Shown one piece after another: positions 1 to 64,000 of a stretch of 64,000 nt of DNA (the first letter of the stretch is position 1; the number at the start of each line of letters is the position of its first letter). Source of the DNA: Candidatus Omnitrophota bacterium (GTDB taxonomy: Bacteria; Omnitrophota; Gorgyraeia; Zapsychrales; Zapsychraceae); NCBI GenBank assembly GCA_029261055.1, contig JAJDCA010000038.1, forward strand, positions 9,619 through 73,618. The letters are read 5' to 3'. The translations under genes and the position numbers were made by a program. Under the pieces are notes generated by a model. It did no database searches, was not told the origin of the DNA, and saw only the letters and a list, made by a program, of their open reading frames with translations.

Positions 1-188
1 CTTCCCAAATAACTTTTTCCTCGCCTCTGATAACATTTAAAACAAGCATCTGACAAGGCTGATCCTCACGCACAGCGCGATACTTCCTGACTTTACCTTC
101 CAAATACCCGTCATACGTAATTTCATCAAATAACGGCATATGCAAAAAAAGATTTGAATGCTGAATGCCTCCATCAATAAGATTCATT
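1..188 (-). CDS. N-terminal part of a hypothetical protein running off the window start (MNLIDGGIQHSNLFLHMPLFDEITYDGYLEGKVRKYRAV...)
   Basis: Hand-translated open frame on the minus strand starting at ATG (complement of 186-188). It is preceded by an AAGGGG RBS-like motif. It is not in the ORF track because it is truncated by the window edge. Confidence 0.3.
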
Positions 189-240
189 TTCTGTCCCCTT
201 CATAAAGTCATGGTATTTTCAAAAGTTAACGAAATAACCA

Positions 241-380
241 AGAAACAAGTTACAAGATACAAACAAAAATCAATTTCCAATATTCAATAATCAAACAAAA
301 TTTTATCGGAAAGTTGTTTGGAATTTGAATATTGATTATTGCATCTTGTTTGTATCTTGTTTCTTGTATCTTGTTTCTTT
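241..380. repeat. Iteron-like direct and inverted repeats of the ACAAGATACAA / TTGTATCTTGT family around a central palindrome
   Basis: Three tandem units CTTGTTTGTAT / CTTGTTTCTTGTAT / CTTGTTTCT at 345-378. Inverted copies AGAAACAAGTTACAAGATACAAACAA at 241-266. Inner palindrome CAATAATCAA..TTGATTATTG. Confidence 0.5.
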
Positions 381-749
381 CAAATTATTTTTAACATTAC
401 CTAAAGCTATGCCCTGCTGATTCAAAATGGGACGGATAATATTGGCCTTATCGCCCTGAACTTCAATAACACCACCCGATTCAGCCACATAAAAAGTCCC
501 GCCACTGCCTGTTTTTGACTTTAGCACCTTGGCTAAATTTTTTAAATACGCCTCGTCCGGCGGCAAGCCATCAATCACCGTCACAGCCTTCCCCTTACGC
601 CCAGATTTCTCAAGACGCAAACGCGGTTTAAATTGATCCAGCTTAGGTTGAGTCGGATCATACGCCGGACACGTACACCCATCAAGCGGTTTATGACATC
701 GAGGACATTGCGCATCCGAAGGAAAAATATTATCAGGAATATCAATCAT
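336..749 (-). CDS. yciH: Translation initiation factor SUI1/YciH family protein
   Basis: The core GRKGKAVTVIDGL...GSGGTF...IEVQGD matches the eIF1/SUI1 fold signature. The C-terminal tail is encoded by short tandem repeats. Confidence 0.7.
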   Translation of the reverse strand: MIDIPDNIFPSDAQCPRCHKPLDGCTCPAYDPTQPKLDQFKPRLRLEKSGRKGKAVTVIDGLPPDEAYLKNLAKVLKSKTGSGGTFYVAESGGVIEVQGDKANIIRPILNQQGIALGNVKNNLKETRYKKQDTNKMQ

Positions 750-756
750 AGATTAG

Positions 757-845
757 GCCGCCTTCGGCGGTGACTTATGTGACTCGTCGCTAGTGACGCG
801 TCGCTCGTAAAAAAACGAGTCACGCGCCACGAGCGACGAGCCATT
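757..845. other. GC-rich double hairpin (UUCG-type tetraloop stem plus a roughly 25-bp imperfect stem) followed by a T-run on the plus strand
   Basis: CCGCC-TTCG-GGCGG at 759-771. GACTCGTCGCTAGTGACGCGTCGCTCG-TAAAAAAA-CGAGTCACGCGCCACGAGCGACGAG at 781-838. Then CATTTTAAAATTT. Confidence 0.45.
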
Positions 846-861
846 TTAAAATTTCTTAACC

Positions 862-1071
862 TTAATAATGTGGCGGCCGCTCTTCCTCTTCTCTTGCACG
901 AACCAAATCCCCACTCGTAACTTGTTCTTTAAAACCTTTCAGGGCCCTCTCCAAAACATCCATTTTCTTCTGCTGATCAACAATCACTTCATTCAATTCT
1001 TCCAGCGCATGCTCCTGAAAAGCCATCTTTTTTTCTAATTCAATAATACGTTTTTCCATGCTTGCCCCCAT
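862..1071 (-). CDS. slyX: SlyX family protein
   Basis: 69-aa coiled-coil protein. The motif IELEKKMAFQEHALEELNEVIVDQQKKMDVLERAL is typical of SlyX. Confidence 0.7.
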   Translation of the reverse strand: MGASMEKRIIELEKKMAFQEHALEELNEVIVDQQKKMDVLERALKGFKEQVTSGDLVRAREEEERPPHY

Positions 1072-1073
1072 AT

Positions 1074-3116
1074 TTATTCTGAAACTCTCATGACAAATGG
1101 AAGATTGTTAATAGGCATCACTTCAAAAATAAAAGGAACAAGCCCACGCACCTCAATATTTTTCCAATTTTCCGTATTCTCCAAACTCAATGATGCTGCA
1201 TCTACACTCTCACCTTGATGCTCCCATTGAAGTTTCTGTGGATTTAAATCAATCCCGCCTTTTTTATGCTTTTCCAATTTATTATCTAAAGAATGACCAT
1301 ATTTTTCGTCGCTAATCATGGCATGATCGTTAACCTTGTATTTCTTTCTTAATGCCTGAATTATTTTTCTTTGTTCTATAAAAAAATTATCCACAACTTC
1401 CTCAGTAATAATTTTTCCTTTAAATTCATCCCGTTTACTTTTATCCTTATGCCCTAAAGTAATTATTTTACTTTTTAAATTTTCTTGTTTGTACAACTCA
1501 TCTTTAAATTTATCAATAAGTTTTTGAATGGCAAATACTCGTAATTGTGTTCCCACCTCAGAGTACTTTCTTTCTTTGCTTACACTTCTGTTCCAAGGGG
1601 CAATTTCCATGATACTCGTAGGTTCACTTCCATTTAAATCAGCCCATCCCTCGACCGCACCCTTATCTTCTGAAAAAACAAAATAAACATCAGACATTTC
1701 CTCTTTTTCTTGATATTCAACATGTGAAATAAATTTTACAACATCAGGCCAATGCCTTACCTGACTATCATTCTTATACTTCAACCACTCTACCAAACTT
1801 TCAATAGTTTTCTTTCTTTGATCATCGTTTAATTCTGCTCCATTAACAACATGAAGTTTAACCAAATACTTTTCATCTACATTGTTCCGCAATGCGACTA
1901 GTGTATTATTGTAATTTTGAACATTGTTCAGCTTACTCGCCAACATACTCAAATCACCAATAATTTTAAAATCTTCTTTTGCTTTTGTTTTCACCGGTAT
2001 ATTGTACTTGCCGCTAATTTTGATTCCTCCGGAAAAATATTTTCTTGGGATGATTTGGCCGGTGACTGTGTCGTAATCTTCTTTGATTAAATCATGCGTA
2101 CCTCGACGAAAAGAAATGAGGTATCGCTCGTAAATTTTATTCTTCACACCCTTATTTTCAATCGTAATACCTTCAATATTTTTTTGATCAGAATATTTCT
2201 GATTAATCAGGCTTGCCTTGAATTTCTTTTTGTACCAAGCAGCAAGAATCAAAGAGTTATAAATTTGGCGGAGTTTGGCAAAATTCTTTCCTTCATTCAC
2301 TTCCTGTTCAATGATGGGAATGATAATTTCTCTGATAATATCCGTTGTCATTTTATATTTCGTATTTCGCATATCGTATATTGCGCTTTTCTTTTCACTA
2401 CCTGTTCTTCCGTACTCACCTTCCGCTAAATAATCCTCTTGAAGCATGACCTTTAAATGTCCATCAATGACAAATACTCTATTACCATTTTCATACACTC
2501 GCGCCTTATCTGACACAATCCAAACCTTGTTAAAAGTATCCACTGGAATATCCGTTGTTCCGAAACGTTTGTATGCCTGTGCATACACCTTATCCCAAAA
2601 TTTTTCTCCTAACTCATATTCGGGATGCATCAAGGATGAGGTCAACTGCTTGAGCAAATAGTCCTGCGCGAGCAAGTCCCTCCCCATAGCGGTTTGGCCA
2701 AAAGCCTCTGGAATAATGCGGTCTTTTTCGTAGGGTGACAAATTTACCCACAAATCTTCTTCGGGAATAGACAAAGAAGCTAAAAAATATTTAATCAACC
2801 CTTGAGCTTCTCCACGTACTTGCTGTTCATTCAAGGTTGAATGCCCACTATCCAGAATAAAATCAAACCGAAACGGTTGATCCGGATTAATCACCAGCCC
2901 TCTTAACATCGGTGGGACAAAATTTTGACTTTGAATCACTCTCACCCCTAGCATAGGCAACCCCAGATCACCCCCCGAGGTTGATTTAGGTTGTTCCTGT
3001 GAAAAAACATACGCACCATTTACAACAAACCAAACTAAAACTAATAAAATAGATAATTTTAAAAAGGACCTGGGAGGTTTTCTGTAAAAATTTTTAATTT
3101 TATTCGTGTCCTGCAT
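1074..3116 (-). CDS. Secreted hypothetical protein. It is a paralogue of the N-terminal domain, and shares a short C-terminal motif, of the giant protein at 23122..30036.
   Basis: N-terminal signal/TM segment. About 330 aa are clearly alignable with the giant protein, for example GRDLLAQDYLLKQLTSSLMHPE vs GRDMLAQDYMLKQLTSSLMHPE and IIPRKYFSGGIKIS vs IIPRKYFSGGIEIS. The C-terminal GGIDLN...VRGLVPF motif is also shared. Confidence 0.7.
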   Translation of the reverse strand: MQDTNKIKNFYRKPPRSFLKLSILLVLVWFVVNGAYVFSQEQPKSTSGGDLGLPMLGVRVIQSQNFVPPMLRGLVINPDQPFRFDFILDSGHSTLNEQQVRGEAQGLIKYFLASLSIPEEDLWVNLSPYEKDRIIPEAFGQTAMGRDLLAQDYLLKQLTSSLMHPEYELGEKFWDKVYAQAYKRFGTTDIPVDTFNKVWIVSDKARVYENGNRVFVIDGHLKVMLQEDYLAEGEYGRTGSEKKSAIYDMRNTKYKMTTDIIREIIIPIIEQEVNEGKNFAKLRQIYNSLILAAWYKKKFKASLINQKYSDQKNIEGITIENKGVKNKIYERYLISFRRGTHDLIKEDYDTVTGQIIPRKYFSGGIKISGKYNIPVKTKAKEDFKIIGDLSMLASKLNNVQNYNNTLVALRNNVDEKYLVKLHVVNGAELNDDQRKKTIESLVEWLKYKNDSQVRHWPDVVKFISHVEYQEKEEMSDVYFVFSEDKGAVEGWADLNGSEPTSIMEIAPWNRSVSKERKYSEVGTQLRVFAIQKLIDKFKDELYKQENLKSKIITLGHKDKSKRDEFKGKIITEEVVDNFFIEQRKIIQALRKKYKVNDHAMISDEKYGHSLDNKLEKHKKGGIDLNPQKLQWEHQGESVDAASLSLENTENWKNIEVRGLVPFIFEVMPINNLPFVMRVSE

Positions 3117-3183
3117 AATTTTTTAATCCATAAAATAATTTTTTCTTACATAATTTAACATAAAATACATCCAATACTAATAA

Positions 3184-4248
3184 TTAATCATTCCCTCTAT
3201 TAAACCGCTCTAACGTGACGCCTTCGTTGAGTAACGATACGCCGCTTAGATAATCGGCAAAATGGGAGGCATAGAATGGGGTCATTAGAAATCCTTTTGA
3301 ACCTAATCCATTAAAAATAGCTAAATTTTTAATTTTCGGGTGTCGCCCTAGAATAGCTTTTTGATCTTTGATAACCGGTCGCACGCCAGCTTTATGATCT
3401 GTAACTTCAATAGTATTTGTAAAACACTGATTAAGACCAGCTACGATTTGATCACGCGCTGCCTCTGTCGGCTCACAATCTAATTGATCCCACTGATAAT
3501 TAGCTCCTGCTATCCACTGCGGCTGCTCCAAAGGGATGCACCACTTTCCTCTATTAATAATCATATGCGGTAATTTGGGCCCTTCTATTTTAATCTTTAA
3601 AATTTCGCCTTTAGCACTATTAAAAGGAATCCAATCAAACCAAGGATTCCATTGCGCCTTATACCCTTCACAAAAAATAACTGTACGAAACGATTCGCCA
3701 CCAAAGCAAACATTGTTATCCTTAATAGTTAAATCATCGTAAGAAAATTTTTGCAGCGCAAGAACATTCCGATTGTGAAAATACGCCTTCAACGTTGTTA
3801 AAAGTCGTTCTGTATGACAAAACCCTGATGACTTGATCACCACACTCCCTAACGGATCATTAATAGCCGCATGCACTGTCCTCGACGGATTAATAGGCTG
3901 ACTGTATTGCTGTCCTTCATTGAGCTTAACTCTTCTCTGCCACTGATCATGTTCACGTGCATCTTGAAATACGCGTAATATGGGCAAGGATTCAAAGAAA
4001 TGTTGATCAAATTGTGTTTCTAATTCTTGATATGTTTTTAAAGCATGCGCAAAAAAATGATCAAATCCATCCGCTATCGTAAATCGTTTTCCTATTACCG
4101 GATTAATGATACCGGCGCTGACCATCGAAGAGGAGTGTTTGTGTCCGTCGTCAACAATGCTTATTTGCTTATCCCGTTTTAACAGCTCCCAAGCAAGAAA
4201 GCTACCAACGACGCCTTGACCAATAATAAGAAAATCTTTCACAAGCAA
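3184..4248 (-). CDS. FAD-dependent oxidoreductase, MnmC C-terminal (cmnm5s2U demodification) domain-like
   Basis: N-terminal dinucleotide-binding motif IIGQGVVGSFLAWEL. It is glycine/D-amino-acid-oxidase-like. It overlaps the upstream MnmD-like gene by 10 nt, which mirrors the domain order of E. coli MnmC. Confidence 0.55.
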   Translation of the reverse strand: MLVKDFLIIGQGVVGSFLAWELLKRDKQISIVDDGHKHSSSMVSAGIINPVIGKRFTIADGFDHFFAHALKTYQELETQFDQHFFESLPILRVFQDAREHDQWQRRVKLNEGQQYSQPINPSRTVHAAINDPLGSVVIKSSGFCHTERLLTTLKAYFHNRNVLALQKFSYDDLTIKDNNVCFGGESFRTVIFCEGYKAQWNPWFDWIPFNSAKGEILKIKIEGPKLPHMIINRGKWCIPLEQPQWIAGANYQWDQLDCEPTEAARDQIVAGLNQCFTNTIEVTDHKAGVRPVIKDQKAILGRHPKIKNLAIFNGLGSKGFLMTPFYASHFADYLSGVSLLNEGVTLERFNRGND

Positions 4249-5030
4249 TACTTCCCTTTTAACATATGCCTTTTTCTGCCGAAACCCGGCGCACGCACCG
4301 TTTCAAATCTATTCTTTATTAATCCTCGACGGACAAAACCTGTTGATGTGTAGGTACTTACCGTCGTACCCGCTTTAGATAATGGTGCCATTTTAGCAAA
4401 AACATCATCTGACCACATCTCCGGATTCTTAGCCGGCGCAAACCCATCTAAATACCAGGCATCCACCCCATAATTCTCCTTACGCATATCATCCAAGGCC
4501 AACACAACATGTTTTGTAATTAGACTCAATTTTATTTTTCCCTGATCAAAAGAGATATGTTCATTTTGATTAATCAATTTGGAATATTGGCCAACTAATA
4601 AGTCGGCATACTTATTTAACTCCGGCCATAATCTAAGTATCTTATCCAAATCTTCTTTGTTTAATGGAAATTGATCAATAGAAACGTATTGCAACGTCCA
4701 ACTTTTGGGCGCCCATTCCTGCCAAAGTAACCACGTGCACAAAAAATTTAACCCCGAACCGAAACCAGTTTCGCCAATCGTAAACGTCCCTGCCTGCGAT
4801 TCCGATAAACCTTGCCACCTTCGTTTTAATTCATTCCCCCCACAAAAAACATATTGAGATTCCAGCATGCCATTTTCTGCACAAAAATAGGGATCATCAA
4901 ATTGCGTAGATCGTGGCGCCCCATTATCGTCCCATTCAATCGGGGCATAATTTAACTTATGATTAATTAATTTTGGCATGGTTAATAATAATATAGCAAC
5001 GAAGAAAGTCAATGCAACATAAATACCCAC
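4239..5030 (-). CDS. mnmD: tRNA 5-methylaminomethyl-2-thiouridine methyltransferase domain protein (MnmD/DUF752)
   Basis: Motifs IEWDDNG...FDDPYF, GETGFGSGLNF and WYLDGFAPAKNPEMW are diagnostic of the MnmC methyltransferase domain. Confidence 0.65.
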   Translation of the reverse strand: MGIYVALTFFVAILLLTMPKLINHKLNYAPIEWDDNGAPRSTQFDDPYFCAENGMLESQYVFCGGNELKRRWQGLSESQAGTFTIGETGFGSGLNFLCTWLLWQEWAPKSWTLQYVSIDQFPLNKEDLDKILRLWPELNKYADLLVGQYSKLINQNEHISFDQGKIKLSLITKHVVLALDDMRKENYGVDAWYLDGFAPAKNPEMWSDDVFAKMAPLSKAGTTVSTYTSTGFVRRGLIKNRFETVRAPGFGRKRHMLKGKYCL

Positions 5031-5072
5031 ACAAAATATTGTTATAAAACCCTCATCTGCTACAATAATCTA

Positions 5073-6362
5073 ATGATTAAATCATCAAAAATTCTTTATG
5101 GAATATGTATTATTCTATTTTTTCTTTTCATCCGTATTTCTGACTCCCTTGCTGATAATTTAACAGATGAAGCGGCTCAATTATTTGACCAATGGCGAAG
5201 CGCTGTTTTTCAAGTCCGTGTCATTGATTTATCCACTCAAGAAAAATCTTCAACTGGATCTGGATTTTTTATTGACCCCAAGGGTTATGCCGTGACTAAC
5301 TATCATGTGGTCTCGTCCTATGTAAATAAACCAAGTAATCATAAAATTGAAATCATTAATCATGCAGGGGACATACAGGATCTTTCCTTGGTCTATTTTG
5401 ATATTGTCCATGACCTTGCTATTTTAACCACAAAAAAAGCCTCCCCCTTAACCTTATTGCTGAATCAGTCTGATCTTTCTCATGGAGAGAAAATTTTTTC
5501 CATGGGAAACCCGCATGACTTAGGTATGACCATTATCGAAGGAACATTTAATGGTTTAATGAAACAATCCTTAGACCGTAGGATCCTTTTCTCCGGATCC
5601 CTTAATCCTGGAATGAGTGGCGGCCCTACCCTTAATCATGAAGGAAAAATTATCGGAATTAATGTCTCAACAATGAACAATGATGTTAGCTTTCTTGTTC
5701 CTGTGGAATATTTAAATGCTTTAGTAGCTAAAATCGAACAAGAACCTGTTTTGCCTAACACAAATTGGGATCAACTAATCGAAAATCAATTAATTGAAAA
5801 TCAAGATCACTTTATCAATACTTACCTTAAACAAGAATGGCAAACTTCTAAACTTGGGGATGCCATCATTCCAGGAGAAATTTCCCCTTATGTAAAATGC
5901 TGGGGAGGCTCTAAAAACAGAGATGAAGATCTAATGATTAAAGCCATGACCAATTGTAGTACAGAAGATTATATTTATGTTAACGATTATTTTTATACAT
6001 CTTACTTGGATTATCGTTTCTCTTGGCATGAAAGTAAAAACCTTCATTTCCTTAGACTTTATGCCCATCTTCAGGATGATTTCCCAAAAATTAATTATTT
6101 AAATAATGCATCAAAAACTGATGTTGAACGATTTAAATGCCAAACTGATTTTGTTACCATGGATAACCGCGTTTTTAAAACAGCTTTGTGTTCCCGAAGA
6201 TATAAACGTTTTAAAAAATTGTATGATGTCAGTTTAGATTTTATGTCTGTAGACGAATATGATCGTTCATTAATGGGGGGATTAATATTAGAAGGTGTCA
6301 CAAAAACTAAAAGCCAAGAATTTATTAAATATTTTATGGAAAAAATACAATGGAAAAATTAG
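5073..6362 (+). CDS. Secreted trypsin-like (S1) serine protease with a C-terminal domain of unknown function
   Basis: Signal peptide. Catalytic triad context NYHVV (His), DLAIL (Asp) and GMSGGP (Ser). There is no PDZ domain. The roughly 200-aa C-terminal extension is unrecognised. Confidence 0.65.
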   Translation: MIKSSKILYGICIILFFLFIRISDSLADNLTDEAAQLFDQWRSAVFQVRVIDLSTQEKSSTGSGFFIDPKGYAVTNYHVVSSYVNKPSNHKIEIINHAGDIQDLSLVYFDIVHDLAILTTKKASPLTLLLNQSDLSHGEKIFSMGNPHDLGMTIIEGTFNGLMKQSLDRRILFSGSLNPGMSGGPTLNHEGKIIGINVSTMNNDVSFLVPVEYLNALVAKIEQEPVLPNTNWDQLIENQLIENQDHFINTYLKQEWQTSKLGDAIIPGEISPYVKCWGGSKNRDEDLMIKAMTNCSTEDYIYVNDYFYTSYLDYRFSWHESKNLHFLRLYAHLQDDFPKINYLNNASKTDVERFKCQTDFVTMDNRVFKTALCSRRYKRFKKLYDVSLDFMSVDEYDRSLMGGLILEGVTKTKSQEFIKYFMEKIQWKN

Positions 6363-7285
6363 TCATTGAAGTTATTAAACCAGGAAAAATGCACAATGAA
6401 TTTTGTGTATTCACTGGATCAACCATTCGTATTGGTCGTGGATTTAATAATGATGTCATTCTTGATGATGCCTTTGTTTCTTCTGAACATTGTGAAATTA
6501 TACGTGATGATGAAGGCATAAAAATAAAAGACTTAAACAGTAAAAATGGCATTTACAACATTAAAGCTAAACAAATCCAGACGGACCTGGCCATCCATTC
6601 AGGTGATAAATTTATTGTGGGCCGTACTGAATTGAGAGTTTATCTCTCTTCCCACACAGTTAAACCAGCTCGCCCACTTATCCCCCGACATAAAATCATC
6701 ACTGCACTTAGAAAACCAATAACAGCGTGGATTTTGTTTTCTTTATTAAGCGCTCTGGCCTATTTGACGGGAGTCATCACAACGATAGAAAACGGTAAAC
6801 AAGGACAGATAATATTAACAGCCGTTGTTATTACCGGTATTATGATCTTCTGGGCGGGATTTTGGGCTATTATTGGATGGATTAGCCGCCATAGATTGCG
6901 TTTTGGCATTCAATTGTCCATTGCCTGCCTCTGGTACATCCTTTATATGCTATGCTCATTTATTATTGATTATGCTGCTTTTTATTTTAACCGTAACCTT
7001 TTGTATGTCATTTTGATGGGGCTGTGTTTTACAATGATCACAATTTTAGGATATTTAGGACATCTGCACTTTGCCACACGGATGAAAACAAAAACAAAAA
7101 TAATTTCGGCGACTGTGATTACATTAATTATGTTGGGCCTATCCGGCGTGATTATGAACTTTTATCATGAATCTCAATATCTTCAAAAAGAATACTCTAG
7201 CTCTGTTAATCCTCCCTACCTTGGAAATCCCCCTGCTCATTCCATCGAAGAATTTATTCAAAAAACAAATAAAATTTTTGAATAA
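6350..7285 (+). CDS. FHA-domain membrane protein
   Basis: N-terminal FHA signature (IRIGRGFNNDVILDD..VSSEHCEI...DLNSKNG) followed by about 6 predicted TM helices. It overlaps the protease gene by 13 nt. Confidence 0.6.
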   Translation: MEKLVIEVIKPGKMHNEFCVFTGSTIRIGRGFNNDVILDDAFVSSEHCEIIRDDEGIKIKDLNSKNGIYNIKAKQIQTDLAIHSGDKFIVGRTELRVYLSSHTVKPARPLIPRHKIITALRKPITAWILFSLLSALAYLTGVITTIENGKQGQIILTAVVITGIMIFWAGFWAIIGWISRHRLRFGIQLSIACLWYILYMLCSFIIDYAAFYFNRNLLYVILMGLCFTMITILGYLGHLHFATRMKTKTKIISATVITLIMLGLSGVIMNFYHESQYLQKEYSSSVNPPYLGNPPAHSIEEFIQKTNKIFE

Positions 7286-7308
7286 AAGAACTAGAGCCAC
7301 CCCGTTTT

Positions 7309-7590
7309 TTATTCATATTCACACAGGTAAGCTGTATCTTGTTCAACCTTTGTTTTGAATTTTGATGCCGCAGGAATTTCAAAAGATGCGCCCACACCAA
7401 AATCTTCCCATTCATCATATTCAGCGAAATACACCGTTAAGGCTCCGGAAACCACCGTGATAACTTCTTTTGTTGTTGTATCAAATTCATACTCGCCCGG
7501 TTCCATAACCCCGATGGTCTTTCGATTGTCACCTGAATTAATACCGAAAGATTTCACCTTCCCTTCAAAATACTCCTTTACTTCAACCAT
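7309..7590 (-). CDS. ppnP: Pyrimidine/purine nucleoside phosphorylase PpnP (YaiE, DUF1255)
   Basis: 93 aa. EYFEGKVKS...GVMEPGEYEF...VVSGAL...YLCEY closely parallels E. coli YaiE. Confidence 0.75.
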   Translation of the reverse strand: MVEVKEYFEGKVKSFGINSGDNRKTIGVMEPGEYEFDTTTKEVITVVSGALTVYFAEYDEWEDFGVGASFEIPAASKFKTKVEQDTAYLCEYE

Positions 7591-7595
7591 TTCTC

Positions 7596-9266
7596 TTACT
7601 CCTTTTCTTTTTTTACAGGGCCAATGCCCCTTATTTTTTTAATAATACTTTCTGCAACCTTCATTCCATCAACCGCCGAAGAGACAATGCCTCCGGCATA
7701 TCCGGCACCTTCACCTGTAGGATAAACACCTGCAATAGTCGACTGAAAAAACTCATCCCGCGTAAATCTAACAGGAGAAGAACTCCGCGTTTCAACACCT
7801 ACAAGCACAGCATCCGGATAAGCAAAACCCTTAATCTTTCTATCCAGAGCAGGAAGCGCCTCTTTTATACTTTCAATAACATAATAAGGCAAGCACTCAT
7901 CTAACAAAGTCATCTTTACACCCGGTTCATACGTCGAAGACACTTCCCCGGAAGCTTTGGAAGGCTCTCCTTTTAAAAAATCACCAACGCGTTGAGCAGG
8001 AGCGCTGTAATTCTTTCCTCCCGCCACAAAAGCCTTTCGCTCCCACTTACGCTGAAATTCAATCCCCGCAAGAGGATGCTCAGACTCAAAATCATCCGGC
8101 GAAATATTCACGAGCAAGGCACTATTAGAATTTTGACCATCCTGAGCACATTCACTCATGCCATTTGTCACAACCCCACCTTCCTCTGAAGAAGAGGCCA
8201 CGACAAAACCTCCGGGACACATACAAAAAGTATACACCGAACGCTTGCCTTTAAGGTGGGCCACCAGTTTATATCTTGCCGTCGATAGCTTTGGATTATT
8301 ACAACAATGGCCATACTGAGATTTATTGATCAATTCCGTAGGATGTTCAATTCTAAGACCGACAGCAAATGACTTGGGTTTCATCCCGATTTCCTTATCA
8401 TAAAGCATTTGATAGGTATCCCGGGCAGAATGACCGATCGCAAGAATAAGATTATCTACCAGGATTTTCTCCTGACCATCAAAAATCGCCGCCGCAACTT
8501 TTTGATTTTCAATTTCTATATTCGTAAGGCACGTATGAAACCGCACCTCCCCCTTCAAACTTATTATCTTCTCACGTATTTTCTTTACAACCCCACGTAA
8601 TTTATCGGTCCCGATATGCGGATGGGCATCCGTCGCAATTCTTTGAGGAGCTCCCGCTTTGATAAATTCATCAAAGACATACTTCATCCTTGAATTCTTT
8701 ATATTGGTATACAATTTACCATCAGAAAAAGTACCTGCCCCACCCTCACCAAATTGCACATTTGAATTGATGTTCAGCTTACCGGATGAAAAAAATCGCC
8801 CCACATCTTTAACACGCGCATCAACATCGCCACCACGGTCAATAACCAAAGGCCTTAACCCCGCCTCAGCCAAAACTAAAGCACAGAACAATCCACTCGG
8901 ACCTGTACCAACGACAATAGGACGAGACACATTGTTAGAAGGAATTTCTTGAATTTCATAAAAGTAGGGTTCCTGTAAGCGTATTTTATGACGAAGAGCT
9001 TTCTTTTTTCTTACTGCAGAAGATTGTGCTTGTGGAGAAAAATAACTTTTAAGATTTTTTATTTGGACATTAACAGAATAGACTAAAAGGATATTATCTT
9101 TTTTACGTGAATCAATGGCTCTTTTTACAATAGCATAACCGACAAGCTCGCCTCGATTGATCCCTAAAATCTTTACAATTTTTCCTTCTAAAACGTCCTC
9201 TCCCTGATCAAGATTAAGGGTGATTTCTTCAATTCTAATAGAACTATTTTTGGAAATATCGGCCAT
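7596..9266 (-). CDS. FAD-dependent dehydrogenase (COG2509-type)
   Basis: Rossmann motif VVGTGPSGLFCALVLAEAG. Length and architecture are typical of the uncharacterised FAD-dependent protein family. Confidence 0.55.
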   Translation of the reverse strand: MADISKNSSIRIEEITLNLDQGEDVLEGKIVKILGINRGELVGYAIVKRAIDSRKKDNILLVYSVNVQIKNLKSYFSPQAQSSAVRKKKALRHKIRLQEPYFYEIQEIPSNNVSRPIVVGTGPSGLFCALVLAEAGLRPLVIDRGGDVDARVKDVGRFFSSGKLNINSNVQFGEGGAGTFSDGKLYTNIKNSRMKYVFDEFIKAGAPQRIATDAHPHIGTDKLRGVVKKIREKIISLKGEVRFHTCLTNIEIENQKVAAAIFDGQEKILVDNLILAIGHSARDTYQMLYDKEIGMKPKSFAVGLRIEHPTELINKSQYGHCCNNPKLSTARYKLVAHLKGKRSVYTFCMCPGGFVVASSSEEGGVVTNGMSECAQDGQNSNSALLVNISPDDFESEHPLAGIEFQRKWERKAFVAGGKNYSAPAQRVGDFLKGEPSKASGEVSSTYEPGVKMTLLDECLPYYVIESIKEALPALDRKIKGFAYPDAVLVGVETRSSSPVRFTRDEFFQSTIAGVYPTGEGAGYAGGIVSSAVDGMKVAESIIKKIRGIGPVKKEKE

Positions 9267-9272
9267 TAATTT

Positions 9273-10103
9273 TTACGCAACTCTTAGCTGCCCCTGATCA
9301 ATCGTAATTTTACGTTCTTTGTACAAAAGCCCCACGGCCATTTTATATTTCTTTTTACTCACTCCAAATGTATCGGCAATCAAATCCGAATCACTCTTAT
9401 CCGTAATTTTTGATACCCCGCCATTAGCCTTCATGTACGCCAAAATTTTTTCTGACAAATCATCAGGTTTTTGATACCCCTGCTTGTCGAGACAAAGATC
9501 AATTTTCTGATCTTCTCTCATTTTCTTGATGTAACCCTTAACTTTTTGACCAACACTCAATTCTTGAAAAACTTCACCCGCATACAAAAGCCCCATATGT
9601 TGATTATTGATAATCGCATTGTATCCCAAGGCCGTTTGCTCACAAATCAAAAGATCCACAGGATCATTTTCGGAATAAGCCATATTTTCCGTATCGATAA
9701 ATTTTTCAAGATCCGACGATGCCGCAATACGCTCCCTTTCTTCATCATAAAATATCTTAACAACATACGATTCGCCCAATACCATCTTTTCAATTTGCTC
9801 GCTAAAGGGCACAAACAAATCCTTAGGCATGCCCCAATCTAAAAAAGTCCCCACAGAAGCCACATCGACCACCTTTAAATACGCAAACTCACCGACATAC
9901 CCCATAGGCCAACGCAGCGTTACAGTCATTTGATCATTATTATCACTGTAAAGAAAGACTTCTATCCAATCGCCTTTTTTGTAATTCCCTTGAACTTCTT
10001 CGGCAGGAAGTAGCATCATACCAAATTCTTTGGCGTCCAGATATAAACCCAAATCTACAACATCCTTCACTTCTAATTTATTAATTTTTCCGATTTCAAT
10101 CAT
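9273..10103 (-). CDS. cvfB: S1-domain RNA-binding protein CvfB/YitL family
   Basis: Tandem S1-like segments (GDWIEVFLYSD..., KVVDVASVGTFLDWGMPKDLFVPFSE) resemble B. subtilis YitL. Confidence 0.65.
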   Translation of the reverse strand: MIEIGKINKLEVKDVVDLGLYLDAKEFGMMLLPAEEVQGNYKKGDWIEVFLYSDNNDQMTVTLRWPMGYVGEFAYLKVVDVASVGTFLDWGMPKDLFVPFSEQIEKMVLGESYVVKIFYDEERERIAASSDLEKFIDTENMAYSENDPVDLLICEQTALGYNAIINNQHMGLLYAGEVFQELSVGQKVKGYIKKMREDQKIDLCLDKQGYQKPDDLSEKILAYMKANGGVSKITDKSDSDLIADTFGVSKKKYKMAVGLLYKERKITIDQGQLRVA

Positions 10104-10246
10104 TATTTATTCCTTTTTTGCATAACGATCCGTACTTTTCCAGGTATAAAAAAACCCCTCTCTTATTTAAAGGGGACATCTACAACCTCTTTCTGGGGAA
10201 ACCCTTAACTTTCTAAGTGGAAAGTATAATCTTTTTCTTCATCTTG

Positions 10247-10474
10247 TCAATCTTGAATAAAACGAAACCTTGGAAATTCTTTTCCCTCAACAATAACGTT
10301 CTCTGAAAACATAACCCGCGGCCGAACCCAAAGCGAATCTTCCCCAAATTCTGTTTTATACAAAGCCTTATAAACAACCAATTCCTCAACAGTTTCACTA
10401 TGATGCGCCACACCAATCACCTCATACCGTTTTCCTTTGTAATGCTCATATATTCCTTTTTGCATCTCTTCCAT
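10247..10474 (-). CDS. DUF1653 domain protein
   Basis: YEHYKGKRYEVIGVAHHSET...LVVY..LY...LWVRP is the DUF1653 signature. Confidence 0.6.
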   Translation of the reverse strand: MEEMQKGIYEHYKGKRYEVIGVAHHSETVEELVVYKALYKTEFGEDSLWVRPRVMFSENVIVEGKEFPRFRFIQD

Positions 10475-10496
10475 AAAGAAATCCTTTGTTCATGCG

Positions 10497-11216
10497 TTAT
10501 AAAAATTTAACAAAACTCATACCCAAGCCGATCAATCCACCAAATACGCCACCCCAGACAACAAGCCAGCCAAGATGTTTGCGGATCATTTCTTGAATAA
10601 TTTCTTTCACCATTTTAGGTGTAAGTTCATTCAGCCGTACATCGACAATTTCTTCAACCTTCTTAACAACTTCGGAACTGAGATGCGATGGAAGAATATT
10701 TTCCTCAAGAGCTTTAAGAAACGCTTCTGTTTTCGTTAAATCATGAACTTTAATTTTGATCTTCTCAATAAACGGTGCCCGCATCGGCTCAAGCGCTTTA
10801 ATCCCACCAAACATACCCAACATGCTGCCAAAATTTGACTTAGCCACCACTTCCAGCAGCCCGTTAAATACTTCATCAAAATTAATGGCACTAATCAAAG
10901 GATCAAAATTCATATGCGCAACGGTTGAATTCTTTTGCCCTTGAAAAAAACGATCCACATTCTCATCTGTAAAAAATTCCGACATGATCAAATGTTTAAT
11001 CCCCGCTTTAAATTCAATAAACCGACTTGGAATCACCCCTGACCCATACAAAAACGGAACCTTCTCAAACAACATATAAATCGCCAACCAATTAGTAACC
11101 GCCCCTGAAAACGCAAAAAACCCAACAGAAAGAATCTGCTCCCTATAAACCGGCGAAAAATACCCCACGATAATCGTGAGAATAGCTATTACGTTCGTAA
11201 TAAGACTTTTATTCAT
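10497..11216 (-). CDS. DUF445 family membrane protein
   Basis: N-terminal TM helix and a GAVTNWLAI.MLF...P.G.G.IP block. Confidence 0.5.
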   Translation of the reverse strand: MNKSLITNVIAILTIIVGYFSPVYREQILSVGFFAFSGAVTNWLAIYMLFEKVPFLYGSGVIPSRFIEFKAGIKHLIMSEFFTDENVDRFFQGQKNSTVAHMNFDPLISAINFDEVFNGLLEVVAKSNFGSMLGMFGGIKALEPMRAPFIEKIKIKVHDLTKTEAFLKALEENILPSHLSSEVVKKVEEIVDVRLNELTPKMVKEIIQEMIRKHLGWLVVWGGVFGGLIGLGMSFVKFL

Positions 11217-11234
11217 GTGTGTACATCCTTATGT

Positions 11235-11369
11235 TAGTAGATTTTTATTTTTTCACGGACTCTTGAATTTGAAAAACGATAACCCTTTTAGCCGCTGAGG
11301 CTTGAGATTCTTCTAAAACTCCTTCTTGTTGAAGAAAATCATCAAAACTACTTCCGATATGTTTATTTT
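11235..11369 (-). pseudogene. Truncated HigA-family antitoxin-like N-terminal fragment (copy 1)
   Basis: 44-aa ORF MIKKNKHIGSSFDDFLQQEGVLEESQASAAKRVIVFQIQESVKK. This matches only the N-terminal portion of about 95-aa HigA-type HTH antitoxins. A second copy with about 85% nt identity lies at 12449..12595. Confidence 0.4.
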
Positions 11370-11470
11370 TTTTAATCATCATTTTCCCCCTTTAACTTCC
11401 TTCATTCTACTTCTAGCAATATCTAAATTTTCTACCAACGGCATTGCTAATGGCCAGTCAAATTGTAAAA

Positions 11471-11785
11471 TCAAGTGGTATGCAATTCGTAATGGACTCC
11501 TTCTTTTTTTTGCAAAAAAGCTAAAATTTCAAACAGATTATTGGCAGTAGGATTACCGCTGTCACTAAACATTCTCATGACACTTTTAGATTCTTTATGT
11601 ATAAATTTTCCTAATTTCTCAAAGCCGATCGTTGCATTAATGTAGTCTCGAAGTAACGCTTTTCCCGTTTTTGTATCCCCTGAAATCATACGTTCAATAC
11701 TCTCTCGAAGCAATCCTTTTCGAAATTCAGGATCTCGAAGCGCGCGAGATTGAATTGTTTCTTTAAACCGACGTGTAATAGCCAT
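11471..11785 (-). CDS. Putative addiction-module antidote/XRE-like DNA-binding protein (TIGR02684-like)
   Basis: ALLRDYINATIGFEKLGKFIHKESKSVMRMFSDSGNPTANNLFEILAFL resembles antidote proteins that pair with RelE/ParE-type killers. No cognate toxin ORF was found. Confidence 0.5.
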   Translation of the reverse strand: MAITRRFKETIQSRALRDPEFRKGLLRESIERMISGDTKTGKALLRDYINATIGFEKLGKFIHKESKSVMRMFSDSGNPTANNLFEILAFLQKKEGVHYELHTT

Positions 11786-11876
11786 GCTACCCTCCTAATT
11801 TTTTTTGAATTTTATATTCTACAAGCTTAATCATAAAGTAACATATATGTTACTAATTGACAAGTTTTTATATTTG

Positions 11877-12093
11877 TAAAGGTTTAGCATTCTGTGTTAT
11901 CTGCGAGCTAAAGCATTGGTTTATTTCACGCAGGAACGCTTGTTCGCCCCTGCGGGCTCACATCACTCGACGAAAGCCCTGCGCATTCCATGCTGAACGC
12001 ATGGAAACCGGCTGCTTGGGCTTTCAACGTCCTGCTTAGAAATAAACCAATACTTTTTAACGCTCTTCGACAACTCAGAATGCTAAACCTTTA
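11877..12093. repeat. GC-rich 217-nt multi-stem palindromic element (MITE-like or structured ncRNA)
   Basis: Perfect 18-bp terminal inverted repeats TAAAGGTTTAGCATTCTG / CAGAATGCTAAACCTTTA. Nested internal stems (GGTTTATTTC/GAAATAAACC, GAAAGCCC/GGGCTTTC, CCATGC/GCATGG, GCCC..GGGC). Far higher GC than the flanks. Confidence 0.6.
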
Positions 12094-12302
12094 CGCTATT
12101 GAGCCATAGAATGTCTAAAACAATCCTCAGGGGTTTGCCCTTGTTTAACTCCAGCAATCCCCCGAGGTTTGTTGACGGTTAAAGCCACCATAAATACACC
12201 TCGCTAAACATTTACTTATATTCTTTAACAAATCCGACTATTCTAAATACAAAAAATCCCTCTCGAATTTCAATTTACGGGGAAATCAAACATTCTTGAG
12301 GG

Positions 12303-12320
12303 ATTGATACTAGTATCAAT
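12303..12320. promoter_or_regulatory. Perfect 18-bp palindrome ATTGATACTAGTATCAAT (candidate operator)
   Basis: Read directly. It lies in the 1.25-kb non-coding region between the XRE-like gene and the SDR gene. Confidence 0.35.
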
Positions 12321-12448
12321 TATTTTTCTATTTATGTCAAATTCTTAGAAATTAAATTATTGCATGTGTCTCGGGATTGAGTACTTGAAAAAATTTGTTT
12401 TATTATTTATTGAAAAATAATCGATTGCATACAGTGCCTACTTTTTTC

Positions 12449-12595
12449 TTATTTTTTTTCTTTTTTCATGCCATTTTTAATTTGAAAAACGATAACCTTC
12501 TTGGCCGCTGATGCTTGAGACTCTTCTAAAACACCTTCTTTTTGAAGAAAATCATCAAAATTACTTCCCATATGTTTATTTTTTCTTCTTTTCAA
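12449..12595 (-). pseudogene. Truncated HigA-family antitoxin-like N-terminal fragment (copy 2)
   Basis: ORF (L)KRRKNKHMGSNFDDFLQKEGVLEESQASAAKKVIVFQIKNGMKKEKK. The nucleotide sequence 12475-12595 is about 85% identical to 11265-11390. Confidence 0.4.
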
Positions 12596-13030
12596 CGATT
12601 TCTACACTTTATTAATGCCATAATGTAACAAAAATTACTATGTTCTTGTTACAAACCATGACCTAAAAATAGGAACAATCTCCGAGGTATGCCCAGCTAT
12701 CACCGAATTTACCACATTATACGAAACAAAAGAAGAAACAAACAAAGCAATTACTACGGTAATAATAGAATCTACAAAACGCTTAGGCCAGTCCTTACAA
12801 ATTTCATTACAAATTTTATTAATGCCCCTAGAAACCTTTTTTTTAATTCTTTCAATTTAATACCTCCACAAAAATTGGAAACACAATCTCAAGTAATAAT
12901 ATGTTGACAGCGTAAGAACTAAAGAAAGCAAATGACAAAAAACTATCCTCCTATTCTTTATTTGCTTATCTTCATCCCACTCTTTCTATCAATGCCCCAA
13001 CACACCAATCAAATGACTTTTCTCCTCCAC

Positions 13031-14584
13031 TCACCAATCCACTGGAAAATAGTCTTTGAGGAATTTTCCAGACCAATGTTTGCCGGTTAAAATTCCATCA
13101 AAAAATGGATCGCAGACGCGAGCGGCACCGTCTACTATGTCTAAGGGGGGTTGGAAGTCGTGCATGGTTTGTTTGCGTTCGGCGAGTGTGGCTGGGTCTT
13201 CGTCTGTTACCCATCCTGTATCGACGGCATTCATAAAAATTCCTGACTTTGCCAAATCACTCGCTGAAGTATGCGTTAGCATATTAAGAGCGGCTTTGGC
13301 CATGTTGGTATGGGGATGACGGTCTGTTTTCGTAAAGCGGTGGAACTTGCCTTCCATCGCTGAAACATTAACAATATGCTTTTGACCTGTATTCTCGCGT
13401 TTCATCATATTCGCGAATCGATTACACAAAACAAACGGGGCGATGGCATTGACCAATTGAAGCTCGATCATCTCGGCGGTGGCTATCTCTCCCAAACGTA
13501 ATCGCCAGCTGTTGGTAGCGCGTAAATCGACCTGCTGAAGATCAGAGTCCAACTTACCTTCAGGAAAAACCTGATCAGACTGAATCGCAGCATCATGTAC
13601 GTAAGAAACCTGGCTGAGTTGGGCTGAGGCATTGATACCCACGCCTTTTATTTTTCCACTCCAAGCCGTTGCCAACGCCTGACCAGCCAATTTCGGGGTA
13701 GGCCCCAACACGAGCTGTTCTTTACATTTTTGGAATGATTGCAAAAGCAACTGAGTATTACTGTCGAGCTGATCAAAAGACAATAATTCATTCGTCATCA
13801 AATGCGCATAAAAACCCGGAGGCCGTCGTACAGTCTGCGCCGCATTATTAATAAGGATGTCCAAACGATCATACGTGCTTTCAATATAATTACAAAAAAG
13901 CTCCACACTGGGCGTATGACGAAGGTCCAACCCGTAGACATGCAGACGCTCCTTCCATTGGGTAAAATCCTCTTCTTTAGAATAACGCTGAGCTGCGTCC
14001 ACGGGAAAACGTGTACTAACAATAACACGCGCCCCTGCGCGCAGCATCATCAGCGCCGACTGATAGCCAATTTTAAGACGCGCCCCGGTGATAAAAGCTG
14101 TCTGCCCTTTTAAGGAAGCACTCTGAAACCGTTTGGCATAATTAAACTCGGCACACGTCGGGCACATCGAATCATAAAAAAAATGTAGTTTTGTAAAAAG
14201 TGCCTTACAGACATAACAATTGACGGGTTTGATAAGGTGGGTTTCCTTAGCTTCATTTTCGGAACCGGCATCACCCACCTTTTGAGGTGCAATAAAAACC
14301 GTGGCCTCACGCGCACTGCGAATACCCGTAACCTTACGCGCATTTCTTTGATGTTGATCAATCCGCTTTTTCTTCAGACGTCGACTGTCCCTTTTCCTCT
14401 TGAGCATCTCCTCACGTACAGGCATCGCAAACTTCCCACAAGCCTTCATCAACGCAATCTTTTGCTCCTGAGAAAGATGCCCCATCGTAGCGCTATTGTC
14501 GACAAGGTCATTGAGCGTATCAATAACCGCCTGAATCTCAGTCTCTGTGTATTTTGACTCTGGAATGGGGTGTGAATTAGTCAC
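13031..14584 (-). CDS. Atypical SDR-family oxidoreductase with an N-terminal Cys-rich (CxxC...CxxC) extension
   Basis: Rossmann block [31 protein letters not shown] and NNAAQT. The 517-aa length is unusual for an SDR. Confidence 0.5.
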
Positions 14585-14620
14585 AAATATCTTTCTTCAA
14601 TCATAGATTGCATTAGTGGG

Positions 14621-14914
14621 TTAAGGATGCGGTGTAATCGCAATAATTGTAATTTCTTTTTTATCCGGGCCGTAATACCAAAAAATACGATAAGCCGCTG
14701 GTGTATTTTGTTCAGCATATGCTTCAAAAACCTTTTTCCCAATAAGCTTCGTTAGGCTGGTAAATTCATGTGTTTGTAAACTTGGATGGCGAGGATTTGT
14801 CTTTAAATAGGACAAAGCCCTTTTTACAGCGCTGTATCTTTTCTTAAGGCCTTTATCTTTTTTTAGCGCATCATACTGCTCTTCAGCTTCATTTGTGTAA
14901 TTAAGCGTAAACAT
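14621..14914 (-). CDS. RelE/ParE-family type II toxin
   Basis: 97 aa. The C-terminal RIFWYYGPDKKEITIIAITPHP is typical of RelE/ParE/YafQ-like toxins. It sits immediately downstream of a small antitoxin-like gene. Confidence 0.55.
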   Translation of the reverse strand: MFTLNYTNEAEEQYDALKKDKGLKKRYSAVKRALSYLKTNPRHPSLQTHEFTSLTKLIGKKVFEAYAEQNTPAAYRIFWYYGPDKKEITIIAITPHP

Positions 14915-14919
14915 TAAGT

Positions 14920-15168
14920 CTAATCTTTATCAGGATCAAATGGTTTAATTTTGCCGTTTTCAGCATCTTTCAAGCCCCTAAAAACACTGGCTAAAGCATC
15001 AGGATTTTTATAGAGCCACATTTCCCTCTCAGGAATAGCCTCCATCGGCTCCAACACAATTCTCCCATCTTCTAATTTGGCATCAAACAGTTTGGTTGAA
15101 ATGCCAGTAAGAAGCTTTCCTAATGTTACGCGATTTTGTTTGTCCAATGTAACTAACATATTATTCAC
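14920..15168 (-). CDS. AbrB/MazE/SpoVT-type antitoxin
   Basis: 82 aa. The N-terminal swapped-hairpin-like NRVTLGK...DGRIVLEP pattern. It is 5 nt upstream of the toxin gene. Confidence 0.5.
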   Translation of the reverse strand: MNNMLVTLDKQNRVTLGKLLTGISTKLFDAKLEDGRIVLEPMEAIPEREMWLYKNPDALASVFRGLKDAENGKIKPFDPDKD

Positions 15169-15274
15169 CTCACTTTTTTATTTTAACCACAATATAAGTA
15201 TACCCTATTTAGCACCATATTGTCAAATAGGTGAATCACCTATTTGACTATCTGAATAATAGTAAGCTTGAAAA

Positions 15275-17362
15275 TTATTCAAAACAAAACTTTGTCTTAT
15301 ACTCTTTATCTAGGGTAATACGTGCATCAAAAGGTTTGCCAGCTTTTGAGGTGAAGCCTTTGATTAAATCGGATTTCCCATCTTTAAAAATTTTTCTTGC
15401 CTGGGCGTGGGAGATTTTCTTGCCGGCAATGGTCCACCATAAAACAAATGGGCAGCCTTCTCTGTATTGTGCACAATAATACGCTTTACGGCCTTCTAGA
15501 ATTTGGCCTTTTTTGCATTGTGGGCATACGCCAAGACTATCTTTTTTAGAATAACCTGACTGAGACATCCGACTCGTTTGTATGATCGGCACAATCTTTT
15601 TCGTAAACGCTTCAATCTCCTGCATAAAATCTAAACCTTTTAACTTACCGTCTTGAATGGCTGCTAATTTTTGTTCCCATTGCGCGGTCAACTCAGGGCT
15701 TTTTAAATCGCTTACCACGGTATGAACTAACCGAATGCCTTTTTCCGTTGGAATGAGGCTCTTTCCTTTACGAAAGATATACTCCGATTTAAGCAAACGT
15801 TCAATCACGGATGCGCGCGTTGCCTGTGTACCAAGCCCTTGATCTTTCAGTCGGGCCGCCAAAGAACTATCATCCACTTGCCGTCCAATGTAACGCATAG
15901 CGTTTAATAACGTTCCATCTGTGTATAATTTTGGTGGAGCGGTTTCTTTTTCCTGAACATCCAGCGCGTCGATAGGACAGGTCTCTCCTTTTTTAAACTT
16001 GGCTTCCAATAGGGCCTGCACCTCAGGACGAACTGGATAAGGAGCCTGCGGATCCTTTTGATACACACGCCGCCACCCAACCTCAACGGCACGGGCGCCT
16101 TTGCATTTGAAACATTCTCCGTCAATATCCAAAATAACTTCTGTCACCTCTTCCACAAAATCCGGATGAAAAATGGAAATAAATCTTTTTTGAATCAATA
16201 AATACACCTGGCTTAATTTGTCCGAAAGAATACCTTGCTGCTTTTTCCCTGTTGGAATAATGGCATGATGGTCAGTCAATTTTTTATCGTCGATGTAATT
16301 CTTGCCAAGAACGTGCCCAGAAGACAGATACTGCAAAGATTCCTGCGCCAACGGCTGCAGAGCCTCTGGTGCATTTTTAAGAATAGCCGGTAACTGCGGT
16401 CGCATTTTCTCAGACAGATGCCGGGATTCGGTTCGAGGATACGAAATCAACTTATGTTGTTCGTACAAATTTTGCGCCAAATCCAACGTTTCCTTGGCGG
16501 TGTAACCAAATTTGTCATTACATTCCTTCTGCAAGAGCGTTAAATCATACAATGGCAATGGACCGGTTTTCCGTTTTGATTTTTTAATACCGGTAATGAC
16601 TCCGGGCTTGCCGTCCAATTTTTTCTTTAAGGCTTCTGATCTTTCTTTTGCATCAATTTTGTATCCATCTTTGTCTTCCCACCGAAAATCCACCTGACGT
16701 GTTTGGGCATGCAATTCATAATAATAAAATTTCTGAAACCCCTGAATAAGTTCATAACGATTCACAATAAGCGCCAGCGTCGGCGTTTGAACACGCCCTA
16801 CAGTATACAATTGACCATGCCGCACCGAATAGGCCCGCGTGGCATTCAGCCCCACCAACCAATCCGCAAAAGCCCGACACTGCGCCGACGTCCCTAACGG
16901 ATTAAATGATGCCCCCGGATGCAATGAACCCAAACCGTCACGAATACTTTCATCGGTTAAATCAGAAATCCACAGACGTTTAAACGGTTTTTGACACCCG
17001 CAACGTCGATAAATCCAACGAAAAATTAATTCTCCCTCACGCCCGGCATCCGTCGCATTAATAATTTCATCACAGCCATTAAATAATCGACTGATCGTAT
17101 TAAATTGATCAAGACTTTTAGGATAGGTAGCGAGTTGAAAGGCCTCCGGAATCATGGGCAGCTGGGCAAAACTCCATTTTCCACCCCACCGTTCATTCAT
17201 CACCGACGGTTCAGCAATGCCCACCAAATGACCAAAAGCCCAGGTCACCTGATACCCAGCCCCTTCCAGCCATCCATTACGCTTTTGTGATGCGCCCACC
17301 ACCCGCGCAATATCACGCGCCACACTCGGTTTTTCTGCTAATATTACTTTCATAACATGCAA
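15275..17362 (-). CDS. topB: DNA topoisomerase III
   Basis: Toprim (ILAEKPSVARDIA), the catalytic region, and C-terminal Zn-ribbon Cys pairs. Strong match to the TopB architecture. Confidence 0.85.
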   Translation of the reverse strand: MHVMKVILAEKPSVARDIARVVGASQKRNGWLEGAGYQVTWAFGHLVGIAEPSVMNERWGGKWSFAQLPMIPEAFQLATYPKSLDQFNTISRLFNGCDEIINATDAGREGELIFRWIYRRCGCQKPFKRLWISDLTDESIRDGLGSLHPGASFNPLGTSAQCRAFADWLVGLNATRAYSVRHGQLYTVGRVQTPTLALIVNRYELIQGFQKFYYYELHAQTRQVDFRWEDKDGYKIDAKERSEALKKKLDGKPGVITGIKKSKRKTGPLPLYDLTLLQKECNDKFGYTAKETLDLAQNLYEQHKLISYPRTESRHLSEKMRPQLPAILKNAPEALQPLAQESLQYLSSGHVLGKNYIDDKKLTDHHAIIPTGKKQQGILSDKLSQVYLLIQKRFISIFHPDFVEEVTEVILDIDGECFKCKGARAVEVGWRRVYQKDPQAPYPVRPEVQALLEAKFKKGETCPIDALDVQEKETAPPKLYTDGTLLNAMRYIGRQVDDSSLAARLKDQGLGTQATRASVIERLLKSEYIFRKGKSLIPTEKGIRLVHTVVSDLKSPELTAQWEQKLAAIQDGKLKGLDFMQEIEAFTKKIVPIIQTSRMSQSGYSKKDSLGVCPQCKKGQILEGRKAYYCAQYREGCPFVLWWTIAGKKISHAQARKIFKDGKSDLIKGFTSKAGKPFDARITLDKEYKTKFCFE

Positions 17363-17398
17363 GATACGAAATCGCTTTGAGCAAATATTAACACATTC

Positions 17399-17611
17399 GG
17401 CTCAGAAGAGGACTCCTTCTGGTCGCCCTCTAATTCGCCGCATGCATTAATATTTGCTTTACGCGATTATGACTCTTAATATATAAACCGTCGGTCAATT
17501 CGTCTTAACAAGAGGTTATGTTGAAGCCTGAAGGCGAATTGGACGCAGCCCCGAAGGGGACCGTCCTCTGAGCCGTAAGGCTTCAACATAACCTCCAATA
17601 GACGAATTGAC
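17399..17611. repeat. 213-nt GC-rich structured element with nested and long-range inverted repeats
   Basis: Pairs GTCAATTCGTCT/AGACGAATTGAC, GGTTATGTTGAAGCCT/AGGCTTCAACATAACC, GGCTCAGA.GAGGAC/GTCCTCTGAGCC, AATTCGCC/GGCGAATT and CCCCGAAGGGG. It lies in the leader region of topB. Confidence 0.55.
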
Positions 17612-17626
17612 TGAAAGCCTCCTAAA

Positions 17627-18304
17627 TTACCGCCAAAGTTGCTTTATTTGTTTCTGATACTTGAGCCGAAAAAATTCAAATTCAGGGGTTAACTGATAGA
17701 CCCCTCGAGAAACGCGCTCAAACCAAAATTCAAAATTCCTATTCAAAATGTCTACAGTTTTTTCGATATCCAAATTCTTTTTAATATCTTGCGTCGATGA
17801 TGGCCCATGTTCAAATAAATACATAGCGACACGAATTGCCTTTTCTTTATACGCCGTGAATAATAACTCCCGAGTGCTTCCGCCTCGATTTAAATCAATG
17901 CTCCGTCCTTCAAACTCTTTTAAAGCCATTTTTTTCTTTGCATAATTCTTACGTGCCGTAAACGGTCCAGGTTCAAATTCTACAACAACATTTTTCTTTG
18001 TATGCTGATCTAATGTCATAAGACCACAATGCAAACGCTTCAAGAGGGCACACATTTTTTTGTAAGACTTGGGCCAACGCCCGCCCTTTCCCAAGGGAAC
18101 ATAAGCATACACTTGATCTGTAATTTTGAGACGTTCTATGAGTTGATACACCAATTGAAGATTAAAACTTATTTTCATTTCAACAATCAAGATTTCATCC
18201 CCCTTCTGCGCCATAACATCAATACTTTCCACTTCAGAATGCACAGTATATCCCTTGGCTTTTAAAAATTTCTTAAGCGGTTTGTACATCTCGACTTCTT
18301 TCAT
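17627..18304 (-). CDS. PD-(D/E)XK nuclease-fold protein (DUF2161-like)
   Basis: The N-terminal motif E..D(V)...E(M)K, GYTVHSEVESIDVMAQKGDEILIVEMK, resembles restriction-endonuclease-like folds. Confidence 0.4.
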   Translation of the reverse strand: MKEVEMYKPLKKFLKAKGYTVHSEVESIDVMAQKGDEILIVEMKISFNLQLVYQLIERLKITDQVYAYVPLGKGGRWPKSYKKMCALLKRLHCGLMTLDQHTKKNVVVEFEPGPFTARKNYAKKKMALKEFEGRSIDLNRGGSTRELLFTAYKEKAIRVAMYLFEHGPSSTQDIKKNLDIEKTVDILNRNFEFWFERVSRGVYQLTPEFEFFRLKYQKQIKQLWR

Positions 18305-18465
18305 AGCGGCTCAAATATATCACAAATGCTGATAGTTTGTAAAAATATTACCGCCTAACCCATTCACAATCCATCCATAAGAAAATGTTATCGGAAATAA
18401 AATATCAATAACATTGACTATTTCCCTTATTGTTCATAGAATGCGATCTTTAAAATAACTCAAAC

Positions 18466-19152
18466 TTGGAGAACGCAATGAAAATTAAACATTTTATCCT
18501 AAGTCTCATCATCTTATTGGCCCTTACCCCCGCTATTCAGGCCGAGGATGATTTCCAATATTGGTCACAATATTCCTTAAAAATGATTGATACAGAAAAA
18601 ATTGACTGGAGCATTTATACGGAAGGGCGATTTTATAATGATGCCAAGGATGTGGGATTATATTTAGTGAGTCAAAAAATCAAATATGATTTCTTTAAAC
18701 ACCTCAGCCTTGGAACGAATTACACCTACCTGCAGTTTAAAACCAATAATACCGTAGCCAGCCGCTCCGAATTTAAATATCAACACCGGGCGGAGCTTGA
18801 AATTAATCCGCATTGGTCTTTCGGCGACGTTCTTAAATTTGATAGTCGTAATCGCGTAGAATTTCGTTGGATCGAAGATAAAGGCTCTTACAATACCCGC
18901 TCACGGCACCGTCTCAACTTCACCTTCCCTATTAAGAATAAACGGTTCTTAAAAGGCATTTATGCCAATTCAGAATTCTTTTACAATATTGCAGAAAATC
19001 AATATGATGAAAATCGATCTGTCCCCATTGGCCTCAATTTTAAACTCAATGACAAATCATCGCTTAAAACATTTTATATGATCCAGGCTAAAAAAGGGAC
19101 CAACTGGAGTTCTAACCAAATTCTCGGAACACTCCTTTCCCTTAAATTTTAA
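18466..19152 (+). CDS. DUF2490 outer-membrane/periplasmic protein
   Basis: Signal peptide and an FQYWSQY...Y..G.FY block. Confidence 0.5.
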   Translation: MENAMKIKHFILSLIILLALTPAIQAEDDFQYWSQYSLKMIDTEKIDWSIYTEGRFYNDAKDVGLYLVSQKIKYDFFKHLSLGTNYTYLQFKTNNTVASRSEFKYQHRAELEINPHWSFGDVLKFDSRNRVEFRWIEDKGSYNTRSRHRLNFTFPIKNKRFLKGIYANSEFFYNIAENQYDENRSVPIGLNFKLNDKSSLKTFYMIQAKKGTNWSSNQILGTLLSLKF

Positions 19153-19202
19153 GTAGCCAAAACTTCCTAACCGTATTAAAATGCGCCCTCGAAAGGACAT
19201 TC

Positions 19203-20621
19203 ATGAAAAAAAATCTAAGCCTTTTTTTAGGGCTACTCATCCCAACTTTAATACTGTTCACCCCACTGGAAAGCATTCCGATCCATGCCATCACCATCGT
19301 TGAACAAAGATTGCTCGCTATATTTGCTTTTGCGATCATTTTCTGGGTCTTTGAACCCATCCCTATTTTTGCAACATCTGTTGCTATTATCTTCCTTGAA
19401 TTAATCCTACTTTCCGACAAAGGGTTAATCTGGTTCCGCAGCGCTGTTGGCACCGAAAATTTTGGAACACTCATTCCGTATAAAGATATTTTTCATACGT
19501 TTTCCTCGCCGATCATATTACTATTTTTAGGAGGATTCTTTCTAGCCGCTGCAGCGACCAAATATCGACTGGATATCAACCTCGCCCGTGTCATGCTAAA
19601 ACCTTTCGGTAAAAAGCCGTCGATGGTAATGCTGGGGGTTATGTTGATCACCGCCGTATTTTCCATGTTTATGAGCAATACAGCGACTACGGCTATGATG
19701 CTCGCCATCCTCGCCCCTGTCTTAGCTGTATTTGATAAAAACGATCCAGCGCGAACAGGTATTGCGCTTTCTGTTCCGTTTGCTGCTAACATCGGAGGAC
19801 TCGGCACCCCTATCGGCACACCGCCGAATGCCGTGGCCATGAAATATTTAACAGACGATATGGCCGTTTCTTTTGGTGGATGGATGGCCTTTGCCGTTCC
19901 TTATGTTATTGTTCTCCTCTTCGCCACCTGGATCATCTTAAATGTATTCTTCCGTGCGGACACCAAAGAAGTTACATTGCAAATCAAAGGGCGCTTTATG
20001 AAAACACCTCAAGCGATTACCGTTTACATAACATTTACCGCCACCATTCTTCTCTGGTTATTCGGCAGCAAAATTGGTTTAAATTCCTACATCGTCGCTA
20101 TGTTTCCCGTAGCCATATTCACAGCCGGCCAAATTATAACCGCCTCCGATATGAAAAAAATGTCCTGGGATGTGCTTTGGTTGGTTTCCGGTGGTATCGC
20201 TCTTGGCGTAGGACTTTCGAAAACAGGCTTGAGCCATCATTTTATTGAAAGCATTCCATTCGGTCAATTTCCGCCGCAAATGATTGTATTTCTAGGCGTA
20301 CTCATTTCTATCCTTATGGCCACGTTTATGTCCAACACAGCCACGGCTAACCTTATTTTACCTATTATTGCCGCGCTTGGAACAACGCTCATAACCCTGG
20401 GAGAACTAGGCGGCGCTAAGATGCTTATTATTGCCTGCACCTTTGGCTGCTCGCTGGCTATGGCCCTTCCGGTCAGTACACCGCCTAACGCGATGGCGTA
20501 TGCCACCGGACTTTTCCGTACAGGCCATATGCTCAAAGCCGGTGTTGTTGTAAATATTCTAGGATTTGTGATGATCTTCATTATGCTATTTGTCATGAAC
20601 CAATTACACCTTTTTGGATAA
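19203..20621 (+). CDS. DASS/SLC13-family anion:sodium symporter
   Basis: Duplicated SNTAT motifs (FMSNTATTAMM and FMSNTATANLI). Confidence 0.75.
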   Translation: MKKNLSLFLGLLIPTLILFTPLESIPIHAITIVEQRLLAIFAFAIIFWVFEPIPIFATSVAIIFLELILLSDKGLIWFRSAVGTENFGTLIPYKDIFHTFSSPIILLFLGGFFLAAAATKYRLDINLARVMLKPFGKKPSMVMLGVMLITAVFSMFMSNTATTAMMLAILAPVLAVFDKNDPARTGIALSVPFAANIGGLGTPIGTPPNAVAMKYLTDDMAVSFGGWMAFAVPYVIVLLFATWIILNVFFRADTKEVTLQIKGRFMKTPQAITVYITFTATILLWLFGSKIGLNSYIVAMFPVAIFTAGQIITASDMKKMSWDVLWLVSGGIALGVGLSKTGLSHHFIESIPFGQFPPQMIVFLGVLISILMATFMSNTATANLILPIIAALGTTLITLGELGGAKMLIIACTFGCSLAMALPVSTPPNAMAYATGLFRTGHMLKAGVVVNILGFVMIFIMLFVMNQLHLFG

Positions 20622-21936
20622 TATTCTTATGGACGATTTAAGACAAAAATATTTTGACGACCCCGAAAAAGTTCTTCATCTCAATAAAGGAGATTTTCTT
20701 TTAAAAAAAGGTGACACCAATCACCGTATCTTCCTCCTCGAAACAGGAACGGTAACCGGGTTTGACCCTGATGATCAAACAGCCATCTTTCGTGCCGTCA
20801 GTGGTGATTTTGTCGGACTAAACAGTTTCTTTTCAACTTCATCCATAGTTCAAATGAATCTTATGGCCGTGGAGAATAGCACTCTATACTATTTTGAAAA
20901 AGAAATTTATGTAGCAAGCGATAATGAAGGCCTTTACATCACGTACGACTTCATGCCCTATGTCATGAAATTATTAATACGGCGTCAAAAACAGATGCAA
21001 GAAGCTAACCGTGAACGGCAAAATGCTTTAAAGCAAATGAAAGACGTTGAACGTCTCGCCTCCCTCGGTCAGCTTTCAGCAGGCGTCGCGCATGAATTGA
21101 ATAATGCGATCACGGTTATTGTCCGCGGTAGTGAACAGATTGCCCATGAAGTTTTACAACAACTCAGCCAAAACCCACTTGAAAGAAATATGGTCACCTC
21201 AAGCCTTTCCAAAGGACGTGTAATTTCTAGTGCACAGGCGCGTAAGATAGCCAAAGAATTGGCCCGAACATCTGATTGTCCTTATGACATCTTACGCGAC
21301 TATGCCCGAACAGGCCTGGCTAAAGAACTACTTCAGCAAGATACCGCCACGGCCCAACGCGCGCTTGAATTATGGAATTTGGGGGCCACCCTGCATGACG
21401 TGCAGGTGGCTGTCAAACAGTCTGAACATGTGGTGAACTCGATGCGAAGCCTCGCTTCCACAAATGTCGTCCGTCAAAACAATTGCGACATCAATGAAAG
21501 CATACAAAAAGCCATTTTCCTTTTATCCTCCCCGCTCAACAGCGTCAAATTATCATTAGAACTCAATGATATCATTCCTGTGTTTGGCAATTCCGGGGAA
21601 CTTGTCCAGGTATGGACGAATTTAATTAAAAATGCGATTGATGTAATGAACACCATGCCTCAAGAGGAAAGCCATCTTAGTGTCCGAAGTGAAATGACTG
21701 ATGAAAAAGTAAAAATCACCGTCACCGATAGTGGACCCGGCATACCAGATGAAATGATCAACGAAGTATTTAAACCGCATGTGACCACTAAAAAAATAGG
21801 TCAGACATTTGGCTTAGGATTAGGTCTGACCATTGTTCAAAAAATTATTAACCGTTATTCAGGTGAACTTTTGGTAAACAGCTCCCCTCAAGGAACAACG
21901 TTTACCGTCCTGATCCCTATTGGAGAACCTTTATGA
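20614..21936 (+). CDS. Cytoplasmic sensor histidine kinase with an N-terminal cNMP-binding-like domain
   Basis: H-box LSAGVAHELNNAI, N-box NLIKNAIDV, G2 box GLGLGLTIV. The N-terminal roughly 110 aa resemble a Crp-type cNMP-binding fold. There are no TM segments. Confidence 0.75.
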   Translation: MDNILMDDLRQKYFDDPEKVLHLNKGDFLLKKGDTNHRIFLLETGTVTGFDPDDQTAIFRAVSGDFVGLNSFFSTSSIVQMNLMAVENSTLYYFEKEIYVASDNEGLYITYDFMPYVMKLLIRRQKQMQEANRERQNALKQMKDVERLASLGQLSAGVAHELNNAITVIVRGSEQIAHEVLQQLSQNPLERNMVTSSLSKGRVISSAQARKIAKELARTSDCPYDILRDYARTGLAKELLQQDTATAQRALELWNLGATLHDVQVAVKQSEHVVNSMRSLASTNVVRQNNCDINESIQKAIFLLSSPLNSVKLSLELNDIIPVFGNSGELVQVWTNLIKNAIDVMNTMPQEESHLSVRSEMTDEKVKITVTDSGPGIPDEMINEVFKPHVTTKKIGQTFGLGLGLTIVQKIINRYSGELLVNSSPQGTTFTVLIPIGEPL

Positions 21937-22412
21937 AAAAATCCCATATTATCTTTATTGATGACCAAATAGATGTTTTATCTTCTTTACGCAATGACCT
22001 GAAAATCTTTGGAGAGAAATTTATCCTGGATGATTGTGAGTCTGCCGATGAAGCGATGGAATTATTGGAAGAATTTGAATCTTCGGGAGAGCCTGTGGCT
22101 TTAATTTTATCCGATCACATCATGCCAAACCGTAATGGTATTGATTTCCTGACAGAAATCTCCAAAGACGACCGCTTTGAAAAAATCCGACGTGTCCTTA
22201 TCACCGGCCAGGCCAGCCACGCCGACACCATCAATGCCATCAACAATGCCTCTATTGATTATTACATCAACAAACCCTGGACCGTCGAACTACTCCATAA
22301 AATTGCCAAAACGCTCCTAACCCACTGGATCCTGGACAATGACCTAAACCACCAAGACTTCGCAGGCCTCGTTGATACCGACGTCCTCTTCAAGCGCGCT
22401 CATAGCGCATAA
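21933..22412 (+). CDS. Single-domain response regulator (REC)
   Basis: IFIDDQ, the phospho-acceptor context ILSDHIMP, and YINKPW (Lys). It overlaps the kinase gene by 4 nt. Confidence 0.75.
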   Translation: MKKSHIIFIDDQIDVLSSLRNDLKIFGEKFILDDCESADEAMELLEEFESSGEPVALILSDHIMPNRNGIDFLTEISKDDRFEKIRRVLITGQASHADTINAINNASIDYYINKPWTVELLHKIAKTLLTHWILDNDLNHQDFAGLVDTDVLFKRAHSA

Positions 22413-22522
22413 ATTTTAAAACAAAATTTTCTATTTATTAGAAGCATAAGAACACCTTGCATCATTCAATTAAATAATGTATAGTTTAAGTAGACATATT
22501 AAAAAATTCAAAGGAGGACCTT

Positions 22523-22765
22523 ATGCAAGCATCAATTGTGGACCTGCGCTATAAAATGAATGACATCCTTAAAGCCCTTAATCGTAATGAATCGATAACA
22601 ATCCTTTATCATGGCAAAAAAAAAGGCCTTATCGTGCCCACTACGAAAAAACCTGCTCAACATGTGACAGATCATCCTTTTTTTGGTATGCATAAAACGT
22701 CTGTCAAAGAAAGCGTGCCCCAAACCATAAAAAATCTTCGTAAAGGGCGTTATCATGATCTTTGA
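22523..22765 (+). CDS. vapB: VapB-like antitoxin
   Basis: 80-aa ORF overlapping the downstream PIN-domain gene by 11 nt. Confidence 0.5.
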   Translation: MQASIVDLRYKMNDILKALNRNESITILYHGKKKGLIVPTTKKPAQHVTDHPFFGMHKTSVKESVPQTIKNLRKGRYHDL

Positions 22766-23132
22766 TACAGATATCCTTATTTGGGTTCAACGCGGAAACC
22801 TGAAAGCTGCCAAACTTATTGAAAAATCTTCTAAACGTATTATTTCTATCTTCACCTACATGGAACTTCTACAACATGCCACTTCCAAAAAACAGCATCA
22901 ATACACTAAATCTTTTTTAACGGATTACAATTTTGAAGTTCTGCCTCTTACAGAAAATATTGGTCACCGCGCACTTATCTACCTCGAAGAATATGGATTA
23001 AGCACAGGACTGTCTGCAGCTGATGCCATTATTGCGGCGACGGCCGTTGAAAGTAACCTTGCTTTAGTAAGCGGCAATCAAAAACATTTTAAGGTAATTC
23101 GCGACCTGTCCTTACAAATCTTTAAACCTTAA
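22755..23132 (+). CDS. vapC: PIN-domain toxin VapC
   Basis: MIFDTDILIW, DAIIAATAV and NQKHF carry the PIN acidic residues. Confidence 0.75.
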   Translation: MIFDTDILIWVQRGNLKAAKLIEKSSKRIISIFTYMELLQHATSKKQHQYTKSFLTDYNFEVLPLTENIGHRALIYLEEYGLSTGLSAADAIIAATAVESNLALVSGNQKHFKVIRDLSLQIFKP

Positions 23133-26100
23133 ACGATTTCAGATTTTCATTTGGATCACGAGCGAGGATGTCATGTTGTGCATTAAGCCAAGCCTCTTCG
23201 TTTGGCAAATCTGATTCGCCTAACCCAAGCAACTGCACAACCGGCACAAACGTCACCCCGCGCAAAATCGGCACAAACCCTTTCACCCGCATACTCAAAT
23301 CCGCCGGCTGCATATCAAATGGCAACGGCACGCCGCGCCCATCCCGCCTAACCTGTAAATCCAACATCGCCGCATCCAAATTAATCCCACCGAGAGCATC
23401 TATCTGCGCGTCCCCTCCCTGAAAAACATCCACACCTTCAGATAACATGGCAATATCACCTTTTTTAAAACGAAAAAAGCCTTTCTTGAAATAAGAAGAG
23501 TCTTTATATTCTTCAATTTCCATCCCCTCGCTAGAATTAATAAACAATTTAACCCCGTCTACAATATTCCACAAAAAATCCTCCCCTAAATATTCCAGCT
23601 CCTCCCCTAAAACGACATAGTTGGGATAATTAAAAACCCCTTCATATTTTTCACGAACACCTTCGATAAACATAAAAAATTTCAATCCAAGAGCCTTTTG
23701 TCTATTCTCATCAGATCTTTTTTCGGCCTTACTTTTTAACTTCAAAGAAGAAAAGAAGTCCTTTAAAGAAGGTAAAATCCCTATCATTTTCCCTGGATAT
23801 CTATTTTGAAATTTTTTAATAGCCCCCAAAATATCTCCATCCTCTAAATTACGGACAATTCCCTTAAGCATGATTCTATCCCTATCTTTTTCGTCACCTG
23901 TATCCTGTTTTATATTCTCATCCTTAGCAAACCGTACAGCAAATTGTTTTTTCCTCGAAATAATAATCGTCCTTTCTTTACGCCCGTTATATTCTTCAAA
24001 TTTAAGCTTATATTCGTTCCGATTCTTCTGATCTTGAATGATACGAACCTTTATATTTTTTTTGCTCTTGATATCATAAAATACTGTTCCATAGTACAGC
24101 CCTGTTATCCAGTCATCCTTGTGAGTTAAATTTCTAAGAAGAAAATTCTCAGCCTCATTAGTATGCTTCCCATTCATGTCTTTATTACTAACACTCTGAT
24201 ACGCATCAACAATAAATTTTCTATCTTCATTTCCCACCTGTTCATCTGTCACTTCCCCCATCATCGCAAAATCCGCCTCGCCTACTATGACGTCCAGCAT
24301 ACGGATGATGCGGTCGTAGATACTTTCCTCATAAAAATTTAAATCAGAATCTTGATCAGAATCGTAGAAATCATACTTTTTAATAATCGTCGTTAATTCT
24401 CCACCTCTAATATCCTCAATCAATTTCGACATTTGACCAACCTTACGCTGACCATTCGTCCTCATATCACTTACAAAACCTTGCCAGGATTGCCTTTCCT
24501 TTTTCCAGTATTCCTCGTCTTTTTCCAGATCACTATTCCATCCTGACCCTGATGACACCTGATATAAAGGAAAGAACCTCTCAAAATACTCGCTATCCCA
24601 CTGAGCCAGCTGATTGCCGTAATTAGCTAAATTTCTTTCCATTTCATCAACAACCATCTTTTGACCTTTAAATGTCATCTCAATAATAGTCGTCAATTCC
24701 AAGAAAATACGCCTTTCCGACAAATGTGCCGTCTTAAGTGATTCAATTAACCGTGACTTTTTCTTCTTATCAAGTACATTTATAATAATGTTCCTTAAAA
24801 AGTCTTTACCCGAATTATCTAAGCCATAGTGGTAAATATTTTTTTGTTGCAAATGATCTTCTGAAATACTTTTACCAAAAGTACCATCATCCTGAATCCT
24901 ACGGATAAAATTCGCCGTATCCTGAAACAAATCAGGATCGCTTGTTTTTATTTTCTTTAAATACGCATTAACTCTATTTTCCAACTTCTTTTTCAAGTGC
25001 GTAACGGCATTAAATATACTTGCGGTCTTCTCCTGATCACGCCCGTGATCCACATACCCAAAACTTAAATAATACCCAACACCTTCATCAAACAACACAT
25101 CCTTCCCCATCAAACGCTGCACTTCATGAACAATTTCTTCAGGAGTTGTTATTCCTGATAAAATAAAATTAGAATCGATTATCTTCCCAACAGCTTCATC
25201 GATTTCCATAAACATCGCCACATCACCCTCATTTTCTTCACTCTTCCCTAAAACCCCCTGTACTTTTTGCGTTAATTCATCGATGCTAGTAATACTAACA
25301 ACATCTTTAACATTATTATGCAGCTCCATAATCGCCTCTTTTAGATAAGGATGCGCTAAAACAAAAACTGGAATATTGCGACCTATATCATCTGCATTTA
25401 ACCACTCTAAAAAAACATCTGAAGTATAATATGCAGGCACATTTTCATCAAACACACCCTCATCAAACACTTCTCCTGCGATCACTAAATCTATTTTTGT
25501 ATCCTCATCTTTAATCACGTCACGCGCCTGTTGTTGCGTTGTGATAAAAATAAGTTCATATCCTTTATCGGACAAAGCATTTTTAATCATTTCTTGATTT
25601 TTTTCCGATTTCTCCATCACAGCAATCACCGGAAGCCCCGTCTTTTTTTTCTCCTTAACAGTTTTCATATTGCCTGTAGTCTGTGAGTTCCCATTGTTCA
25701 AAGAATTTTTAATCTTGCCAAACTTCACTTCAAAAGGCCATTCTGAATTGATAATAATCTTTGTTATTTCACGAGGCTTCTGCCCTTCACTTTTTTTTAT
25801 TTCTTCAAACGTAATATGATACGTTATATCATTCTTTGAACGAATGACTTTAATATCCGCGTCTTTATGAGTTTTGGTATCCATAAATTTATCGACATCA
25901 TCCCTCTCAATTTTAACCTCACTTAAATTATTAACTAAAAACACATCCGCCTCATTGTGATTTCTTGAATTAATCCTGGCATCAACTACATTCAATATTT
26001 TCTGAATACCCGCCTTTTCCTCCAAAGATAACTCAGCATCACGTGCTTCCCCCATCATCGCATAATCCTGAAGAACCTTAAGAACGATCTTGGCCTCTGG

Positions 26101-29100
26101 CATGTCTAAATTTTTAAGAATGCGCCTTTTTGTATTTTCATCGATAATCATAAACTCATCATGACTTTGACCCGTAATCGCTTCATTAAACTTATTGCGA
26201 ATAAGCACTTCATTTTCTACACGATTACGTCCTAAATCAGCAATATTACCAAGCAAATGTATCCTTTGTTCTTGCTGTTCAAGAACATGCTCGATCATTT
26301 TTCGTGCTCGCTGTTGATATTTCTGAATAATTTTTTCCGGTAATTTAAGGTCATAACTATCTGATCCATCTGGTTGACTAAACAACCATGTTATTTTCTT
26401 ATTTTTCATATCTTTTAAAAAATAAATGGTCTTATTTAATGGAGGCACAATCAAACTACTTAACCACTTGCCTTTATATGGAATAAGACTACTATTTTTA
26501 TCAATATCCACATTAACATATTCTTTCGGCATAGAAATTTCTAAAATTCCGTAATACAAAATAGTTTCATGAATTTCCGACAAAGATACTTTTGAAGTAA
26601 CCATATTATGAATTTTCATAAAACTCAAATTAATCTCCTGTTGCTTGCTTTGATCAAACAGATCAGTTAATTTTTCATAAACTGTATTTGAATCTATATG
26701 CTCATTGATAATACCTAACGCTTGTCGATACACATCACTCATGAGACTTTCTAAAACATCGGGAAAAAATAATTGATTCACTGCATCCATCTCCTGTTCC
26801 ATTTTTTCCATAAATTCAATTAATTCCGGCGTAGACTCTTCATCATATCGTAGTTCCTCAATATCTTCTATTTTTCTGGAAATACTCGCCCCTCTTGTAT
26901 ACCCCGCAATTTTCCATTTTCTAAATACTTCCATCCCAGCTAATTTATTCGAAAGTTTTTCATTTTTCTGTTCTATTCTTTTAAGCTCTTCCGAAACATC
27001 ATCCAAAGTTAAATTTCTCTGCATGTCATTAATCATCGCATCATCCACAATCTGTTCTATAATTTCACTACCCTCAACAATAAGATAATATTTATCAGAA
27101 TTATCTGGTTTGTAGAACTTCTTTCGTGGTGATTCATTATTAACGAGCGTCTTAATTTCGCTCCTCTGTCCCTCAAGCTCTAACGGTAAAAAATGAATAA
27201 ATCCTCCTTTAAGAATAATGACATCATTTTCTTCCTCAGTTAAAAAATCCAAGTCTTCGTAAGCTATCTCCGTCACCCTTGCATCAAGGTTAGGTTCAAT
27301 TTCTTCTTTTATGTCCTGTAATATGTTTGTTCGTGTTAATCGTGAAGGAGGATTTCTCTTTTCTTTGCTTGATAATCCTCGCCTCTCTAGCAGCCTTTGA
27401 TAAGCCAGTGCATTACTACTGAAAAGACCTTTGTTCTTCTCTAGCGCATTTTCAATAATTTTAATCCATTCCTCCACTTCATTATGATCTTTAGCCCAAG
27501 ATTTACCTGGGGGTATTTTTTTTATTGCCTTAAACGCTGCCAAAATCCCCATCTCCGTTAACTCTTCCGAGATCATCTGAACACTTTCCGCTTGAAAATC
27601 CTGATTCTTCTTATCCAAACGATTACGAACATCGCTATCTAAATCAATAATTACAAAAGGGGCTTGGAACTCATCGTACGTATCCCAGACATAACCCACG
27701 CGATTCACATAAGGCTTTAGCCACTCAAACAACTTCTCCTTGTCCCACACCCCCCACTCAACCGATCCACCCTGATCAACGATTAGCACACGCCTATTAT
27801 TAACCAATATTTTATCTAATTCTCCCTTTTCTATAGGCAATATGCCGCGTACGTTGACGGATGCCTCCACTCCTTCACGCTCAATTTCTTCTTTGACATA
27901 AAGAGGGTTTGAAGGAAACAATTCCACAATTGTGTTTAAATCAACATAATTAGCTCCTGTAAACCACGAAAAATTATCTGCCACTCTAATATTATTAAAC
28001 AAATCCTCACGGGATAAGGGCAATGAAGGATCTAAAGAAAATTCAAAAACTTCTTCATTTAATAAATTAACCTTATTTAAACGCACTTCACGCTTAACAT
28101 ACTCATAACTCAAATCATCATCACCGCCTAATCCAAGCTCGTTCACTGACCCACTATCACCCAAAGGTAACTCTCTGATTTCACCCTGCCGTTTTTGTAC
28201 AAAAGAAGATACAGCTTTATTTCCAAAAACCCCGTCAAAAAACTCATCTACACGATGCCATAGAATGTCATCTTCCCTTAACCTTTCACTAAGACTCGTC
28301 TTGGCCAACATCCCTAAAATTCTTATCCCTGCAATTAAATTTGGAACCTTATCGCTATGATGCAAAAGATAATTAATCAACACGGGATTAAGAACCTCAT
28401 GCCCAAGATCATATTTTGCCACCATACGCGCCAATGCCCCTAACGCCGAAAGCAACCTTCTCTCATCTTCCGGCTGTGCTTCGGGCAAAGTAGACACATA
28501 ATATGCACGCAAAAATATATCCCCCAAAAACTCTTTGATCTCTATCGTTAAATCATGATTTTCAATACTTTCCCAAAACCCGGGCACATTCAAAAAGCCT
28601 TCCAGCACTTTCCTGCGTAAAGGATGTGCAGATTGCTCATATTTTTGCCATGACATTCTTCCTACCTTATTAGCCTCAAATTCTATTGAGTCAGTATTTC
28701 CTCGGTTTATTTTTTCTTTCAAATGAGTGTTAATATCCCTAAAAATAGCCTCCACATTCAACATCGCAGAATCCTGTTCCCTCCCTGCTAAATTAAAAAT
28801 ATCCAGGTGTCGTGACGTAGCCGCCTCTTCCCCCAAACTCGCCAAATCAACTGTGGCGCTCATGGCGCTTTCAGAAATAAATATGGTTGCGACGTCGTTG
28901 ATCTGTATATCGGTTGGGTCGAGTGTGGTGAGCATGGCAAGACTGATTTCTATCCCGCCGGAGAAGTATTTGCGGGGGATGATTTGGTCGGTCGCGGCGT
29001 CGTAGTCCTCTTTGATGTAATCGTAAACACCTTTGCGGAATGAATCGAGATATTGGTCGTAGATTTTTTGTGTCATTTGTTTATCTTCGGTGTCGATGCC

Positions 29101-30036
29101 TTTGATTTTGTTTTGATCGACATAGACTTGTCCTAACAGCGATTGTTTGAGGTTTTGTTTGTACCACGCGGCGAGGATCATGGCATGATAAATCTGACGG
29201 AGATTGGCAAAAGTTTTGCCTTCGTTGACTTCGTGTTCGATGGCGGGTAACAAAATATCGCGAATGATAGACGTTGTAATATTTGAATGCGTAGGGGTAT
29301 GATTTATCATGCCCTTGTCTTGGGTTTGATGAATCAAACCCCTACGATCCGCATGTTCCATCGCTAAATAATCTTCCTCCAACATCACCTTCAAATGACT
29401 CTCCAACACATAGGTCGTGGCGGTGGCTTCGTGTTCATAGACGACAGCCTTCTCCGGTACGATCCATACTTTGTGAAAGGTATCCATTGGGATATCTGTC
29501 GTACCGAATTCAGCCTGTGCGCGTTCGTAAACACGCGTCCAAAATTCTTCCCCTAAATCTTCTTCCGGATGCATCAACGATGAGGTCAGCTGTTTCAACA
29601 TATAATCTTGCGCAAGCATGTCGCGCCCCATATCTGTTTCGCCTAACCCTCCGGCGATAATGCGATCCGGTTCATTCGGGCTTAAATTCACCCACATTTC
29701 TTTCTCCGGAACCGTCAAAGCAGCCAAAAAATATTTGACGAGTTTGGTGATTTCCGTATTCAAGGCTTCACCTTGCGGCATCGCCGTATCTCCGGAATCA
29801 ATAATAAAATTGAATTTAAGCGGATTATCGGGATGGATGGTAATACCACGCACCATTGTAGGCATAAATGCATCAGTCGGCCCCACAAAACTTCCGGGTA
29901 TCGGCAGGTTTACTACAGATTGTGCTGGCATCTGCGCATAACCTGGAGGAACTAAAGTGATCATTATAAAGACAATCACCATAAAAAAAGATAGAATTCG
30001 ATAAAAAACCTTCATTTTTTTGTGTTCTTTAAACAT
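23122..30036 (-). CDS. Giant secreted multidomain protein (2304 aa) of unknown function
   Basis: Uninterrupted 6.9-kb ORF with an N-terminal signal peptide. Residues 40-380 are paralogous to ORF 1074..3116. There is an internal duplication (..DYAMMGEARDAE.. / ..DFAMMGEVTDEQ.. units). There is a degenerate receiver-like region (VIAVMEKSEK...IDLVIAGE...). The C-terminal GGINLD...VKGFVPI motif is shared with the paralogue. Confidence 0.8.
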   Translation of the reverse strand: MFKEHKKMKVFYRILSFFMVIVFIMITLVPPGYAQMPAQSVVNLPIPGSFVGPTDAFMPTMVRGITIHPDNPLKFNFIIDSGDTAMPQGEALNTEITKLVKYFLAALTVPEKEMWVNLSPNEPDRIIAGGLGETDMGRDMLAQDYMLKQLTSSLMHPEEDLGEEFWTRVYERAQAEFGTTDIPMDTFHKVWIVPEKAVVYEHEATATTYVLESHLKVMLEEDYLAMEHADRRGLIHQTQDKGMINHTPTHSNITTSIIRDILLPAIEHEVNEGKTFANLRQIYHAMILAAWYKQNLKQSLLGQVYVDQNKIKGIDTEDKQMTQKIYDQYLDSFRKGVYDYIKEDYDAATDQIIPRKYFSGGIEISLAMLTTLDPTDIQINDVATIFISESAMSATVDLASLGEEAATSRHLDIFNLAGREQDSAMLNVEAIFRDINTHLKEKINRGNTDSIEFEANKVGRMSWQKYEQSAHPLRRKVLEGFLNVPGFWESIENHDLTIEIKEFLGDIFLRAYYVSTLPEAQPEDERRLLSALGALARMVAKYDLGHEVLNPVLINYLLHHSDKVPNLIAGIRILGMLAKTSLSERLREDDILWHRVDEFFDGVFGNKAVSSFVQKRQGEIRELPLGDSGSVNELGLGGDDDLSYEYVKREVRLNKVNLLNEEVFEFSLDPSLPLSREDLFNNIRVADNFSWFTGANYVDLNTIVELFPSNPLYVKEEIEREGVEASVNVRGILPIEKGELDKILVNNRRVLIVDQGGSVEWGVWDKEKLFEWLKPYVNRVGYVWDTYDEFQAPFVIIDLDSDVRNRLDKKNQDFQAESVQMISEELTEMGILAAFKAIKKIPPGKSWAKDHNEVEEWIKIIENALEKNKGLFSSNALAYQRLLERRGLSSKEKRNPPSRLTRTNILQDIKEEIEPNLDARVTEIAYEDLDFLTEEENDVIILKGGFIHFLPLELEGQRSEIKTLVNNESPRKKFYKPDNSDKYYLIVEGSEIIEQIVDDAMINDMQRNLTLDDVSEELKRIEQKNEKLSNKLAGMEVFRKWKIAGYTRGASISRKIEDIEELRYDEESTPELIEFMEKMEQEMDAVNQLFFPDVLESLMSDVYRQALGIINEHIDSNTVYEKLTDLFDQSKQQEINLSFMKIHNMVTSKVSLSEIHETILYYGILEISMPKEYVNVDIDKNSSLIPYKGKWLSSLIVPPLNKTIYFLKDMKNKKITWLFSQPDGSDSYDLKLPEKIIQKYQQRARKMIEHVLEQQEQRIHLLGNIADLGRNRVENEVLIRNKFNEAITGQSHDEFMIIDENTKRRILKNLDMPEAKIVLKVLQDYAMMGEARDAELSLEEKAGIQKILNVVDARINSRNHNEADVFLVNNLSEVKIERDDVDKFMDTKTHKDADIKVIRSKNDITYHITFEEIKKSEGQKPREITKIIINSEWPFEVKFGKIKNSLNNGNSQTTGNMKTVKEKKKTGLPVIAVMEKSEKNQEMIKNALSDKGYELIFITTQQQARDVIKDEDTKIDLVIAGEVFDEGVFDENVPAYYTSDVFLEWLNADDIGRNIPVFVLAHPYLKEAIMELHNNVKDVVSITSIDELTQKVQGVLGKSEENEGDVAMFMEIDEAVGKIIDSNFILSGITTPEEIVHEVQRLMGKDVLFDEGVGYYLSFGYVDHGRDQEKTASIFNAVTHLKKKLENRVNAYLKKIKTSDPDLFQDTANFIRRIQDDGTFGKSISEDHLQQKNIYHYGLDNSGKDFLRNIIINVLDKKKKSRLIESLKTAHLSERRIFLELTTIIEMTFKGQKMVVDEMERNLANYGNQLAQWDSEYFERFFPLYQVSSGSGWNSDLEKDEEYWKKERQSWQGFVSDMRTNGQRKVGQMSKLIEDIRGGELTTIIKKYDFYDSDQDSDLNFYEESIYDRIIRMLDVIVGEADFAMMGEVTDEQVGNEDRKFIVDAYQSVSNKDMNGKHTNEAENFLLRNLTHKDDWITGLYYGTVFYDIKSKKNIKVRIIQDQKNRNEYKLKFEEYNGRKERTIIISRKKQFAVRFAKDENIKQDTGDEKDRDRIMLKGIVRNLEDGDILGAIKKFQNRYPGKMIGILPSLKDFFSSLKLKSKAEKRSDENRQKALGLKFFMFIEGVREKYEGVFNYPNYVVLGEELEYLGEDFLWNIVDGVKLFINSSEGMEIEEYKDSSYFKKGFFRFKKGDIAMLSEGVDVFQGGDAQIDALGGINLDAAMLDLQVRRDGRGVPLPFDMQPADLSMRVKGFVPILRGVTFVPVVQLLGLGESDLPNEEAWLNAQHDILARDPNENLKSFKV

Positions 30037-30265
30037 TTTATATAAATCTCCTATTTGAAACCGTTTTCTTGGGTTAGATACAGTAAAGATACCATATTTT
30101 CAACAAATGACAAACGTACCCAAACAGCCTTTATTTATGTTGTAACTGAAAGCAATCAAATAAGATATAAACATCTATATAATTATGTAAAAAGCACAAA
30201 AACCATAACCTATTTGTTTTCATATGGTTATATCCTTTAAAATAACGGATTTTTTCATCAAAAAA

Positions 30266-30287
30266 GCCCAGTCTCATAGACTGGGCT
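30266..30287. terminator. Bidirectional rho-independent terminator hairpin
   Basis: AAAAA-GCCCAGTCT-CATA-AGACTGGGC-TTT. It lies downstream of the minus-strand gene 30438..30890. Confidence 0.6.
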
Positions 30288-30437
30288 TTAAAAGTTGTCG
30301 CTGGTATTGGCTGTATCTAAATAGGCATTGCCTGGCCGAAATAATAGAGATCCCTATTATTTTATATAAATTTTTTGGGGATAGTAATGATTATAACGCC
30401 AGTAGGGATAAAACTTTTTAATATGCGCCATACGCCG

Positions 30438-30890
30438 CTATATCAACGTATTTGAATTATCCATCAAGGCTTTAATTTCTTTAATTTGCCCCATTTTAAA
30501 CTGTATTAACATATCAAACAAATCTTTTGACTGTGTATACACCAGAACATCCCTCAAATGCTTATAGTATTTTTCAATTTCTTCCTCATACATTAAAACC
30601 TTATACATAATTTCTTCTCCAGAAGCCTCATTCGAGATTTCACATTGGCAATAGTTTTCTTTAATTGTATACTCAGGCAAATTCTTTATAAATTCAGAAT
30701 CTTTGTACTCATCCATATTAATACTATCAAATACTTTCAAATGCTTAATCTGCCTCTCCTTTAATGTCACTACAATCCCTTTTGATCGTACATCGTGCAT
30801 TGTTTGTTCCATATTCTCATAACAAACCAATAATCGTTTTTCCCAACCAATAATCGTACGTAATATTTGATCTAATCTTTGAATAGCCAT
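30438..30890 (-). CDS. Hypothetical protein
   Basis: 150-aa ORF with no recognisable motifs. Confidence 0.4.
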   Translation of the reverse strand: MAIQRLDQILRTIIGWEKRLLVCYENMEQTMHDVRSKGIVVTLKERQIKHLKVFDSINMDEYKDSEFIKNLPEYTIKENYCQCEISNEASGEEIMYKVLMYEEEIEKYYKHLRDVLVYTQSKDLFDMLIQFKMGQIKEIKALMDNSNTLI

Positions 30891-31054
30891 GTCACCCTCC
30901 TTTCTTTTATCCTTCTATCTATATTATACGCATATTAATAAATAGTTGAAGTCGACAAAACACGTAAGAATGTACGTAATATTACTCAGAATTTAAACTA
31001 TTATTTATAAATGTTCTGATCTATAATTTAAATATAAAAAAATAAAGGGTACAC

Positions 31055-31660
31055 ATGAATAGACGAATATTTTTAAATACATTCGGCAAAATTTTGATGG
31101 GCCTTGTTACCACCTTTGCCTTTTTGAAAATATTCTCTCTAAAAATTCTACGTAATCCCGCCCCTCTTCGTTCATCCAAAGAACCTCAAATTCTTCGTCC
31201 ACCTGGCGCCTTAACAGAAAATAAATTTTTATCCAAATGCATCCGCTGCAATAGATGCCAAGAGGCTTGTCAAACTGGAGCAATTCGTCTTGGAACCCCT
31301 GGTGATGGCGCACAAATCGGAACCCCATTTATTCTGGCCCACGATACGGCTTGCGATCTTTGTCTAAAATGCACGACGGCATGCCCAACGGAAGCTCTTA
31401 TCCCTATTGATAAACCAGAAGAAGTCAAAATGGGTATTGCGATAGTTGATGAACGTACTTGTGTTTCTCATAATGGCACAGGTGTGTGTGGCGCCTGTTA
31501 CACAGCCTGTCCGTTTAAAAAACGTGCCATAACACAAGGCGCTCACAATGCCCCAACCATTCATCCCAGCCTTTGTGTTGGATGCGGACTATGTGAAGAA
31601 GCGTGTATTGTTAAAGGAATCAAAGCCATTCGTATTTTCTCCGGGAGGCAAACCACATGA
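31055..31660 (+). CDS. napG: NapG-like Tat-exported 4x[4Fe-4S] ferredoxin
   Basis: Twin-arginine motif MNRRIFL. LRPPGA...CIRCNRCQEAC plus three further CxxCxxCxxxCP clusters align with E. coli NapG. Confidence 0.7.
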   Translation: MNRRIFLNTFGKILMGLVTTFAFLKIFSLKILRNPAPLRSSKEPQILRPPGALTENKFLSKCIRCNRCQEACQTGAIRLGTPGDGAQIGTPFILAHDTACDLCLKCTTACPTEALIPIDKPEEVKMGIAIVDERTCVSHNGTGVCGACYTACPFKKRAITQGAHNAPTIHPSLCVGCGLCEEACIVKGIKAIRIFSGRQTT

Positions 31661-32685
31661 AACCTTCTATCCAATGGCTCCGGCATAGCATCCAACTGCT
31701 TGTTGTTCTATTTATTATCACGATGCCTTTGATTGCTCAGTATGGGGAATACCTTTATCAACGCAAACTAGATCATTTCCTTGACGAATGGCCTTCCTCT
31801 ATTACGAAAAATAGCCTCACCACCATTGAAAACTTTTTTCATGGAACAGACCCGTCGGTTAATCGCCAAGAAGTTCTTACTTCTCTTCAAAATATTCGAG
31901 GCAATACTTGGTCGGCACAAATATTTGGCCTATCCATGACGGATCCTCTGGCTGTTTTAGGCAGTATTTTCTCAAGTAAATCCGTTTCAAAGACTTTACT
32001 CTTTGGTTTGATGATTCCGGTTATTGCAACGATTCTTTTGGGAAGGGTTTTTTGTTCATGGATTTGTCCCATTGGATTTATCCTTGAAATGTCTGAGAAA
32101 TTAAGAAAAATTCTTTCCTTGTTTAAAATCCGACCTAGAAATGTCACTTTTGGACGAGGCAATAAATATATTCTTTTGACAGCAGGACTCATGACCTCTT
32201 TTCTTATCAGCGCCCCCTTATTAAATGAACTGTATCCCCCAGCCCTTATCGGACAAGAGATACAAAACGAAACTCAATTCCTGTTTGAACAAGCCGAAAA
32301 TAATCATTTCGATTTCAATTTAGGAGGATTAACAGGCATATCCTTATTCATCTTTTCTATCATTCTCTTAGAATTAATTATCTCAAAACGACTTTGGTGC
32401 CGATATCTCTGTCCTGGGGGAGCATTGTACAGTTTATTAGGTCGCAAGCGGCTGATACGTGTCCAACGTCATGCCGTGAAATGTACGGATTGTGCCGACT
32501 GCACAAAAGTATGTCCGATGGGGCTTAATCCTATGAAAGATAGCACGGGGATAGAATGCGATAACTGTCTTGCCTGCGTTTCCATTTGCTCAGAAGATGC
32601 GCTTAAAACACATGTATCGCTTAAAAGTACGCCTATAACTCAAAATTTTTCATCTTTGCAGATTGAGCAGCCTCCCAACCAATGA
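31657..32685 (+). CDS. napH: NapH/MauN-family membrane-bound ferredoxin
   Basis: GRVFCSWICP and RLWCRYLCP motifs, four TM helices and two C-terminal 4Fe-4S motifs. Confidence 0.7.
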   Translation: MKPSIQWLRHSIQLLVVLFIITMPLIAQYGEYLYQRKLDHFLDEWPSSITKNSLTTIENFFHGTDPSVNRQEVLTSLQNIRGNTWSAQIFGLSMTDPLAVLGSIFSSKSVSKTLLFGLMIPVIATILLGRVFCSWICPIGFILEMSEKLRKILSLFKIRPRNVTFGRGNKYILLTAGLMTSFLISAPLLNELYPPALIGQEIQNETQFLFEQAENNHFDFNLGGLTGISLFIFSIILLELIISKRLWCRYLCPGGALYSLLGRKRLIRVQRHAVKCTDCADCTKVCPMGLNPMKDSTGIECDNCLACVSICSEDALKTHVSLKSTPITQNFSSLQIEQPPNQ

Positions 32686-32737
32686 TTTTGGAGATTGGCT
32701 AAATAATTTGTTCAGCTAATCTCTTAATTAAGCAATC

Positions 32738-35700
32738 TTAAATATGCTTTTTATCTACAAACCACCCGTAAAAAGCTGGCAATGCCAATAAAGTAAGAAA
32801 TGTAGATGTAAAAAGACCTCCTATGACAACAACAGCCAATGGTCTCTGAATTTCTGATCCCGTTCCACTTGAAAACACCAAAGGTAACAAACCAAGACCC
32901 GTAGTCAATGCTGTCATCAACACCGGTCTTAATCGTAACATCGCTCCTTTGATAACAGTTTCATGAATGGAAAAACCTTCTTTCATCATTTCATTGAAAT
33001 AGGTCACCATAACAAGACCATTCTCAATAGCAATCCCGAAAAGCGCTATAAATCCAATAGAGGCCGGAACACTTAGGTTTAAATTAAATAACTTTAAGGA
33101 AATAATTCCACCCACCAAAGACAACGGAATATTAAGTAAAATAAGTAATGCCATCTTGAGTGAGTTGAAGGACATAAATAACAAAAGGAAAATCAAGAGC
33201 AACGTTACTGGAACGACAACTGACAATCGTTTATTTGCCTGTTGTTGCAATTCAAACTGACCTCCCCAGTGAAGAATATAACCGACAGGAAGATCAACTT
33301 GATCCTCTACCTTCTTCTGCGCTTCTTCAACAAATGTACCTATGTCCCGCCCCCTAACATTGCATTGAATTGTTATAAATCGTTGATTGTTTTCTCGACT
33401 AATTTGACGCGGCCCAACAACGGTTTTAATCTCTGCTAATTGATCTAATGGTATTTTTTGCCCACCAGGCGCATCAACGAGGAGATTTTTGATGGCCTTA
33501 ATGTCCCGACGAAACTCTTCCTGAAAACGTGCAAAGATAGCAAATTGCTTTTGTCCTTCATAGACCAAACCAACCTCTTCACCACCGATAGCCACTTTTA
33601 CTAACTCTTGAACTTCCGATACATTAATTCCATAGCGTGCTATTTTTTCTCGATCGATAATTATCTGCACTTGTGGCTGTCCAGTTACTTGATCAACTTG
33701 TAAGTCAGCTACCCCACGCACGCCTTCAATGGCTTCTTTGATTTCATCGGCACTCTTCTTTAAAATTTCTAAATCAGAACCAAAAAGCTTAATAGCCAAC
33801 TGCGCTTTTACGCCAGATACAAGTTCATCAACAGCAACAGCGATTGGTTGACTAAAATTAAGTTGCACCCCAGGCACTTTACCTACCTTCTCACTCATTT
33901 CTTCAACTAATTTCTCTGAGCTTATTCGCCTTTTCCACTCTTTTTCCTCTTTCAGCTCAATAAATATCTCCGAATTGTTTACCGGATCTGCATGAGCACC
34001 GACTTCTCCTCGACCTATGCGTGATATAACATGCTTCACCTCATCAAACTTTAGGAATTCCTTTTCTAAAATATTTACAACATTAACCGATTCTTTTAAT
34101 GAAATGCTCGGCGCCATTGTAGCTCTTACCAGCATATCCCCTTCATTTAACTTAGGGATAAACTCCTTTCCCAAAAAAGGAAACGTTATTAAACCCAACC
34201 CCAAAAGAACGGCAGTAATTATGAGTGGAATTTTTTTATGATCGACACATTGCCTTAAAAGCGGCTCATATACTTTCTTGGCTGTGCTAATAATAAAATT
34301 TTCTTTCTGTATATTCCCATTTAATTTTATAAGAAGAGATGATAACGCCGGAGCTAACGCCAATGAGAAAACCAGAGATCCAACCATGGCAAAGCTGATT
34401 GTATATGCCAATGGCGTGAACATTTTCCCTTCAACGCCTTGCAGAGTAAACAACGGTAAAAAAACAATAATGATTATAGATATCGCAAAGAAAATTGGAC
34501 GACTTACTTCATGACAAGCCGCCTTTATCAAAGCATCTTTTTTCTCTAATTCCGTTTTCTCTTCAATAAAGCGATAGACATTTTCTACAATAACTATGGC
34601 CGCATCGACCATCATCCCAATACCTATAGCAAGTCCTCCAAGACTCATAAGATTTGCCGATATTCCCATATAGCGCATACATATAAATGCCCACAGAATT
34701 GAAAATGGTAATGAAAGAACAACAATTAATGCACTTCTTATGTTGCCCATAAAGAAGAATAATACCAATGTTACTAATACTATTCCTTGAAATAAAGAAC
34801 TCTTTACCGTCGACACACACTTCTCTACTAAATCGGCTTGATCATAATAGGGAATAAGCGTCACCCCTTCTGGCAATATTTTATTTATCTCCCCTATTCT
34901 TGTTTTTACCGAACTAATAACATCTTGTGTGTTTTCACCAAAAAGCTTCAAAATAAAGCCTACGACAATTTCTCCTATGCCATCTCTTGAAGCTGTGCCT
35001 CTGTTGATTTCTGCACCAAACTCAACTTTGGCCACATCTCTTAAAAATATAGGCGTACTTTCCTCTGTCTTAACAACAATGCCCTCTAAATCTTCTTTTG
35101 TTTCAACAAGCCCAACGCTTCTGACTAAAAACTCCTCCTCTCCTTTCTCAAGAAATGATGCGCCAACATTGAGATTGTTTTCCTCAACAGCCTCAACAAT
35201 GTCATGCAAACTTAATCCCCACTTAATCATTCTGTTAGGATCAACTAACACTTGATATTGTTTTACCTCACCACCAATACTTAAAATTTCTGTAACGCCA
35301 GGAAGTGTTTGCAAATTAAATTTAATGATCCAATCTTGTATCGTTCTTAATTCCTTCTGGCCATAATTAGGGCCATCTAAATAATAAAATAAAATCTGAC
35401 CCATTCCTGTTGTGATTGGTCCCATTGCAGGCTCACCCAACCCTTCAGGCAGAGCTTCTTTCGCTTGAGTTAATCTTTCTTGTACTAACTGCCTTGCAAA
35501 ATATATATCCACGCCATCTTCAAAATAAACATTAACTATAGATAATCCAAAATTTGAAACAGAACGTATTTGCTTTAAATCAGGTAACCCATTCATAGAT
35601 ACTTCGACAGGATAAGTAATAAGCTTCTCTACTTCTTCTGGAGCTAAACCTTCTGTTTCTGTAAATACTTGAACAAGTGTTGGAGTAACGTCTGGAAAAG

Positions 35701-35824
35701 CATCAATAGGAAGATTTTTAAAAGAAAATATTCCAAAAACACAAATTAATACCGCTCCAATTATAGCCAATAATTTCTGCTTTAAAGAGAAGTCGACAAT
35801 CTTAGTGGTTATGTCCATCGCCAA
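32738..35824 (-). CDS. czcA: Heavy-metal efflux RND permease (CzcA/CusA family)
   Basis: 1028 aa, 12 TM helices. The N-terminal FPDVTPTLVQVFTETEGLAPEEVEKLITYPVE is typical of HME-RND pumps. Confidence 0.8.
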   Translation of the reverse strand: MAMDITTKIVDFSLKQKLLAIIGAVLICVFGIFSFKNLPIDAFPDVTPTLVQVFTETEGLAPEEVEKLITYPVEVSMNGLPDLKQIRSVSNFGLSIVNVYFEDGVDIYFARQLVQERLTQAKEALPEGLGEPAMGPITTGMGQILFYYLDGPNYGQKELRTIQDWIIKFNLQTLPGVTEILSIGGEVKQYQVLVDPNRMIKWGLSLHDIVEAVEENNLNVGASFLEKGEEEFLVRSVGLVETKEDLEGIVVKTEESTPIFLRDVAKVEFGAEINRGTASRDGIGEIVVGFILKLFGENTQDVISSVKTRIGEINKILPEGVTLIPYYDQADLVEKCVSTVKSSLFQGIVLVTLVLFFFMGNIRSALIVVLSLPFSILWAFICMRYMGISANLMSLGGLAIGIGMMVDAAIVIVENVYRFIEEKTELEKKDALIKAACHEVSRPIFFAISIIIIVFLPLFTLQGVEGKMFTPLAYTISFAMVGSLVFSLALAPALSSLLIKLNGNIQKENFIISTAKKVYEPLLRQCVDHKKIPLIITAVLLGLGLITFPFLGKEFIPKLNEGDMLVRATMAPSISLKESVNVVNILEKEFLKFDEVKHVISRIGRGEVGAHADPVNNSEIFIELKEEKEWKRRISSEKLVEEMSEKVGKVPGVQLNFSQPIAVAVDELVSGVKAQLAIKLFGSDLEILKKSADEIKEAIEGVRGVADLQVDQVTGQPQVQIIIDREKIARYGINVSEVQELVKVAIGGEEVGLVYEGQKQFAIFARFQEEFRRDIKAIKNLLVDAPGGQKIPLDQLAEIKTVVGPRQISRENNQRFITIQCNVRGRDIGTFVEEAQKKVEDQVDLPVGYILHWGGQFELQQQANKRLSVVVPVTLLLIFLLLFMSFNSLKMALLILLNIPLSLVGGIISLKLFNLNLSVPASIGFIALFGIAIENGLVMVTYFNEMMKEGFSIHETVIKGAMLRLRPVLMTALTTGLGLLPLVFSSGTGSEIQRPLAVVVIGGLFTSTFLTLLALPAFYGWFVDKKHI

Positions 35825-36761
35825 ACGCTCCTTTCTGCATTTCGGATTTTAGAGCAAAGCTTCCTTTGGAAACAATTTGATCCCCCTCATGCAAACCTTG
35901 CTTAATCTCGATAAACTCACCAAACTCACGCCCTACCTTAACTTCTTGAGCCTTGAATTCCTCTCCTTCAGATACAAATACAATATATTCATGATCAATT
36001 TGTTGAATTGCCTTTTGGCTGACAGACAGAACTTTTCCTCCTGTTGTAAAAATCACATTTCCGGTCACAAACATTCCCAAACGAAGTAAATGATCAAAAT
36101 TATCAACTTCCGCTCTAATTTTTATTGTTTGCGTATGTTTATCTATACGAGGAGAAACAAATACTATCTTCCCCTTAAAAACTTTATCAGGATAGGCCGT
36201 TGAATAGACATTGACATCTTGACCCACACTTACAAAGCGTAAATCTTTTTCATAAACATCAAATGATACGCGCAATTTATCTAAATCAGCTAAACTCGAT
36301 AAAGATCGAAGATTATCAATCTTTTCACCCGCCTTAACATGAATAGCAATCACGGTTCCATGATGAGGTGCAGAGATGGCTTCGATTGTTCCATCATCCT
36401 TTGTAATGGATAGGATTGCTTCATTTGAATCAATAATACTCCCTGTTTGAACATATATTTTTTTTACAACACCATCATATTCAGACGTAATATGCGTATA
36501 TTTATCTGTATCCTGAGCAATTTCTCCATAAACTTTAATCTTTTCTGTATACTCCCTTAATTGCGTCTTTTCAAACGTAAGTCCGATGGTTTTTTGCATT
36601 TCATCACCAACATGTAACCCTTTTCCTTCATTACCATGATCATCATGTCCTTCATGCTCCTGATGTTCTTGTGCAGCACTTAATCTTGGCACTACAAATA
36701 CAATGCTTAATGCTATATATAACCATATGAATTGTTTATTCATTTTTATAATCCTTTCCAA
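35802..36761 (-). CDS. RND efflux periplasmic adaptor (CzcB/CusB-like) with His-rich termini
   Basis: Membrane-fusion-protein architecture. The metal-binding-like HQEHEGHDDHGNEGKGLH and C-terminal GDGHNH stretches. Confidence 0.7.
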   Translation of the reverse strand: MERIIKMNKQFIWLYIALSIVFVVPRLSAAQEHQEHEGHDDHGNEGKGLHVGDEMQKTIGLTFEKTQLREYTEKIKVYGEIAQDTDKYTHITSEYDGVVKKIYVQTGSIIDSNEAILSITKDDGTIEAISAPHHGTVIAIHVKAGEKIDNLRSLSSLADLDKLRVSFDVYEKDLRFVSVGQDVNVYSTAYPDKVFKGKIVFVSPRIDKHTQTIKIRAEVDNFDHLLRLGMFVTGNVIFTTGGKVLSVSQKAIQQIDHEYIVFVSEGEEFKAQEVKVGREFGEFIEIKQGLHEGDQIVSKGSFALKSEMQKGAFGDGHNH

Positions 36762-37983
36762 TAACTTGCTCTAATTCAGCAATTTTTATTGTATATTCTG
36801 ACAATGATGCAAAATAACTTTGTTTTGTTTCCTGGTAAGCCTTTATATTTTCTAAATATGAAAGAAAAGAAACTTCTCCTTCTTCATATCCTAACGTTGT
36901 AAATCTTAAGATTTCATTGGCTTCTTTAATAGCTTCAATAGATATATCATGAATCTTCTTTGCTAAATCAGCCTCGTGGAACACCGTATAAACCTCCAGA
37001 GCTACTTCATTCTTAATTCGCTTAAGCAATTCCTCTGCTTTTTCTTTTTCCAGTTTTGCTTGGCTTATTTCATTACCTTGAAAGTTCCATATTGGAAGTT
37101 CAAAGGCGACACCAACGCCCCCTTTATATATCTCGTCTTCCCTCTCAACAAACAAACTCAATCCATAGCTTGGCAATCTCTCTCTTTTAGCTAGCTTTAA
37201 TTCTTTATTTTTCTTATCAAATTCGTTTGCTTGAATTATGACGTCTGTACTATCATTCAAAGCAATCTTCAACAACTCTTCGTAAGAACTATCTAACTTC
37301 TCAACATGAAAACTATCTATAAGATTATATTCTTTGGTCATTGGTTGACCTAAAAGAAGATTAATCCTACCCTTATTTATGACATGATCCTTCTGTGAGG
37401 ATAAAAGTTGATTCCTTGCATTGATGACTTCTAATTTTGCTCGAGACAATTCATGATTAACTGCATCGCCAGAATCAAACTTGATTTTAATTTTGTCTAA
37501 AAACTTCTGATTTAATTCCAAGTTTTCTTGAGATAATTCGACTGCTTTTTTAGAAAGTAACGTCTGTGTATATTGCTTTTTAATTTGCTTAACTGTTTCT
37601 AACCAAGCCCTTTTTAATTTAGCCTCTTGCTGTTTCAAATCTTCTTCAGCAATTTTCTTCTTCAATCCTTTTTTCCCCCAACCATCAATAGGTTGAGTTA
37701 CTTTTATTTCACTATCTATGTTTCTTGTACTAAAACTCGAATTGCCCTCTAAATCTTTTGCTAAGTTTCCAACTTCAACTTCAAGCTCTGGGTTATCCCA
37801 TTTTCTTGAAATCTTAAATTGAGTTTCAGCTATTTTTATATCCTTGCGCGCCTCAACCACACTCGGATTATTATCATAAGCAATCTTAAGAGCCTCCTTT
37901 AGAGACAGTTTCTCCTGTGCTTGGGCTTGCCCAGATATAATCAAAAACACTATAATTGTAAAAAAATAGATTTCCCTCGTCAT
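36736..37983 (-). CDS. TolC-family outer-membrane efflux protein (CzcC/CusC-like)
   Basis: Signal peptide and duplicated coiled-coil/beta-barrel repeats. It is first in the operon with the adaptor and the pump. Confidence 0.65.
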   Translation of the reverse strand: MTREIYFFTIIVFLIISGQAQAQEKLSLKEALKIAYDNNPSVVEARKDIKIAETQFKISRKWDNPELEVEVGNLAKDLEGNSSFSTRNIDSEIKVTQPIDGWGKKGLKKKIAEEDLKQQEAKLKRAWLETVKQIKKQYTQTLLSKKAVELSQENLELNQKFLDKIKIKFDSGDAVNHELSRAKLEVINARNQLLSSQKDHVINKGRINLLLGQPMTKEYNLIDSFHVEKLDSSYEELLKIALNDSTDVIIQANEFDKKNKELKLAKRERLPSYGLSLFVEREDEIYKGGVGVAFELPIWNFQGNEISQAKLEKEKAEELLKRIKNEVALEVYTVFHEADLAKKIHDISIEAIKEANEILRFTTLGYEEGEVSFLSYLENIKAYQETKQSYFASLSEYTIKIAELEQVIGKDYKNE

Positions 37984-38037
37984 AAAATGTCCTTTAGTAA
38001 AAACAGTTTTATTTTAGAATTTAAAGTTTTGGACTAA

Positions 38038-38301
38038 TTATAAAAGGGTGATTGGTGGTCTATACGCTGTTGGTAAGAATGGCTCATTGTAGGAAAATCC
38101 CTGAGCCGAAAAGAATTTCGTCGTTACTTCTGGCAAATCTACAGATTGAGTACTCGTTAAAACAGCGCCATGACATGAAGAATGGCACAGAATGACGCCG
38201 TGATGATGCTCCGTGGTTTCTTGATGATCTTCACAAAACGCATCAAGTGGCATAACTGAAATAACAAGTGCAATGAGAATTATGATTCTTATAATTTTCA
38301 T
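38038..38301 (-). CDS. Small His/Cys-rich periplasmic protein (possible metallochaperone)
   Basis: Signal peptide followed by EDHQETTEHHHGVILCHSSCHG. Confidence 0.4.
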   Translation of the reverse strand: MKIIRIIILIALVISVMPLDAFCEDHQETTEHHHGVILCHSSCHGAVLTSTQSVDLPEVTTKFFSAQGFSYNEPFLPTAYRPPITLL

Positions 38302-38362
38302 ATTACAAAGTCTAACATCGGAAAATTAAAAGTCAATTATTTGAATTTCATTGATTTCTTAA

Positions 38363-38767
38363 TTACGTAATCCATATAATCGGCTGACGATCTCCAGTCG
38401 CAAATTTTAGTACATCGATCACATCTAATATGAGTGACAAACTGTTTAGTATGAGAACGGCTCGAATCCAAATACCTAATGGTTCGCCGACTGAAACAAC
38501 ATCAAGTCTACTGAACAAAAAGGGAAGTAAAAGGATCCACGGCCAATGCATTAATCCCAAAAGACGCGTAAACCCCTGCTTCTTGTAAAGGTAAGCTCCT
38601 GTAAATGCACCGACATTTATTGCGACAAAAGCGGCCACCGCTTCAATATGGTTTAAGAAAAACAACGGTGCCGCCATATTCGCCGCCATTAAGGTTGCCA
38701 GCCAAATCCGCCAACCAACCGGAACTTGAAATATTTTGATCATGAATTCTTTCATTAACTTAAACAT
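38363..38767 (-). CDS. Hypothetical membrane protein
   Basis: Four predicted TM helices, no motifs. Confidence 0.4.
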   Translation of the reverse strand: MFKLMKEFMIKIFQVPVGWRIWLATLMAANMAAPLFFLNHIEAVAAFVAINVGAFTGAYLYKKQGFTRLLGLMHWPWILLLPFLFSRLDVVSVGEPLGIWIRAVLILNSLSLILDVIDVLKFATGDRQPIIWIT

Positions 38768-38784
38768 TGTCTACCTCCTCAATT

Positions 38785-39219
38785 TTATACAGTCGTAATG
38801 AATTCAATTCTTATTCCGCCCGGCTCAGTTATCATCATGTGCTTTGCAGGCATGCCAGTTAATGGTTCAGGCGCAAACTCAACAATAACACCGTCTGAAC
38901 TATTTAATTTGTCGTGTAATTGATTAAGCTTCTCCTCTCCATCAATAATAAAAGCAAGATGATGAAGCCCGACGTTTGCATGACGGTCGAATTCAACGAT
39001 CGTCTCGCTTTTAACCTGCCAAAGCGCGATCATCATCTTTCCATCAGTAACAAATGCCGCTGGATAATCAGGAACCTCTCCTATTTTGTCAAACTTAAGC
39101 ACTTTTTCAAAAAACCTAAGTGTTGTTGGGAGGTCCTTGACCGTTAATCCAATGTGATGCACCCCTTGTGTTAAATTTTCTGTTTGGTTTTCATTTTGAT
39201 TTTGTGTTTGAGTTGTCAT
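38785..39219 (-). CDS. VOC-family (glyoxalase/bleomycin-resistance) protein
   Basis: GVHHIGLTVKDL...FFEKVLKF and the paired beta-alpha-beta-beta-beta module. Confidence 0.6.
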   Translation of the reverse strand: MTTQTQNQNENQTENLTQGVHHIGLTVKDLPTTLRFFEKVLKFDKIGEVPDYPAAFVTDGKMMIALWQVKSETIVEFDRHANVGLHHLAFIIDGEEKLNQLHDKLNSSDGVIVEFAPEPLTGMPAKHMMITEPGGIRIEFITTV

Positions 39220-39291
39220 AATTTTTTCTCCTTAAGCGATAAACAAAGTTTATCGCAATAAGGTGTTGCGACGCTTCTACGCAACACCGCG

Positions 39292-39912
39292 CTACTTTCC
39301 CTTTAATTCCCTATTTTCCTCTTTTAATTGATCGATCTGTTCCTTTAAATCATCAATCACCGACCCCATTTCCTCCTCTGTATAACGCGGCTTGATATGT
39401 TGCGGACAATTGATATCAATCATCTTTACATGAAAAACAATGGCCCGCTCAAGCTTGGCTTTATAACTTGAATCATGCAAACTTTCTAAAAGTTCTAGAT
39501 CATCTTCAACAACCTGTGCTTCCCCCCATAATTTTACTCGCCTGCGATTTGGATAATCCATGAGGAAAATATAAGCTTTCTTGTTTTCTTGTAAAGTTCC
39601 AGCCGTGATGTATTGCTTATTTCCAGAATAGTCAGCAAAGGCTAATGTTTCGCGATCCAACATTTTAAGAAAACCTTTTGGACCACCTCTATGTTGGATA
39701 TAAGGTTGTCCATCGGCGCTTGCTGTACCCAAATAAAATGAATCACGCTGAGCAATAAACTCAACCAAGTCATCAGTAACAGCGTTTCTAAAAGCACCTC
39801 GTTCTTCCATCCCGGCGTAACTACCTCGCGAGCCAAACCTTTCCTGCATCTGCTTAACTACGGGTGAAAAAGCTATATCGCTTGTGGGCTTAATCATCAT
39901 TGCCTCCTTCAT
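39292..39912 (-). CDS. Pyridoxamine 5'-phosphate oxidase-family FMN-binding protein with a C-terminal coiled coil
   Basis: The split-barrel segment FYLGTASADGQPYIQHRGGPKGFLKMLD. Confidence 0.55.
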   Translation of the reverse strand: MKEAMMIKPTSDIAFSPVVKQMQERFGSRGSYAGMEERGAFRNAVTDDLVEFIAQRDSFYLGTASADGQPYIQHRGGPKGFLKMLDRETLAFADYSGNKQYITAGTLQENKKAYIFLMDYPNRRRVKLWGEAQVVEDDLELLESLHDSSYKAKLERAIVFHVKMIDINCPQHIKPRYTEEEMGSVIDDLKEQIDQLKEENRELKGK

Positions 39913-40238
39913 AAATAATTTGGATAGTTAGCTGATCGAACAAGATCGCTAATATCATAATGTCGCTTATCAACTTCCTCTTGCCAATCAATAACCTTGT
40001 CAAGGTTGTCATAATATGCCCCTATTCGATCTACGTATGTTCTTTGCATTGTCCTCACCTTCCTTTCTTTAATTAAGGCGTGTCGTCAATTTAACGATAC
40101 GCCCTACATTCCAATTTTAATAATTCTTTGTTTATATTCCTCTTTGATCTTTTTGCCTTTCTGACTCTTCTTTGCTTTCCCCATGATAACCCTCCTTATA
40201 TGAACAGACCACTCTGTTCGTTAGTTAGTCAAAAAAAA

Positions 40239-40838
40239 CTATGAATCCTTACACATTAATTTCTCAATTGACTTACGCGCCTCTTCAACAGGCCATGTTT
40301 CACCATAAATCTGGCTGGCCGTTATAGTCCCTTCGATCAACACGTAATAAGCATTCGAAATAAAATCAACATCGATGTGTTTATATTTAGCCTCAGAATT
40401 CCTCAAATCTTTGGTAAGCTCTCGAATGACTGATTTAAAACCATCCTTCGTATAAATGACCTCTTTGCGCACATTGGATTGAATATCCGTGATTTCAGAG
40501 GTTATATTAAGGAATGCACAGCCTCGGAAATTACAATCCGGTAACCAAATACCCAAAAAGTCCAGTGGTGCCATAAATCTACCTAGCGGTGTACCACATT
40601 TGCTGATCTGGTCCTTTAGCAAACCTGAAAAGATATTGTGGCGCTCATGAAGATAGGCAACACAAAGATCCTCCTTGGATTTAAAATGGTCATAAAAACT
40701 CGCCTTTGAAACGCCGGCTTCCTCTATGATCTGATTGATGCCGGTGGCCAAATAGCCTTGGGCATAAAACAATTCGACGGCCATCTCAATGATCCTTTGT
40801 TTTGGTCCTAAGTTTTTTGTTGCTGTTTTCATACTCAA
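40239..40838 (-). CDS. TetR/AcrR-family transcriptional regulator
   Basis: N-terminal HTH: GYLATGINQIIEEAGVSKASFYDHFKSKEDL. Confidence 0.75.
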   Translation of the reverse strand: MSMKTATKNLGPKQRIIEMAVELFYAQGYLATGINQIIEEAGVSKASFYDHFKSKEDLCVAYLHERHNIFSGLLKDQISKCGTPLGRFMAPLDFLGIWLPDCNFRGCAFLNITSEITDIQSNVRKEVIYTKDGFKSVIRELTKDLRNSEAKYKHIDVDFISNAYYVLIEGTITASQIYGETWPVEEARKSIEKLMCKDS

Positions 40839-40912
40839 AGTATATAACGTACAGACTGGTCTGTCAAGTGTTTTTTAATAATAGGGGACAGCTATTATTA
40901 TTGGAGAGCATT

Positions 40913-41575
40913 TCATTGCCCCTTCTTCGCAACCGCAAAAAGTCTTGGTGGCTTGGGGAAATAAACATGCGTCTCAATTATTTCAAAACCTTCACGGATC
41001 ATTGCCTCTTCTAATTCTGCTATGGTAAAACATTGAATACGGCCAACCCTCATCACCTTACCCATAACAAAAGCAAGAATAGGCCACAGCTTACTTTTTT
41101 CACTCAGGCAAGCTGTTTTAGAAATAAAAAATCCACCCGGCCTTAATAATTCATTGATTCTCTTCATCACCGCTTGCGTATCTTCCAATAAATGAATAAG
41201 GTTAAAAGCCAGAATCACATCAAAGGATTCCTTCTTTAGCTTTTCATCAAACAATGTGGTTTGCGCAAAATTGATGTTCTGAACTTTTTGTTCTTCAGCC
41301 CTTTCTTTGGCAATGGAAATCATATTTGACGAGATATCGGTTGCTGTCATCTCATCAACACATTCAGCCAGCTTGAATGCCGTTGTTCCTGTCCCGCATC
41401 CGATTTCTAAAACAGCCGATTCCCTCTTTAGAAATTTCTTCGTATCATCAAGGGTTTTTTCATAACCTTCTTCGTCTTTAATTTTCGACTTAGAATATTT
41501 ATTTGCCATCTTATCCCAAAATTTTTCTGATTTATTCATAAGCCTCCTTTGCAGATTGAGCAGCCTCCCACCCAA
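40913..41575 (-). CDS. Class I SAM-dependent methyltransferase
   Basis: Motif I VLEIGCGTGTTAFKLA. Post-I acidic residue. Confidence 0.7.
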   Translation of the reverse strand: MGGRLLNLQRRLMNKSEKFWDKMANKYSKSKIKDEEGYEKTLDDTKKFLKRESAVLEIGCGTGTTAFKLAECVDEMTATDISSNMISIAKERAEEQKVQNINFAQTTLFDEKLKKESFDVILAFNLIHLLEDTQAVMKRINELLRPGGFFISKTACLSEKSKLWPILAFVMGKVMRVGRIQCFTIAELEEAMIREGFEIIETHVYFPKPPRLFAVAKKGQ

Positions 41576-42377
41576 TGATTGTTGATTTCCTTATTCCTCC
41601 CCAACGATACTGTCCTATTTCTCCGGTTTCTCTTATAACACGATGGCAAGGAATAATATAAGCGATCGGATTCCTTGCTATAGCTGTTCCAACAGCACGC
41701 GCAGCTTTGGGCTTGCCGATCATTTGTGCAACATTTCCATAGGATAATAGTTGTCCTTTAGGAATCTTTAACAATGCTTCCCATACCTTTATTTGAAAAT
41801 CTGTTCCTTTTATGTCTAAAAGTATTTTCTTTTCAGGAACAATATGTTGATTGAGAAAATCCTGCACTAGCACGGCCTGCCTTCCCTTTTTTTTAACTAA
41901 ATCCGCATTTTTCCATTGTGATCCCAAATAGCTAATTGCCTTTTGTTTATCATCAACAAAACCCAAATGGCAAATACCTTTTTGAGTCTCAGCGATCAAA
42001 ACATTACCAAAATTCGTATTATAAAAACCATAACTAATGCAAACACCTATTCCTTTTGTTTTATATTGACCTGGACTGACAGATTCAATTTTGACAAACA
42101 AATCATGTAATCTGCCCGTACCACTTAATCCCGCATCATAAGAAGCATCAAGTGTTGACTGTCCTTTATCCAAAAGATGCTTTGCATATTTAACAGTTAG
42201 AAATTGAACAAAAGATTTTGGACTTACGCCAGCCCAGTTTTCAAATAATCTTTGAAAATGAAATTTGCTCAAATGAACATATTGCGCAATTTCATCCAAG
42301 GGAGGCTGACTTTGATAATTTTTCTTCAAATAATTAATAGCTTTTTCAATACGTAAATAATTAATTGATTGATTCAT
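41532..42377 (-). CDS. AraC-type HTH fused to methylated-DNA-protein-cysteine methyltransferase (Ada/Ogt-like)
   Basis: N-terminal AraC HTH (LSKFHFQRLFENWAGVSPKSF). C-terminal MGMT active site IPCHRVI. Confidence 0.65.
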   Translation of the reverse strand: MNQSINYLRIEKAINYLKKNYQSQPPLDEIAQYVHLSKFHFQRLFENWAGVSPKSFVQFLTVKYAKHLLDKGQSTLDASYDAGLSGTGRLHDLFVKIESVSPGQYKTKGIGVCISYGFYNTNFGNVLIAETQKGICHLGFVDDKQKAISYLGSQWKNADLVKKKGRQAVLVQDFLNQHIVPEKKILLDIKGTDFQIKVWEALLKIPKGQLLSYGNVAQMIGKPKAARAVGTAIARNPIAYIIPCHRVIRETGEIGQYRWGGIRKSTIIGWEAAQSAKEAYE

Positions 42378-42433
42378 GTGCTAAGTATAAACAAAACAAA
42401 TGGCATGTTCAATCCGATTCTTGCCCTTTCCAT

Positions 42434-42460
42434 AAAAAAGGATCCCGTTGGGGACCCTTA
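42434..42460. terminator. Hairpin AAAAAAGGATCCC-GTTG-GGGACCCTTATTT
   Basis: Near-identical copy of the hairpin at 50637..50658. It is directly adjacent to tRNA-fMet fragment F1. Confidence 0.45.
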
Positions 42461-42469
42461 TTTATTGAT

Positions 42470-42511
42470 TGCGGGAAGCGAATTTGAACCGATGACCTTT
42501 AGGTTATGAGG
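42470..42511 (-). pseudogene. Degenerate copy of the tRNA-fMet 3' half (fragment F1), a candidate island att-site remnant
   Basis: Reverse complement CTCATAACCTAAAGGTCATCGGTTCAAATTCGCTTCCCGCAATCA vs the authentic 3' exon CATAACCTGAAGGTCATCGGTTCAAATCCGGTCCCCGCAACCA. There is no 5' half. Confidence 0.65.
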
Positions 42512-42633
42512 ATGTTATATGACTTTTCTGATAGTTGCTTGTTTTTACTAATGTTTACTGCTGGTAGAGTTTACGAAGAATTAATTTGCTGGTGTTTGCC
42601 TGTTATTAGGCTTGTTTTATTACACATACGTTA

Positions 42634-43866
42634 TCACAAACTTATTTCAATACGCACACCAGCAACTAAAGCATCTTTCATTCCAATTACCGCCCCTGGA
42701 TTAATAACATATTGAAGGTCTGGTTGGATTCTTAATTGGTCATTAATTTGTACGTTATATGTCGCCTCAATGGTCGTTTCATAATCATCTCTTCCGCCCG
42801 CATCAACAATATCATCATTGATCATAGCATAAGCTACCGCAATACCTACCTCATCGTCATCTCGACCTGGAATTAAACCTTTATAGTTAAATCCCCCTCC
42901 AACATACAAATTCACTTCATTCACACGTTTATCATTCATGCCAAACTGAATAAATCCACCAAGCCCTTGATCTTCACGCTCTTCATAAATTTGTTTATCA
43001 ACAATTAAATATCCACCAATATTGTTATTACGTTGAATCGGATCACCGCTAAGATTCAAATCAACGACGTCATCAAAATCTCCAGTGTTATTCCATAAAC
43101 CTAATTTAATAAATCCTGGCAACGATTCTTCATGAAAATGATAGGCTGCTTCTGCTGCAATAAACACACCCGATGAACTATCTAAATCTGAACGAGAAAA
43201 ATGCTCACTCACATCAGGATCGCCTGGGTCTCCATCATACACAGCCAATAATAATTCCCATTGCTCGTCTAATAATGCTTTTATTCTAATTCCTGGTGCA
43301 GCCAACGGAAAAACCGAAGGTCTTGCTCCTGCTGAAATATCAGGTTGAACACCAAAGGAACTGTTAATATACAACCCTCCATATTCCGTAACATTAAACT
43401 CTGAGTTATAGTCATGGAGTCCTAACAAAACTGACAACTGTTCATCTAAAAAAGAATGCTGATACCATAACTCGTAAATACGAAATGTTCGTGGAGCCTC
43501 GATATTACTGACAGTCTGTAAGTCTCCTACAATTTCACCCGTTAATTTTTCCCCACCTGAATTATAAAGACTATAAAAAAAGAACTGTCCATTTTCCCAA
43601 AGACCTAACTTCTTTGTATCTATCTCTAAAGTAATATCCAAATTTGTTAAATAAGTATCCTCTCTTTTAATACCACCCTGTGTATTTGCAAAGTATTCCG
43701 CCGTATATACCGCTTCAAAAGAAATACCTTTATCCTCTAATTGTTTGCGTAATTCTTCGGCCCAAACTTGCTTAGCTTCAAAGATACCATGAAATGTAAG
43801 AATTAAAAACAGAATGGATAATAAGTAAAGTAATTTTTTAATGATATATGTCTTTTTAAATTTCAT
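42634..43866 (-). CDS. Outer-membrane porin-like protein (OprB/carbohydrate-porin-like)
   Basis: Signal peptide. Beta-rich, Gly/Tyr-patterned sequence ending in an aromatic-containing C-terminus. Confidence 0.4.
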   Translation of the reverse strand: MKFKKTYIIKKLLYLLSILFLILTFHGIFEAKQVWAEELRKQLEDKGISFEAVYTAEYFANTQGGIKREDTYLTNLDITLEIDTKKLGLWENGQFFFYSLYNSGGEKLTGEIVGDLQTVSNIEAPRTFRIYELWYQHSFLDEQLSVLLGLHDYNSEFNVTEYGGLYINSSFGVQPDISAGARPSVFPLAAPGIRIKALLDEQWELLLAVYDGDPGDPDVSEHFSRSDLDSSSGVFIAAEAAYHFHEESLPGFIKLGLWNNTGDFDDVVDLNLSGDPIQRNNNIGGYLIVDKQIYEEREDQGLGGFIQFGMNDKRVNEVNLYVGGGFNYKGLIPGRDDDEVGIAVAYAMINDDIVDAGGRDDYETTIEATYNVQINDQLRIQPDLQYVINPGAVIGMKDALVAGVRIEISL

Positions 43867-44147
43867 ATGATGAGACAGTGTATCATCATTGAGTTAACCA
43901 TGTCAATATATTTTATTTTAAGATTTACCGTAGATTTGTTACATATTTGTTATCATTGATAAAACAAACCACATACCACAGCAACATATTAGATTTTTAG
44001 CTATTTATTAACAACATGTTGTGTAGTTCCCTTTTGATCCCCTCTCTCTTCAACCTTCATATTATGAGGGCGAGTGCTTATATTTTAAGTGTTGATAATG
44101 AAGCGGTTAGGATACTTGCGAATTTCGATGTGCCAGATTTGTGCTAT

Positions 44148-44660
44148 TTATGCTACCTCATCAAATTCAGAACGAAAGTGAACCACTCCTGAAAAAGAAC
44201 TTAGGTCCAGATCACTTAAAATCATAATCATAAATGCTTCATCAGGGACTTCCCATTTACAACGAACGCCATACATACTTGCGACCTCAAACCCAAATTT
44301 TGGATAATACTCTGAGTGTCCCAATACTACAACAAAGGGACATTTTCTATTTTTGAGTTCTTCTATTCCTTTCTCAATCAATTTCGACCCTATTCCCTTT
44401 TTCTGATATTCAGGTAATACCGCCATAGGAGCAAGCCCCATCCCTTGATCAATACCTTTTTTCGTCTCGACCTTAACTGGTGTAAAAAGAATATGCCCTA
44501 CAATATGACCATCTTCTTCTGCTACGAGAGATATTATATCCTTACAACTATTTCTCAATTTATCTACAAGGTCAGCTTCAATGGGTTGCTCAAATGCGGC
44601 AAGATTGACTTGTCGAATTGAAATTATATCCTTTAAGTTTTCAGTGCGTACTTTTACCAT
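44148..44660 (-). CDS. GNAT-family N-acetyltransferase
   Basis: Acetyl-CoA-binding motif QKKGIGSKLIEKGIEEL. Confidence 0.7.
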   Translation of the reverse strand: MVKVRTENLKDIISIRQVNLAAFEQPIEADLVDKLRNSCKDIISLVAEEDGHIVGHILFTPVKVETKKGIDQGMGLAPMAVLPEYQKKGIGSKLIEKGIEELKNRKCPFVVVLGHSEYYPKFGFEVASMYGVRCKWEVPDEAFMIMILSDLDLSSFSGVVHFRSEFDEVA

Positions 44661-44710
44661 ATGATAGTAATACCAGGACCAGCTCCCGCGATCTTTTGTA
44701 TTGCTGTTCT

Positions 44711-45211
44711 TTATTCTGAATTAGAGCTTTGCGCCCTATCATTCATATCCTGATACAACCAAACCATGCGATCTAAAAACCAAGTCTTACCCATCATCGT
44801 AATCACTGTTCCAAATACCGTTAACCATACATGAAGAGCTATAAGACCATAAATTGCACAAATAAAACCAATAGAGGTAATCACCTTTATTACATTTAAT
44901 GCGCGTAAATGATGCTTAGGTATTTCAGTCTTAGATTGATTAAGAAATATTCTCTCGCCAAGCACGGCTTTTGAGGCCCAGTTATTAATAGAATCTGGTT
45001 TTTTAAATATACGCGGATTAAACCAAGTCCAAAAACATACCATGACGATAGGAATTAAACACATCCATCCTATCCAAACTCTTGACCAAACAGCAAGACA
45101 TAATAATGGCAAACAAGAATATCTCGTCCAGACACTCCATGGATTAACGTGTCTTTCCCAAACATCATCCGACATTTTAAATATTTTTTCTGCAGTTTTT
45201 TCTATATTCAT
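44711..45211 (-). CDS. Hypothetical membrane protein
   Basis: Three or four TM helices. Confidence 0.4.
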   Translation of the reverse strand: MNIEKTAEKIFKMSDDVWERHVNPWSVWTRYSCLPLLCLAVWSRVWIGWMCLIPIVMVCFWTWFNPRIFKKPDSINNWASKAVLGERIFLNQSKTEIPKHHLRALNVIKVITSIGFICAIYGLIALHVWLTVFGTVITMMGKTWFLDRMVWLYQDMNDRAQSSNSE

Positions 45212-45474
45212 TATTGCTCCTCAACTCGTGCTTTAAGTGCTTGATTCATCAACTCAAAACCATTCTTTGTTTTATCTTCCATACTTCCCCATAATAATAG
45301 GGGCCAGCTGTTAATGCTCAGTAATTAGGTAACTCTTTTGGTATAATAATAACAGCGTTATTAATTTAAACCACTTAAAAACTACCTCCTAAATAGGGGT
45401 ATAAGGGGCTAATTTTGAAATTGGTAAAAAAGAGCTGATGAAAGCAACTCACCAGCTCCTTTTACACGACACCT

Positions 45475-45930
45475 TTAAGAATTAAATCTTCCTCTAAAAT
45501 GATGCCTTTTATACCTTTGCCCATGCGAATGTTTTTTTATCTCCTCAACTAACTTCTTCCTCTGCTCTTGACTTAAACTACTATGAAAATCAGAAACTAC
45601 GCCAACAACTTGAGGAGCCAGTTCATCCACTTGGCTTTGCTTTCTCTCTATTATATTCAACACTTGCTGTTGATCCAAAGAGTCGGCTTCCAACAAAGAA
45701 ACAAATTCCTCTTTAAGCTGTGAATGGTCCCGATTTGTTTCATAGCGAAGGTTTTCAAGCTCCTTATGTAAAAGCACAAGCTTAGCTTTTTGCTGATCAT
45801 CAAGCTGAAGTCTTTTTGAAACAATCTTGATCAATCGATCATTCTTTGAGGAACGATGATCTCGTCCACAACCAGCAATAAAACCGCCAACGGCTATTAT
45901 TGCTATTAAAACTATCCATTTATTATTCAT
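45475..45930 (-). CDS. Spy/CpxP/ZraP-like periplasmic protein
   Basis: Signal peptide/lipobox. Helical repeats with LxxxQ-like motifs and a His-rich C-terminus. Confidence 0.45.
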   Translation of the reverse strand: MNNKWIVLIAIIAVGGFIAGCGRDHRSSKNDRLIKIVSKRLQLDDQQKAKLVLLHKELENLRYETNRDHSQLKEEFVSLLEADSLDQQQVLNIIERKQSQVDELAPQVVGVVSDFHSSLSQEQRKKLVEEIKKHSHGQRYKRHHFRGRFNS

Positions 45931-45944
45931 GTTATTACCTCCTA

Positions 45945-46556
45945 TTAATTATTAGCTAAAACACATACTGCACAAACTGGTTTCAGATTTTTAATTTCTA
46001 CCTTTATATCCTTAAAGCCCGCCTCTAGAAGTTGGGCTGAAATTTTATTCCCTGCATCAATGGCATCTTGATTGGTTGATCTCGGCTTTCTCGGTTGAAA
46101 TGTTATGGCAATCGTGCCATCGACCTTTAGGATACTTTTCAAGTGCATGAAATATTCCACAGGTTTATCCCAGAACATCCAAACATTAACAGAAAAAATC
46201 TTATGAAAAGTCTCTTTTAGTAATTTTAATTCCTCGATCGATCCATTGATCAGCCTTGCCTTTCCACTTCTTACAAATGATGCATTTCTCCTTGAAGCCT
46301 GTTTATGCATAATTTCAGAGTGATCAATGCCTACAACACGACCTTTATTAAGTTTTTGACACACTTGTTCGATGCTTAATCCAGGACCAAAGCCTATTTC
46401 TAAAACTTTGTCATCTGGTTGTATATCCAATAAATTAACTGTCCAGGCATTACGAATACGATTGGACTGCCGATTGGCCATAATTGTTCCAGCCACTTCA
46501 CCCAAAAAACCACTCGGTCTTTTAAATTGAGCCATGACTCCATTCATCGAGTACAT
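45945..46556 (-). CDS. Class I SAM-dependent methyltransferase
   Basis: Motif I VLEIGFGPGLS. Confidence 0.65.
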   Translation of the reverse strand: MYSMNGVMAQFKRPSGFLGEVAGTIMANRQSNRIRNAWTVNLLDIQPDDKVLEIGFGPGLSIEQVCQKLNKGRVVGIDHSEIMHKQASRRNASFVRSGKARLINGSIEELKLLKETFHKIFSVNVWMFWDKPVEYFMHLKSILKVDGTIAITFQPRKPRSTNQDAIDAGNKISAQLLEAGFKDIKVEIKNLKPVCAVCVLANN

Positions 46557-46557
46557 T

Positions 46558-47043
46558 TTATCCCTCCTTTTTGATTACTTGACTCCATTGCTCACTCTCA
46601 AAAGCTTCTCTTATACTTTTTAAAGCTTCAACCGTGATCACCAAATCCTTCTTTGTTACTGATATCCCAAATTTTTTAAGTATTTTTTCTTCCTTGGCAG
46701 ATAGAGAATAATAGAGTTTTTTTCCTTTTTCTGTCATGTTAACCAACTTTGATCTTTTATGAGCCGGATTAGGAATCAATTCAACAATATCCTTTTTTAG
46801 CAGTTCATTAATGATCACTTGAATATGCTGCCTTGATACCGGCCTCATTCTGGCCAACTCTGGGACAGTTAAGGATCCTTTTTTTTCTAAACTTCTTAAA
46901 ACTCCCCTTTGTCCTGCTTTTATCTTTTCCCTTCCATGAATATCCTCCACAACAGCCGCCAATCGATGAAACAGTTTTACGTTTTCAACGAAAAGCGATT
47001 GAAACAATTCGATAGATTGTTCTGTTATTTTTGTTTTTTTCAA
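46558..47043 (-). CDS. MarR-family transcriptional regulator
   Basis: Winged HTH: LTVPELARMRPVSRQHIQVIINELLKKDIV. Confidence 0.7.
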   Translation of the reverse strand: MKKTKITEQSIELFQSLFVENVKLFHRLAAVVEDIHGREKIKAGQRGVLRSLEKKGSLTVPELARMRPVSRQHIQVIINELLKKDIVELIPNPAHKRSKLVNMTEKGKKLYYSLSAKEEKILKKFGISVTKKDLVITVEALKSIREAFESEQWSQVIKKEG

Positions 47044-47395
47044 ATCCCACTCTCCTTTCTGTTGTTTTGTTCCTCCTTTAACTTACTCTCAATATACCAT
47101 ATGACAATATACTTGTCAAGTAGACAACCATATTGTCATTAGTAATGTGAAAACATGTTATTTTAGAAGAATTCTAAATACTTCTTTTCTAGGGAAAATC
47201 GAGGGTAACTCGAAGAAGCTTTTAAAGGTCAACCGTCCTTCAGGCGATAAAGGCAAAGTGCTGTGCTAAAATTTTCAAGCTGGGGATCTTCCGTTCAAGA
47301 GAGTATTGACAATACAATCATTAAATAGTATATTTAGTTAATATAAAGTAATCTAAGTTAGTTTAAATGCATATAAAGACAATAATGGAGGATAT

Positions 47396-48154
47396 ATGGC
47401 AGAAGAAATTTTTACGACTCAAGAATTAGCTGAATATATGAAGGTTAATGAGAAAACAGTTATCAAACTAGCTCAAGCGGGGGATCTTCCAGGGTTTAAG
47501 GTTGGGAATCAATGGAGGTTTAGCTGGACTATGATTGATCGATATATGAATGGACACGTGTTTGATTCCTCTGATGAAAATATGGATATCATTCTTAAAA
47601 CTAAAGATCATATTATTCCTTTTTCGCGTTTGACGGATGAAACCATTATTAATTTGGATTTACGTGCAGATAGTAAGAGAAAAGTCATTTCTGAATTAGC
47701 ACGCATGTCACATACTGCAAGGTTGACACCTTCTTACGAAGGTCTTTATATTGCACTAGAGGAGCGGGAAAAATTGTTAAGTACGGCTGTTGGCCAAGGA
47801 GTAGCATTGCCACATCCACGTTTTCCTGATCAGATGACATTCAAAGAACCACATATTGTTATTGCCCGTTCAAAAATAGGGGTAGAGTATGATGCTCCAG
47901 ACAATAAAAAAGTTCATCTATTTTTTATGCCCTGTTCACAATCTCAATTTGTTCATTTGCGTTTGTTAGCAAAGATTTCTAAGCTTCTTCACATTCCTAA
48001 TGTTATCGATCGTTTTATGCAAGTAACAAGTGCGAAAGAAATTATTCAAATATTAATGGCGCTTGAACAGGAACATTTATTACCTACAGATGATACGAAT
48101 CATGTTCAAAAAGTGATTGATGAACAAAACGAAGTGCAGGAGAGGCAAAAGTGA
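47396..48154 (+). CDS. Excisionase/MerR-type HTH fused to a PTS EIIA(Ntr/Fru)-type domain
   Basis: N-terminal TQELAEYMKVNEKTVIKLAQAGDLPGFKVGNQWRF (HTH_17). C-terminal GQGVALPHPRF..HIVIARSKIGVEYDAPDNKKVHLFFM carries the conserved EIIA-2 histidine. Confidence 0.6.
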   Translation: MAEEIFTTQELAEYMKVNEKTVIKLAQAGDLPGFKVGNQWRFSWTMIDRYMNGHVFDSSDENMDIILKTKDHIIPFSRLTDETIINLDLRADSKRKVISELARMSHTARLTPSYEGLYIALEEREKLLSTAVGQGVALPHPRFPDQMTFKEPHIVIARSKIGVEYDAPDNKKVHLFFMPCSQSQFVHLRLLAKISKLLHIPNVIDRFMQVTSAKEIIQILMALEQEHLLPTDDTNHVQKVIDEQNEVQERQK

Positions 48155-48185
48155 AAGTATTTAGAAATTTCTTTCTCTCTCTTCC

Positions 48186-49289
48186 TCATAAAACTGCAGC
48201 ATTGTGATTTTGATAATCAGCATATCCTTGTGCCTCATGCGAATACCAATAGGTCATATCGTCAAAAGGCGTTAGTGGAGTATTGTTCTGAAAACGTTCA
48301 GGTAAATCAGGATTTGTAATGAAAGGTCGCCCAAAAGCAATCATGTCGGCATCCTTTGATTCAATTCTTTCTTGGGCCAACTCACGCGTATAGCCACAAT
48401 TTCCAATTATAGCACCTTTAAAAAGTGGCCTAAAATCCGCCAGCGTCATGGGTTCTCCCTTTTCATGAAATCCAAATGCCAGACCATCCATGATATGCAT
48501 ATACCCAAGATTGAATTTATTAAACTCTTGTGCCGTATAAAGGAAGGTGTCCCTATAGTCTTCACTGCCCATATCATTAAAAGCCCCATTGGGTGAAATG
48601 CGTACTCCTACGGAATCAGGATCCCACACCTCTAACACAGCTTCAATGACCTCCTTAAAAAAACGAAAACGATTTTCAATGCTCCCCCCATATTCATCCT
48701 CGCGAATATTGGTTTTAGATTCAAGAAATTGATTAATCAAATACCCGTTTGCACCATGAATTTCAACGCCCGCAAAACCAGCTTCTTTAGCATTCTTAGC
48801 CGCTAGTCGATAATCATTTACCGTCTGCTTAATTTCATCAATCGTTAAAGGACGTGGCACTTCGTAATCTTTTTCCCCGAGCGGTGTATGAATCTGATCA
48901 CCGTTTTCAATTTTAATGGCCGATGCCGAAACAGGAAGCTCCCCGTTATGAAAATCACTATGTGAAGCTCTGCCGCAATGCCATAATTGCAAAAACATCG
49001 GTGTCTTTGCCTCAGCCATTTTTGAAGTCACGCTCTTCCAGCCCTCAACCATTTTCGATGTATAAATTCCCGGCGAGTGATTCCACCCATTACCCTGTGC
49101 CGAAACTACCGTCGCTTCAGTAATAATTAAACCCGCCCCTGCACGCTGATAATAATACTCTGCCATCAAGCTGTTCGGTATCCGTTCCTCACCAGCCCTT
49201 CCACGTGTCATAGGGGCTAAAACGATTCGATTTTTAATTTTAAATTTTCCTAATTGATATGAATCAAACATAACGCTCATTGTATGCAC
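48186..49289 (-). CDS. Old Yellow Enzyme-family NADH:flavin oxidoreductase (alkene/N-ethylmaleimide reductase-like)
   Basis: RIVLAPMTRGRA, HCGRASH, GFAGVEIHGANGYLINQFL. Confidence 0.8.
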   Translation of the reverse strand: MHTMSVMFDSYQLGKFKIKNRIVLAPMTRGRAGEERIPNSLMAEYYYQRAGAGLIITEATVVSAQGNGWNHSPGIYTSKMVEGWKSVTSKMAEAKTPMFLQLWHCGRASHSDFHNGELPVSASAIKIENGDQIHTPLGEKDYEVPRPLTIDEIKQTVNDYRLAAKNAKEAGFAGVEIHGANGYLINQFLESKTNIREDEYGGSIENRFRFFKEVIEAVLEVWDPDSVGVRISPNGAFNDMGSEDYRDTFLYTAQEFNKFNLGYMHIMDGLAFGFHEKGEPMTLADFRPLFKGAIIGNCGYTRELAQERIESKDADMIAFGRPFITNPDLPERFQNNTPLTPFDDMTYWYSHEAQGYADYQNHNAAVL

Positions 49290-49480
49290 TCTCCTTTTTA
49301 TACTGCTTGTCGTTTTGTGTGATAATAGGGGTTAGCTTACACTGACCCCGATTTTCGTTTTTTGGGCAACATCTGCCCGATTTGTTCTGCAAATTTTTTT
49401 GGGGAAATAAATGAGTTTATCTCCAATTCCTTCTTCCCCTTATAGTAGCCTCTTCTGATTTATTCCCAAGGCCTAGATTG

Positions 49481-50023
49481 CTAGACTATATTAATCTTAG
49501 ATGATTTTGCTACACCCTCTAAATTCTTATAAATATAATACTGACCAATTATCATACACACTTTATATTCCAAGCTTGATTTATTCCACTCATATACGGA
49601 TTTACTTGTTTCTGGATCAAAAGAAACTCTTTTCGGAATTGGGACAAATATTCTAGTTTCATCACAAAAAATAAAATGAAGCTGTTTAACTGTTACATTT
49701 CCTATCTTAAGGAATACCAGTTGAGAATAAGCCTTTTTATTTGGATAAACATTTGTCCAATCTTCTGAAAAATCTTTCCATCCTTCTGCTAAATGAATTT
49801 GAAAAGTATTATCATCTTCACAAATCCAGATTTCTCTATTTTCAATATGTTCTTTCTTCCACTTTGATTTTTCAACATAACGTTTAAAAGCTCTAAGATC
49901 ATTCTTTTTCTGGCTAATATTAAGGCCAGGAAGCCAACCTAAAAAAATTCCTTCCACTTCGTATCTCTCTTTAATCCAGTTAATTATTTTTTTCATAAAG
50001 CATACTTTTATTTTGTTAGACAT
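49481..50023 (-). CDS. Hypothetical protein
   Basis: 180-aa ORF with no motifs. Confidence 0.4.
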   Translation of the reverse strand: MSNKIKVCFMKKIINWIKERYEVEGIFLGWLPGLNISQKKNDLRAFKRYVEKSKWKKEHIENREIWICEDDNTFQIHLAEGWKDFSEDWTNVYPNKKAYSQLVFLKIGNVTVKQLHFIFCDETRIFVPIPKRVSFDPETSKSVYEWNKSSLEYKVCMIIGQYYIYKNLEGVAKSSKINIV

Positions 50024-50106
50024 ATATTATCACCAAAGATTTTACCACAAATAAGAAAAGCCAGCCATCGTTATAAAACGTTGATTGGGTTTAACTTATA
50101 TTGATT

Positions 50107-50143
50107 TCGGGGAGAAAATTTGAACCGATGACCTTCATGAGGC
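50107..50143 (-). pseudogene. Degenerate copy of the tRNA-fMet 3' end (fragment F2)
   Basis: Reverse complement GCCTCATGAAGGTCATCGGTTCAAATTTTCTCCCCGAAATCA. It shares the TTCAAATT/AATCA variants with F1. The stop codon of ORF 50135..50581 lies inside it. Confidence 0.6.
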
Positions 50144-50581
50144 TAAAACAAACTCCTCTAATAATCCCCACCGCTCTCGGTATGCGGAAGACTTTGGTTG
50201 TCTTTGCCTCTTGACACTCTCAACTATCGCAATGCTACTGGCATAACTATTGAAAATATCCACCGGCATAATATAAAAAACCTTTATTTCGTGAATATAC
50301 AAAATTGCAAAATCAAAATCTTTACTACTATATCGAGAACGTTGCATTACTCTTCTATTTGTCCTTGTCCTTCTATTGTCCACAAGATACATCGACTTTA
50401 ATTGGTTGTACCAGGCTGCTTTTACTTGTATGCGAATAAACGTGTTCCTGACTTCCACAACTAAATCATAAGGCAAACGATCTCCTAGTGGCTTCAGGAC
50501 ATTATACCCTCGGCTTAATAATTCTGTACTAACAGCTGATTCGGCAATATCGGCTTTAAGCTTTGTATCCATTTTTTTCAA
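50135..50581 (-). CDS. PD-(D/E)XK-fold nuclease-like protein
   Basis: ESAVSTELLSRGYNVLKP..PYDLVVEV...IRIQVK gives the D...E.K catalytic pattern. It is located between tRNA-fMet and fragment F2. Confidence 0.45.
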   Translation of the reverse strand: MKKMDTKLKADIAESAVSTELLSRGYNVLKPLGDRLPYDLVVEVRNTFIRIQVKAAWYNQLKSMYLVDNRRTRTNRRVMQRSRYSSKDFDFAILYIHEIKVFYIMPVDIFNSYASSIAIVESVKRQRQPKSSAYRERWGLLEEFVLAS

Positions 50582-50688
50582 GAATTAAATAATGTAAGTT
50601 GTTGATCTACAAGATGTTATTTTCTGAGAATAAAAAAGGATCCCGTTGTGGGGATCCTTAAATGAAAACTGATACTCTTAGGAGTTCC

Positions 50689-50733
50689 GAAAGTGCACGA
50701 GTTGCTTTAAAGCATAGCAACTCGTGCACTTTC
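50689..50733. other. Perfect 18-bp-stem hairpin GAAAGTGCACGAGTTGCT-(9 nt)-AGCAACTCGTGCACTTTC
   Basis: Read directly. It is flanked by two further terminator hairpins (50637..50658 and 50737..50775), all downstream of the tRNA-fMet gene. Confidence 0.6.
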
Positions 50734-50736
50734 CAT

Positions 50737-50775
50737 AAAAAAGACTCAAGCCATTACTGGCTTGAGTCTTTTTTA
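50737..50775. terminator. Bidirectional rho-independent terminator immediately 3' of tRNA-fMet
   Basis: AAAAAAGACTCAAGCC-ATTACT-GGCTTGAGTCTTTTTT, with an 11-bp stem, an A-run and a T-run. Confidence 0.7.
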
Positions 50776-50776
50776 T

Positions 50777-51080
50777 TGGTTGCGGGGACCGGATTTGAAC
50801 CGATGACCTTCAGGTTATGCATACCAACTATGGCTTTCGCCACTAGGCGACAAATTAAAAATTTGTCGCTTATTTGTGGTCTGGACTATCCCTTTACCCT
50901 TTCGGGTATCCGCCTACTAGTCTCTACACCTTCTCCGACAAACTTTTTCAAGTTTGTCTTCGTTTGGCTCGGGATTACCATGTTAAAGGCTTCCCCGAAT
51001 TTGACGGATGTTAACCAGATTGTTTCCAACCTGGGGGCCCACTTTGAGCCTGACGAGCTACCTGACTGCTCCACCCCGCG
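50777..51080 (-). tRNA. Initiator tRNA-fMet(CAU) gene interrupted by a group I intron. Exons lie at 51047..51080 and 50777..50819.
   Basis: The joined exons give CGCGGGGTGGAGCAGTCAGGTAGCTCGTCAGGCT|CATAACCTGAAGGTCATCGGTTCAAATCCGGTCCCCGCAACCA. This is 77 nt and near-identical to E. coli tRNA-fMet, including C1:A72 and three G-C pairs in the anticodon stem. The 227 nt between them separate the anticodon-loop halves. Confidence 0.85.
50820..51046 (-). ncRNA. Group I self-splicing intron (227 nt) in the tRNA-fMet anticodon loop, between U33 and C34
   Basis: The 5' exon ends in U. The intron ends in G (..GGTATG|CATAA). A GGCC guide-like sequence near the intron 5' end can pair with the exon GGCU to form P1. 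There are R-like (GTAGAGACTAGTAGG) and S-like (AAAGGGATAGTCCAGACC) core elements. No ORF lies inside. Confidence 0.75.
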
Positions 51081-51108
51081 ATATGTTGTTAAAACTAACT
51101 TATAACGG

Positions 51109-51399
51109 CTATTCTGTTTCTTCCGGCATTAACCGGTAAACGACTTCACCTTCACGAACAATACCCATTTTTTCACGGGCAACCTTCTCTAAATACTCTG
51201 GATCTTCTTTTAAAAGTCGACGTTCTTCTAATAATTCTTTCTTCTCTTGCTTTAAATCTTCAATCTCTTTGGCGTAATCGAAATTCTTTTTTTTGATGTC
51301 CTGCAATTGTGTAAATGCCGGTAAAAATCCAACTAATATTAAAATGGCAACAACAAAAATCCAAATACCATTTTTAAACATTACCAGATTTTTCCCCAT
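51109..51399 (-). CDS. ftsB: Septum formation initiator FtsB/DivIC family
   Basis: N-terminal TM helix plus a coiled coil ([28 protein letters not shown]). It is immediately downstream of eno, as in many bacteria. Confidence 0.6.
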
Positions 51400-52652
51400 A
51401 AAGGACCAGCATACACGGCTTTGTCGCCTAATTCTTCTTCAATGCGTAAAAGCTCATTGTATTTAGCCAAACGATCTGTTCGGGATAAAGAACCTGTCTT
51501 AATCTGACCAACGCCTGTGGCCACGGCTAAATGGGCGATCGTGGTGTCTTCTGTTTCACCGGATCGATGGGAAATAATCGATGTATATTTATTTTCTTTG
51601 GCTAGATTAATCGCATCTAAAGTTTCTGACAAACTGCCGATTTGGTTAACTTTGACCAAGATTGAATTCGCTATTTTTTTCTCAATACCTTCTTTTAAAC
51701 GCTTCACATTCGTAACAAATAAATCGTCGCCGACAAGCTGAATATTACCGCCTATCTTGGTGGTCATGGCTTGCCAACCATCCCAATCATTTTCATCCAA
51801 CCCATCTTCGATTGAAATCAACGGACTATTTTTAGTCATCTCAGCATAAACATCTACTAATTCAGCCGCACTGATTTGATTGCCATTATAATGATACTTT
51901 CCATCTTTATAAAATTCTGAAGAGGCGGCATCTAAGGCAATAAAAACATCCTTATCTGCTTTGTAACCAGCCTTTTCAATCGCTTCTAAAATAACAGCCA
52001 CTGCTTCTTCATTACTCGAAAGATTCGGGGCAAATCCACCTTCATCTCCGACGGATGTTGCTAAATTCTTGGATTTAAGAATACTTTTAAGACTATGAAA
52101 TACTTCGGTGGCCATACGTAGCGCTTCGGAAAATGTTGGCGCGCCTAAAGGAGCAATCATAAATTCCTGTACATCTAAATTATTATCGGCATGACACCCA
52201 CCATTAATGATATTCATCAAAGGCACCGGTAAAATTTTGGCCTCATCTCCACCTAAATACTTATATAAAGGAATATTTGCTTCAACAGCGGCCGCCTTGG
52301 CTGTCGCCATAGAAATACCTAAAATCGCATTGGCGCCAAGCTTGGCTTTATTTTCTGTGCCATCTAAATCAAGAAGAATTTTGTCAACAGCCTTAAATTC
52401 CGGATCTTGACCTACCACACTATTGGCCATGACTGTATTCACATTTTCTACAGCCTTCAAAACACCTTTACCCATATATTTGGATTTATCCCCGTCGCGC
52501 AATTCAATCGCTTCATGCTCACCTGTGGATGCACCGGAAGGAACCGCTGCACGACCAATAACACCTGACTCTAAAGTAACATCAACTTCTACCGTTGGAT
52601 TTCCGCGGGAATCTAAAATTTGTCGACCTTTTACATGTTTAATTTTTGACAT
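51381..52652 (-). CDS. eno: Enolase
   Basis: Full-length match: [24 protein letters not shown]..., catalytic [35 protein letters not shown]. Confidence 0.92.
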
Positions 52653-52760
52653 AGTTGCTTTCCTTAATTTTAAAAAGGGAATGTTAAAAAATACTTAGTT
52701 GTGTTTAATTCGTTAAATAAGAGAGCCCACGTTATCATAGTTCATTTAGAAAGTCAAGAT

Positions 52761-53675
52761 TTATAAAGGCTCCAAAACCCTGAGAGACTCTTCAAAAAAA
52801 GTTTTCTCTTCGAGAAATCCAAATCGTTGATTTATTTCAATCAACTTACGATACCGCTCCACCACATCCTGACCCGTGTTCCAATGAAGCTTACGTAAAC
52901 ACACCGGACACAATGCCATCGGCCTTGCGTCAGATTCCTTACGATGATTGCTCCCGTTCATATTGCACTCATAATAAATACAATGATGCATCGAAAACAT
53001 ATGCCCAATTTCATGCGTCCCCGTCTTGATTGTCCTCTTCAAAAACACCTGATAATCCTCAGGACTTTTTGCCGGATCGCCATTACGATAAACCGACCAC
53101 ACCCCCACCCTATCGTCTAGCGAAGCCTCACCGAAAACAAAGTTCCATCCTGAGCCAGGCCAAAGATCCATGGCGGTAAACGCAATCATACAAAAAGCAT
53201 CTTCCGGCTTACGCGGAATCAGCCTATCTTCTATTACATAACGCGTAAGAATTTGTTTATCTTTTGTTTTAGGATGCATACGATGGGCATGTTTGGGAAA
53301 ATTGTCTAATGTCATCGGTTCCGTAAATTTGACCGGCAACCCGTAATAAATCGCGATATATTCCGCCGTCTTCTTAATCACCTCTTTCTGCACATCCCCA
53401 AACGGCCCCAAAAGCGTGATATAAATAAACTTACGTTTATCATCCGGTTGTACAGGGCTACTCTTAATATAATCTGAAAATCCTTGCCCCGGCTCCGGAT
53501 TCTGAGCCATCCAGTCATATCGCCCCGGGAGCTTCTTAATCTGATGCAGATCCAACAGTTTTAAATAAGACTCCTCCGCGACCTCTGCACTCGATACTAT
53601 TGCAGGGGACAATGTGACTATCGTCAGCATAAGTGTAAATATCACAACAGGTAAGAACATTATTATTTTTTTCAT
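52761..53675 (-). CDS. Secreted archaemetzincin-like zinc metalloprotease
   Basis: Signal peptide. HEIGHMFSMHHC...C..C..NM...C..C is the archaemetzincin signature (HEXXHXXGXXXC plus the Cys4 site). Confidence 0.6.
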   Translation of the reverse strand: MKKIIMFLPVVIFTLMLTIVTLSPAIVSSAEVAEESYLKLLDLHQIKKLPGRYDWMAQNPEPGQGFSDYIKSSPVQPDDKRKFIYITLLGPFGDVQKEVIKKTAEYIAIYYGLPVKFTEPMTLDNFPKHAHRMHPKTKDKQILTRYVIEDRLIPRKPEDAFCMIAFTAMDLWPGSGWNFVFGEASLDDRVGVWSVYRNGDPAKSPEDYQVFLKRTIKTGTHEIGHMFSMHHCIYYECNMNGSNHRKESDARPMALCPVCLRKLHWNTGQDVVERYRKLIEINQRFGFLEEKTFFEESLRVLEPL

Positions 53676-53792
53676 TAAATACCTCGTAGACTGGTTTTTA
53701 TATGTAACTATATGGTATACTTAACAATGTGGTTATGTTAATCTAACTTTTTTATAAAATCAAGCCCCTTACGAAAGAAAGGTTTTTTAATT

Positions 53793-55469
53793 ATGAAAAA
53801 ATTTATTATTTTCTTCAAACTTCATTGGATTAAAACTTCCGTAATAATTCTTACTTTAGCTATTTTAATCGGTGGCGGATTCTTTATGCACTATTGCGTA
53901 TCCAGCTTTTCAGAAATGGAAAACTTTTCTAAACGACAAGTTGCCGGCCAGATGGCAATGCTTTTCCCTATGTTTGCTCTGATCCATGTTATTACCATCC
54001 CCTTATCCTATTTTATGTACTCGCATATGATGCGTGGTGGCGGTATGGGAAAATTAGGTATCGATAAATTAAAAGTTGCTGTCAAATGGGATGAGGTCAT
54101 CGGCATGGAAGCCGCAAAAAAAGAAGCTTGGGAAATTATTAAATTACTTAAAGATCGGCATCTTTTAAAAGTTATTGGAGGAAAAATTGTTAAAGGAACA
54201 TTGATGATTGGCCCACCCGGGTGTGGAAAAACCTATTTAGCTAAAGCCATTGCCACCGAATGCGGCCTTCCTATGATATCTACTGTCGGAAGCGAGTTTG
54301 TCGCTATGTTTGTTGGGCAAGGAGCGGCCAAGATGAAATCTCTATTTAAACAGGCCCGAGCCATGGCTTCCTTAGAAGGTGGCTGCATCATATTTATCGA
54401 CGAAATTGATTCTTTTGCCCGACCACGGCAAGCCGATAGAGGATTTGGGGGAACCTCAAGCCTCAATGCTACAATCAATCAATTTCTTACCGAACTCGAT
54501 GGGTTACGTCAAACTGAAAATAATATTATCGTTGTCGCCGCAACAAACGTAGCCGAAGATGAATTGGACAACGCGATTACACGAGCCGGACGATTTGATC
54601 GAAAAATTTATATCACAAAACCAAACCTTGCCGAACGCAAAGATTTATTCAAATTCTATCTCTCGCGTGTAAAAACAGAAAGTGCCGTAGACCCGGATCT
54701 TCTGGCACGTAAGGCCCTCTACTTTTCCCCTTCCGATATCGACAGCATGATTCGTGAGGCAGGGATCGTTGCTTTAAGAGATAAACGAGACACCATATCT
54801 GCCAAAGACCTGTCTGAATCTTATGACCGGGTTACCTTTGGCTTAAAATCTAATATCACATTAACCAAAGAAGAAAAAATATGGACAGCCTACCACGAGG
54901 CAGGCCACGCCGTTATTGCGTATTTAACACATCCAACCAATGATGTTATTAAAGCGACCATCATTCCACATAAAGGATCGTTAGGTTTTATTTCCCAACG
55001 GCCCACGGAAGAACTTCATTCCTCAAACAAAGAACACCTTTTAGCTAATATAAAAGTTAGTGTTGCCAGTTACGTTGCCGAAACAATTAAATTTGGGTCG
55101 ACAAGTAGTGGTGTTGGTGGCGGCCCCGGGAGCGACTTTGATACAGCCATGCGTTACGCCCATGCGATGGTCTGGCGTTATGGGATGGGCGAATCCGGCC
55201 TCTTAGGTGACTTTTATGCTTTAAGTAGCTACGGTCAACCCCCTAATATTTCTGAAGAAACAAAGAGGATTCTCGACAATGATGTCCAAAAAATCCTGCA
55301 AACATGTCTAAAAGAAGTTCAGGCCGTTCTTTCAAAACATACTGATTTATTGGAAGAATTTGCCCAAGAACTACTCAAAAAAGAAGAATTAGAATATGAT
55401 GAAATTGTTGCTATTTTTGATAAATTCGGAATGGAATCAGCAGCCAGACCGTCAGAAAACTTAAGCTAA
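53793..55469 (+). CDS. Compact FtsH-like AAA+ zinc metalloprotease paralogue
   Basis: Walker A GPPGCGKT, Walker B IIFIDEID, second region of homology. HEAGHAV zinc motif. The N-terminal region (2 TM helices, short) does not look like the canonical FtsH periplasmic domain. Confidence 0.7.
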   Translation: MKKFIIFFKLHWIKTSVIILTLAILIGGGFFMHYCVSSFSEMENFSKRQVAGQMAMLFPMFALIHVITIPLSYFMYSHMMRGGGMGKLGIDKLKVAVKWDEVIGMEAAKKEAWEIIKLLKDRHLLKVIGGKIVKGTLMIGPPGCGKTYLAKAIATECGLPMISTVGSEFVAMFVGQGAAKMKSLFKQARAMASLEGGCIIFIDEIDSFARPRQADRGFGGTSSLNATINQFLTELDGLRQTENNIIVVAATNVAEDELDNAITRAGRFDRKIYITKPNLAERKDLFKFYLSRVKTESAVDPDLLARKALYFSPSDIDSMIREAGIVALRDKRDTISAKDLSESYDRVTFGLKSNITLTKEEKIWTAYHEAGHAVIAYLTHPTNDVIKATIIPHKGSLGFISQRPTEELHSSNKEHLLANIKVSVASYVAETIKFGSTSSGVGGGPGSDFDTAMRYAHAMVWRYGMGESGLLGDFYALSSYGQPPNISEETKRILDNDVQKILQTCLKEVQAVLSKHTDLLEEFAQELLKKEELEYDEIVAIFDKFGMESAARPSENLS

Positions 55470-56386
55470 TGAAAAATTTAATTATATCTTCGCTCATTTA
55501 TTTATTAATTACCGGATGTGCAAAACCATCTCCTATTGAGCCAATAACGCTCAACAAAGCCCATCAAAAATTAATTGATATCTGCAAAAAAGATTTTGAC
55601 CTTACTGTTAAACTATTCCCCTTTGAAAATACTTTATGGGTGTATATTCCTATGGAAGAAAGTTTCCTAGATATCAAATCAACTGATGAAGGCCCAAGAA
55701 TCGTCGATCAATTTAAAGAGACCCGTACGATTAATTATCTTGATGGTTGGTATGCAGACAGTAGCTTTCACTTGAAATATGATATCACTTTATCGAAAGC
55801 CTACGGCAAAGAATATGGATTTACTTCAGCTTTTACCGATAAATACCGTAAAGAACAACAGTACATCCTCTTATCTATTACCAAGGCTTATGAAAATGTC
55901 GAAGAAGAAATTCCAGATTTTTTTGTGATTGTCGCTGCTGATATCGTCAAAGGGATTGAAACGCAAATGATCCTCAATTTTTCTGATCTTAAACGCGTCA
56001 TGACAGATCAATTTTTTCATGAAGAATACACTCGCCGTAATATCATGGATTATCCAACAGGTCACACAAAAATTATCGATGATAAAGAAGGGAAACATTT
56101 AGAACTGTATGATCTAACATGGCCGGATTTTCTGGCGAAACAGATGGTGCATCGCATCAAAAACAAATACCAACGCAGCGCCTTTCCACCGTCGGAAGAT
56201 ACACAACAGGAAATTCTCACTATCGTATCCGAGACGGTCCACGCCTATGAATTTACGGGATTTGAAACCGTGCAGTTGCAAGACCTCCACAACGAAACCA
56301 CCTACACCACGAATAAGTCCGATCTCAAAAAACCAGAAGAAAAAGAAGATTCCAAAAGTAGATTAATTAATATTAAATTTCTCTAA
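55469..56386 (+). CDS. Hypothetical lipoprotein
   Basis: Lipobox LLITGC. There is no start/stop overlap; it abuts the FtsH-like gene. Confidence 0.45.
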   Translation: MKNLIISSLIYLLITGCAKPSPIEPITLNKAHQKLIDICKKDFDLTVKLFPFENTLWVYIPMEESFLDIKSTDEGPRIVDQFKETRTINYLDGWYADSSFHLKYDITLSKAYGKEYGFTSAFTDKYRKEQQYILLSITKAYENVEEEIPDFFVIVAADIVKGIETQMILNFSDLKRVMTDQFFHEEYTRRNIMDYPTGHTKIIDDKEGKHLELYDLTWPDFLAKQMVHRIKNKYQRSAFPPSEDTQQEILTIVSETVHAYEFTGFETVQLQDLHNETTYTTNKSDLKKPEEKEDSKSRLINIKFL

Positions 56387-56477
56387 CAAAAGACAAGAAG
56401 CAAAGATGTAAAGAAACAAGAGGCAAAGATTAACAGCTATTTTTTCTCTGCTTCTTGCTTCTTACTCCTCTACCTCT

Positions 56478-57080
56478 CTAACTAACAACCTCCACCTTCC
56501 GTCCTTTGGCCTTCAAACGGCCATCGACGAAAAGGGAGATGGCTTTAGGATAGATACGGTGTTCAATTTTGTGAATTTTTTCTTCGAGGGTTTCCAAAGT
56601 ATCTTTTTCGGACACTTTAATGGATTCCTGCATAATGATCGGGCCGTGATCCATTTTCTCATCGACAAAATGGATGGTAATGCCCGCCACCTTAGCGCCG
56701 TACGTAAACGTATCTTTAATGCCTCTCGCGCCTTTAAATGAAGGAAGTAATGATGGATGGATATTCAAAATTTTCTTAGGATATTTCTTAACAAAAAATG
56801 CAGATAAAATTTTCATGTACCCCGCTAACACGATAAAATCAATACCCGCTTCTTTCAAATGAATCACAATATCACGATCATAACTCTGCGGCGTCGCATA
56901 ATGACGGCGGTCTAAAAATAACGTCTTAATGCCTGCCGATTCAGCCCGCTGTAAAGCAAAAGCCTTGCGCCTATTAGAGAAAACAAGGGCTAACTCAGCC
57001 TTAATCTCCTCTTTCTCGACCGCCTCAATAATGGCTTGTAAATTTGACCCCTGTCCAGATACAAATACGGCAAATTTCAT
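56478..57080 (-). CDS. purN: Phosphoribosylglycinamide formyltransferase
   Basis: MKFAVFVSGQGSNLQAII, HPSLLPSF..G, and catalytic His/Asp context. Confidence 0.8.
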   Translation of the reverse strand: MKFAVFVSGQGSNLQAIIEAVEKEEIKAELALVFSNRRKAFALQRAESAGIKTLFLDRRHYATPQSYDRDIVIHLKEAGIDFIVLAGYMKILSAFFVKKYPKKILNIHPSLLPSFKGARGIKDTFTYGAKVAGITIHFVDEKMDHGPIIMQESIKVSEKDTLETLEEKIHKIEHRIYPKAISLFVDGRLKAKGRKVEVVS

Positions 57081-57099
57081 AAATCCTCCTCTTAGAACT

Positions 57100-58332
57100 T
57101 CAAGATAAGTATGCCATGTTTTTCTTCATAATGCCAATAAAACCTATAAGTCCGGTCACACTGCCGACTACCGTTAAGATCCAAAACGGCCCTACGATTT
57201 CAGAAAGCCAGGAGCTTAAAAACATCGTTATGAGAAAAGCAAAATGAATGACAATTTCAAGGGCGCTAAAAACCTGACCGCGTTTTTTCTCATCACTGAC
57301 AAGATGTACGACCGTATTAGAGGCGACAAAAATTGGGCTGATCACAAGCCCCCAGGCAAACGCAAGCCCCATGGCCATCGGCAAATTGGCATATTGATGC
57401 ACCATCAAGGCAAAAATAACCAAAACCACCCCTCCAGCCATCAGGCATGAAAACACCACCTTATGCCATTTTATTTTCGTTCCCCATTTGCTATACACCA
57501 CAACGCCGGCAAAAAGCCCTGCTACAAGAGAAATCGCTAAAACACCCAAATCTTTGGTTACACTATTAAACGTCTGCTGAATAAACACAACAATCACCAC
57601 ATAAACAGCCCCCGCCGACGCAAATAAAACAAAAAAGGCATTAATGACAAAACGAATTTCTTTATGTTGCCAAATGTAATGAAAACCCTCTTTCATTTCT
57701 ACCCAAACGGAAGTTTTTTTAATCGAACAAGCAGCATCATTATTTGACGATCGATGCCCACTAATATGAAACACAAACATAGCCGAAAGAAAAAAAGTGG
57801 CTGAATCAATAATAAAACCATTACGCGCCCCGTAATACTCCACTAAAAAAGCACCCAAGGCAGCGCCCAAACCCGCCGCAATCATACCCGTCGTTGTAAT
57901 TAAAGAATTGGCTTTGAGAAAATTCTCACTGTGGACTAAATCAGGAATAATGGACATCTTAGCAGGAACATGAAAACGGCAAAAACTAAAAACCAAAAAA
58001 ACAATGACATAAATCGGAATCATCGACTTGGGCGCCATAAAATAAAAAGGAATAAGAAGGACCAAAGAACCACGTATGACATCACTTACAAATAATATCG
58101 TCCGCCGGTCCCATCGGTCCACAAGTACTCCAGCAAACGGCTGAATAATAAATGTCGGCAGGATAGTACACGCCATCACCTTGGCTAATGCCATCGTTGA
58201 CCCTGGCGCAATTTTCGCGACTAATCCTATTAAAGCCAACTGATGAATACGATCACCAAACTGTGAGATTAACTGCGCTAGCCATAAACGAAGAAAATTA
58301 CGATTTTTAGAATGGAATAAAAGTTGCAGCAC
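57100..58332 (-). CDS. MFS transporter
   Basis: 12 TM helices. GVLVDRWDRR is an MFS signature-like motif. Confidence 0.7.
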   Translation of the reverse strand: MLQLLFHSKNRNFLRLWLAQLISQFGDRIHQLALIGLVAKIAPGSTMALAKVMACTILPTFIIQPFAGVLVDRWDRRTILFVSDVIRGSLVLLIPFYFMAPKSMIPIYVIVFLVFSFCRFHVPAKMSIIPDLVHSENFLKANSLITTTGMIAAGLGAALGAFLVEYYGARNGFIIDSATFFLSAMFVFHISGHRSSNNDAACSIKKTSVWVEMKEGFHYIWQHKEIRFVINAFFVLFASAGAVYVVIVVFIQQTFNSVTKDLGVLAISLVAGLFAGVVVYSKWGTKIKWHKVVFSCLMAGGVVLVIFALMVHQYANLPMAMGLAFAWGLVISPIFVASNTVVHLVSDEKKRGQVFSALEIVIHFAFLITMFLSSWLSEIVGPFWILTVVGSVTGLIGFIGIMKKNMAYLS

Positions 58333-58378
58333 AAGAAAATCGCCTTTGTCGATAACCTGAAGCGTATTTTTGGGGCCG

Positions 58379-58546
58379 ATAGGAAATTTTTACCTGCCTA
58401 CCGGCAGGCAGGTAATTTCCTATATGGTAAAAAATTTTGCCCCGTTAATAATACATCTACTAACGGGGCTATTTAATTTTCATTCTTTCTGACCACGGAT
58501 CACTCCCACCACAAGCCACGGCGAGCCCGCCATGATTTTTGGCGGG
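58379..58546. terminator. Cluster of three strong hairpins between two minus-strand genes
   Basis: ATAGGAAATTTTTACCTGCC..GGCAGGTAATTTCCTAT (58379-58423). GCCCCGTTA(13 nt)TAACGGGGC (58439-58469). CCCGCC(9 nt)GGCGGG (58526-58546). Confidence 0.5.
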
Positions 58547-58566
58547 GACCACTGATCATTGTAAAA

Positions 58567-59103
58567 TTACTTCCCTTCCCTCACCAATTTTTCAGCCTCA
58601 ATCCAATCAAATGAATCATCCCCATGCGTATACCCACGGTTAGCATAAAGTTCATACGCTTTCTCTTGTACTTTTTGCTGAAATGTTTCGGGCGTTAAGG
58701 CCTTCTTATTACTCGCTTTAATCGCTGTGGTTTGTTTTACCATACCACTAACAAAACTTTCTGCTTCGACCCAATTTGAAGTCGCATCTCCCTGATATCC
58801 ATGCTCTACATAAAGATCATAGGCTTTTTCTTGTGTTTTTTGATACATTTCTTCCGGTGTGAGCGATTTTTTAGTCTTCGACTTCGTTACTTGAGATTTT
58901 GTTATTTTTCTTTTTGCCGTTGCTGCCTTTGTTTTTCTAGATTTTACAGTCGCGGCCTTCTTCGGCTTTTCTTCTTCAATTTCTTCTTTATTAATTAATT
59001 TACGAATGTATGTCTTGGCTGAAGCCATTTTCTTTTTGCGAATACTACTAGCTGCTTTTGTTTTCTTAGTTCCAGTATTTGCTGCCATCTTTTTATCCTC
59101 CAA
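58567..59103 (-). CDS. Lys-rich protein with two DUF2934 repeats
   Basis: Two copies of (Q)EKAY(D/E)LY..(H/R)GY..GD...W.EAE. The N-terminus is highly basic (histone-like). Confidence 0.5.
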   Translation of the reverse strand: MEDKKMAANTGTKKTKAASSIRKKKMASAKTYIRKLINKEEIEEEKPKKAATVKSRKTKAATAKRKITKSQVTKSKTKKSLTPEEMYQKTQEKAYDLYVEHGYQGDATSNWVEAESFVSGMVKQTTAIKASNKKALTPETFQQKVQEKAYELYANRGYTHGDDSFDWIEAEKLVREGK

Positions 59104-59193
59104 TATTTTTACAAAAATTAAATATGTATTTATTTTTACTTACAAAAAGCCTATCACCATTGAAAATAATAATCAAGAAAATATTCGAAAGAA

Positions 59194-60696
59194 TTACCGC
59201 CCATGGGCTTGTGTCATTTTTGATAATTTTTGACTTAACTTAAAATTCAGAACCTTTTCATCACATCGCCATCGCCAATTCCCTTTGGCCCGACCCGGAC
59301 GATTCATTCGTGCCTCCCCACCCAATCCTAAAATATCCTGTATCGGCATAATTACCCAATCAGCTACCGAGGCCATTGTTAAGTTTATAAACTCCCAATG
59401 AATTTGATCTTCTAATATTTCTTTATCTAAACATTGTTGCAAATATTTTTTCTCCGATTGATGCGCATCTTTATCCCACCACCCTTTGACCGTATTATTA
59501 TCATGTGTCCCTGTATAAATAATACAATTTTTGGAATGATTGGCTATCCAATGGGGATTATGCTGCGGATCATCTCCAAAGGCAAACATTAATACACGCA
59601 TACCTGGAAAATTAAAACGATGGATAATATCTCTTACATCATCCGTAATAATCCCCAAATCTTCTGCAATAATCGGAAACTTCTTAAAACGCCCTTGCAT
59701 CGTTGTAAGAAAATCTTCTGCCGGTGCTTTTACCCACTTCCCGTTTATAGCTGTTTTTTCTTTCGCTTCAATTTCCCAATAATCGACAAATCCACGAAAA
59801 TGATCTAATCGAATACAATCAAACTTCTGAAAATGATGTTCAAGGCGCTTCCCCCACCATTCATACCTTTCTTTTTTCAAAACATCCCATCGATAAATCG
59901 GATTTCCCCAACGTTGCCCTGTCTTGCTAAAATAATCCGGCGGCACACCGGCGACAACCGTTGGATTTTTATCGGCATCTAACTTAAATAGATGTGTATT
60001 CGCCCACACGTCGACACTATCATAATTGACATAAATTGGACAATCGCCAATAAATTTAATAGCTTTGTGATGACAATATTTCCTCAAGGCGTTCCATTGT
60101 TGCGAAAACAAATATTGAAAAAATTTCTCCCGCTGCATAGGTTCTTTTAAAGAAATTTTCCATTTTTCCAAATGCCCCTTTTTTCTATCCTTTAAATCTT
60201 CCGGCCATTGATTCCAGCTAACCTCATTAAAATGAGCCTTTAAAGAAACAAAAAAACTATGATCATCAAGCCAATCATTTTCTCGATGACAAAATGCCTG
60301 AAATTTTTTATCTGCACTTATTTTTTCTTTGTGTGTTTTATAAACATAATTAAGTATTCTGTATTTCCATCGTGAAATTACTGAATAATCAATTTTATTC
60401 ACAGATAATTCTGGAAAAAGATGCACATCGGATTTTTTCAGAAATCCTTCTTTAATAAGAATTTCCGGACTGATCAAAAGCGGATTACCTGCAAAAGCTG
60501 AATAACTACTGTAAGGAGAATTACCTAAATGTGTACTGGTGGGTGTCAACGGCAAAATCTGCCACAGATGTTGACCGGATGCTTCCAAAAAATCTGCAAA
60601 CCGATAGGCCCCCGGCCCAAGATCCCCAATACCGTACTTGGAAGGTAAAGATGTAATATGCAGGAGTATGCCACTCGTCCGTTTCATCATTCTCAA
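59194..60696 (-). CDS. malQ: 4-alpha-glucanotransferase (amylomaltase, GH77)
   Basis: SGILLHITSLPS..GIGDLG and the conserved catalytic region DHFRGF. Confidence 0.8.
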   Translation of the reverse strand: MRMMKRTSGILLHITSLPSKYGIGDLGPGAYRFADFLEASGQHLWQILPLTPTSTHLGNSPYSSYSAFAGNPLLISPEILIKEGFLKKSDVHLFPELSVNKIDYSVISRWKYRILNYVYKTHKEKISADKKFQAFCHRENDWLDDHSFFVSLKAHFNEVSWNQWPEDLKDRKKGHLEKWKISLKEPMQREKFFQYLFSQQWNALRKYCHHKAIKFIGDCPIYVNYDSVDVWANTHLFKLDADKNPTVVAGVPPDYFSKTGQRWGNPIYRWDVLKKERYEWWGKRLEHHFQKFDCIRLDHFRGFVDYWEIEAKEKTAINGKWVKAPAEDFLTTMQGRFKKFPIIAEDLGIITDDVRDIIHRFNFPGMRVLMFAFGDDPQHNPHWIANHSKNCIIYTGTHDNNTVKGWWDKDAHQSEKKYLQQCLDKEILEDQIHWEFINLTMASVADWVIMPIQDILGLGGEARMNRPGRAKGNWRWRCDEKVLNFKLSQKLSKMTQAHGR

Positions 60697-63119
60697 TACC
60701 CCTTCACGCCAAGAAATTCACCTAAACGCTCAAAAACTTCAACCCATTCTTTGGCTGATTTATTGCCCCCATCGGCTAGCTGCAATTTCTTTTTATAAAA
60801 ATGATGCCCAATACCAAAATAACCATTTTGCACCTTCCATAAATCAAGATCAAGGGCCAATGGTTTAATAATCCTCAAAAAAGTCTCCAAAGAAATTAAA
60901 AAAACCACATCATGGGGGTCTCTAAGAAAATCGCGCATAAATAAATTGCATTTCTGTGTAACAGAAAATCCAAGTTTTCTTTTATCCAAAGAAAAACCCC
61001 AAAGTTCGATTTCTTCCACCATATGCAAAAGATTATCGCAATTAATTTCCTTACCATCCATACACTGCAATAAATTCTTATGCATGGCATTTTGTAAAAT
61101 ATTTTCAACAGCTTTTGGCAAAGAAATATGCAAATCACGTCTGGCTAATAAATAAGGATAATACTCTTCATAAATTCGTCGATCATTTTGTTCGACACGC
61201 TGTAAAACAGGTTCTAACAATAAATCAAAAATTTTCTTCTGCTCATGGCGAAATAAATGCCATAAAGAATAATTATGTGTTCCAAAATGTTGATCAATAA
61301 AACGTAATACTTCAGAAATATCGTTCTTGAAAAAAGCATCCTTAATTTCGTTTTGCATCACCTTGAAGGTTTTATCATCCATATCCGTACACACGCCGCC
61401 ATTAAGATTATGATCCCCTAAATGCACGACGGCAAAACTGACAATTTCTTCTTCTAAAGTCACTTCTGAACGAATGCGTGTTTTTCCGATTAAAAGCCTT
61501 TGTTTGCCAGATTTTTGTCTGTCAAAAACTTCACTCTTGACGGAATAACAGTAAATTTGGGTTTCTTGAGGATATTCATCAAAAAGAGAGGCGGCCGCAT
61601 AATGAGCCCCGACGCGTGAAAAATCAAGCATGGTTGGCTTAACCTGTTGGTTGTAAATAATGGCCGCATTCTTCAACTTTGCATGACACCCATGCGCTTT
61701 TTTTATTTTACTTATAAATTTTTTTTCTAATTCAAGACCAAAGAGTTGTTGAGCTAATTGGATGACACGTGCTGCATATTGAATAATTTGTGTTGTTTCG
61801 ATTCTGGCTACATCTTCAAAAAACCAACCGCAACTTGTGTACATCAACATCGCATGACGCTGCATTTCAAGAAGCTTAATAACTTTAACTCTATCGTCCT
61901 TCGTCACTGTTGATCGAATATGTGTTGACAAAAATTTCTCAACATTCTTATCGCGCTTACTTAAAACTACATCAATGTATTGATTACGTATGTGCCATGG
62001 ATCTTCAGCAAACACTTTCATCTCATTTTCGTAAAGTGGACTGATCGTATCTCTCAGCCAATCCAAGGCTTCCCGTAAAGGAGCGCGCCATTTTTGATTT
62101 GATTTTGAATCGGCTTCCCCCCCACAACCGCAATCAGCTTTCCACCGCTCTACACCATGGGCACAGCTCCAGGAAGTATTTTCATTAATTTCCGCTTCAT
62201 AAGCCGGTGGAAATTTCTCAAGATACTCTCCATAAATCGTGATCTTAGCTAGATTTTTTGATTCAACATGATGCAGACAATAGGCTAAGGCCATATCTCC
62301 GAAGCGATAATGATGCCCGTACGTCTCCCCGTCGGTTGCAATATGAACTAACCTTTCTTCCTCATGCTCCTCAGGAAAATGCTTCATCAACTTACTGGCA
62401 AATTTCTCACCACTTTTTAAAAGATCCGAAAAAGAAATTTCTTGAGATAAAGGACCGTCATAAATAAACAAATTAATGTCTTTTCCCGAAGGCAACCGGC
62501 AAACATAAGCTCTTTGTCCATTGACATGCCCATGATGAACGTCTCTCCACTGCTCCTCACCCATTTTTCGAATACGCTGCACTTGATGAGGCGCCAAAAT
62601 AGTGTATTTTATTCCTTCTTCTGCGAGAATTTCTAATGTCGGGATATCCACACCCGTTTCGGGAAGCCACATCCCCTCAGGTTTCCGTTTAAACCGAAAT
62701 TCAAAATCTTTAATCCCCCATATCACCTGTGTCCGTTTATCTTTTTCATTGGCCAAAGGCATAATCATATGGTTGTAGGCCTGGGCAATTGCCGCGCCAT
62801 GCCCCGAAAACTGTTTTTGACTTTCCTTATCGGCGTCTAAAATACTATGATAAAAATTTGGTGCATGTTTTTGCATCCATGAAAGCAAGGTAGGCCCAAA
62901 ATTAAAATTAATCTTGGCGTAATTGTTAACAATTTGCACAATACGATTTTCGGCATTTAAAATACGGCTGGCTGTGTTGGGTCCATAACATTCGGCTGTT
63001 ATCCGTGCGTTCCAATCATGATGCGGATAAGCCGAATCTTGCTCCTCAACTTCCTCCAACCAGGGATTCTCCCGAGGAGGCTGATAAAAATGGCCATGGA
63101 TACAGATGTAACGATTCAT
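60693..63119 (-). CDS. Glycoside hydrolase family 57 protein with a C-terminal DUF3536-like extension
   Basis: N-terminal ICIHGHFYQPPRENPW and the catalytic region TDGETYGHH, which are GH57 hallmarks. The 808-aa length matches the GH57+DUF3536 architecture. It overlaps malQ by 4 nt. Confidence 0.75.
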   Translation of the reverse strand: MNRYICIHGHFYQPPRENPWLEEVEEQDSAYPHHDWNARITAECYGPNTASRILNAENRIVQIVNNYAKINFNFGPTLLSWMQKHAPNFYHSILDADKESQKQFSGHGAAIAQAYNHMIMPLANEKDKRTQVIWGIKDFEFRFKRKPEGMWLPETGVDIPTLEILAEEGIKYTILAPHQVQRIRKMGEEQWRDVHHGHVNGQRAYVCRLPSGKDINLFIYDGPLSQEISFSDLLKSGEKFASKLMKHFPEEHEEERLVHIATDGETYGHHYRFGDMALAYCLHHVESKNLAKITIYGEYLEKFPPAYEAEINENTSWSCAHGVERWKADCGCGGEADSKSNQKWRAPLREALDWLRDTISPLYENEMKVFAEDPWHIRNQYIDVVLSKRDKNVEKFLSTHIRSTVTKDDRVKVIKLLEMQRHAMLMYTSCGWFFEDVARIETTQIIQYAARVIQLAQQLFGLELEKKFISKIKKAHGCHAKLKNAAIIYNQQVKPTMLDFSRVGAHYAAASLFDEYPQETQIYCYSVKSEVFDRQKSGKQRLLIGKTRIRSEVTLEEEIVSFAVVHLGDHNLNGGVCTDMDDKTFKVMQNEIKDAFFKNDISEVLRFIDQHFGTHNYSLWHLFRHEQKKIFDLLLEPVLQRVEQNDRRIYEEYYPYLLARRDLHISLPKAVENILQNAMHKNLLQCMDGKEINCDNLLHMVEEIELWGFSLDKRKLGFSVTQKCNLFMRDFLRDPHDVVFLISLETFLRIIKPLALDLDLWKVQNGYFGIGHHFYKKKLQLADGGNKSAKEWVEVFERLGEFLGVKGY

Positions 63120-63122
63120 TAA

Positions 63123-63989
63123 TTATGCCCTTGGATGTGCTTTATCATAAACTTTCTTTAAGCGATCTGTTGTCACATGCGTGTAAATCTGTGTCGTCGA
63201 AAGATTCACATGCCCCAACAGTTCTTGAACACTACGTAAATCGGCGCCCCGATTTAATAAATGCGTCGCAAACGAATGACGAACGACATGCGGTGAAATT
63301 TTTTTATTAAGACTTGCTGCTAAAATATGTTTATTCACAATATTACGAATACTCCGATCAGACAAGCGTTGTCCACTTTTATTTAAAAATAAAACCTCTG
63401 ATCTTTCTTTACGACGTGTTAAATAATCTCTTACCGCCTTCACAGCTGGCTCCCCTATCGGAACTAGCCGCTCCTTTTTTCCTTTTCCGGCAACCTTAGC
63501 AAGATTACTAATTAAATCGACATGATTCACGTCCAAGCCAACGAGCTCACTGACACGAATACCAGCACTATAAAGTATTTCCAAAATTGCTTTATCCCGT
63601 TTATCCATAATTTTTTCTGAAGAAGGGGCATCAATAAACTGAATCATTTCTTTTTCTGTAAGAAATTTTGGCAAAGGCTTATCTAATTTAGGAGATAATA
63701 ATAAAATAGCTGGGTTATTTTGAATTAAACTCTCCCGATGTAAGAATCTAAAAAAACTTCGTAATGAAGAAAGTTTCCTGGCAAGAGTCCGTGGCTTGTG
63801 CTGTTTTGTTCTCAAATGTGCAAGATAGCGTCTTAAAACCAAATAATCGACTCGGTCAAGAGACATTTGTGTTTCCCCAATAAATTGGAGAAAATCTTCT
63901 AAATCAAGTTTGTAATTAATAATGGTATGTTTTGAGTAATTTTTCTCAACATCTAAATAAGCAATAAATTTATCAAGATACCGATTCAT
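63123..63989 (-). CDS. xerC: Tyrosine site-specific recombinase XerC/XerD family
   Basis: The C-terminal catalytic R..HxxR..Y context (HVVRHSFATHLLNRGADLRSVQELLGHVNLSTTQIYTHV). The N-terminal core-binding domain is present. Confidence 0.75.
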   Translation of the reverse strand: MNRYLDKFIAYLDVEKNYSKHTIINYKLDLEDFLQFIGETQMSLDRVDYLVLRRYLAHLRTKQHKPRTLARKLSSLRSFFRFLHRESLIQNNPAILLLSPKLDKPLPKFLTEKEMIQFIDAPSSEKIMDKRDKAILEILYSAGIRVSELVGLDVNHVDLISNLAKVAGKGKKERLVPIGEPAVKAVRDYLTRRKERSEVLFLNKSGQRLSDRSIRNIVNKHILAASLNKKISPHVVRHSFATHLLNRGADLRSVQELLGHVNLSTTQIYTHVTTDRLKKVYDKAHPRA

Positions 63990-64000
63990 TTTCCTCTTTG

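Follow-up and report, generated by a model that had tools for sequence, protein, structure and literature searches.

A family-wide composition step and a putative recombination tract in a giant Omnitrophota gene

The giant gene and its modules

The window analysed here is a stretch of 64,000 nucleotides from a Candidatus Omnitrophota bacterium. Its reverse strand carries a giant gene and a shorter paralogue, with the following features, in coordinates of the window:

23122..30036 (-): giant open reading frame, 2,304 codons
29932..30036 (-): hydrophobic N-terminal segment resembling a signal peptide or anchor (residues 1-35, ...LVPPGYA/Q), read from the sequence
28942..29904 (-): conserved family head domain, residues ~45-365, by homology
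28748..30036 (-): GC-rich 5' island, GC 0.448, GC3 0.497, by segmentation
28855..29250 (-): C-rich, G-poor patch with inverted strand skew, codons 263-394, 396 bp
28759..28773 (-): first D-x-A-M-[LIMF] motif, DSAML, residues 422-426
23422..28747 (-): variable middle, AT-rich and rich in K, E, I and L, GC 0.357, GC3 0.33
23122..23421 (-): second GC-rich island, the conserved C-terminal module, residues 2206-2304
1074..3116 (-): 680-residue paralogue, with its head at 2013..3116

The database product of the giant gene, P0133, begins at the second ATG and has 2,297 amino acids; AF2 predicts a helix at residues 2-28 of the giant gene's product. The head domain consists of two subdomains, at about residues 55-232 and 250-368, with a variable loop between them, and is 51% identical to the head of the paralogue. 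D-x-A-M motifs recur along the middle, and the C-terminal module bears the motifs GGINL and DAAML. Searches of the giant gene found neither a Pfam or NCBIfam domain nor any RHS or YD repeat. The middle is an orphan, unlike the conserved head and C-terminal module: it matched only itself among 8,000 candidates scored in a library of 5.8 billion proteins, in agreement with the original prediction, which had called it a locally evolved tail.

A step in composition at 28.75 kb

The start of the gene had been described as a compositional island, GC-richer than both the rest of the reading frame and the paralogous copy, and so it is: 28800..30036 has a GC content of 0.449, compared with 0.367 for the remainder of the reading frame and 0.381 for the paralogue head (2013..3116). 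The strings that had been quoted as examples lie at 29416-29461 and 29521-29540, on the forward strand. Breakpoints in GC and GC3 were located by likelihood segmentation, with 200 permutations to assess significance. Over all positions, the breakpoints fall at 28747 and 23421, and delimit segments of GC 0.448, 0.357 and 0.517. In GC3, they fall at codon 429 (window 28749) and codon 2205 (window 23421), with log-likelihood (LL) gains of 17.6 and 9.1, the maximum over the permutations being 8.8; the GC3 of the head, middle and C-terminal segments is 0.497, 0.330 and 0.545. The abrupt change announced for about 28.8 kb is thus located at 28,747-28,749, directly after the DSAML motif. The homology with the paralogue had been expected to end at the same place, but it ends at residue 365 (window 28942), about 190 nucleotides upstream of the step. 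The second island, formed by the C-terminal 99 codons and even richer in GC than the first, was absent from the original prediction.

These contrasts remain when amino-acid content is controlled for, with expectations drawn from the codon usage of 31 same-strand genes. GC-ending codons number 89 in codons 51-262 of the head (63.3 expected, z +4.1) and 71 in codons 263-394 (38.7 expected, z +6.5); the middle, codons 430-2205, matches the genome, with 522 observed versus 516 expected. Codons 1-50 have no enrichment (11 observed versus 13.6 expected). In the C-terminal module (23122-23421) it is the G-ending codons that are enriched (z +5.3), and in the paralogue head (2013..3116) the C-ending ones, mildly (z +2.9). 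With a GC4 of 0.674 and a GC3 of 0.523, codons 51-394 of the head exceed every 340-codon window of 42 other genes, whose maxima are 0.593 and 0.497.

The step is a property of the family

The giant gene is a member of a very large, multi-copy, uncharacterised family of Omnitrophota proteins: an indexed search returned 1,416 matches and an exhaustive one 6,884, and the named matches are nearly all from Omnitrophota. These proteins are 240-4,743 residues long, with the head always at about residues 250-370, and follow a common plan: a signal-peptide-like N-terminus, a conserved head of ~330 residues, a long fast-evolving middle, and a conserved C-terminal module of ~90 residues.

For this comparison we used 72 homologues, drawn from some 45 Omnitrophota genomes. 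The GC3 of the head is higher than that of its own middle in 65 of the 72 (p = 4e-12), and the GC4 of heads is higher by 0.13; the C-terminal module is raised in GC3 too, by 0.08 (25 of 29 genes). A significant third-position breakpoint is present in 22 of the 72 genes, and 20 of the 27 breakpoints within the first 600 codons lie at positions 350-449, the boundary between head and middle. The conserved modules of the family thus have more GC-ending codons than the middle, chiefly C-ending ones in the heads (an excess of +0.07 to +0.09 per codon, weaker than in the patch), and the change is sharp at module boundaries. The excess of GC-ending codons is almost independent of column conservation, which makes it a property of whole modules.

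The GC of family heads follows that of the genomes in which they reside (r = 0.76), with a mean offset of +0.009 (sd 0.086): the step is therefore a family property, and heads are, as a rule, native rather than imported. Since the contrast recurs at module boundaries throughout the family, its normal architecture accounts for both the step at 28.75 kb and the island at 23.1-23.4 kb, and the step is not the scar of a single fusion.

A C-rich, G-poor patch in the head

A segmentation on the four states of the third base finds only two significant breakpoints in the gene, between codons 262 and 263 and between codons 394 and 395, with LL gains of 28 and 50, where permutations reach 8.9 at most; a model with three segments improves the fit by 78 LL units. 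The 2-LL support intervals, 29244-29271 and 28845-28857, resolve both edges to at most 10 codons. The patch so delimited spans subdomain 2 of the head and a 29-codon linker with almost no homologues.

Third positions of the patch are C in a proportion of 0.48 and G in 0.10, against 0.08-0.16 and 0.26-0.29 in the flanks; 63 C-ending codons are observed where 15.4 are expected (z +13.3), and 8 G-ending codons where 23.3 are expected (z -3.8). The Y2 C-fraction, R2 G-fraction, four-fold C and four-fold G are 0.57, 0.11, 0.57 and 0.12 in the patch; the same values are 0.15, 0.36, 0.16 and 0.24 in same-strand genes, and 0.29, 0.13, 0.30 and 0.14 in opposite-strand genes. The synonymous signature resembles that of the opposite strand: four-fold C for G, NNC for NNT, and AAA, GAA and CAA for AAG, GAG and CAG. 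The log-likelihood ratio (LLR) of opposite- versus same-strand codon usage is +40.6, the highest of any stretch in the window; same-strand windows of 132 codons have a mean of -14.1 (sd 5.9, maximum 7.6). The patch also surpasses in C-richness every window of the opposite-strand genes of this genome, where the LLR reaches 27.6 at most. The C-richness extends through the linker, at all codon positions there; because the linker has almost no homologues, C-richness tracks the history of the DNA rather than the conservation of the protein.

Within the head, only codons 263-394 are aberrant, codons 51-262 being family-typical when compared with the gene's own middle. In 65 family genes the within-head contrast is distributed symmetrically about zero, and the value for this gene lies 4.9 SD beyond them. 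The paralogue (1074..3116) has a muted codon-usage bump at the homologous position, and the equivalent region of L002, the genome closest in composition, is not C-rich.

Origin of the patch

We propose a two-layer account, to which we assign a probability of about one half: a GC step that is normal for the family, on which a gene-conversion or homologous-recombination tract is superimposed at 28855..29250. With moderate confidence, we take such a tract to be the most likely origin of the patch. The segment would come from a close homologue of this head, in the same subfamily, with a past on the opposite replication strand or in another genome, such as that of a GC-richer relative; of the two crossovers, one would fall inside the conserved subdomain 2 and the second close to where the head module ends, and the tract would still be short of equilibrium with the strong local mutation bias of G over C. 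That head-limited gene conversion occurs in the family is demonstrated by a relative, L055, whose adjacent paralogues are 98.7% identical over their first 1,157 nucleotides while their middles are 31% identical in amino acids. In the window, the neighbouring gene 47396..48154 has wrong-strand codon usage, as expected after a strand switch.

Other observations count against a tract: recent conversion is seen in only 1 of 97 within-genome paralogue pairs, and a patch of this kind also occurs in one further gene, L044_7944. The search for a donor was unsuccessful: the best non-self match has 80% amino-acid identity among the top 150 cluster representatives and 78% among the 120 best matches of the indexed search, which was incomplete in that it missed the gene's own product. 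At the DNA level, identity reaches about 75% at most. A recent intragenomic donor must therefore be unsampled or lost. No incongruence was seen at the protein level: the patch and the remainder of the head have concordant neighbours (rho 0.63, against a family mean of 0.50), so any donor would have to be a close relative. As the patch is C-rich beyond the genome's own opposite-strand genes, a donor from the same genome would need to have had a strongly C-enriched head as well.

Taken strictly, the original prediction would make the whole head a foreign or pre-existing module, recently fused to a locally evolved tail in a single recombination. The gene is indeed modular, with a head distinct at synonymous sites, an orphan middle of genome-typical codon usage and an abrupt step, and the GC4 of the head, +0.26 over the local background, is above all 51 family comparisons (z 2.9). 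However, dozens of genomes show the same kind of step, which deprives it of its value as the sign of a particular fusion, and a single 5' fusion leaves the equally GC-rich C-terminal module unexplained. What looks recombinant is 28855..29250, and not codons 51-262, which have native strand skew and differ from the middle by amounts within the family range (dC +0.10, dG +0.03). No close foreign head was found in the indexed search, where the best match has 63% identity across the head. We consider this reading very unlikely. That everything, patch included, arose in situ, under stronger codon selection or through GC-biased gene conversion acting on conserved modules, agrees with the family-wide occurrence of the head contrast, of the C-terminal island and of C-ending enrichment in heads, and GC-biased gene conversion has been proposed in bacteria (PMC4450053). 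Yet neither process predicts a loss of G-ending codons, here a fall of the R2 G-fraction from 0.40 to 0.11, nor a block limited to codons 263-394. The independence from residue conservation speaks against selection for accuracy, and the C-specific nature of the family excess fits poorly with symmetric GC-biased conversion. An origin wholly in situ is thus unlikely.

The patch could also be an artefact of metagenome assembly, in which reads of a related strain or of a paralogue were carried into the conserved head and made the contig a chimera. The window comes from a metagenome-derived NCBI contig of 145,582 bp, the family is multi-copy, many of its database members are cut off at contig ends, so heads do break assemblies, and a double switch would give exactly such a sharply bounded foreign block. 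But both junctions are crossed with an unbroken reading frame and family-conserved residues, and the 3' junction lies where paralogues share no k-mers; the two heads of the window have no common exact word longer than 12 nucleotides, and divergence at more than 30% of third positions is not expected of a source close enough to have assembler k-mers in common. We give this explanation very little credence. Finally, the patch might be a weakly structured stretch of mRNA under selection at synonymous sites, for example a candidate Rho-loading (rut-like) or translation-speed element. It is the sole stretch of the 6.9-kb mRNA in which C exceeds G (0.29 and 0.17, against 0.12 and 0.25 in the middle), and the least structured for its GC: it is predicted to fold with -70 kcal/mol, where its GC content would lead one to expect -102.5, a residual of +3.7 SD. 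G is avoided in all codon classes, those of K, E and Q included; the bump in the paralogue, the weak C-ending excess of family heads and the failure to find a donor point the same way. Against this, the 65 family genes have no systematic C shift particular to subdomain 2 (mean +0.01), and in L002 this region is not C-rich. Some 130 synonymous sites would have to be under selection, in a block with edges of fewer than 10 codons and with the linker included. Rfam gave no match for the patch, neither strand shows an excess of structure, and no terminator-like site was found downstream of the patch on the gene's strand. Such an element is improbable, and we retain the recombination tract.

Comparison with known systems

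Sites of Rho utilisation are extended RNA segments with more C than G and little structure, and the RNA of the patch is similar, judging by its predicted folding. Unlike classical rut sites, it lies within a translated region, its proportions of C and G are less extreme, and its rut-like composition is not conserved in the family.

Local inversions of GC skew mark DNA that was recently inverted or switched strand. The patch, like gene 47396..48154, has the skew of the opposite replication strand; since a physical inversion would break in-frame coding, the strand switch would have had to take place in a donor copy, with transfer of the segment thereafter.

In Escherichia coli, Rhs genes have a GC-rich core and AT-rich tips. 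Variation in Rhs genes arises through recombination at the conserved part, and a GC peak marks core fragments (PMC2935791). The giant gene resembles these YD-repeat polymorphic toxin genes in being multi-copy and modular, with a sharp GC difference at the junction of a conserved and a variable module. However, it has no RHS or YD repeats, and its conserved module is N-terminal, with a second one at the C-terminus, where Rhs has a conserved core and displaced C-terminal tips. Its variable part runs to thousands of residues, with no recognisable toxin or immunity pair, and the heads of its family follow host GC rather than looking foreign.

Mosaic genes are a further parallel, among them the pneumococcal pbp genes with their mosaic blocks, and msp2/p44 of Anaplasma, with segmental conversion between conserved flanks. 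Donor alleles or cassettes are identified for these, which is not the case for the patch among its best matches; the patch was detected solely by synonymous-site composition and strand skew, and not by divergence from a reference allele. With 1 of 97 paralogue pairs converted, there is no evidence of programmed variation. But, as in mosaic genes, the patch is a sharply bounded in-frame block of the same domain, with statistics unlike those of its flanks in a native gene and, as in families of the msp2/p44 type, the conserved termini may serve as recombination handles, as L055 suggests.

The giant gene and its family

The giant gene joins a conserved head, an AT-rich and variable middle (codons 430-2205) and a conserved C-terminal module, its last 99 codons. 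The features used in this section are the following.

1074..3116, minus strand: 680-aa ORF, the paralogue, and the only other copy of the head in the window
22755..23132, plus strand: PIN-domain gene
23122..30036, minus strand: giant ORF, 2,304 residues
23587..28746, minus strand: part of the giant middle, aa 431-2150
30262..30290, minus strand: hairpin followed by a T-run (AAAGCCCAGTCTATGAGACTGGGCTTTTTT)
30438..30890: gene upstream of the giant gene

Residues 7-365 of the giant protein share 51% identity with the N-terminal part of the paralogue. Read from the sequence, both N-termini bear a hydrophobic, signal-peptide-like segment, and the AF2 model predicts a helix at residues 2-28 of the giant protein. 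The family head, about 330 amino acids after a hydrophobic leader, is thus present in the giant gene, which forms the first row of a 48-sequence alignment with 46 invariant residues, W115-V-N-L, D144-Y and Y357..G360-G361 among them. The AlphaFold model of the head (pLDDT 73, pTM 0.69) has two subdomains, at residues ~55-232 and 250-368, with a poorly conserved loop between them. Compared with the PDB by Foldseek, it has no match at E <= 0.001; huntingtin matches obtained from a PDB sequence profile of the head were rejected as spurious, since they lie on low-complexity tails. Neither the giant protein nor its paralogue has a match in Pfam or NCBIfam at E <= 0.1, apart from a sub-threshold, weakly pseudo-receiver-like KaiA_N stretch in the giant middle (aa 1471-1519, E 0.075).

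An indexed protein search with the head returned 1,416 relatives, of which the named ones are nearly all Candidatus Omnitrophota. This search missed the product of the giant gene itself, although that product (P0133, 2,297 aa) is in the database and is returned by both the middle search and the exhaustive search; the negatives of the indexed search are therefore incomplete. The exhaustive HMMER search, with residues 255-400, gave at least 6,884 cluster representatives, the matched region lying at residues ~250-370 in proteins of 240 to 4,743 amino acids. Genomes hold multiple copies: at least 10 in the fetched loci of UBA10174, and five on one contig of the locus L052. For the middle, the 1,720 residues from 431 to 2150 matched only their own product among 8,000 candidates scored from a library of 5.8 billion proteins. 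The C-terminal module, of about 90 amino acids, contains a motif GG[IVL][DN][LFM], which the giant protein carries as GGINL at aa 2216-2220; the motif lies inside the last 120 residues of 48 of 65 family genes, and 29 of the 65 have BLASTP homology to the giant C-terminus. Head and C-terminal module together outline a very large, undescribed, Omnitrophota-specific family with no relative in Pfam, NCBIfam or the PDB. In the literature on Omnitrophota giant proteins we found no description of the head domain or of any compositional structure.

A motif of type F[VM]Pxx[VL]RG[IV]T occurs at the start of the giant head (FMPTMVRGIT, aa 57-66, ~29839..29868) and again in the C-terminal module (FVPILRGVTF, aa 2253-2262, ~23251..23280), where BLAST pairs it with the head copy of the paralogue. 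Its repetition may mean that strands of the head and the tail complement each other, or that both ends bear a common recognition signal. At its 3' end the giant ORF is met by the convergent PIN-domain gene, with an overlap of 11 nt. On the other side, the hairpin and T-run come after the upstream gene, and the AT-rich promoter region of the giant gene comes after the hairpin.

A GC step shared by the family

The original prediction held that the first part of the giant gene is a GC-rich island, ending abruptly where homology to the paralogue ends, as expected if a conserved domain had been fused to a locally evolved tail. The island itself is confirmed: GC is 0.449 in 28800..30036, against 0.367 in the rest of the giant gene and 0.381 in the head of the paralogue, and the GC-rich strings quoted as examples are found at 29416-29461 and 29521-29540. 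Likelihood segmentation of GC at all positions places breakpoints at 28747 and 23421. The step also survives the refuting check named with the prediction, for it exists at synonymous sites, where GC3, the third-position GC fraction, breaks at codons 429 and 2205 with log-likelihood gains of 17.6 and 9.1, the maximum over 200 permutations being 8.8. The three resulting segments have GC3 of 0.497, 0.330 and 0.545, which reveals a second GC-rich island, at the C-terminus, that the prediction did not describe. The position of the step was misplaced: homology to the paralogue stops at window position 28942, and the GC step lies about 190 nt farther downstream.

Amino-acid content was controlled for by computing expected counts from the codon usage of 31 same-strand genes. 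One block of the head, codons 263-394 (28855..29250), is counted separately below and will be called the patch.

GC-ending codons in parts of the giant gene (part; observed; expected; z)
Head, codons 51-262; 89; 63.3; +4.1
Patch, codons 263-394; 71; 38.7; +6.5
Middle, codons 430-2205; 522; 516; +0.3
C-terminal 99 codons; 50; 31.3; +4.2

The breakpoints of GC3 coincide with the first copy and the last two copies of a motif, D-x-A-M-[LIMF], that the giant protein carries at aa 422 (window 28759..28773), 998, 1324, 1605, 1922, 2194 and 2221, and the paralogue at aa 597. In the middles of 72 family genes the motif occurs 94 times, against 2.4 expected from shuffling; it may delimit modules or mark a site of processing.

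The family sample consists of 64 loci from GTDB species representatives, with 78 homologous genes mapped onto the coordinates of the giant gene, 72 of them with a usable tail. Head GC3 exceeds that of the gene's own tail in 65 of these 72 (mean +0.09, p = 4e-12), and the mean difference at four-fold sites is +0.13. Segmentation gene by gene yields a significant third-position breakpoint in 22 of the 72, and the boundary between head and middle (positions 350-449) holds 20 of the 27 breakpoints found in the first 600 codons. Many family genes also have a GC-rich terminal segment, and the conserved C-terminal module is higher in GC3, by 0.08, in 25 of 29 genes. The giant gene follows this pattern, its head being richer in GC-ending codons than its middle and the change falling at the module boundary. 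As dozens of genomes show, it is therefore normal in this family for a GC-rich head to precede an AT-rich middle, and a step so widespread cannot be taken for the mark of a single fusion event in the giant gene.

At four-fold sites the GC of heads follows that of the genes around them (r = 0.76, with a mean offset of +0.009 and an sd of 0.086), and middles fall below their neighbours in 47 of 51 cases. As to a horizontally acquired island, the evidence is mixed: no local window reaches the GC4 of the giant head (its GC at four-fold sites), whose offset from background stands 2.9 SD from the offsets of the family, and head codons 51-262 keep the native strand skew. Across the family, heads have an excess of GC-ending codons that hardly varies between the least and the most conserved columns (+0.11 to +0.15 at four-fold sites, with no trend at two-fold sites), which argues against selection for translational accuracy residue by residue. 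The excess is also specific to C: heads gain +0.07 to +0.09 C-ending codons per codon and only about +0.02 G-ending ones, which argues against simple symmetric GC-biased gene conversion, the hypothesis described in PMC4450053, since both G and C would then be enriched. Ribosomal or other translation genes, sought for a comparison with highly expressed codon usage, are absent from the window; its GC3-rich genes are a topoisomerase, a short-chain dehydrogenase, a transporter, a histidine kinase and a response regulator.

A block with the codon usage of the opposite strand

Third positions in the window are strongly asymmetric between strands, with G exceeding C in minus strand genes and the reverse in plus strand genes. 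Because the bias is tied to the DNA strand, and not to the direction of transcription, we infer that it is associated with replication and that the minus strand, which carries 31 of the 42 other genes analysed, is the leading strand.

Synonymous composition by strand and in the patch (measure; minus strand genes; plus strand genes; patch)
Four-fold C / G; 0.16 / 0.24; 0.30 / 0.14; 0.57 / 0.12
NNC/(NNC+NNT); 0.15; 0.29; 0.57
G-ending K/E/Q codons; 0.36; 0.13; 0.11

When the third positions of the giant gene are segmented with four states, only two breakpoints are significant, between codons 262 and 263 and between codons 394 and 395, with log-likelihood gains of 28 and 50; permutations reached 8.9 at most. 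The 2-log-likelihood support intervals, codons 255-264 and 393-397, resolve these edges to 10 codons or less, and the three-segment model gains 78 log-likelihood units. Between the edges, C3 and G3 are 0.48 and 0.10, against 0.16 / 0.29 and 0.08 / 0.26 in the two flanks: the patch is discordant with both flanks and sharply bounded, as a recombination tract should be. It contains 63 C-ending codons where 15.4 are expected (z +13.3), and 8 G-ending codons where 23.3 are expected (z -3.8). The log-likelihood ratio of opposite-strand over same-strand codon usage is +40.6 for the patch; over windows of 132 codons it averages -14.1 (sd 5.9, maximum 7.6) in 218 same-strand windows, and +12.8 (maximum 27.6) in 74 opposite-strand windows. 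No similar block was found in the other genes of the 64 kb.

The patch covers the second subdomain of the head and 29 codons of linker (aa 366-394). The linker is essentially without homologues, and its C-richness extends to codon positions 1 and 2, where the skew is -0.15 (the middle has +0.28). Measured against the middle of the same gene, the patch differs by +0.39 in C, where the family maximum is +0.26, and by -0.15 in G (z -4.1, family minimum -2.2). Head codons 51-262, in contrast to the patch, keep the native skew and differ from the middle to an extent typical of the family (+0.10 in C, +0.03 in G). The contrast within the giant head lies 4.9 SD from that of 65 family genes, whose distribution is symmetric and centred on zero, and the corresponding region of L002, the locus whose genome is most similar in composition, shows no C-richness. 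The patch is thus a real anomaly, specific to the giant gene. The possibility of a lineage of C-rich heads was also considered and rejected, since C-richness is uncorrelated with similarity to the giant's patch (rho -0.04).

Among the 72 family genes, a single other one has an internal C-rich patch in its head: the L044 gene starting at 7944 of CAIOPG010000017.1, at query positions 200-354, with C3 0.49 and G3 0.21 against flanks of 0.25/0.39 and 0.16/0.32. Its position is like that in the giant gene, and its edges differ.

Origin of the block

We consider that recombination, by gene conversion or homologous recombination, best explains the patch, with a probability of roughly 0.4 to 0.5. The patch fits a recombination tract because it is in frame, lies in the correct domain, has a synonymous signature of the opposite strand and edges sharper than 10 codons, and continues across the linker, for which hardly any homologues exist. 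As donor one would expect a head copy with a history in the opposite orientation of replication or, alternatively, a GC-richer relative with C-rich heads, such as are found in L011 and L054. A precedent exists within the family. The locus L055 (CAYZLU010000029.1) has two adjacent paralogues, ORFs 241..5370 and 6173..11104, with DNA identity of 98.7% over their first 1,157 nt and of 84% over 140 nt near the 3' end, and with middles of 31% amino-acid identity: this pair is direct evidence of conversion limited to modules, or of the swapping of middles. Against a recombinant origin weighs the rarity of such events, since recent conversion was detected in only one of 97 within-genome paralogue pairs.

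Searches for the donor were negative. The best non-self match to the patch has 80% amino-acid identity among the 150 best cluster representatives of the exhaustive HMMER search, and the best DNA identity is about 75%. No patch-like sequence was found in the head protein search or the patch protein search (only 15 candidates scored), in GTDB species representatives, or in JGI metagenomes (exact DNA words) and IMG/VR. Since the source genome is not among the GTDB representatives, and the indexed search missed P0133, this negative is weaker than it appears. No phylogenetic incongruence was found between the patch and the rest of the head: the neighbour profiles of the two regions agree (rho 0.63, family mean 0.50), so that any donor must be a close relative. 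A donor from the same genome fits less well, as the patch is C-richer than the genome's own opposite-strand genes. A template copy in the window, in the style of diversity-generating retroelements, was rejected, the only other match being the paralogue at 68% identity.

Two side observations came out of these analyses. Three IMG/VR contigs with a viral classification carry a family head, at 47-51% identity; they may be Omnitrophota contigs that bear prophages or were misclassified, and none of their heads is near that of the giant gene. The plus strand gene at 47396..48154, with HTH_17 and PTS_EIIA_2 domains, has the codon usage of the minus strand (log-likelihood ratio of -9.1 per 100 codons, -11 to -14.5 in all its 132-codon windows; G3 0.21, C3 0.07), and was probably inverted or strand-switched recently; it thus offers, within the window, an instance of the mark that such a switch would be expected to leave.

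Other readings of the patch are less probable than recombination. Codon selection or GC-biased conversion acting alone could enrich GC-ending codons, but would explain neither the loss of G-ending codons nor the confinement to codons 263-394, and we hold it unlikely. About equally doubtful is a selected RNA element resembling a Rho-loading site. The patch lies 0.8-1.2 kb from the start codon of a 6.9-kb leading-strand mRNA in which C exceeds G nowhere else, and given its GC content no segment is less structured (-70 kcal/mol where -102.5 would be expected; residual +3.7 SD); in silico, C outnumbers G across 80 nt or more and secondary structure is low, as in a rut site. However, its C-richness is not conserved across the family. 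A more specific version, in which the patch would be a Rho-loading or translation-coupling checkpoint gating transcription of the costly 5.7-kb orphan tail, is one to which we would give still less credence. A structured RNA was rejected, there being no Rfam match near the gathering score and folding z-scores being 0.33 in sense and 0.07 in antisense. An antisense gene was rejected as well: the frame whose first positions face the third positions of the sense codons stays open for just 35 codons, and the 92-aa plus strand ORF 28727..29005 is in a different frame and covers no more than part of the patch. Nothing usable emerged on an antisense promoter or an intragenic terminator: there are 11 promoter-like sites, where shuffles give 7.7 ± 3.3, and a single terminator-like site, on the plus strand.

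An assembly chimera would require two switches, one of them within sequence that has almost no homologues, and the two heads in the window have no exact word in common longer than 12 nt; we regard it as quite improbable. The single fusion initially proposed has equally little to recommend it, despite the GC step that it correctly noted, for it accounts neither for a C-terminal module that is GC-rich too, nor for head codons 51-262 keeping the native skew, nor for the recurrence of the step across the family. The original interpretation is partly supported: the step is ordinary for the family, and a gene-specific tract of 396 bp looks recombinant.

Significance and relation to known systems

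An intragenic GC step is not, by itself, evidence of fusion, as such a step stands across this whole family; the truly aberrant block was isolated only by a strand-aware analysis of synonymous sites. Mosaic composition within a gene is cleanly illustrated by the giant gene, whose protein family is very large, undescribed and from an uncultured phylum. That family combines a conserved head and C-terminal module with a rapidly evolving middle, which in the giant gene had no homologue in the search above, and with D-x-A-M-[LIMF] copies along that middle. The current view of Omnitrophota is of host-dependent or predatory nanobacteria rich in giant genes (PMC10066038; bioRxiv 10.1101/2023.11.21.568195). 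It is therefore plausible that a modular secreted family with occasionally recombining conserved ends is a source of surface or effector diversity.

In its modular architecture and GC discontinuity, the giant gene resembles the Rhs-type polymorphic genes, in which core fragments show up as a GC peak and variants come about through recombination at the conserved portion (PMC2935791). No RHS/YD repeat core with its conserved core-tip demarcation motif was found in the giant gene with Pfam and NCBIfam at E <= 0.1, nor did the fold of the head match the PDB, and without the defining repeats the gene does not belong to the Rhs group. The other likeness is with mosaic blocks in recombining gene families: apart from the defining donor, which the searches above did not find, the patch behaves as such a block does.

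Follow-up and report, generated by a model that had tools for sequence, protein, structure and literature searches.

A putative homing module and half-tRNA copies at an intron-split initiator tRNA gene of Candidatus Omnitrophota

In a Candidatus Omnitrophota bacterium, the initiator tRNA gene is split by a group I intron that lacks an ORF, a free-standing homing endonuclease gene lies downstream of it, and two partial copies of the tRNA 3' half follow in the orientation of the gene, the first (F2) at the end of the endonuclease gene and the second (F1) beyond 7.6 kb of accessory genes. We propose that two layers are combined at this locus, a homing module at tRNA-fMet and a site-specific insertion into its distal half-tRNA, an account that we favor with some reservation. 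The first layer (50102-51080), a selfish module of intron and homing endonuclease at the Omnitrophota initiator tRNA gene for which cleavage, splicing, and homing are predicted, is very probable; the second (42466-50143), in which the accessory genes between F2 and F1 would have arrived by site-specific insertion into the distal half-tRNA, is evenly balanced. The window is the whole stretch of DNA analyzed (64,000 nt, one strand); coordinates are counted from its first letter and collected in Table 1.

Table 1. Features of the tRNA-fMet locus and of the segment downstream of it
Feature	Position	Strand	Remarks
tRNA-fMet 5' exon	51047..51080	-	positions 1-33; 3' end ...CAGGCT
Group I intron, ORF-less, 227 nt	50820..51046	-	anticodon loop, between U33 and C34
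tRNA-fMet 3' exon	50777..50819	-	CATAACC...CCA
Three hairpins, tRNA to endonuclease	50636..50776	-	50735-50776, 50689-50733, and GGATCC terminator 50636-50659; inverted-repeat and terminator scans
Free-standing homing endonuclease, I-Ssp6803I / PDDEXK_5 family (by homology)	50135..50581	-	probable start ATG at 50572; TGA stop inside F2
F2, intron-less tRNA-fMet 3' fragment	50102..50143	-	32/38 positions identical to 3' exon
F2 flank, degenerate hairpin	50040..50101	-	homologous to distal-fragment flank in L085
21-nt motif, copy a, GGTGATAATATATGTCTAACA	50014..50034	-	67 nt inside F2 end of 7.6 kb segment
Cargo of F2-F1 segment	42639..50013		180-aa orphan, OYE reductase, HTH-EIIA, MarR, methyltransferase, Spy/LTXXQ-like, DUF6653, GNAT, OprB porin (Pfam)
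21-nt motif, weaker third copy	43937..43957	-	4 mismatches; ~70 nt upstream of oprB start
21-nt motif, copy b, TGTGATAACGTATGTGTAATA	42618..42638	-	107 nt inside F1 end; overlaps oprB stop codon
F1, intron-less tRNA-fMet 3' half (CTCAT...ATCA)	42466..42510	-	38/43 positions identical to 3' exon
F1 flank	42380..42465	-	GGATCC-type terminator 42438-42459 and ...TTTTTTATGGAAAGgGCA; paralogous to flank of real 3' exon

Results

An intron-split initiator tRNA gene

The initiator tRNA gene occupies 50777-51080 on the minus strand. Because the group I intron splits it, ARAGORN overlooks the intact gene; with the exons joined in silico, the program reports a 77-nt tRNA-Met(CAT), and a C1xA72 mismatch marks this as the initiator type. 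The intron junctions read ...GGCT/CAAAG...GTATG/CATAACC, with T (U) ending the 5' exon and G ending the intron, and Rfam RF00028 gives a full-length match (50867-51065, minus strand, model positions 1-253) at 52.5 bits, with the gathering score set at 50. Judged by this match, the insert in the tRNA anticodon loop is a group I intron, for which self-splicing is predicted. It is homologous to the introns of six relatives (L083, L086, L095, L093, L098, and L099).

A free-standing homing endonuclease gene

The endonuclease ORF lies outside the intron, separated by 195 nt from the complete tRNA gene upstream of it. It scores 149.5 bits against Pfam PF11645 (cut-off 26.1), with residues 4-140 covering profile positions 1-137 of 138, and aligns with I-Ssp6803I (PDB: 2OST) at full length and gap-free, with 54% identity (E = 2e-46). 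Residues D39 and Q52-V53-K54, which we take to be catalytic, are invariant in an alignment of eight sequences. By homology, then, the ORF is a member of the I-Ssp6803I family of homing endonucleases. In cyanobacteria, I-Ssp6803I itself serves the tRNA-fMet intron as its homing endonuclease, cleaving tRNA-fMet genes that lack the intron in their anticodon loop (Bonocora and Shub, 2001; Zhao et al., 2007), and the enzyme encoded in the window should, by the same homology, cleave the anticodon loop of intron-less tRNA-fMet alleles. At its end the ORF is fused to F2, its last codons reading GCC TCA TGA with the stop TGA inside the fragment. Unlike the copies in relatives, the window's gene has no Shine-Dalgarno sequence; taken together with the degenerate state of F2, this suggests that the module may be decaying.

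Two intron-less copies of the tRNA 3' half

The 3' exon, F2, and F1 share an 18-nt core, ATTTGAACCGATGACCTT, that is found exactly three times in 64 kb (42482, 50118, and 50793), always in one orientation, a count reached in 0 of 100 shuffles; its family is the top-ranked direct repeat in 40-52 kb. Both fragments read (C)CTCAT through the intron insertion site and therefore lack the intron. Similarity to the gene ends abruptly at the anticodon loop, with only 10 matches to the 5' exon among the 32 nt upstream of F1 (hand count). Alignment of the fragments with the 3' exon identifies three derived variants (T61, C64, and T74) that F1 and F2 have in common and that the exon lacks (P ~0.001 by simulation), as well as a 5-nt deletion (AACCT) in the anticodon loop/stem of F2. 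The flanks tell two further things. The GGATCC hairpin has two copies only in the window, one beside F1 and one beside the tRNA gene, and when the first two hairpins behind the gene (50735-50776 and 50689-50733) are left out, the flank of the gene is collinear with that of F1. The sequence downstream of F2 matches that beside the L085 distal fragment, with 86% identity over 50 nt (E = 1e-5).

An earlier sequence-only reading of this DNA had described F1 and F2 as 3'-half copies of tRNA-fMet oriented as the gene, beginning without the intron at the anticodon loop and sharing variants absent from the gene, with a GGATCC hairpin beside F1 as beside the gene and with the stop codon of a PD-(D/E)XK-like ORF inside F2. 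All of this holds, apart from the fragment coordinates, which had the right location but were off by a few bases, and from the nature of the ORF, which does encode a nuclease, one assigned to the I-Ssp6803I family and not a generic leftover. That reading had drawn no connection between the intron, the nuclease, and the fact that the fragments have their boundary at the anticodon loop; together, these three form the core biology of the locus.

The same locus in other Candidatus Omnitrophota

The order eno, ftsB (DivIC), intron-split tRNA-fMet, terminator, endonuclease, and an intron-less fragment starting with GGCTCAT recurs in other species (L082-85 and L086-87); in L095-97 the order is found without the fragment. 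Endonuclease homologues occupy the equivalent position in L082-L087 and L095-L097. F2 has homologues in the distal fragments of L083 (6426-6472) and L086 (10440-10458). The endonuclease stop codon falls within the anticodon loop in two of the three species that have the fragment, and in the same frame (L083, GGC TCA TAA; window, GCC TCA TGA); protein tails ending in GS or AS are found in nine homologue clusters. Because this type of fragment and the order around it recur across Omnitrophota species, F2 is best read as part of a conserved free-standing endonuclease module that would resemble collaborative homing, not as an integrase scar.

In L093, L098, and L099-101, the endonuclease lies inside the homologous intron. 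L002 and L003, which are equally distant, lack the endonuclease, and their tRNA-fMet gene has no intron. The distribution is therefore patchy, and such patchiness among equally distant relatives is compatible with an endonuclease and intron that are mobilized together.

The 7.6 kb segment between F2 and F1

Direct repeats of the 3' part of the tRNA (F1 and F2), in the orientation of the gene, bound this segment, and the order from the 3' exon through the Spy-like gene is confirmed in an independent Logan contig (L088). Inside its two ends lies a 21-nt motif with two matches in 64 kb (at most three mismatches), in the same orientation, against 0.00 expected. Behind the distal fragment, the motif occurs again in L085 and, in variant form, in L083. 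Given the third copy upstream of oprB, it could be a promoter or operator instead of a recombinase arm site.

Neither an integrase or excisionase nor a remnant of one was found in 42-51 kb, by Pfam (all 11 ORFs in 42.6-50.6 kb with a length of 148 aa or more) or by tblastn with the integrase of L002, in agreement with the sequence-only reading; the latter search identifies XerC (63123-63989) as the sole recombinase in the window. An HTH_17 domain is present in the segment, but it is fused to EIIA. Composition is not atypical (tetranucleotide z = 0.81, rank 13 of 57; GC 0.361 versus ~0.38). A search for a relative with an empty site found none, the nearest relatives (78-81% enolase identity) having nothing downstream of the tRNA in common with the window, and the Ada homologue loci show no synteny.

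Two comparisons bear on the distal fragment as a site of insertion. Strains of another species with a 100% identical endonuclease diverge directly after it (L082 versus L083/84/85), the polymorphism starting at the 3' end of the fragment and not at its anticodon end. In L002, a tyrosine integrase element with tandem repeats near both ends sits at tRNA-fMet, and an anticodon-arm fragment directly follows its integrase gene. The locus had been interpreted as two tandem islands: for the inner 0.64 kb this fails, the segment being an endonuclease cassette whose F2 is conserved in several species, whereas the outer 7.6 kb may plausibly be an inserted island.

Discussion

Two proposed layers at one initiator tRNA gene

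The first layer would work along the lines of collaborative homing, a process that has been reviewed (PMC3984707). A free-standing I-Ssp6803I-type gene, located past the tRNA terminators, reads into and stops within the intron-less half-tRNA F2, and its product would cut the anticodon loop of an intron-less tRNA-fMet allele. For repair of the break, the 5' exon and the distal half-tRNA could provide homology on both sides, so that intron, 3' exon, and endonuclease gene would be copied in as one, with the duplicated target half serving as the downstream arm. The fragments start at (G)GCTCAT, 2-4 nt to the left of the intron site, and this start reportedly falls outside the right-hand end that the double-strand break should have; the first layer therefore leaves the origin of the junction between endonuclease and fragment unexplained.

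In the second layer, an insertion would have duplicated the half-tRNA, leaving F2 as an attL-like and F1 as an attR-like copy, with the native terminator staying with F1. As the element now has no recombinase, we would class it as an island that is decayed or non-autonomous and that can be compared with a cis-mobilizable element. Site-specific insertion into a decoy half-tRNA, its integrase missing, fits the derived variants of F1 and F2 and the 21-nt motif inside both ends, and the strain differences in L082-85, the paralogy of terminator and flank at F1, and the L002 element fit it as well. Counting against it are the missing integrase, the ordinary composition, the third copy of the motif, the lack of an empty site, and an F1 junction known from one assembly.

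Alternative explanations

Could the endonuclease alone account for the locus? In this case, F1 and F2 would both be by-products of cuts in intron-less copies of tRNA-fMet; in one version, illegitimate repair of a cleaved allele left behind, as F1, the 3' half of either the original resident gene or a second copy of it, and the 7.6 kb, not a mobile island, would be flanking DNA from the donor or resident DNA of the ordinary kind. Both fragments do begin at the anticodon loop, the target of the homologous enzyme, and a terminator and flank of native type at F1, a segment that is native-like in composition and free of integrase genes, and the lack of any 5'-half remnant upstream of F1 all agree with this explanation. 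However, it requires end-joining free of homology, and it leaves unexplained the rare motif inside both ends, the derived variants common to F1 and F2, and a polymorphism in L082-85 that starts at the 3' end of the fragment. We consider it unlikely.

Less likely still, indeed quite improbable, are two tandem integrase islands, from the tRNA to F2 and from F2 to F1, each inserted at the tRNA-fMet 3' half, with F1 and F2 as att scars and the integrases lost. The direct repeats in one orientation and the integrase element at tRNA-fMet in L002 would fit, as would the boundary at the anticodon loop, which is reportedly typical of one class of tRNA-targeting integrases. The inner segment, however, has neither arm motif nor integrase; its sole gene encodes a homing endonuclease whose characterized homologue targets the tRNA-fMet anticodon loop, and the fusion of endonuclease to fragment, with a stop in that loop, is conserved across species as well as in nine protein clusters, such that the tandem-island reading is already disfavored for this segment.

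That no mobile element was involved, F1 and F2 being decayed tandem tRNA-fMet genes or segmental duplications, is hardly credible: several initiator tRNA genes per genome are common in bacteria and the flanks of F1 and of the tRNA gene are paralogues, but F1 identity falls from 88% to chance exactly at the anticodon loop, F2 and the fragments of other species break off at the same point, neutral decay would not preserve the 3' half alone, and F2 is fused with the endonuclease ORF, so that the sharp common boundary already disfavors this reading.

The free-standing arrangement might be a stable and widespread third lifestyle of homing endonucleases, a possible but doubtful reading. The gene would lie outside its partner intron, terminated and flanked by a duplicated tRNA 3' half that would act both as a homology arm for joint homing with the ORF-less intron and as a decoy landing pad for integrative elements targeting tRNA-fMet, sparing the single functional initiator tRNA. 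If true, a single phylum that has the endonuclease both inside and outside the intron would offer a natural system for watching endonucleases enter or leave group I introns.

Comparison with known systems

Integrase-less tRNA-gene islands and cis-mobilizable elements, which are flanked by att sites and accrete site-specifically, resemble the 7.6 kb segment in having direct repeats of the tRNA 3' half as bounds, accessory genes, no integrase, and a repeated motif near both ends, the last recalling the L002 element, which has tandem repeats at its ends. In contrast to these islands, the segment has a native-like composition and no cognate integrase was found for it, and its apparent target, located past an endonuclease gene, is not the functional tRNA but a half-tRNA decoy that has no function.

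Collaborative (trans) homing is exemplified by the free-standing F-CphI with the cyanophage psbA intron and by mobE with the T4 I-TevIII/nrdB intron (Zeng et al., 2009; Bonocora and Shub, 2009; PMC3984707). As in these systems, an ORF-less intron in the target gene adjoins a free-standing endonuclease gene in the window, where the intron would likewise shield the resident allele and be co-inherited with the endonuclease. Cleavage at the intron site, intron immunity, and co-mobilization are predicted here from the homology to I-Ssp6803I only. The locus differs from the phage systems in its target, a chromosomal bacterial tRNA gene and not a phage protein-coding gene, in its PD-(D/E)XK enzyme, and in an endonuclease gene bracketed by a duplication of the target 3' half that is the source of its stop codon.

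The closest counterpart is I-Ssp6803I of Synechocystis PCC 6803, with the same initiator tRNA host gene, an intron in the anticodon loop, and an endonuclease of the same PF11645 family (54% identity). There, the tRNA-fMet intron is 655 nt long (PMC1995217); this canonical form, in which an intron of ~640 nt contains the ORF, is also present in L093, L098, and L099. In the window, by contrast, the intron is ORF-less, and the endonuclease has its gene past the terminators of the tRNA gene and outside it, fused to an intron-less duplicate of the 3' half. Finally, whereas the I-Ssp6803I endonuclease family has been described as generally cyanobacterial (PMC3384342), the host phylum of the window is Omnitrophota.

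Initiator tRNA gene and its 3'-half copies

ARAGORN returned zero tRNA calls on the 64 kb window; what hides the initiator tRNA from it is a group I intron inside the gene (Rfam RF00028, minus strand, 50867-51065; 52.5 bits over the whole model). With the exon-intron borders of tRNA-fMet set from the sequence, the spliced exons form a 77-nt tRNA-Met(CAT) that is accepted by ARAGORN and has the C1xA72 mismatch found in bacterial initiators. The independent Logan contig L088 (SRR15505515), from the strain of the window, shows the same order of 3' exon, endonuclease, F2 and cargo up to window position 45320, and the F1 junction has support from the window's own assembly only.

Two observations concern the surroundings of the split gene. 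A second same-strain Logan contig, L001, ends at window 51051, 4 nt short of the 5' splice site, and L088 starts at 50816, 3 nt past the 3' splice site; because the contigs break there, the assembly graph branches at both exon-intron borders, which hints that the sample may hold intron-minus or other alternative alleles. The 3' exon is separated from the GGATCC terminator by two perfect hairpins with stems of 19 bp and 18 bp, and these look like an insertion of ~105 nt, since the flank of the gene without them is collinear with the flank of F1.

Features of the tRNA-fMet locus and the 7.6 kb segment, in window coordinates
Feature	Position	Strand	Remarks
XerC equivalog	63123-63989	-
tRNA-fMet 5' exon	51080-51047	-	3' end ...CAGGCT
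ORF-less group I intron	51046-50820	-	227 nt; last base G
tRNA-fMet 3' exon	50819-50777	-
Two perfect hairpins	50662-50765
Endonuclease ORF	50135-50581		148 aa
F2	50102-50143		32/38 identical to 3' exon; 5-nt deletion
21-nt motif, copy a	50014-50034	-	67 nt inside F2 end
HTH_17-EIIA-2 fusion gene	47396-48154	+
21-nt motif, third copy	43937-43957	-	4 mismatches; ~70 nt upstream of oprB
Promoter-like site	43906-43877
21-nt motif, copy b	42618-42638	-	107 nt inside F1 end
F1	42466-42510		38/43 identical to 3' exon

The sequence-only reading had proposed that F1 and F2 are copies of the 3' half of tRNA-fMet, and these copies are real: in addition to their identity to the 3' exon (see table), the 18-nt T-arm core occurs exactly three times in 64 kb, in a single orientation (three matches in 0/100 shuffles), and the core family is the top direct-repeat family within 40-52 kb. 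Its further points on these copies also held. Both begin in the anticodon loop and are intron-less, since CTCAT reads through the intron insertion site in each; the stop codon of the nuclease ORF lies within F2; and the GGATCC hairpin is found in the window solely beside F1 and beside the gene. F1 and F2 do have variants in common, namely the derived states T61, C64 and T74 (P about 0.001), which are absent from the functional exon, and they are therefore copies of each other and not independent copies of the gene. The 3' side of F1 consists of a terminator and flank paralogous to those behind the real 3' exon, and ~50 nt 3' of F2 are homologous to the flank of the corresponding fragment in a relative, L085 (86% identity, E = 1e-5). 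That F1 is a complete gene in full decay was rejected: upstream of the anticodon-loop point it matches the 5' exon at 10/32 positions (counted by hand), so that identity, 88% in the half-copy, falls to about 31% right at the anticodon loop.

A free-standing I-Ssp6803I-type endonuclease module

The endonuclease ORF between the tRNA gene and F2, previously seen as a generic PD-(D/E)XK nuclease, is instead a homologue of I-Ssp6803I, with a Pfam PDDEXK_5 match of 149.5 bits, a gap-free alignment to PDB 2OST (homing endonuclease I-Ssp6803I; E = 2e-46, 54% identity), and residues D39 and Q52-V53-K54 invariant across relatives. In Synechocystis, I-Ssp6803I is encoded in the group I intron that interrupts tRNA-fMet (PMC1995217), and its target is a 23-bp pseudo-palindrome (PMC3384342). 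Homologues of the window's endonuclease number in the hundreds; a search of metagenome contigs yielded just 4 loci, all of them distant, a number too small for a census. In 2001, Bonocora and Shub reportedly found that I-Ssp6803I cuts beside the anticodon of intron-less tRNA-fMet genes. The same few nucleotides are thus at issue throughout, because the intron, the homologue's cleavage, and the fragment starts all fall in the anticodon loop.

The closest enolases, at 76-81% identity, come from Candidatus Omnitrophota MAGs, from which the phylum of the window is deduced, and these relatives keep the upstream gene order PurN, hypothetical, FtsH, enolase, DivIC/FtsB, tRNA-fMet. At three loci (L002, L003 and L065) the tRNA-fMet at this position is intron-less and the endonuclease is absent; mobility or loss would each be consistent with so patchy a distribution of intron and endonuclease among relatives at equal distance. 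Two architectures of the endonuclease gene are seen. In the first (L093, L098 and L099-101), the ORF lies within the intron, beginning 3 nt past the 5' splice site and extending into the ribozyme core, and the intron of these Omnitrophota relatives measures ~640 nt, as it does in Synechocystis. In the second (the window, L082-85, L086-87 and L095-97), a complete tRNA gene with an ORF-less intron is followed by a terminator and a free-standing endonuclease gene, directly 3' of which, except in L095, comes an intron-less tRNA-fMet fragment that starts with GGCTCAT (46 nt in L083, 19 nt in L086, F2 in the window and none in L095). The L083 ORF ends in GGC TCA TAA, with U36-A37-A38 of the anticodon loop as its stop, and the window has GCC TCA TGA in the same frame, spanning the 5-nt deletion. 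The fragments extend 2-4 nt left of the intron site, further than a simple double-strand-break end would. C-termini GS or AS are found in nine protein clusters within the 120 best homologues, and many others have ribozyme-encoded tails (e.g., SNGSLSR and VKFGEP); because both kinds of tail recur, both architectures are common.

Given the recurrent endonuclease-fragment arrangement, the shared stop frame and the L085-like flank, F2 is, judged by sequence comparison, a conserved part of the module to which the free-standing endonuclease belongs and not an integrase scar. The inner tRNA-F2 segment, once thought to be an integrase island, is a homing endonuclease module of the I-Ssp6803I type, free-standing and attached to an initiator tRNA that is split by an intron.

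Variation among the relatives was also observed. In L083, the distal half-tRNA (6438-6472) differs from the functional 3' exon (5880-5914) by a compensatory change of the T-stem pair G52-C62 to A52-T62, the state of the functional tRNA in L086, so that the distal copy comes from a different functional allele. In L095, a 90-aa GIY-YIG-like ORF (7596-7868, plus strand), with no NCBIfam match, is inserted past the 3' end of tRNA-fMet and ahead of the terminator before the endonuclease; since CCCCGCAACCA direct repeats flank it (7421-7431 and 7930-7940), it is another small nuclease cassette at the tRNA 3' end. In the window, the endonuclease lacks a Shine-Dalgarno sequence before its ATG at 50572 (50560-50581), where L083, L086 and L095 have GGAGG, and its expression may be weakened.

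The 7.6 kb segment between F2 and F1

Of the tandem islands proposed earlier, the outer one is plausible, with a repeat pair and a motif at both ends, but an integrase is absent, the composition is ordinary and an empty site was not found. The 21-nt motif was queried as the L085 sequence TGTGATAACATATGTGTAACA, which contains two tandem half-sites; at up to 3 mismatches the window has only copies a and b, against 0.00 expected. Elsewhere in 1.7 Mb of fetched loci it is found solely behind the L085 distal fragment, with a variant in L083 and a weaker copy in the window. In the species of L082-85, contigs whose endonucleases are 100% identical part ways right past the distal fragment, which points to the fragment end as a recombination hot spot.

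Integrases do use this tRNA, because a ~3.8 kb element at the intron-less tRNA-fMet of L002 (11692-15500) carries a tyrosine recombinase, end repeats and an anticodon-arm fragment. The 365-aa recombinase (14365-15462) lies 2.7 kb downstream of tRNA-fMet and by the NCBIfam cut-offs is not XerC; each end of the element has tandem TTGGCACAAA repeats nearby; and the fragment (15476-15496), ~20 nt past the integrase stop codon, is closer to other species' tRNA-fMet than to that of L002 itself, its 12-mer AACCTGAAGGTC being found elsewhere in 1.87 Mb solely in tRNA-fMet sequences.

Taking the shared variants, the flanks, the motif, the hot spot and the L002 integrase together, the preferred reading of the 7.6 kb is that they were inserted site-specifically into the distal half-tRNA, with F2 attL-like, F1 attR-like and the recombinase missing, a reading that we put at roughly even chances. 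Considerable evidence speaks against it. As the sequence-only reading had stated, 42-51 kb contains no integrase; Pfam domain and tblastn searches gave neither an integrase nor a relic of one. The sole tyrosine recombinase in the window scores 357 bits as a XerC equivalog, above the cut-off of 335, and is a housekeeping enzyme, not an island integrase. The HTH_17 family includes excisionases; the sole plus-strand gene of the segment fuses such an excisionase-type HTH_17 domain to PTS EIIA-2 and probably encodes a regulator. The composition of the segment is not an outlier. An empty-site genome was not found among the nearest relatives, the loci with homologues of the 180-aa orphan beside F2, or the Ada homologue loci: the orphan's homologues, on short contigs and not close to any tRNA, adjoin the S subunit of a type I R-M system, and the Ada homologues of highest identity (70% and 67%) have unrelated neighborhoods.

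An origin of the arrangement through the endonuclease only, by illegitimate repair after cleavage, is unlikely. Both fragments start in the anticodon loop, where the homologous I-Ssp6803I reportedly cuts; tblastn (E up to 100) over 42-51 kb gave no second endonuclease or integrase relic near F1.

A weaker third copy of the TGTGATAAC...TGTAACA motif lies just upstream of a good promoter-like site, so that oprB has a motif copy on either side; a promoter or operator role for the motif is conceivable. The 21 matches in viral contigs, none of them near a tRNA-fMet fragment, were set aside as chance.

Discussion

The origin of the partnership between homing endonucleases and group I introns is a long-standing question. 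We know of only two natural examples of the proposed intermediate, both from phages; in each, the endonuclease stands free and its target is the site at which an ORF-less intron is inserted. A bacterial chromosome seems to offer a further example in the present locus and its relatives, here in an essential gene, that of the initiator tRNA, with internal and external endonuclease forms in different members of one phylum, Omnitrophota. The I-Ssp6803I family and the tRNA-fMet intron now reach beyond cyanobacteria into this phylum. Unusually, the endonuclease ORF of the external form terminates within a second copy of one half of the enzyme's target. A plausible reading of the outer segment is an island without an integrase, inserted into the module's decoy half-tRNA. 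Each component of the locus is of a known kind; to our knowledge, from the literature searched, neither the free-standing arrangement with a duplicated target half supplying the stop codon nor the coexistence of free-standing and intron-internal forms within Omnitrophota has been described. In practice, this initiator tRNA escapes tRNA finders, and tRNA half-copies should not be taken automatically for integrase scars.

We infer that the module works by collaborative homing with the distal half-tRNA. The chromosome should be immune to its own enzyme, because the intron would split the target in the resident gene and F1 and F2 would lack the left half-site. In an intron-less allele, the cut would fall within the anticodon loop, at the predicted site GCTCGTCAGGCTCATAACCTGAAGGTC; the specificity is predicted to be for this intron-less site alone, in or beside the anticodon, and not for the exon-intron junctions, F1 or F2. 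Repair would use the 5' exon on one side and either the proximal 3' exon, transferring the intron alone, or the distal half-tRNA, transferring the intron, 3' exon and endonuclease gene, on the other. The window module may be decaying, given that F2 is degenerate, the Shine-Dalgarno sequence is absent and ~105 nt of extra hairpins precede the usual terminator. Collaborative homing is known from F-CphI/psbA and mobE/nrdB (reviewed in PMC3984707); the logic proposed here is the same, with the duplicated target half as an extra feature.

What the first reader, a model, noticed from the sequence alone, without database searches (positions are those of the whole stretch)
50777..51080. Initiator tRNA-fMet gene split by a 227-nt group I intron in the anticodon loop
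On the minus strand the 5' exon is CGCGGGGTGGAGCAGTCAGGTAGCTCGTCAGGCT and the 3' exon is CATAACCTGAAGGTCATCGGTTCAAATCCGGTCCCCGCAACCA. Joined, they form a canonical 77-nt initiator tRNA with a CAU anticodon and the C1:A72 mismatch. They are separated by 227 nt that show group I hallmarks.

- The 5' exon ends in U and the intron ends in G.
- A GGCC guide-like sequence near the intron 5' end can pair with the exon GGCU to form P1.
- There are R/S-like core motifs (GAGACTAGTAGG and GGGATAGTCCAGACC).
- There is no internal ORF.

Group I introns in tRNA-fMet are established in cyanobacteria. In an apparently proteobacterial, AT-rich genome this would be an unusual, laterally acquired ribozyme. It is also presumably the only initiator tRNA copy in this window. 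The ORF track instead shows two spurious ORFs across it (50662..51105 plus, 50886..51074 minus).
Basis: partly seen in the sequence, partly recalled or inferred. Interest (0 to 1): 0.8.

Follow-up and report, generated by a model that had tools for sequence, protein, structure and literature searches.

The report
Split initiator tRNA with detached homing endonuclease
The initiator tRNA gene really is interrupted by a self-splicing group I intron, but this is a long-known intron class found in many bacterial phyla; the less ordinary part is that its homing-endonuclease gene sits just outside the intron, next to leftover copies of the tRNA's 3' half.

Summary
On the minus strand, 51080-51047 and 50819-50777 join into a 77-nt initiator tRNA (CAU, C1xA72, A11:U24), split between U33 and C34 by a 227-nt group I intron (Rfam RF00028, 52.5 bits against a gathering score of 50). 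The fold holds across 33 homologues (96% of cells paired, 27 of 51 pairs compensatory).

The interpretation needs correcting. This is the classical "fMet 33/34" IC3 intron class. The host is a Candidatus Omnitrophota (PVC group) bacterium, not a proteobacterium. At least 120 species-representative genomes from about 15 phyla carry the signature of interruption at this site.

It is an intact homologue of I-Ssp6803I (PDB 2OST, E=2e-46), the endonuclease normally encoded inside this intron. Here it stands free about 200 nt downstream of the tRNA and is under purifying selection. The same layout occurs in 32 of 120 intron-selected loci.

In the window's clade the ORF ends in a partial intronless tRNA-fMet copy. 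A third copy lies 7.6 kb further on, bracketing nine accessory genes and no integrase.

Splicing and endonuclease activity are inferred, not shown. I found no description of the free-standing layout at tRNA-fMet in the papers I could search.

The parts
51047..51080 (-). tRNA-fMet 5' exon (positions 1-33, ends in U33)
   Evidence: The only copy of the 5' half in the window.
50820..51046 (-). 227-nt group I intron (fMet 33/34 class), no ORF. Intron numbering n = 51047 - coordinate. Guide/P1 at 6-11, P2 at 13-32 (GAAA loop), P3 at 39-44/133-138, P4 at 48-53/74-79, P5 at 57-59/68-70, P6 and P6a at 80-118, P7 at 123-129/159-164, P8 at 139-152, P9.0 at 167-171/219-224, P9 at 178-200, P9a at 205-216 (GAAA loop), omega G at 227.
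   Evidence: Rfam RF00028, 52.5 bits. RNAalifold. Pair counts on 8 sequences and 33 sequences.
50883..51008 (-). Catalytic core P3-P8, including the P3/P7 pseudoknot and the bulged-A P7 helix (guanosine-binding helix by analogy with other group I introns)
   Evidence: P3 and P7 are 100% paired in 33 of 33 sequences; P7 is nearly invariant apart from a fully covarying last pair.
50777..50819 (-). tRNA-fMet 3' exon (C34 to A76, CCA encoded); repeat copy 1
50735..50776 (-). Strong hairpin flanked by an A-run and a T-run directly after CCA; likely terminator of the tRNA transcript
   Evidence: Fold (the whole spacer has z=-10.7). The consensus terminator scan did not list it, possibly because the stem can extend into the A/T runs.
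50636..50733 (-). Two further hairpins in the tRNA-to-endonuclease spacer (50689-50733 and 50636-50659; the second is terminator-like)
   Evidence: The second hairpin and the segment 50722-50743 recur beyond copy 3 (families D3 and D4).
50135..50572 (-). Free-standing I-Ssp6803I-family PD-(D/E)XK homing endonuclease gene, 145 aa, ATG at 50572, TGA stop at 50137-50135
   Evidence: PDB 2OST E=2e-46. Pfam PF11645, 149.5 bits. All family-invariant residues present. pN 0.17-0.22 against pS 0.75-0.88 versus the closest relatives. An identical 145-aa gene product is on record.
50102..50143 (-). Repeat copy 2: decayed partial intronless tRNA-fMet copy (GCCTCA-TGAAGGTCATCGGTTCAAAT...), 5 nt deleted in the anticodon loop; contains the endonuclease stop codon
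   Evidence: Better-preserved equivalents in L122, L128, L213, L214 and L215.
42511..50101 (.). 7.6-kb interval between copies 2 and 3 with nine accessory genes: unknown 180-aa ORF, OYE reductase, HTH_17-PTS EIIA regulator, MarR, methyltransferase, LTXXQ/Metal_resist protein, DUF6653, GNAT, OprB porin. No integrase.
42466..42510 (-). Repeat copy 3: partial intronless tRNA-fMet copy starting at C32-U33 (CT-CATAACC...), 40 of 45 identical to the true sequence
42419..42457 (-). Terminator hairpin and TTTTTTATGGAAAG flank after copy 3, paralogous to sequences downstream of copy 1
   Evidence: D3 95%, D4 91%.
51109..52652 (-). Upstream housekeeping genes eno (51381-52652) and ftsB/divIC-like (51109-51399). 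The tRNA starts 28 nt after the ftsB stop codon.
   Evidence: The same gene order is found in Omnitrophota loci.

Best explanation
[quoted passage not shown] Inferred mechanism: the precursor is transcribed, probably with or just after eno-ftsB, and ends at the hairpin after CCA. The intron folds into P1-P9. Exogenous guanosine attacks after U33, which sits in a U-G wobble with the guide GGCC. The guide segment GUG then pairs with the 3' exon CAU (P10), and G227 is displaced to ligate the exons into a 77-nt tRNA-fMet(CAU). About 200 nt downstream lies an intact, selectively maintained homologue of I-Ssp6803I, the enzyme that cuts intronless tRNA-fMet genes in the anticodon region. Here it is encoded outside the intron. 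I propose that intron and endonuclease work as a trans ('collaborative homing') pair. The endonuclease cuts intronless tRNA-fMet alleles, the intron-split gene is immune, and repair copies the intron and the linked endonuclease gene. The same logic penalises precise intron loss. Shown here: sequence, structure, homology, conservation and linkage. Inferred: splicing, cleavage specificity, immunity and mobility.
For: Exons and tRNA. Group I model hit. Structure: RNAalifold recovers P1, P3-P6, P8 and P9. On 8 close relatives 94.7% of cells pair against 29-40% when slid, with 28 compensatory pairs against 12.7+/-2.4 in shuffles. On 33 introns spanning Scytonema hofmanni, Trichodesmium and about 12 other phyla, 96.4% pair against 30-44% when slid, 27 of 51 pairs are compensatory, the splice-site U-G is present in 33 of 33, and P3 and P7 are 100% paired. 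Class: Williams 2020 defines fMet.2Ug as 33/34 and IC3. In 97 of 120 scanned loci an fMet 5' half ending in GGCT lies 201-1268 nt upstream of G+CATAACC, and 14 of 18 sampled loci pass Rfam's gathering score. Host: flanks are closest to Omnitrophota MAGs, named endonuclease homologues are all Omnitrophota, and the order purN-ftsH-eno-divIC-tRNA-endonuclease is conserved in GCA_035292445.1. Endonuclease. Linkage: free-standing downstream of a short-intron tRNA-fMet in 32 of 120 intron-selected loci against 17 intronic. Among 80 endonuclease-selected metagenome loci, at least 53 are intronic, 5-6 are free-standing and none sits beside an uninterrupted bacterial-type tRNA-fMet. No intact intronless junction exists in the window.
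Against: No experiment: self-splicing, cleavage specificity and mobility all rest on homology. The Rfam score is only 2.5 bits above threshold. The anticodon stem has two rather than three consecutive G:C pairs. Only 64 kb were available, so another tRNA-fMet gene elsewhere in the genome cannot be excluded. Three hairpins, two of them terminator-like, lie between the tRNA and the endonuclease gene, and no sigma-70 type promoter was found, so how either gene is expressed is unknown. Long-term purifying selection on a chromosomal homing endonuclease is not what a simple homing cycle predicts, and it could mean a different or additional role. Phage relatives of the endonuclease (45-58% identical) sit directly upstream of intact tRNA-Met(CAU) genes, so not every family member is incompatible with an adjacent uninterrupted tRNA-CAU gene. 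One metagenome homologue (L199) has no tRNA or intron within 3 kb.
Confidence: 0.8

Rival explanations
1. The endonuclease gene has no role in moving or retaining the intron. It is simply next to the tRNA because it moved out of the intron or landed beside it. It persists as an independent selfish element (intronless homing of its own gene) or through some benefit to the host.
For: It is under strong purifying selection within a vertically inherited, syntenic locus, which a pure homing cycle does not predict. Terminator-like hairpins separate it from the tRNA. Phage homologues are free-standing beside intact tRNA-Met genes with no intron. L199 has no tRNA nearby.
Against: Free-standing copies are always on the tRNA's strand, 53-275 nt past its 3' end, and always beside an intron-split gene, never an intact bacterial-type tRNA-fMet. 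The family's characterised member targets exactly this intron's insertion region (literature, own knowledge and PMC3384342). Several free-standing copies in other lineages are decaying fragments, as expected for a homing endonuclease after fixation.
Confidence: 0.25
2. The three direct copies of the tRNA 3' half are attachment-site scars of ordinary integrase-mediated genomic islands that targeted tRNA-fMet. They are unrelated to the endonuclease, and the integrase has since been lost.
For: tRNA 3' halves starting in the anticodon loop are typical island attachment sites (established knowledge). Copies 1 and 3 with their flanks bracket accessory-type genes. What follows the distal copy differs between close relatives L213, L214 and L215, as at an integration hot spot.
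Against: No integrase or recombinase is present in the 7.6-kb interval, nor in the small equivalents in L102 and L096. Copy 2 abuts the endonuclease ORF so closely that the stop codon lies in its anticodon loop in the window, L128 and L213-L215. All copies begin within about 3 nt of the intron insertion site.
Confidence: 0.35
3. The intron is a dead relic and this locus is a pseudogene. A separate intronless tRNA-fMet elsewhere in the genome supplies initiator tRNA.
For: Only 64 kb of the genome were examined. The Rfam score is marginal.
Against: Every core helix is intact, and compensatory changes across relatives show selection on the fold. Both exons are undamaged and 71 of 77 positions match E. 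coli tRNA-fMet. The locus is conserved in related genomes. An intact endonuclease of this family would be expected to cut an intronless copy.
Confidence: 0.05
4. The gap is an archaeal/eukaryotic-style intron at position 37/38 in a tRNA-Leu(CAA), as ARAGORN's intron mode reports.
For: ARAGORN -i output. The intron and the 3' exon both begin with CA, so sequence alone allows several registers.
Against: Only the 33/34 register gives U at -1 and G at omega and allows P1 and P10. The acceptor, D and T arms are those of tRNA-fMet. All 97 homologous 5' halves end in GGCT. The insert is a group I ribozyme.
Confidence: 0.01

Closest known systems
Cyanobacterial tRNA-fMet group I introns (Synechocystis, Scytonema, Dermocarpa; Biniszkiewicz et al. 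1994; 'fMet.2Ug' of Williams 2020)
   Same: Same host gene, same insertion site (U33/C34), U at -1 and G at omega, and the same core and peripheral helices. 157 of 244 positions are identical to the Scytonema hofmanni UTEX 2349 intron, and the base-pair pattern is shared.
   Different: The host is an Omnitrophota bacterium. The L1 loop is minimal (3 nt), whereas cyanobacterial members have a 35-90-nt L1 extension. P6a is longer with a GAAA loop. The exon carries A29:U41.
I-Ssp6803I, the PD-(D/E)XK homing endonuclease encoded inside the Synechocystis PCC 6803 tRNA-fMet intron (PDB 2OST)
   Same: Full-length homologue (E=2e-46, 53% identity). Same Pfam family PF11645. All family-invariant residues are present.
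   Different: It is encoded outside the intron, about 200 nt downstream of the tRNA's 3' end, behind terminator-like hairpins. Its activity and target are untested.
Collaborative (trans) homing in phages: the free-standing F-CphI beside the ORF-less psbA intron of cyanophage S-PM2, and T3 gene 5.3 versus the intronic I-TslI (Zeng et al. 2009; Bonocora and Shub 2009; reviewed in PMC3984707)
   Same: [quoted passage not shown]
   Different: Here the setting is a bacterial chromosome and an essential tRNA gene rather than a phage protein gene. The endonuclease family differs. The layout recurs across several phyla (32 of 120 loci). In the window's clade there is also a duplicated tRNA 3' half. 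No mobility data exist.
Azoarcus pre-tRNA-Ile and Anabaena pre-tRNA-Leu IC3 introns
   Same: Small bacterial tRNA-anticodon-loop ribozymes of about 200-250 nt, with P2, a short P5, P9.0 and GAAA tetraloops in L2 and L9 (architecture known from the literature, own knowledge).
   Different: Different tRNA and insertion position (36/37 and 34/35). No direct alignment to these two was made here.
Genomic islands integrated into tRNA gene 3' ends
   Same: Direct repeats of the tRNA 3' part, starting in the anticodon loop, bracket accessory genes.
   Different: No integrase is present. The innermost repeat is fused to the end of a homing endonuclease ORF.

Membership tests
Group I intron (Rfam RF00028) | Covariance-model score at or above the curated gathering score | tested here: met
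   52.5 bits against 50, E=1.8e-10. The margin is small. Relatives score 54-81 bits.
Group I intron (Rfam RF00028) | P1 helix with a U-G wobble at the 5' splice site, and G as the last intron nucleotide | tested here: met
   U33-G8 within GGCU/GGCC, G227. The U-G pair is present in 33 of 33 homologues.
Group I intron (Rfam RF00028) | Conserved core P3-P8 with the P3/P7 pseudoknot | tested here: met
   P3 and P7 are 100% paired across 33 sequences, with compensatory changes in P3, P4, P8 and the last P7 pair.
Group I intron (Rfam RF00028) | Guanosine-dependent self-splicing | not testable with these tools
   Needs in vitro transcription and splicing, or RNA data.
Bacterial tRNA-fMet 33/34 intron class (fMet.2Ug, subgroup IC3) | Inserted between U33 and C34 of an initiator tRNA | tested here: met
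Bacterial tRNA-fMet 33/34 intron class (fMet.2Ug, subgroup IC3) | Sequence and structure homology to the cyanobacterial members | tested here: met
   BLAST matches to all 97 extracted introns. 64% global identity to Scytonema hofmanni. Shared pairs.
Bacterial tRNA-fMet 33/34 intron class (fMet.2Ug, subgroup IC3) | Assignment to IC3 by subgroup-specific models | not tested
   No subgroup models were available. IC3 is taken from GISSD as cited by Williams 2020.
Bacterial initiator tRNA | C1xA72 mismatch, CAU anticodon, A11:U24 | tested here: met
   Read from the joined exons and the ARAGORN cloverleaf.
Bacterial initiator tRNA | Three consecutive G:C pairs 29-31:39-41 in the anticodon stem | tested here: not met
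   A29:U41, G30:C40, G31:C39, so two of three. The change is compensated and shared by L031, L122, L128 and L213. Such variants are known in some bacteria (own knowledge), so I still file it as an initiator.
I-Ssp6803I / PF11645 PD-(D/E)XK homing endonuclease | Family-level sequence match and conserved motif residues | tested here: met
   Pfam 149.5 bits against 26.1. 2OST E=2e-46. D36, Q49-V50-K51 and the other invariant columns are present.
I-Ssp6803I / PF11645 PD-(D/E)XK homing endonuclease | Encoded within the group I intron | tested here: not met
   The ORF starts 204 nt after the tRNA's 3' end. It is therefore a family member by sequence, but not an intron-encoded endonuclease.
I-Ssp6803I / PF11645 PD-(D/E)XK homing endonuclease | Cleaves intronless tRNA-fMet DNA at the anticodon region | not testable with these tools
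   Needs an enzyme assay.
Collaborative (trans) homing pair | ORF-less intron with an adjacent free-standing endonuclease gene | tested here: met
Collaborative (trans) homing pair | The endonuclease target coincides with the intron insertion site, the intron confers immunity, and both are co-converted | not testable with these tools
   Inferred from I-Ssp6803I. Indirect support: no intact target in the window, and the endonuclease is never beside an intact bacterial-type tRNA-fMet.
Integrase-mediated tRNA-targeting genomic island | Direct repeats of the tRNA 3' part flanking the insert | tested here: met
   Family D1, three copies.
Integrase-mediated tRNA-targeting genomic island | Tyrosine or serine recombinase gene within the insert | tested here: not met
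   No recombinase domain in any ORF of at least 70 aa between 42.5 and 50.1 kb.

The most novel reading that the evidence does not exclude
In the window's Omnitrophota clade the mobile unit is not the intron alone. It is a composite cassette made of the ribozyme, its own replacement tRNA 3' exon, a terminator and the endonuclease gene, inserted at the 33/34 site. The displaced original 3' half remains as the distal copy and serves as the right-hand homology arm for homing, so the endonuclease travels with the intron without interrupting the ribozyme. The same endonuclease-made break could also have captured the 7.6-kb accessory-gene block between copies 2 and 3. That would be integrase-free island insertion into an essential tRNA gene, driven by a homing endonuclease.
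Probability: 0.2. Interest if true: 0.75.

Novelty: new variant of a known kind. Interest (0 to 1): 0.5.

Why it matters
The intron itself adds only another host phylum to a class known since 1994. The context matters more. [quoted passage not shown] Here, about a quarter of the tRNA-fMet intron loci sampled (32 of 120) carry the cognate-family endonuclease gene, or a remnant of it, just outside the tRNA. That conclusion may therefore undercount mobility potential.

One target site and one endonuclease family now show three states: intronic, free-standing next to an ORF-less intron, and free-standing in phage tRNA arrays. These states are interleaved on the protein tree. This offers a natural comparative series for the open question of how endonuclease genes and group I introns come together and separate, which so far has been illustrated by two phage systems (PMC3984707).

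Practically, default tRNA finders miss this essential gene altogether. Contigs from three assemblies of a close relative end shortly after the endonuclease gene, where the tRNA 3' half is repeated, possibly because of that repeat.

Tried and rejected
- ARAGORN in default mode finds no tRNA in the window. Its intron mode finds the split gene but places the intron at 37/38 and calls it Leu-CAA. I rejected this on the U(-1)/G(omega) rule and the tRNA's identity features.
- My first strict regular expression for the 5' half recovered only 25 of 120 loci. Fuzzy matching replaced it.
- The idea that a distal intronless tRNA fragment follows every free-standing endonuclease was tested and rejected. 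It holds for the window, L122, L128 and L213-L215. It does not hold for the Nostocales loci, L031 or L077.
- An integrase was sought in the 42.5-50.1 kb interval and not found.
- The sigma-70 promoter scan around the tRNA found nothing.
- The named-phage collection holds no close homologue of the endonuclease; the best match is 27.6% identity in an Enterococcus phage.
- Zhao et al. 2007 (PMC1864971) and Paquin et al. 1997 (PMC179611) are not held in the library. Catalytic-residue roles and early remarks on downstream ORFs therefore could not be checked.
- A custom covariance model was considered but not built, because MAFFT alignments with explicit structure lines already gave clear pair counts.
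- The NCBI record of the source genome could not be retrieved; only Logan contigs were returned.
Full report
**1. The observation**

On the minus strand, 51080..51047 (34 nt) and 50819..50777 (43 nt) are separated by 227 nt. Joined, they give a 77-nt cloverleaf that ARAGORN calls tRNA-Met(CAT). It matches E. coli tRNA-fMet at 71 of 77 positions and has the bacterial initiator marks C1xA72, A73 and A11:U24. The differences from E. coli include two compensated pairs (29:41 and 50:64). One hallmark is incomplete: the anticodon stem has A29:U41, so only two of the three consecutive G:C pairs are present. Related loci share this variant.

Rfam's group I model matches 51065..50867(-) at 52.5 bits (gathering score 50, E=1.8e-10). 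It is the only Rfam hit in the 64 kb. ARAGORN in default mode finds no tRNA anywhere in the window. The two ORFs that run across the intron have no Pfam match.

**2. Splice sites**

The intron and the 3' exon both begin with CA, so sequence alone allows three registers. ARAGORN's intron mode picks a fourth, 37/38, and reports "Leu-CAA". Only the U33|C34 register places U before the 5' splice site and G (G227) before the 3' splice site.

In that register exon G30-G31-C32-U33 pairs with intron G8-G9-C10-C11, with U33-G8 as the wobble. Intron C1-A2 can extend the helix by pairing with U6-G7. The same G5-U6-G7 can alternatively pair with C34-A35-U36 of the 3' exon, which is the expected P10. All 97 homologous 5' halves I recovered end in GGCT. 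The U-G wobble is present in 33 of 33 aligned homologues.

**3. Structure**

RNAalifold on the window plus seven close relatives recovers P1, P3, P4, P5, P6a, P8, a five-pair P9.0-like closing helix and two P9 hairpins. I wrote an explicit structure that includes the P3/P7 pseudoknot and counted pairs.

| Alignment | Cells paired | Paired when partners slid 1-3 columns | Pairs with compensatory changes | Shuffle control |
|---|---|---|---|---|
| 8 sequences | 94.7% | 29-40% | 28 of 63 | 12.7+/-2.4 pairs; 0 of 500 shuffles reach 28 |
| 33 sequences | 96.4% | 30-44% | 27 of 51 | 0 of 500 shuffles reach the covariation score |

The 33-sequence set includes Scytonema hofmanni, Trichodesmium erythraeum and members of about a dozen other phyla. 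In it, P3 and P7 are fully paired in every sequence. The intron plus short exon flanks (241 nt) folds at z=-5.3 against shuffles. This is strong evidence that selection maintains the fold. It is not evidence that the RNA splices, which remains an inference.

**4. What kind of intron**

Williams (bioRxiv 10.1101/2020.01.27.920355) lists four classical bacterial tRNA intron types: Leu.3Ug, Arg.5Ug, fMet.2Ug and Ile2.5Ug. The GISSD database marks all four as IC3. In that notation fMet.2Ug means insertion after the second anticodon-loop nucleotide, which is 33/34. The 2026 survey PMC13011429 also names 33/34 in tRNA-fMet as a common site. The window's intron therefore belongs to a class described in cyanobacteria in 1994 (own knowledge).

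**5. Distribution and host**

An uninterrupted tRNA-fMet always has T before CAT. I therefore scanned the species-representative genomes for G followed by the fMet 3' half. The organisms are cyanobacteria (the majority), Omnitrophota, Planctomycetia, Nitrospirota, Rhodothermales, several proteobacterial groups, Bdellovibrionota, Chlamydiae, Actinomycetota, Chloroflexi, Elusimicrobiota, Melainabacteria, Patescibacteria, Eremiobacterota, Auribacterota and Bacteroidia.

In 97 of these loci a 5' half lies 201-1268 nt upstream. Of 18 sampled loci, 14 pass Rfam's gathering score.

The window's intron and its flanks are closest to Omnitrophota MAGs. L031 shows 74% identity over 188 nt of intron and 78% amino-acid identity in the enolase C-terminus, and eno-ftsB-tRNA gene order is shared. 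Every named close homologue of the downstream endonuclease is from Candidatus Omnitrophota. The MAG GCA_035292445.1 has the same order purN, hypothetical gene, ftsH, eno, divIC, tRNA(intron), endonuclease. The host is therefore a PVC-group Omnitrophota bacterium, not a proteobacterium. The locus looks inherited within that lineage.

**6. The detached endonuclease**

The ORF 50135..50572(-), 145 aa, had no NCBIfam match. It is nevertheless a full-length homologue of I-Ssp6803I (PDB 2OST, E=2e-46; Pfam PF11645 at 149.5 bits). I-Ssp6803I is the PD-(D/E)XK homing endonuclease encoded inside the Synechocystis tRNA-fMet intron. It recognises a 23-bp pseudo-palindromic target (PMC3384342), which is the anticodon region of intronless tRNA-fMet genes (own knowledge).

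The window's protein keeps every invariant residue of the family. Against its closest relatives pN is 0.17-0.22 while pS is saturated at 0.75-0.88. It is therefore a maintained gene. It begins 204 nt after the tRNA's CCA. Three strong hairpins lie in between (spacer z=-10.7); the consensus terminator scan lists one of them, and the first looks like a terminator by eye.

**7. How common the layout is**

| Locus set | Free-standing downstream of a split tRNA | Intronic | Beside an intact bacterial-type tRNA-fMet | Other |
|---|---|---|---|---|
| 120 loci chosen on the split tRNA | 32 (same strand, 53-275 nt after the tRNA, introns 213-324 nt; about eight are truncated remnants) | 17 (ORF starts 3-29 nt after the 5' splice site in 16 of them) | not assessed (loci were chosen on the split gene) | 69 with none in the locus held, 2 unclear |
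| 80 metagenome loci chosen on the endonuclease | 5, plus L196 unresolved | at least 53 | 0 | the rest cut by contig ends or without a matched tRNA half |

The window's two closest endonuclease relatives, L122 (75%) and L128 (74%), are both free-standing. A neighbour-joining tree without support values places free-standing copies in at least five separate positions among intronic ones. In six of the ten viral contigs, homologues at 45-58% identity end at the 5' end of intact tRNA-Met(CAU) genes within phage tRNA arrays.

**8. What the literature says**

Collaborative or trans homing, meaning an ORF-less intron with a neighbouring free-standing endonuclease that targets the intron's insertion site, is described for two phage systems (PMC3984707). 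[quoted passage not shown] NCBI already names these proteins "group I intron-associated PD-(D/E)XK endonuclease".

I found no paper describing the free-standing arrangement at tRNA-fMet. The library lacks most subscription-journal papers, including Paquin 1997 and Zhao 2007, so this absence is weak evidence.

**9. Repeated tRNA 3' halves**

The endonuclease's TGA stop lies inside a decayed copy of the tRNA from about G30 to the 3' end (50143..50102). This copy has 20 nt identical to the real exon and a 5-nt deletion in the anticodon loop.

In L128, L213, L214 and L215 the equivalent copy is nearly intact and uninterrupted (GGCT-CATAACC...). There the stop codon TAA is U36-A37-A38 of that copy. 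In L122 the distal copy begins a few nt after a TGA stop codon. The distal copy in these relatives differs from the functional exon by a compensated T-stem pair (G52:C62 to A52:U62). That suggests it derives from a once-functional allele and is not a random duplicate. It is preceded by T rather than G, so it cannot serve as a group I 3' splice site.

This bracketing is specific to the window's clade and is absent from most other free-standing loci.

A third copy, 40 of 45 identical and starting at C32, lies at 42510..42466. It is followed by a terminator and flank that recur downstream of copy 1. The 7.6 kb between copies 2 and 3 hold nine accessory-type genes and no integrase. What follows the distal copy differs among L213, L214 and L215, so this is a variable site.

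**10. Interpretation**

I rate it at about 0.9 that this is a functional, self-splicing fMet 33/34 intron in the initiator tRNA gene of an Omnitrophota bacterium. I rate it at roughly 0.55 that the neighbouring endonuclease acts with it as a trans homing and retention pair. I rate it at about 0.2 that the clade-specific duplication marks a composite cassette that carries its own 3' exon and can take cargo with it. The main rival for the repeats is ordinary integrase-mediated island insertion followed by loss of the integrase.

**11. Verdict**

The claims about host and rarity are wrong. The intron itself is ordinary. The interest lies in the detached, conserved endonuclease and the repeat architecture.

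Noticed in passing
window 42466-42510 (-), 50102-50143 (-), 50777-50819 (-): Three direct copies of the tRNA-fMet 3' half. Only the last is functional. Copies 1 and 3 share flanking terminator sequence and bracket about 8.3 kb.
   Followed up: partly
window 42511-50101: Nine accessory-type genes lie between repeat copies 2 and 3: OprB porin, GNAT, DUF6653, LTXXQ/Metal_resist, methyltransferase, MarR, HTH_17-PTS EIIA fusion, OYE reductase and an unknown 180-aa ORF. There is no integrase and no clear GC shift.
   Followed up: partly
window 47396-48154 (+): An unusual fusion of an excisionase/MerR-type HTH_17 domain with a PTS EIIA-2 domain. The N-terminus also scores against the MADS1 anti-phage HTH model at 56.5 bits, below its cutoff of 80.
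   Followed up: no
L202-L206, L208 (IMG/VR contigs): Phage tRNA arrays carry free-standing homologues of the same endonuclease family (45-58% identity). Each ORF ends at, or within about 35 nt of, the 5' end of an intact tRNA-Met(CAU) gene, with no intron. L203 and L204 also show suppressor-like tRNAs (anticodons TTA and TCA) just upstream.
   Followed up: partly
L001 and L212 (Logan contigs of SRR15505515); L213-L215: Assemblies break at this locus. In the window's own sample, one contig ends inside the 5' exon and the next begins inside the 3' exon. Three independent contigs of a relative end shortly after the endonuclease gene. Repeated or conserved tRNA halves are the likely cause.
   Followed up: partly
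L102 (Pseudobdellovibrionaceae), L096 (Gloeobacterales), L112 (Saccharibacteria): Other split tRNA-fMet loci also have a distal partial copy of the tRNA 3' part. In L102 it lies about 2 kb beyond the endonuclease (42 of 45 identical). In L096 it lies 738 nt downstream, enclosing an AbrB/MazE-like ORF and no endonuclease. In L112 it lies 166 nt downstream. No integrase is seen in L102 or L096.
   Followed up: partly
A3 alignment columns 12-100; intronic loci such as L057, L076, L124-L201: The L1 loop is where the family varies most. It is 3-7 nt in the window's clade and a 35-90-nt extension in cyanobacteria and others. In intronic forms the roughly 430-nt endonuclease ORF starts only 1-9 nt after the 5' splice site.
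   Followed up: partly
L199 (metagenome contig Ga0206995_1112): An endonuclease homologue at 61% identity has no tRNA, tRNA half or group I intron within 3 kb on either side. This is an exception to the tRNA linkage.
   Followed up: no
L048 ('uncultured Acetobacteraceae' MAG): It carries a 244-nt Nostoc-type intron and a Nostoc-type free-standing endonuclease that nests within the Nostocales clade. This may be a cyanobiont contig mis-binned into an alphaproteobacterial MAG.
   Followed up: no
window 53793-55469 (+): An FtsH-family AAA protease of 558 aa aligns to the FtsH model only from position 105. It therefore appears to lack the usual N-terminal membrane part. The gene is conserved next to eno in related Omnitrophota loci.
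   Followed up: no
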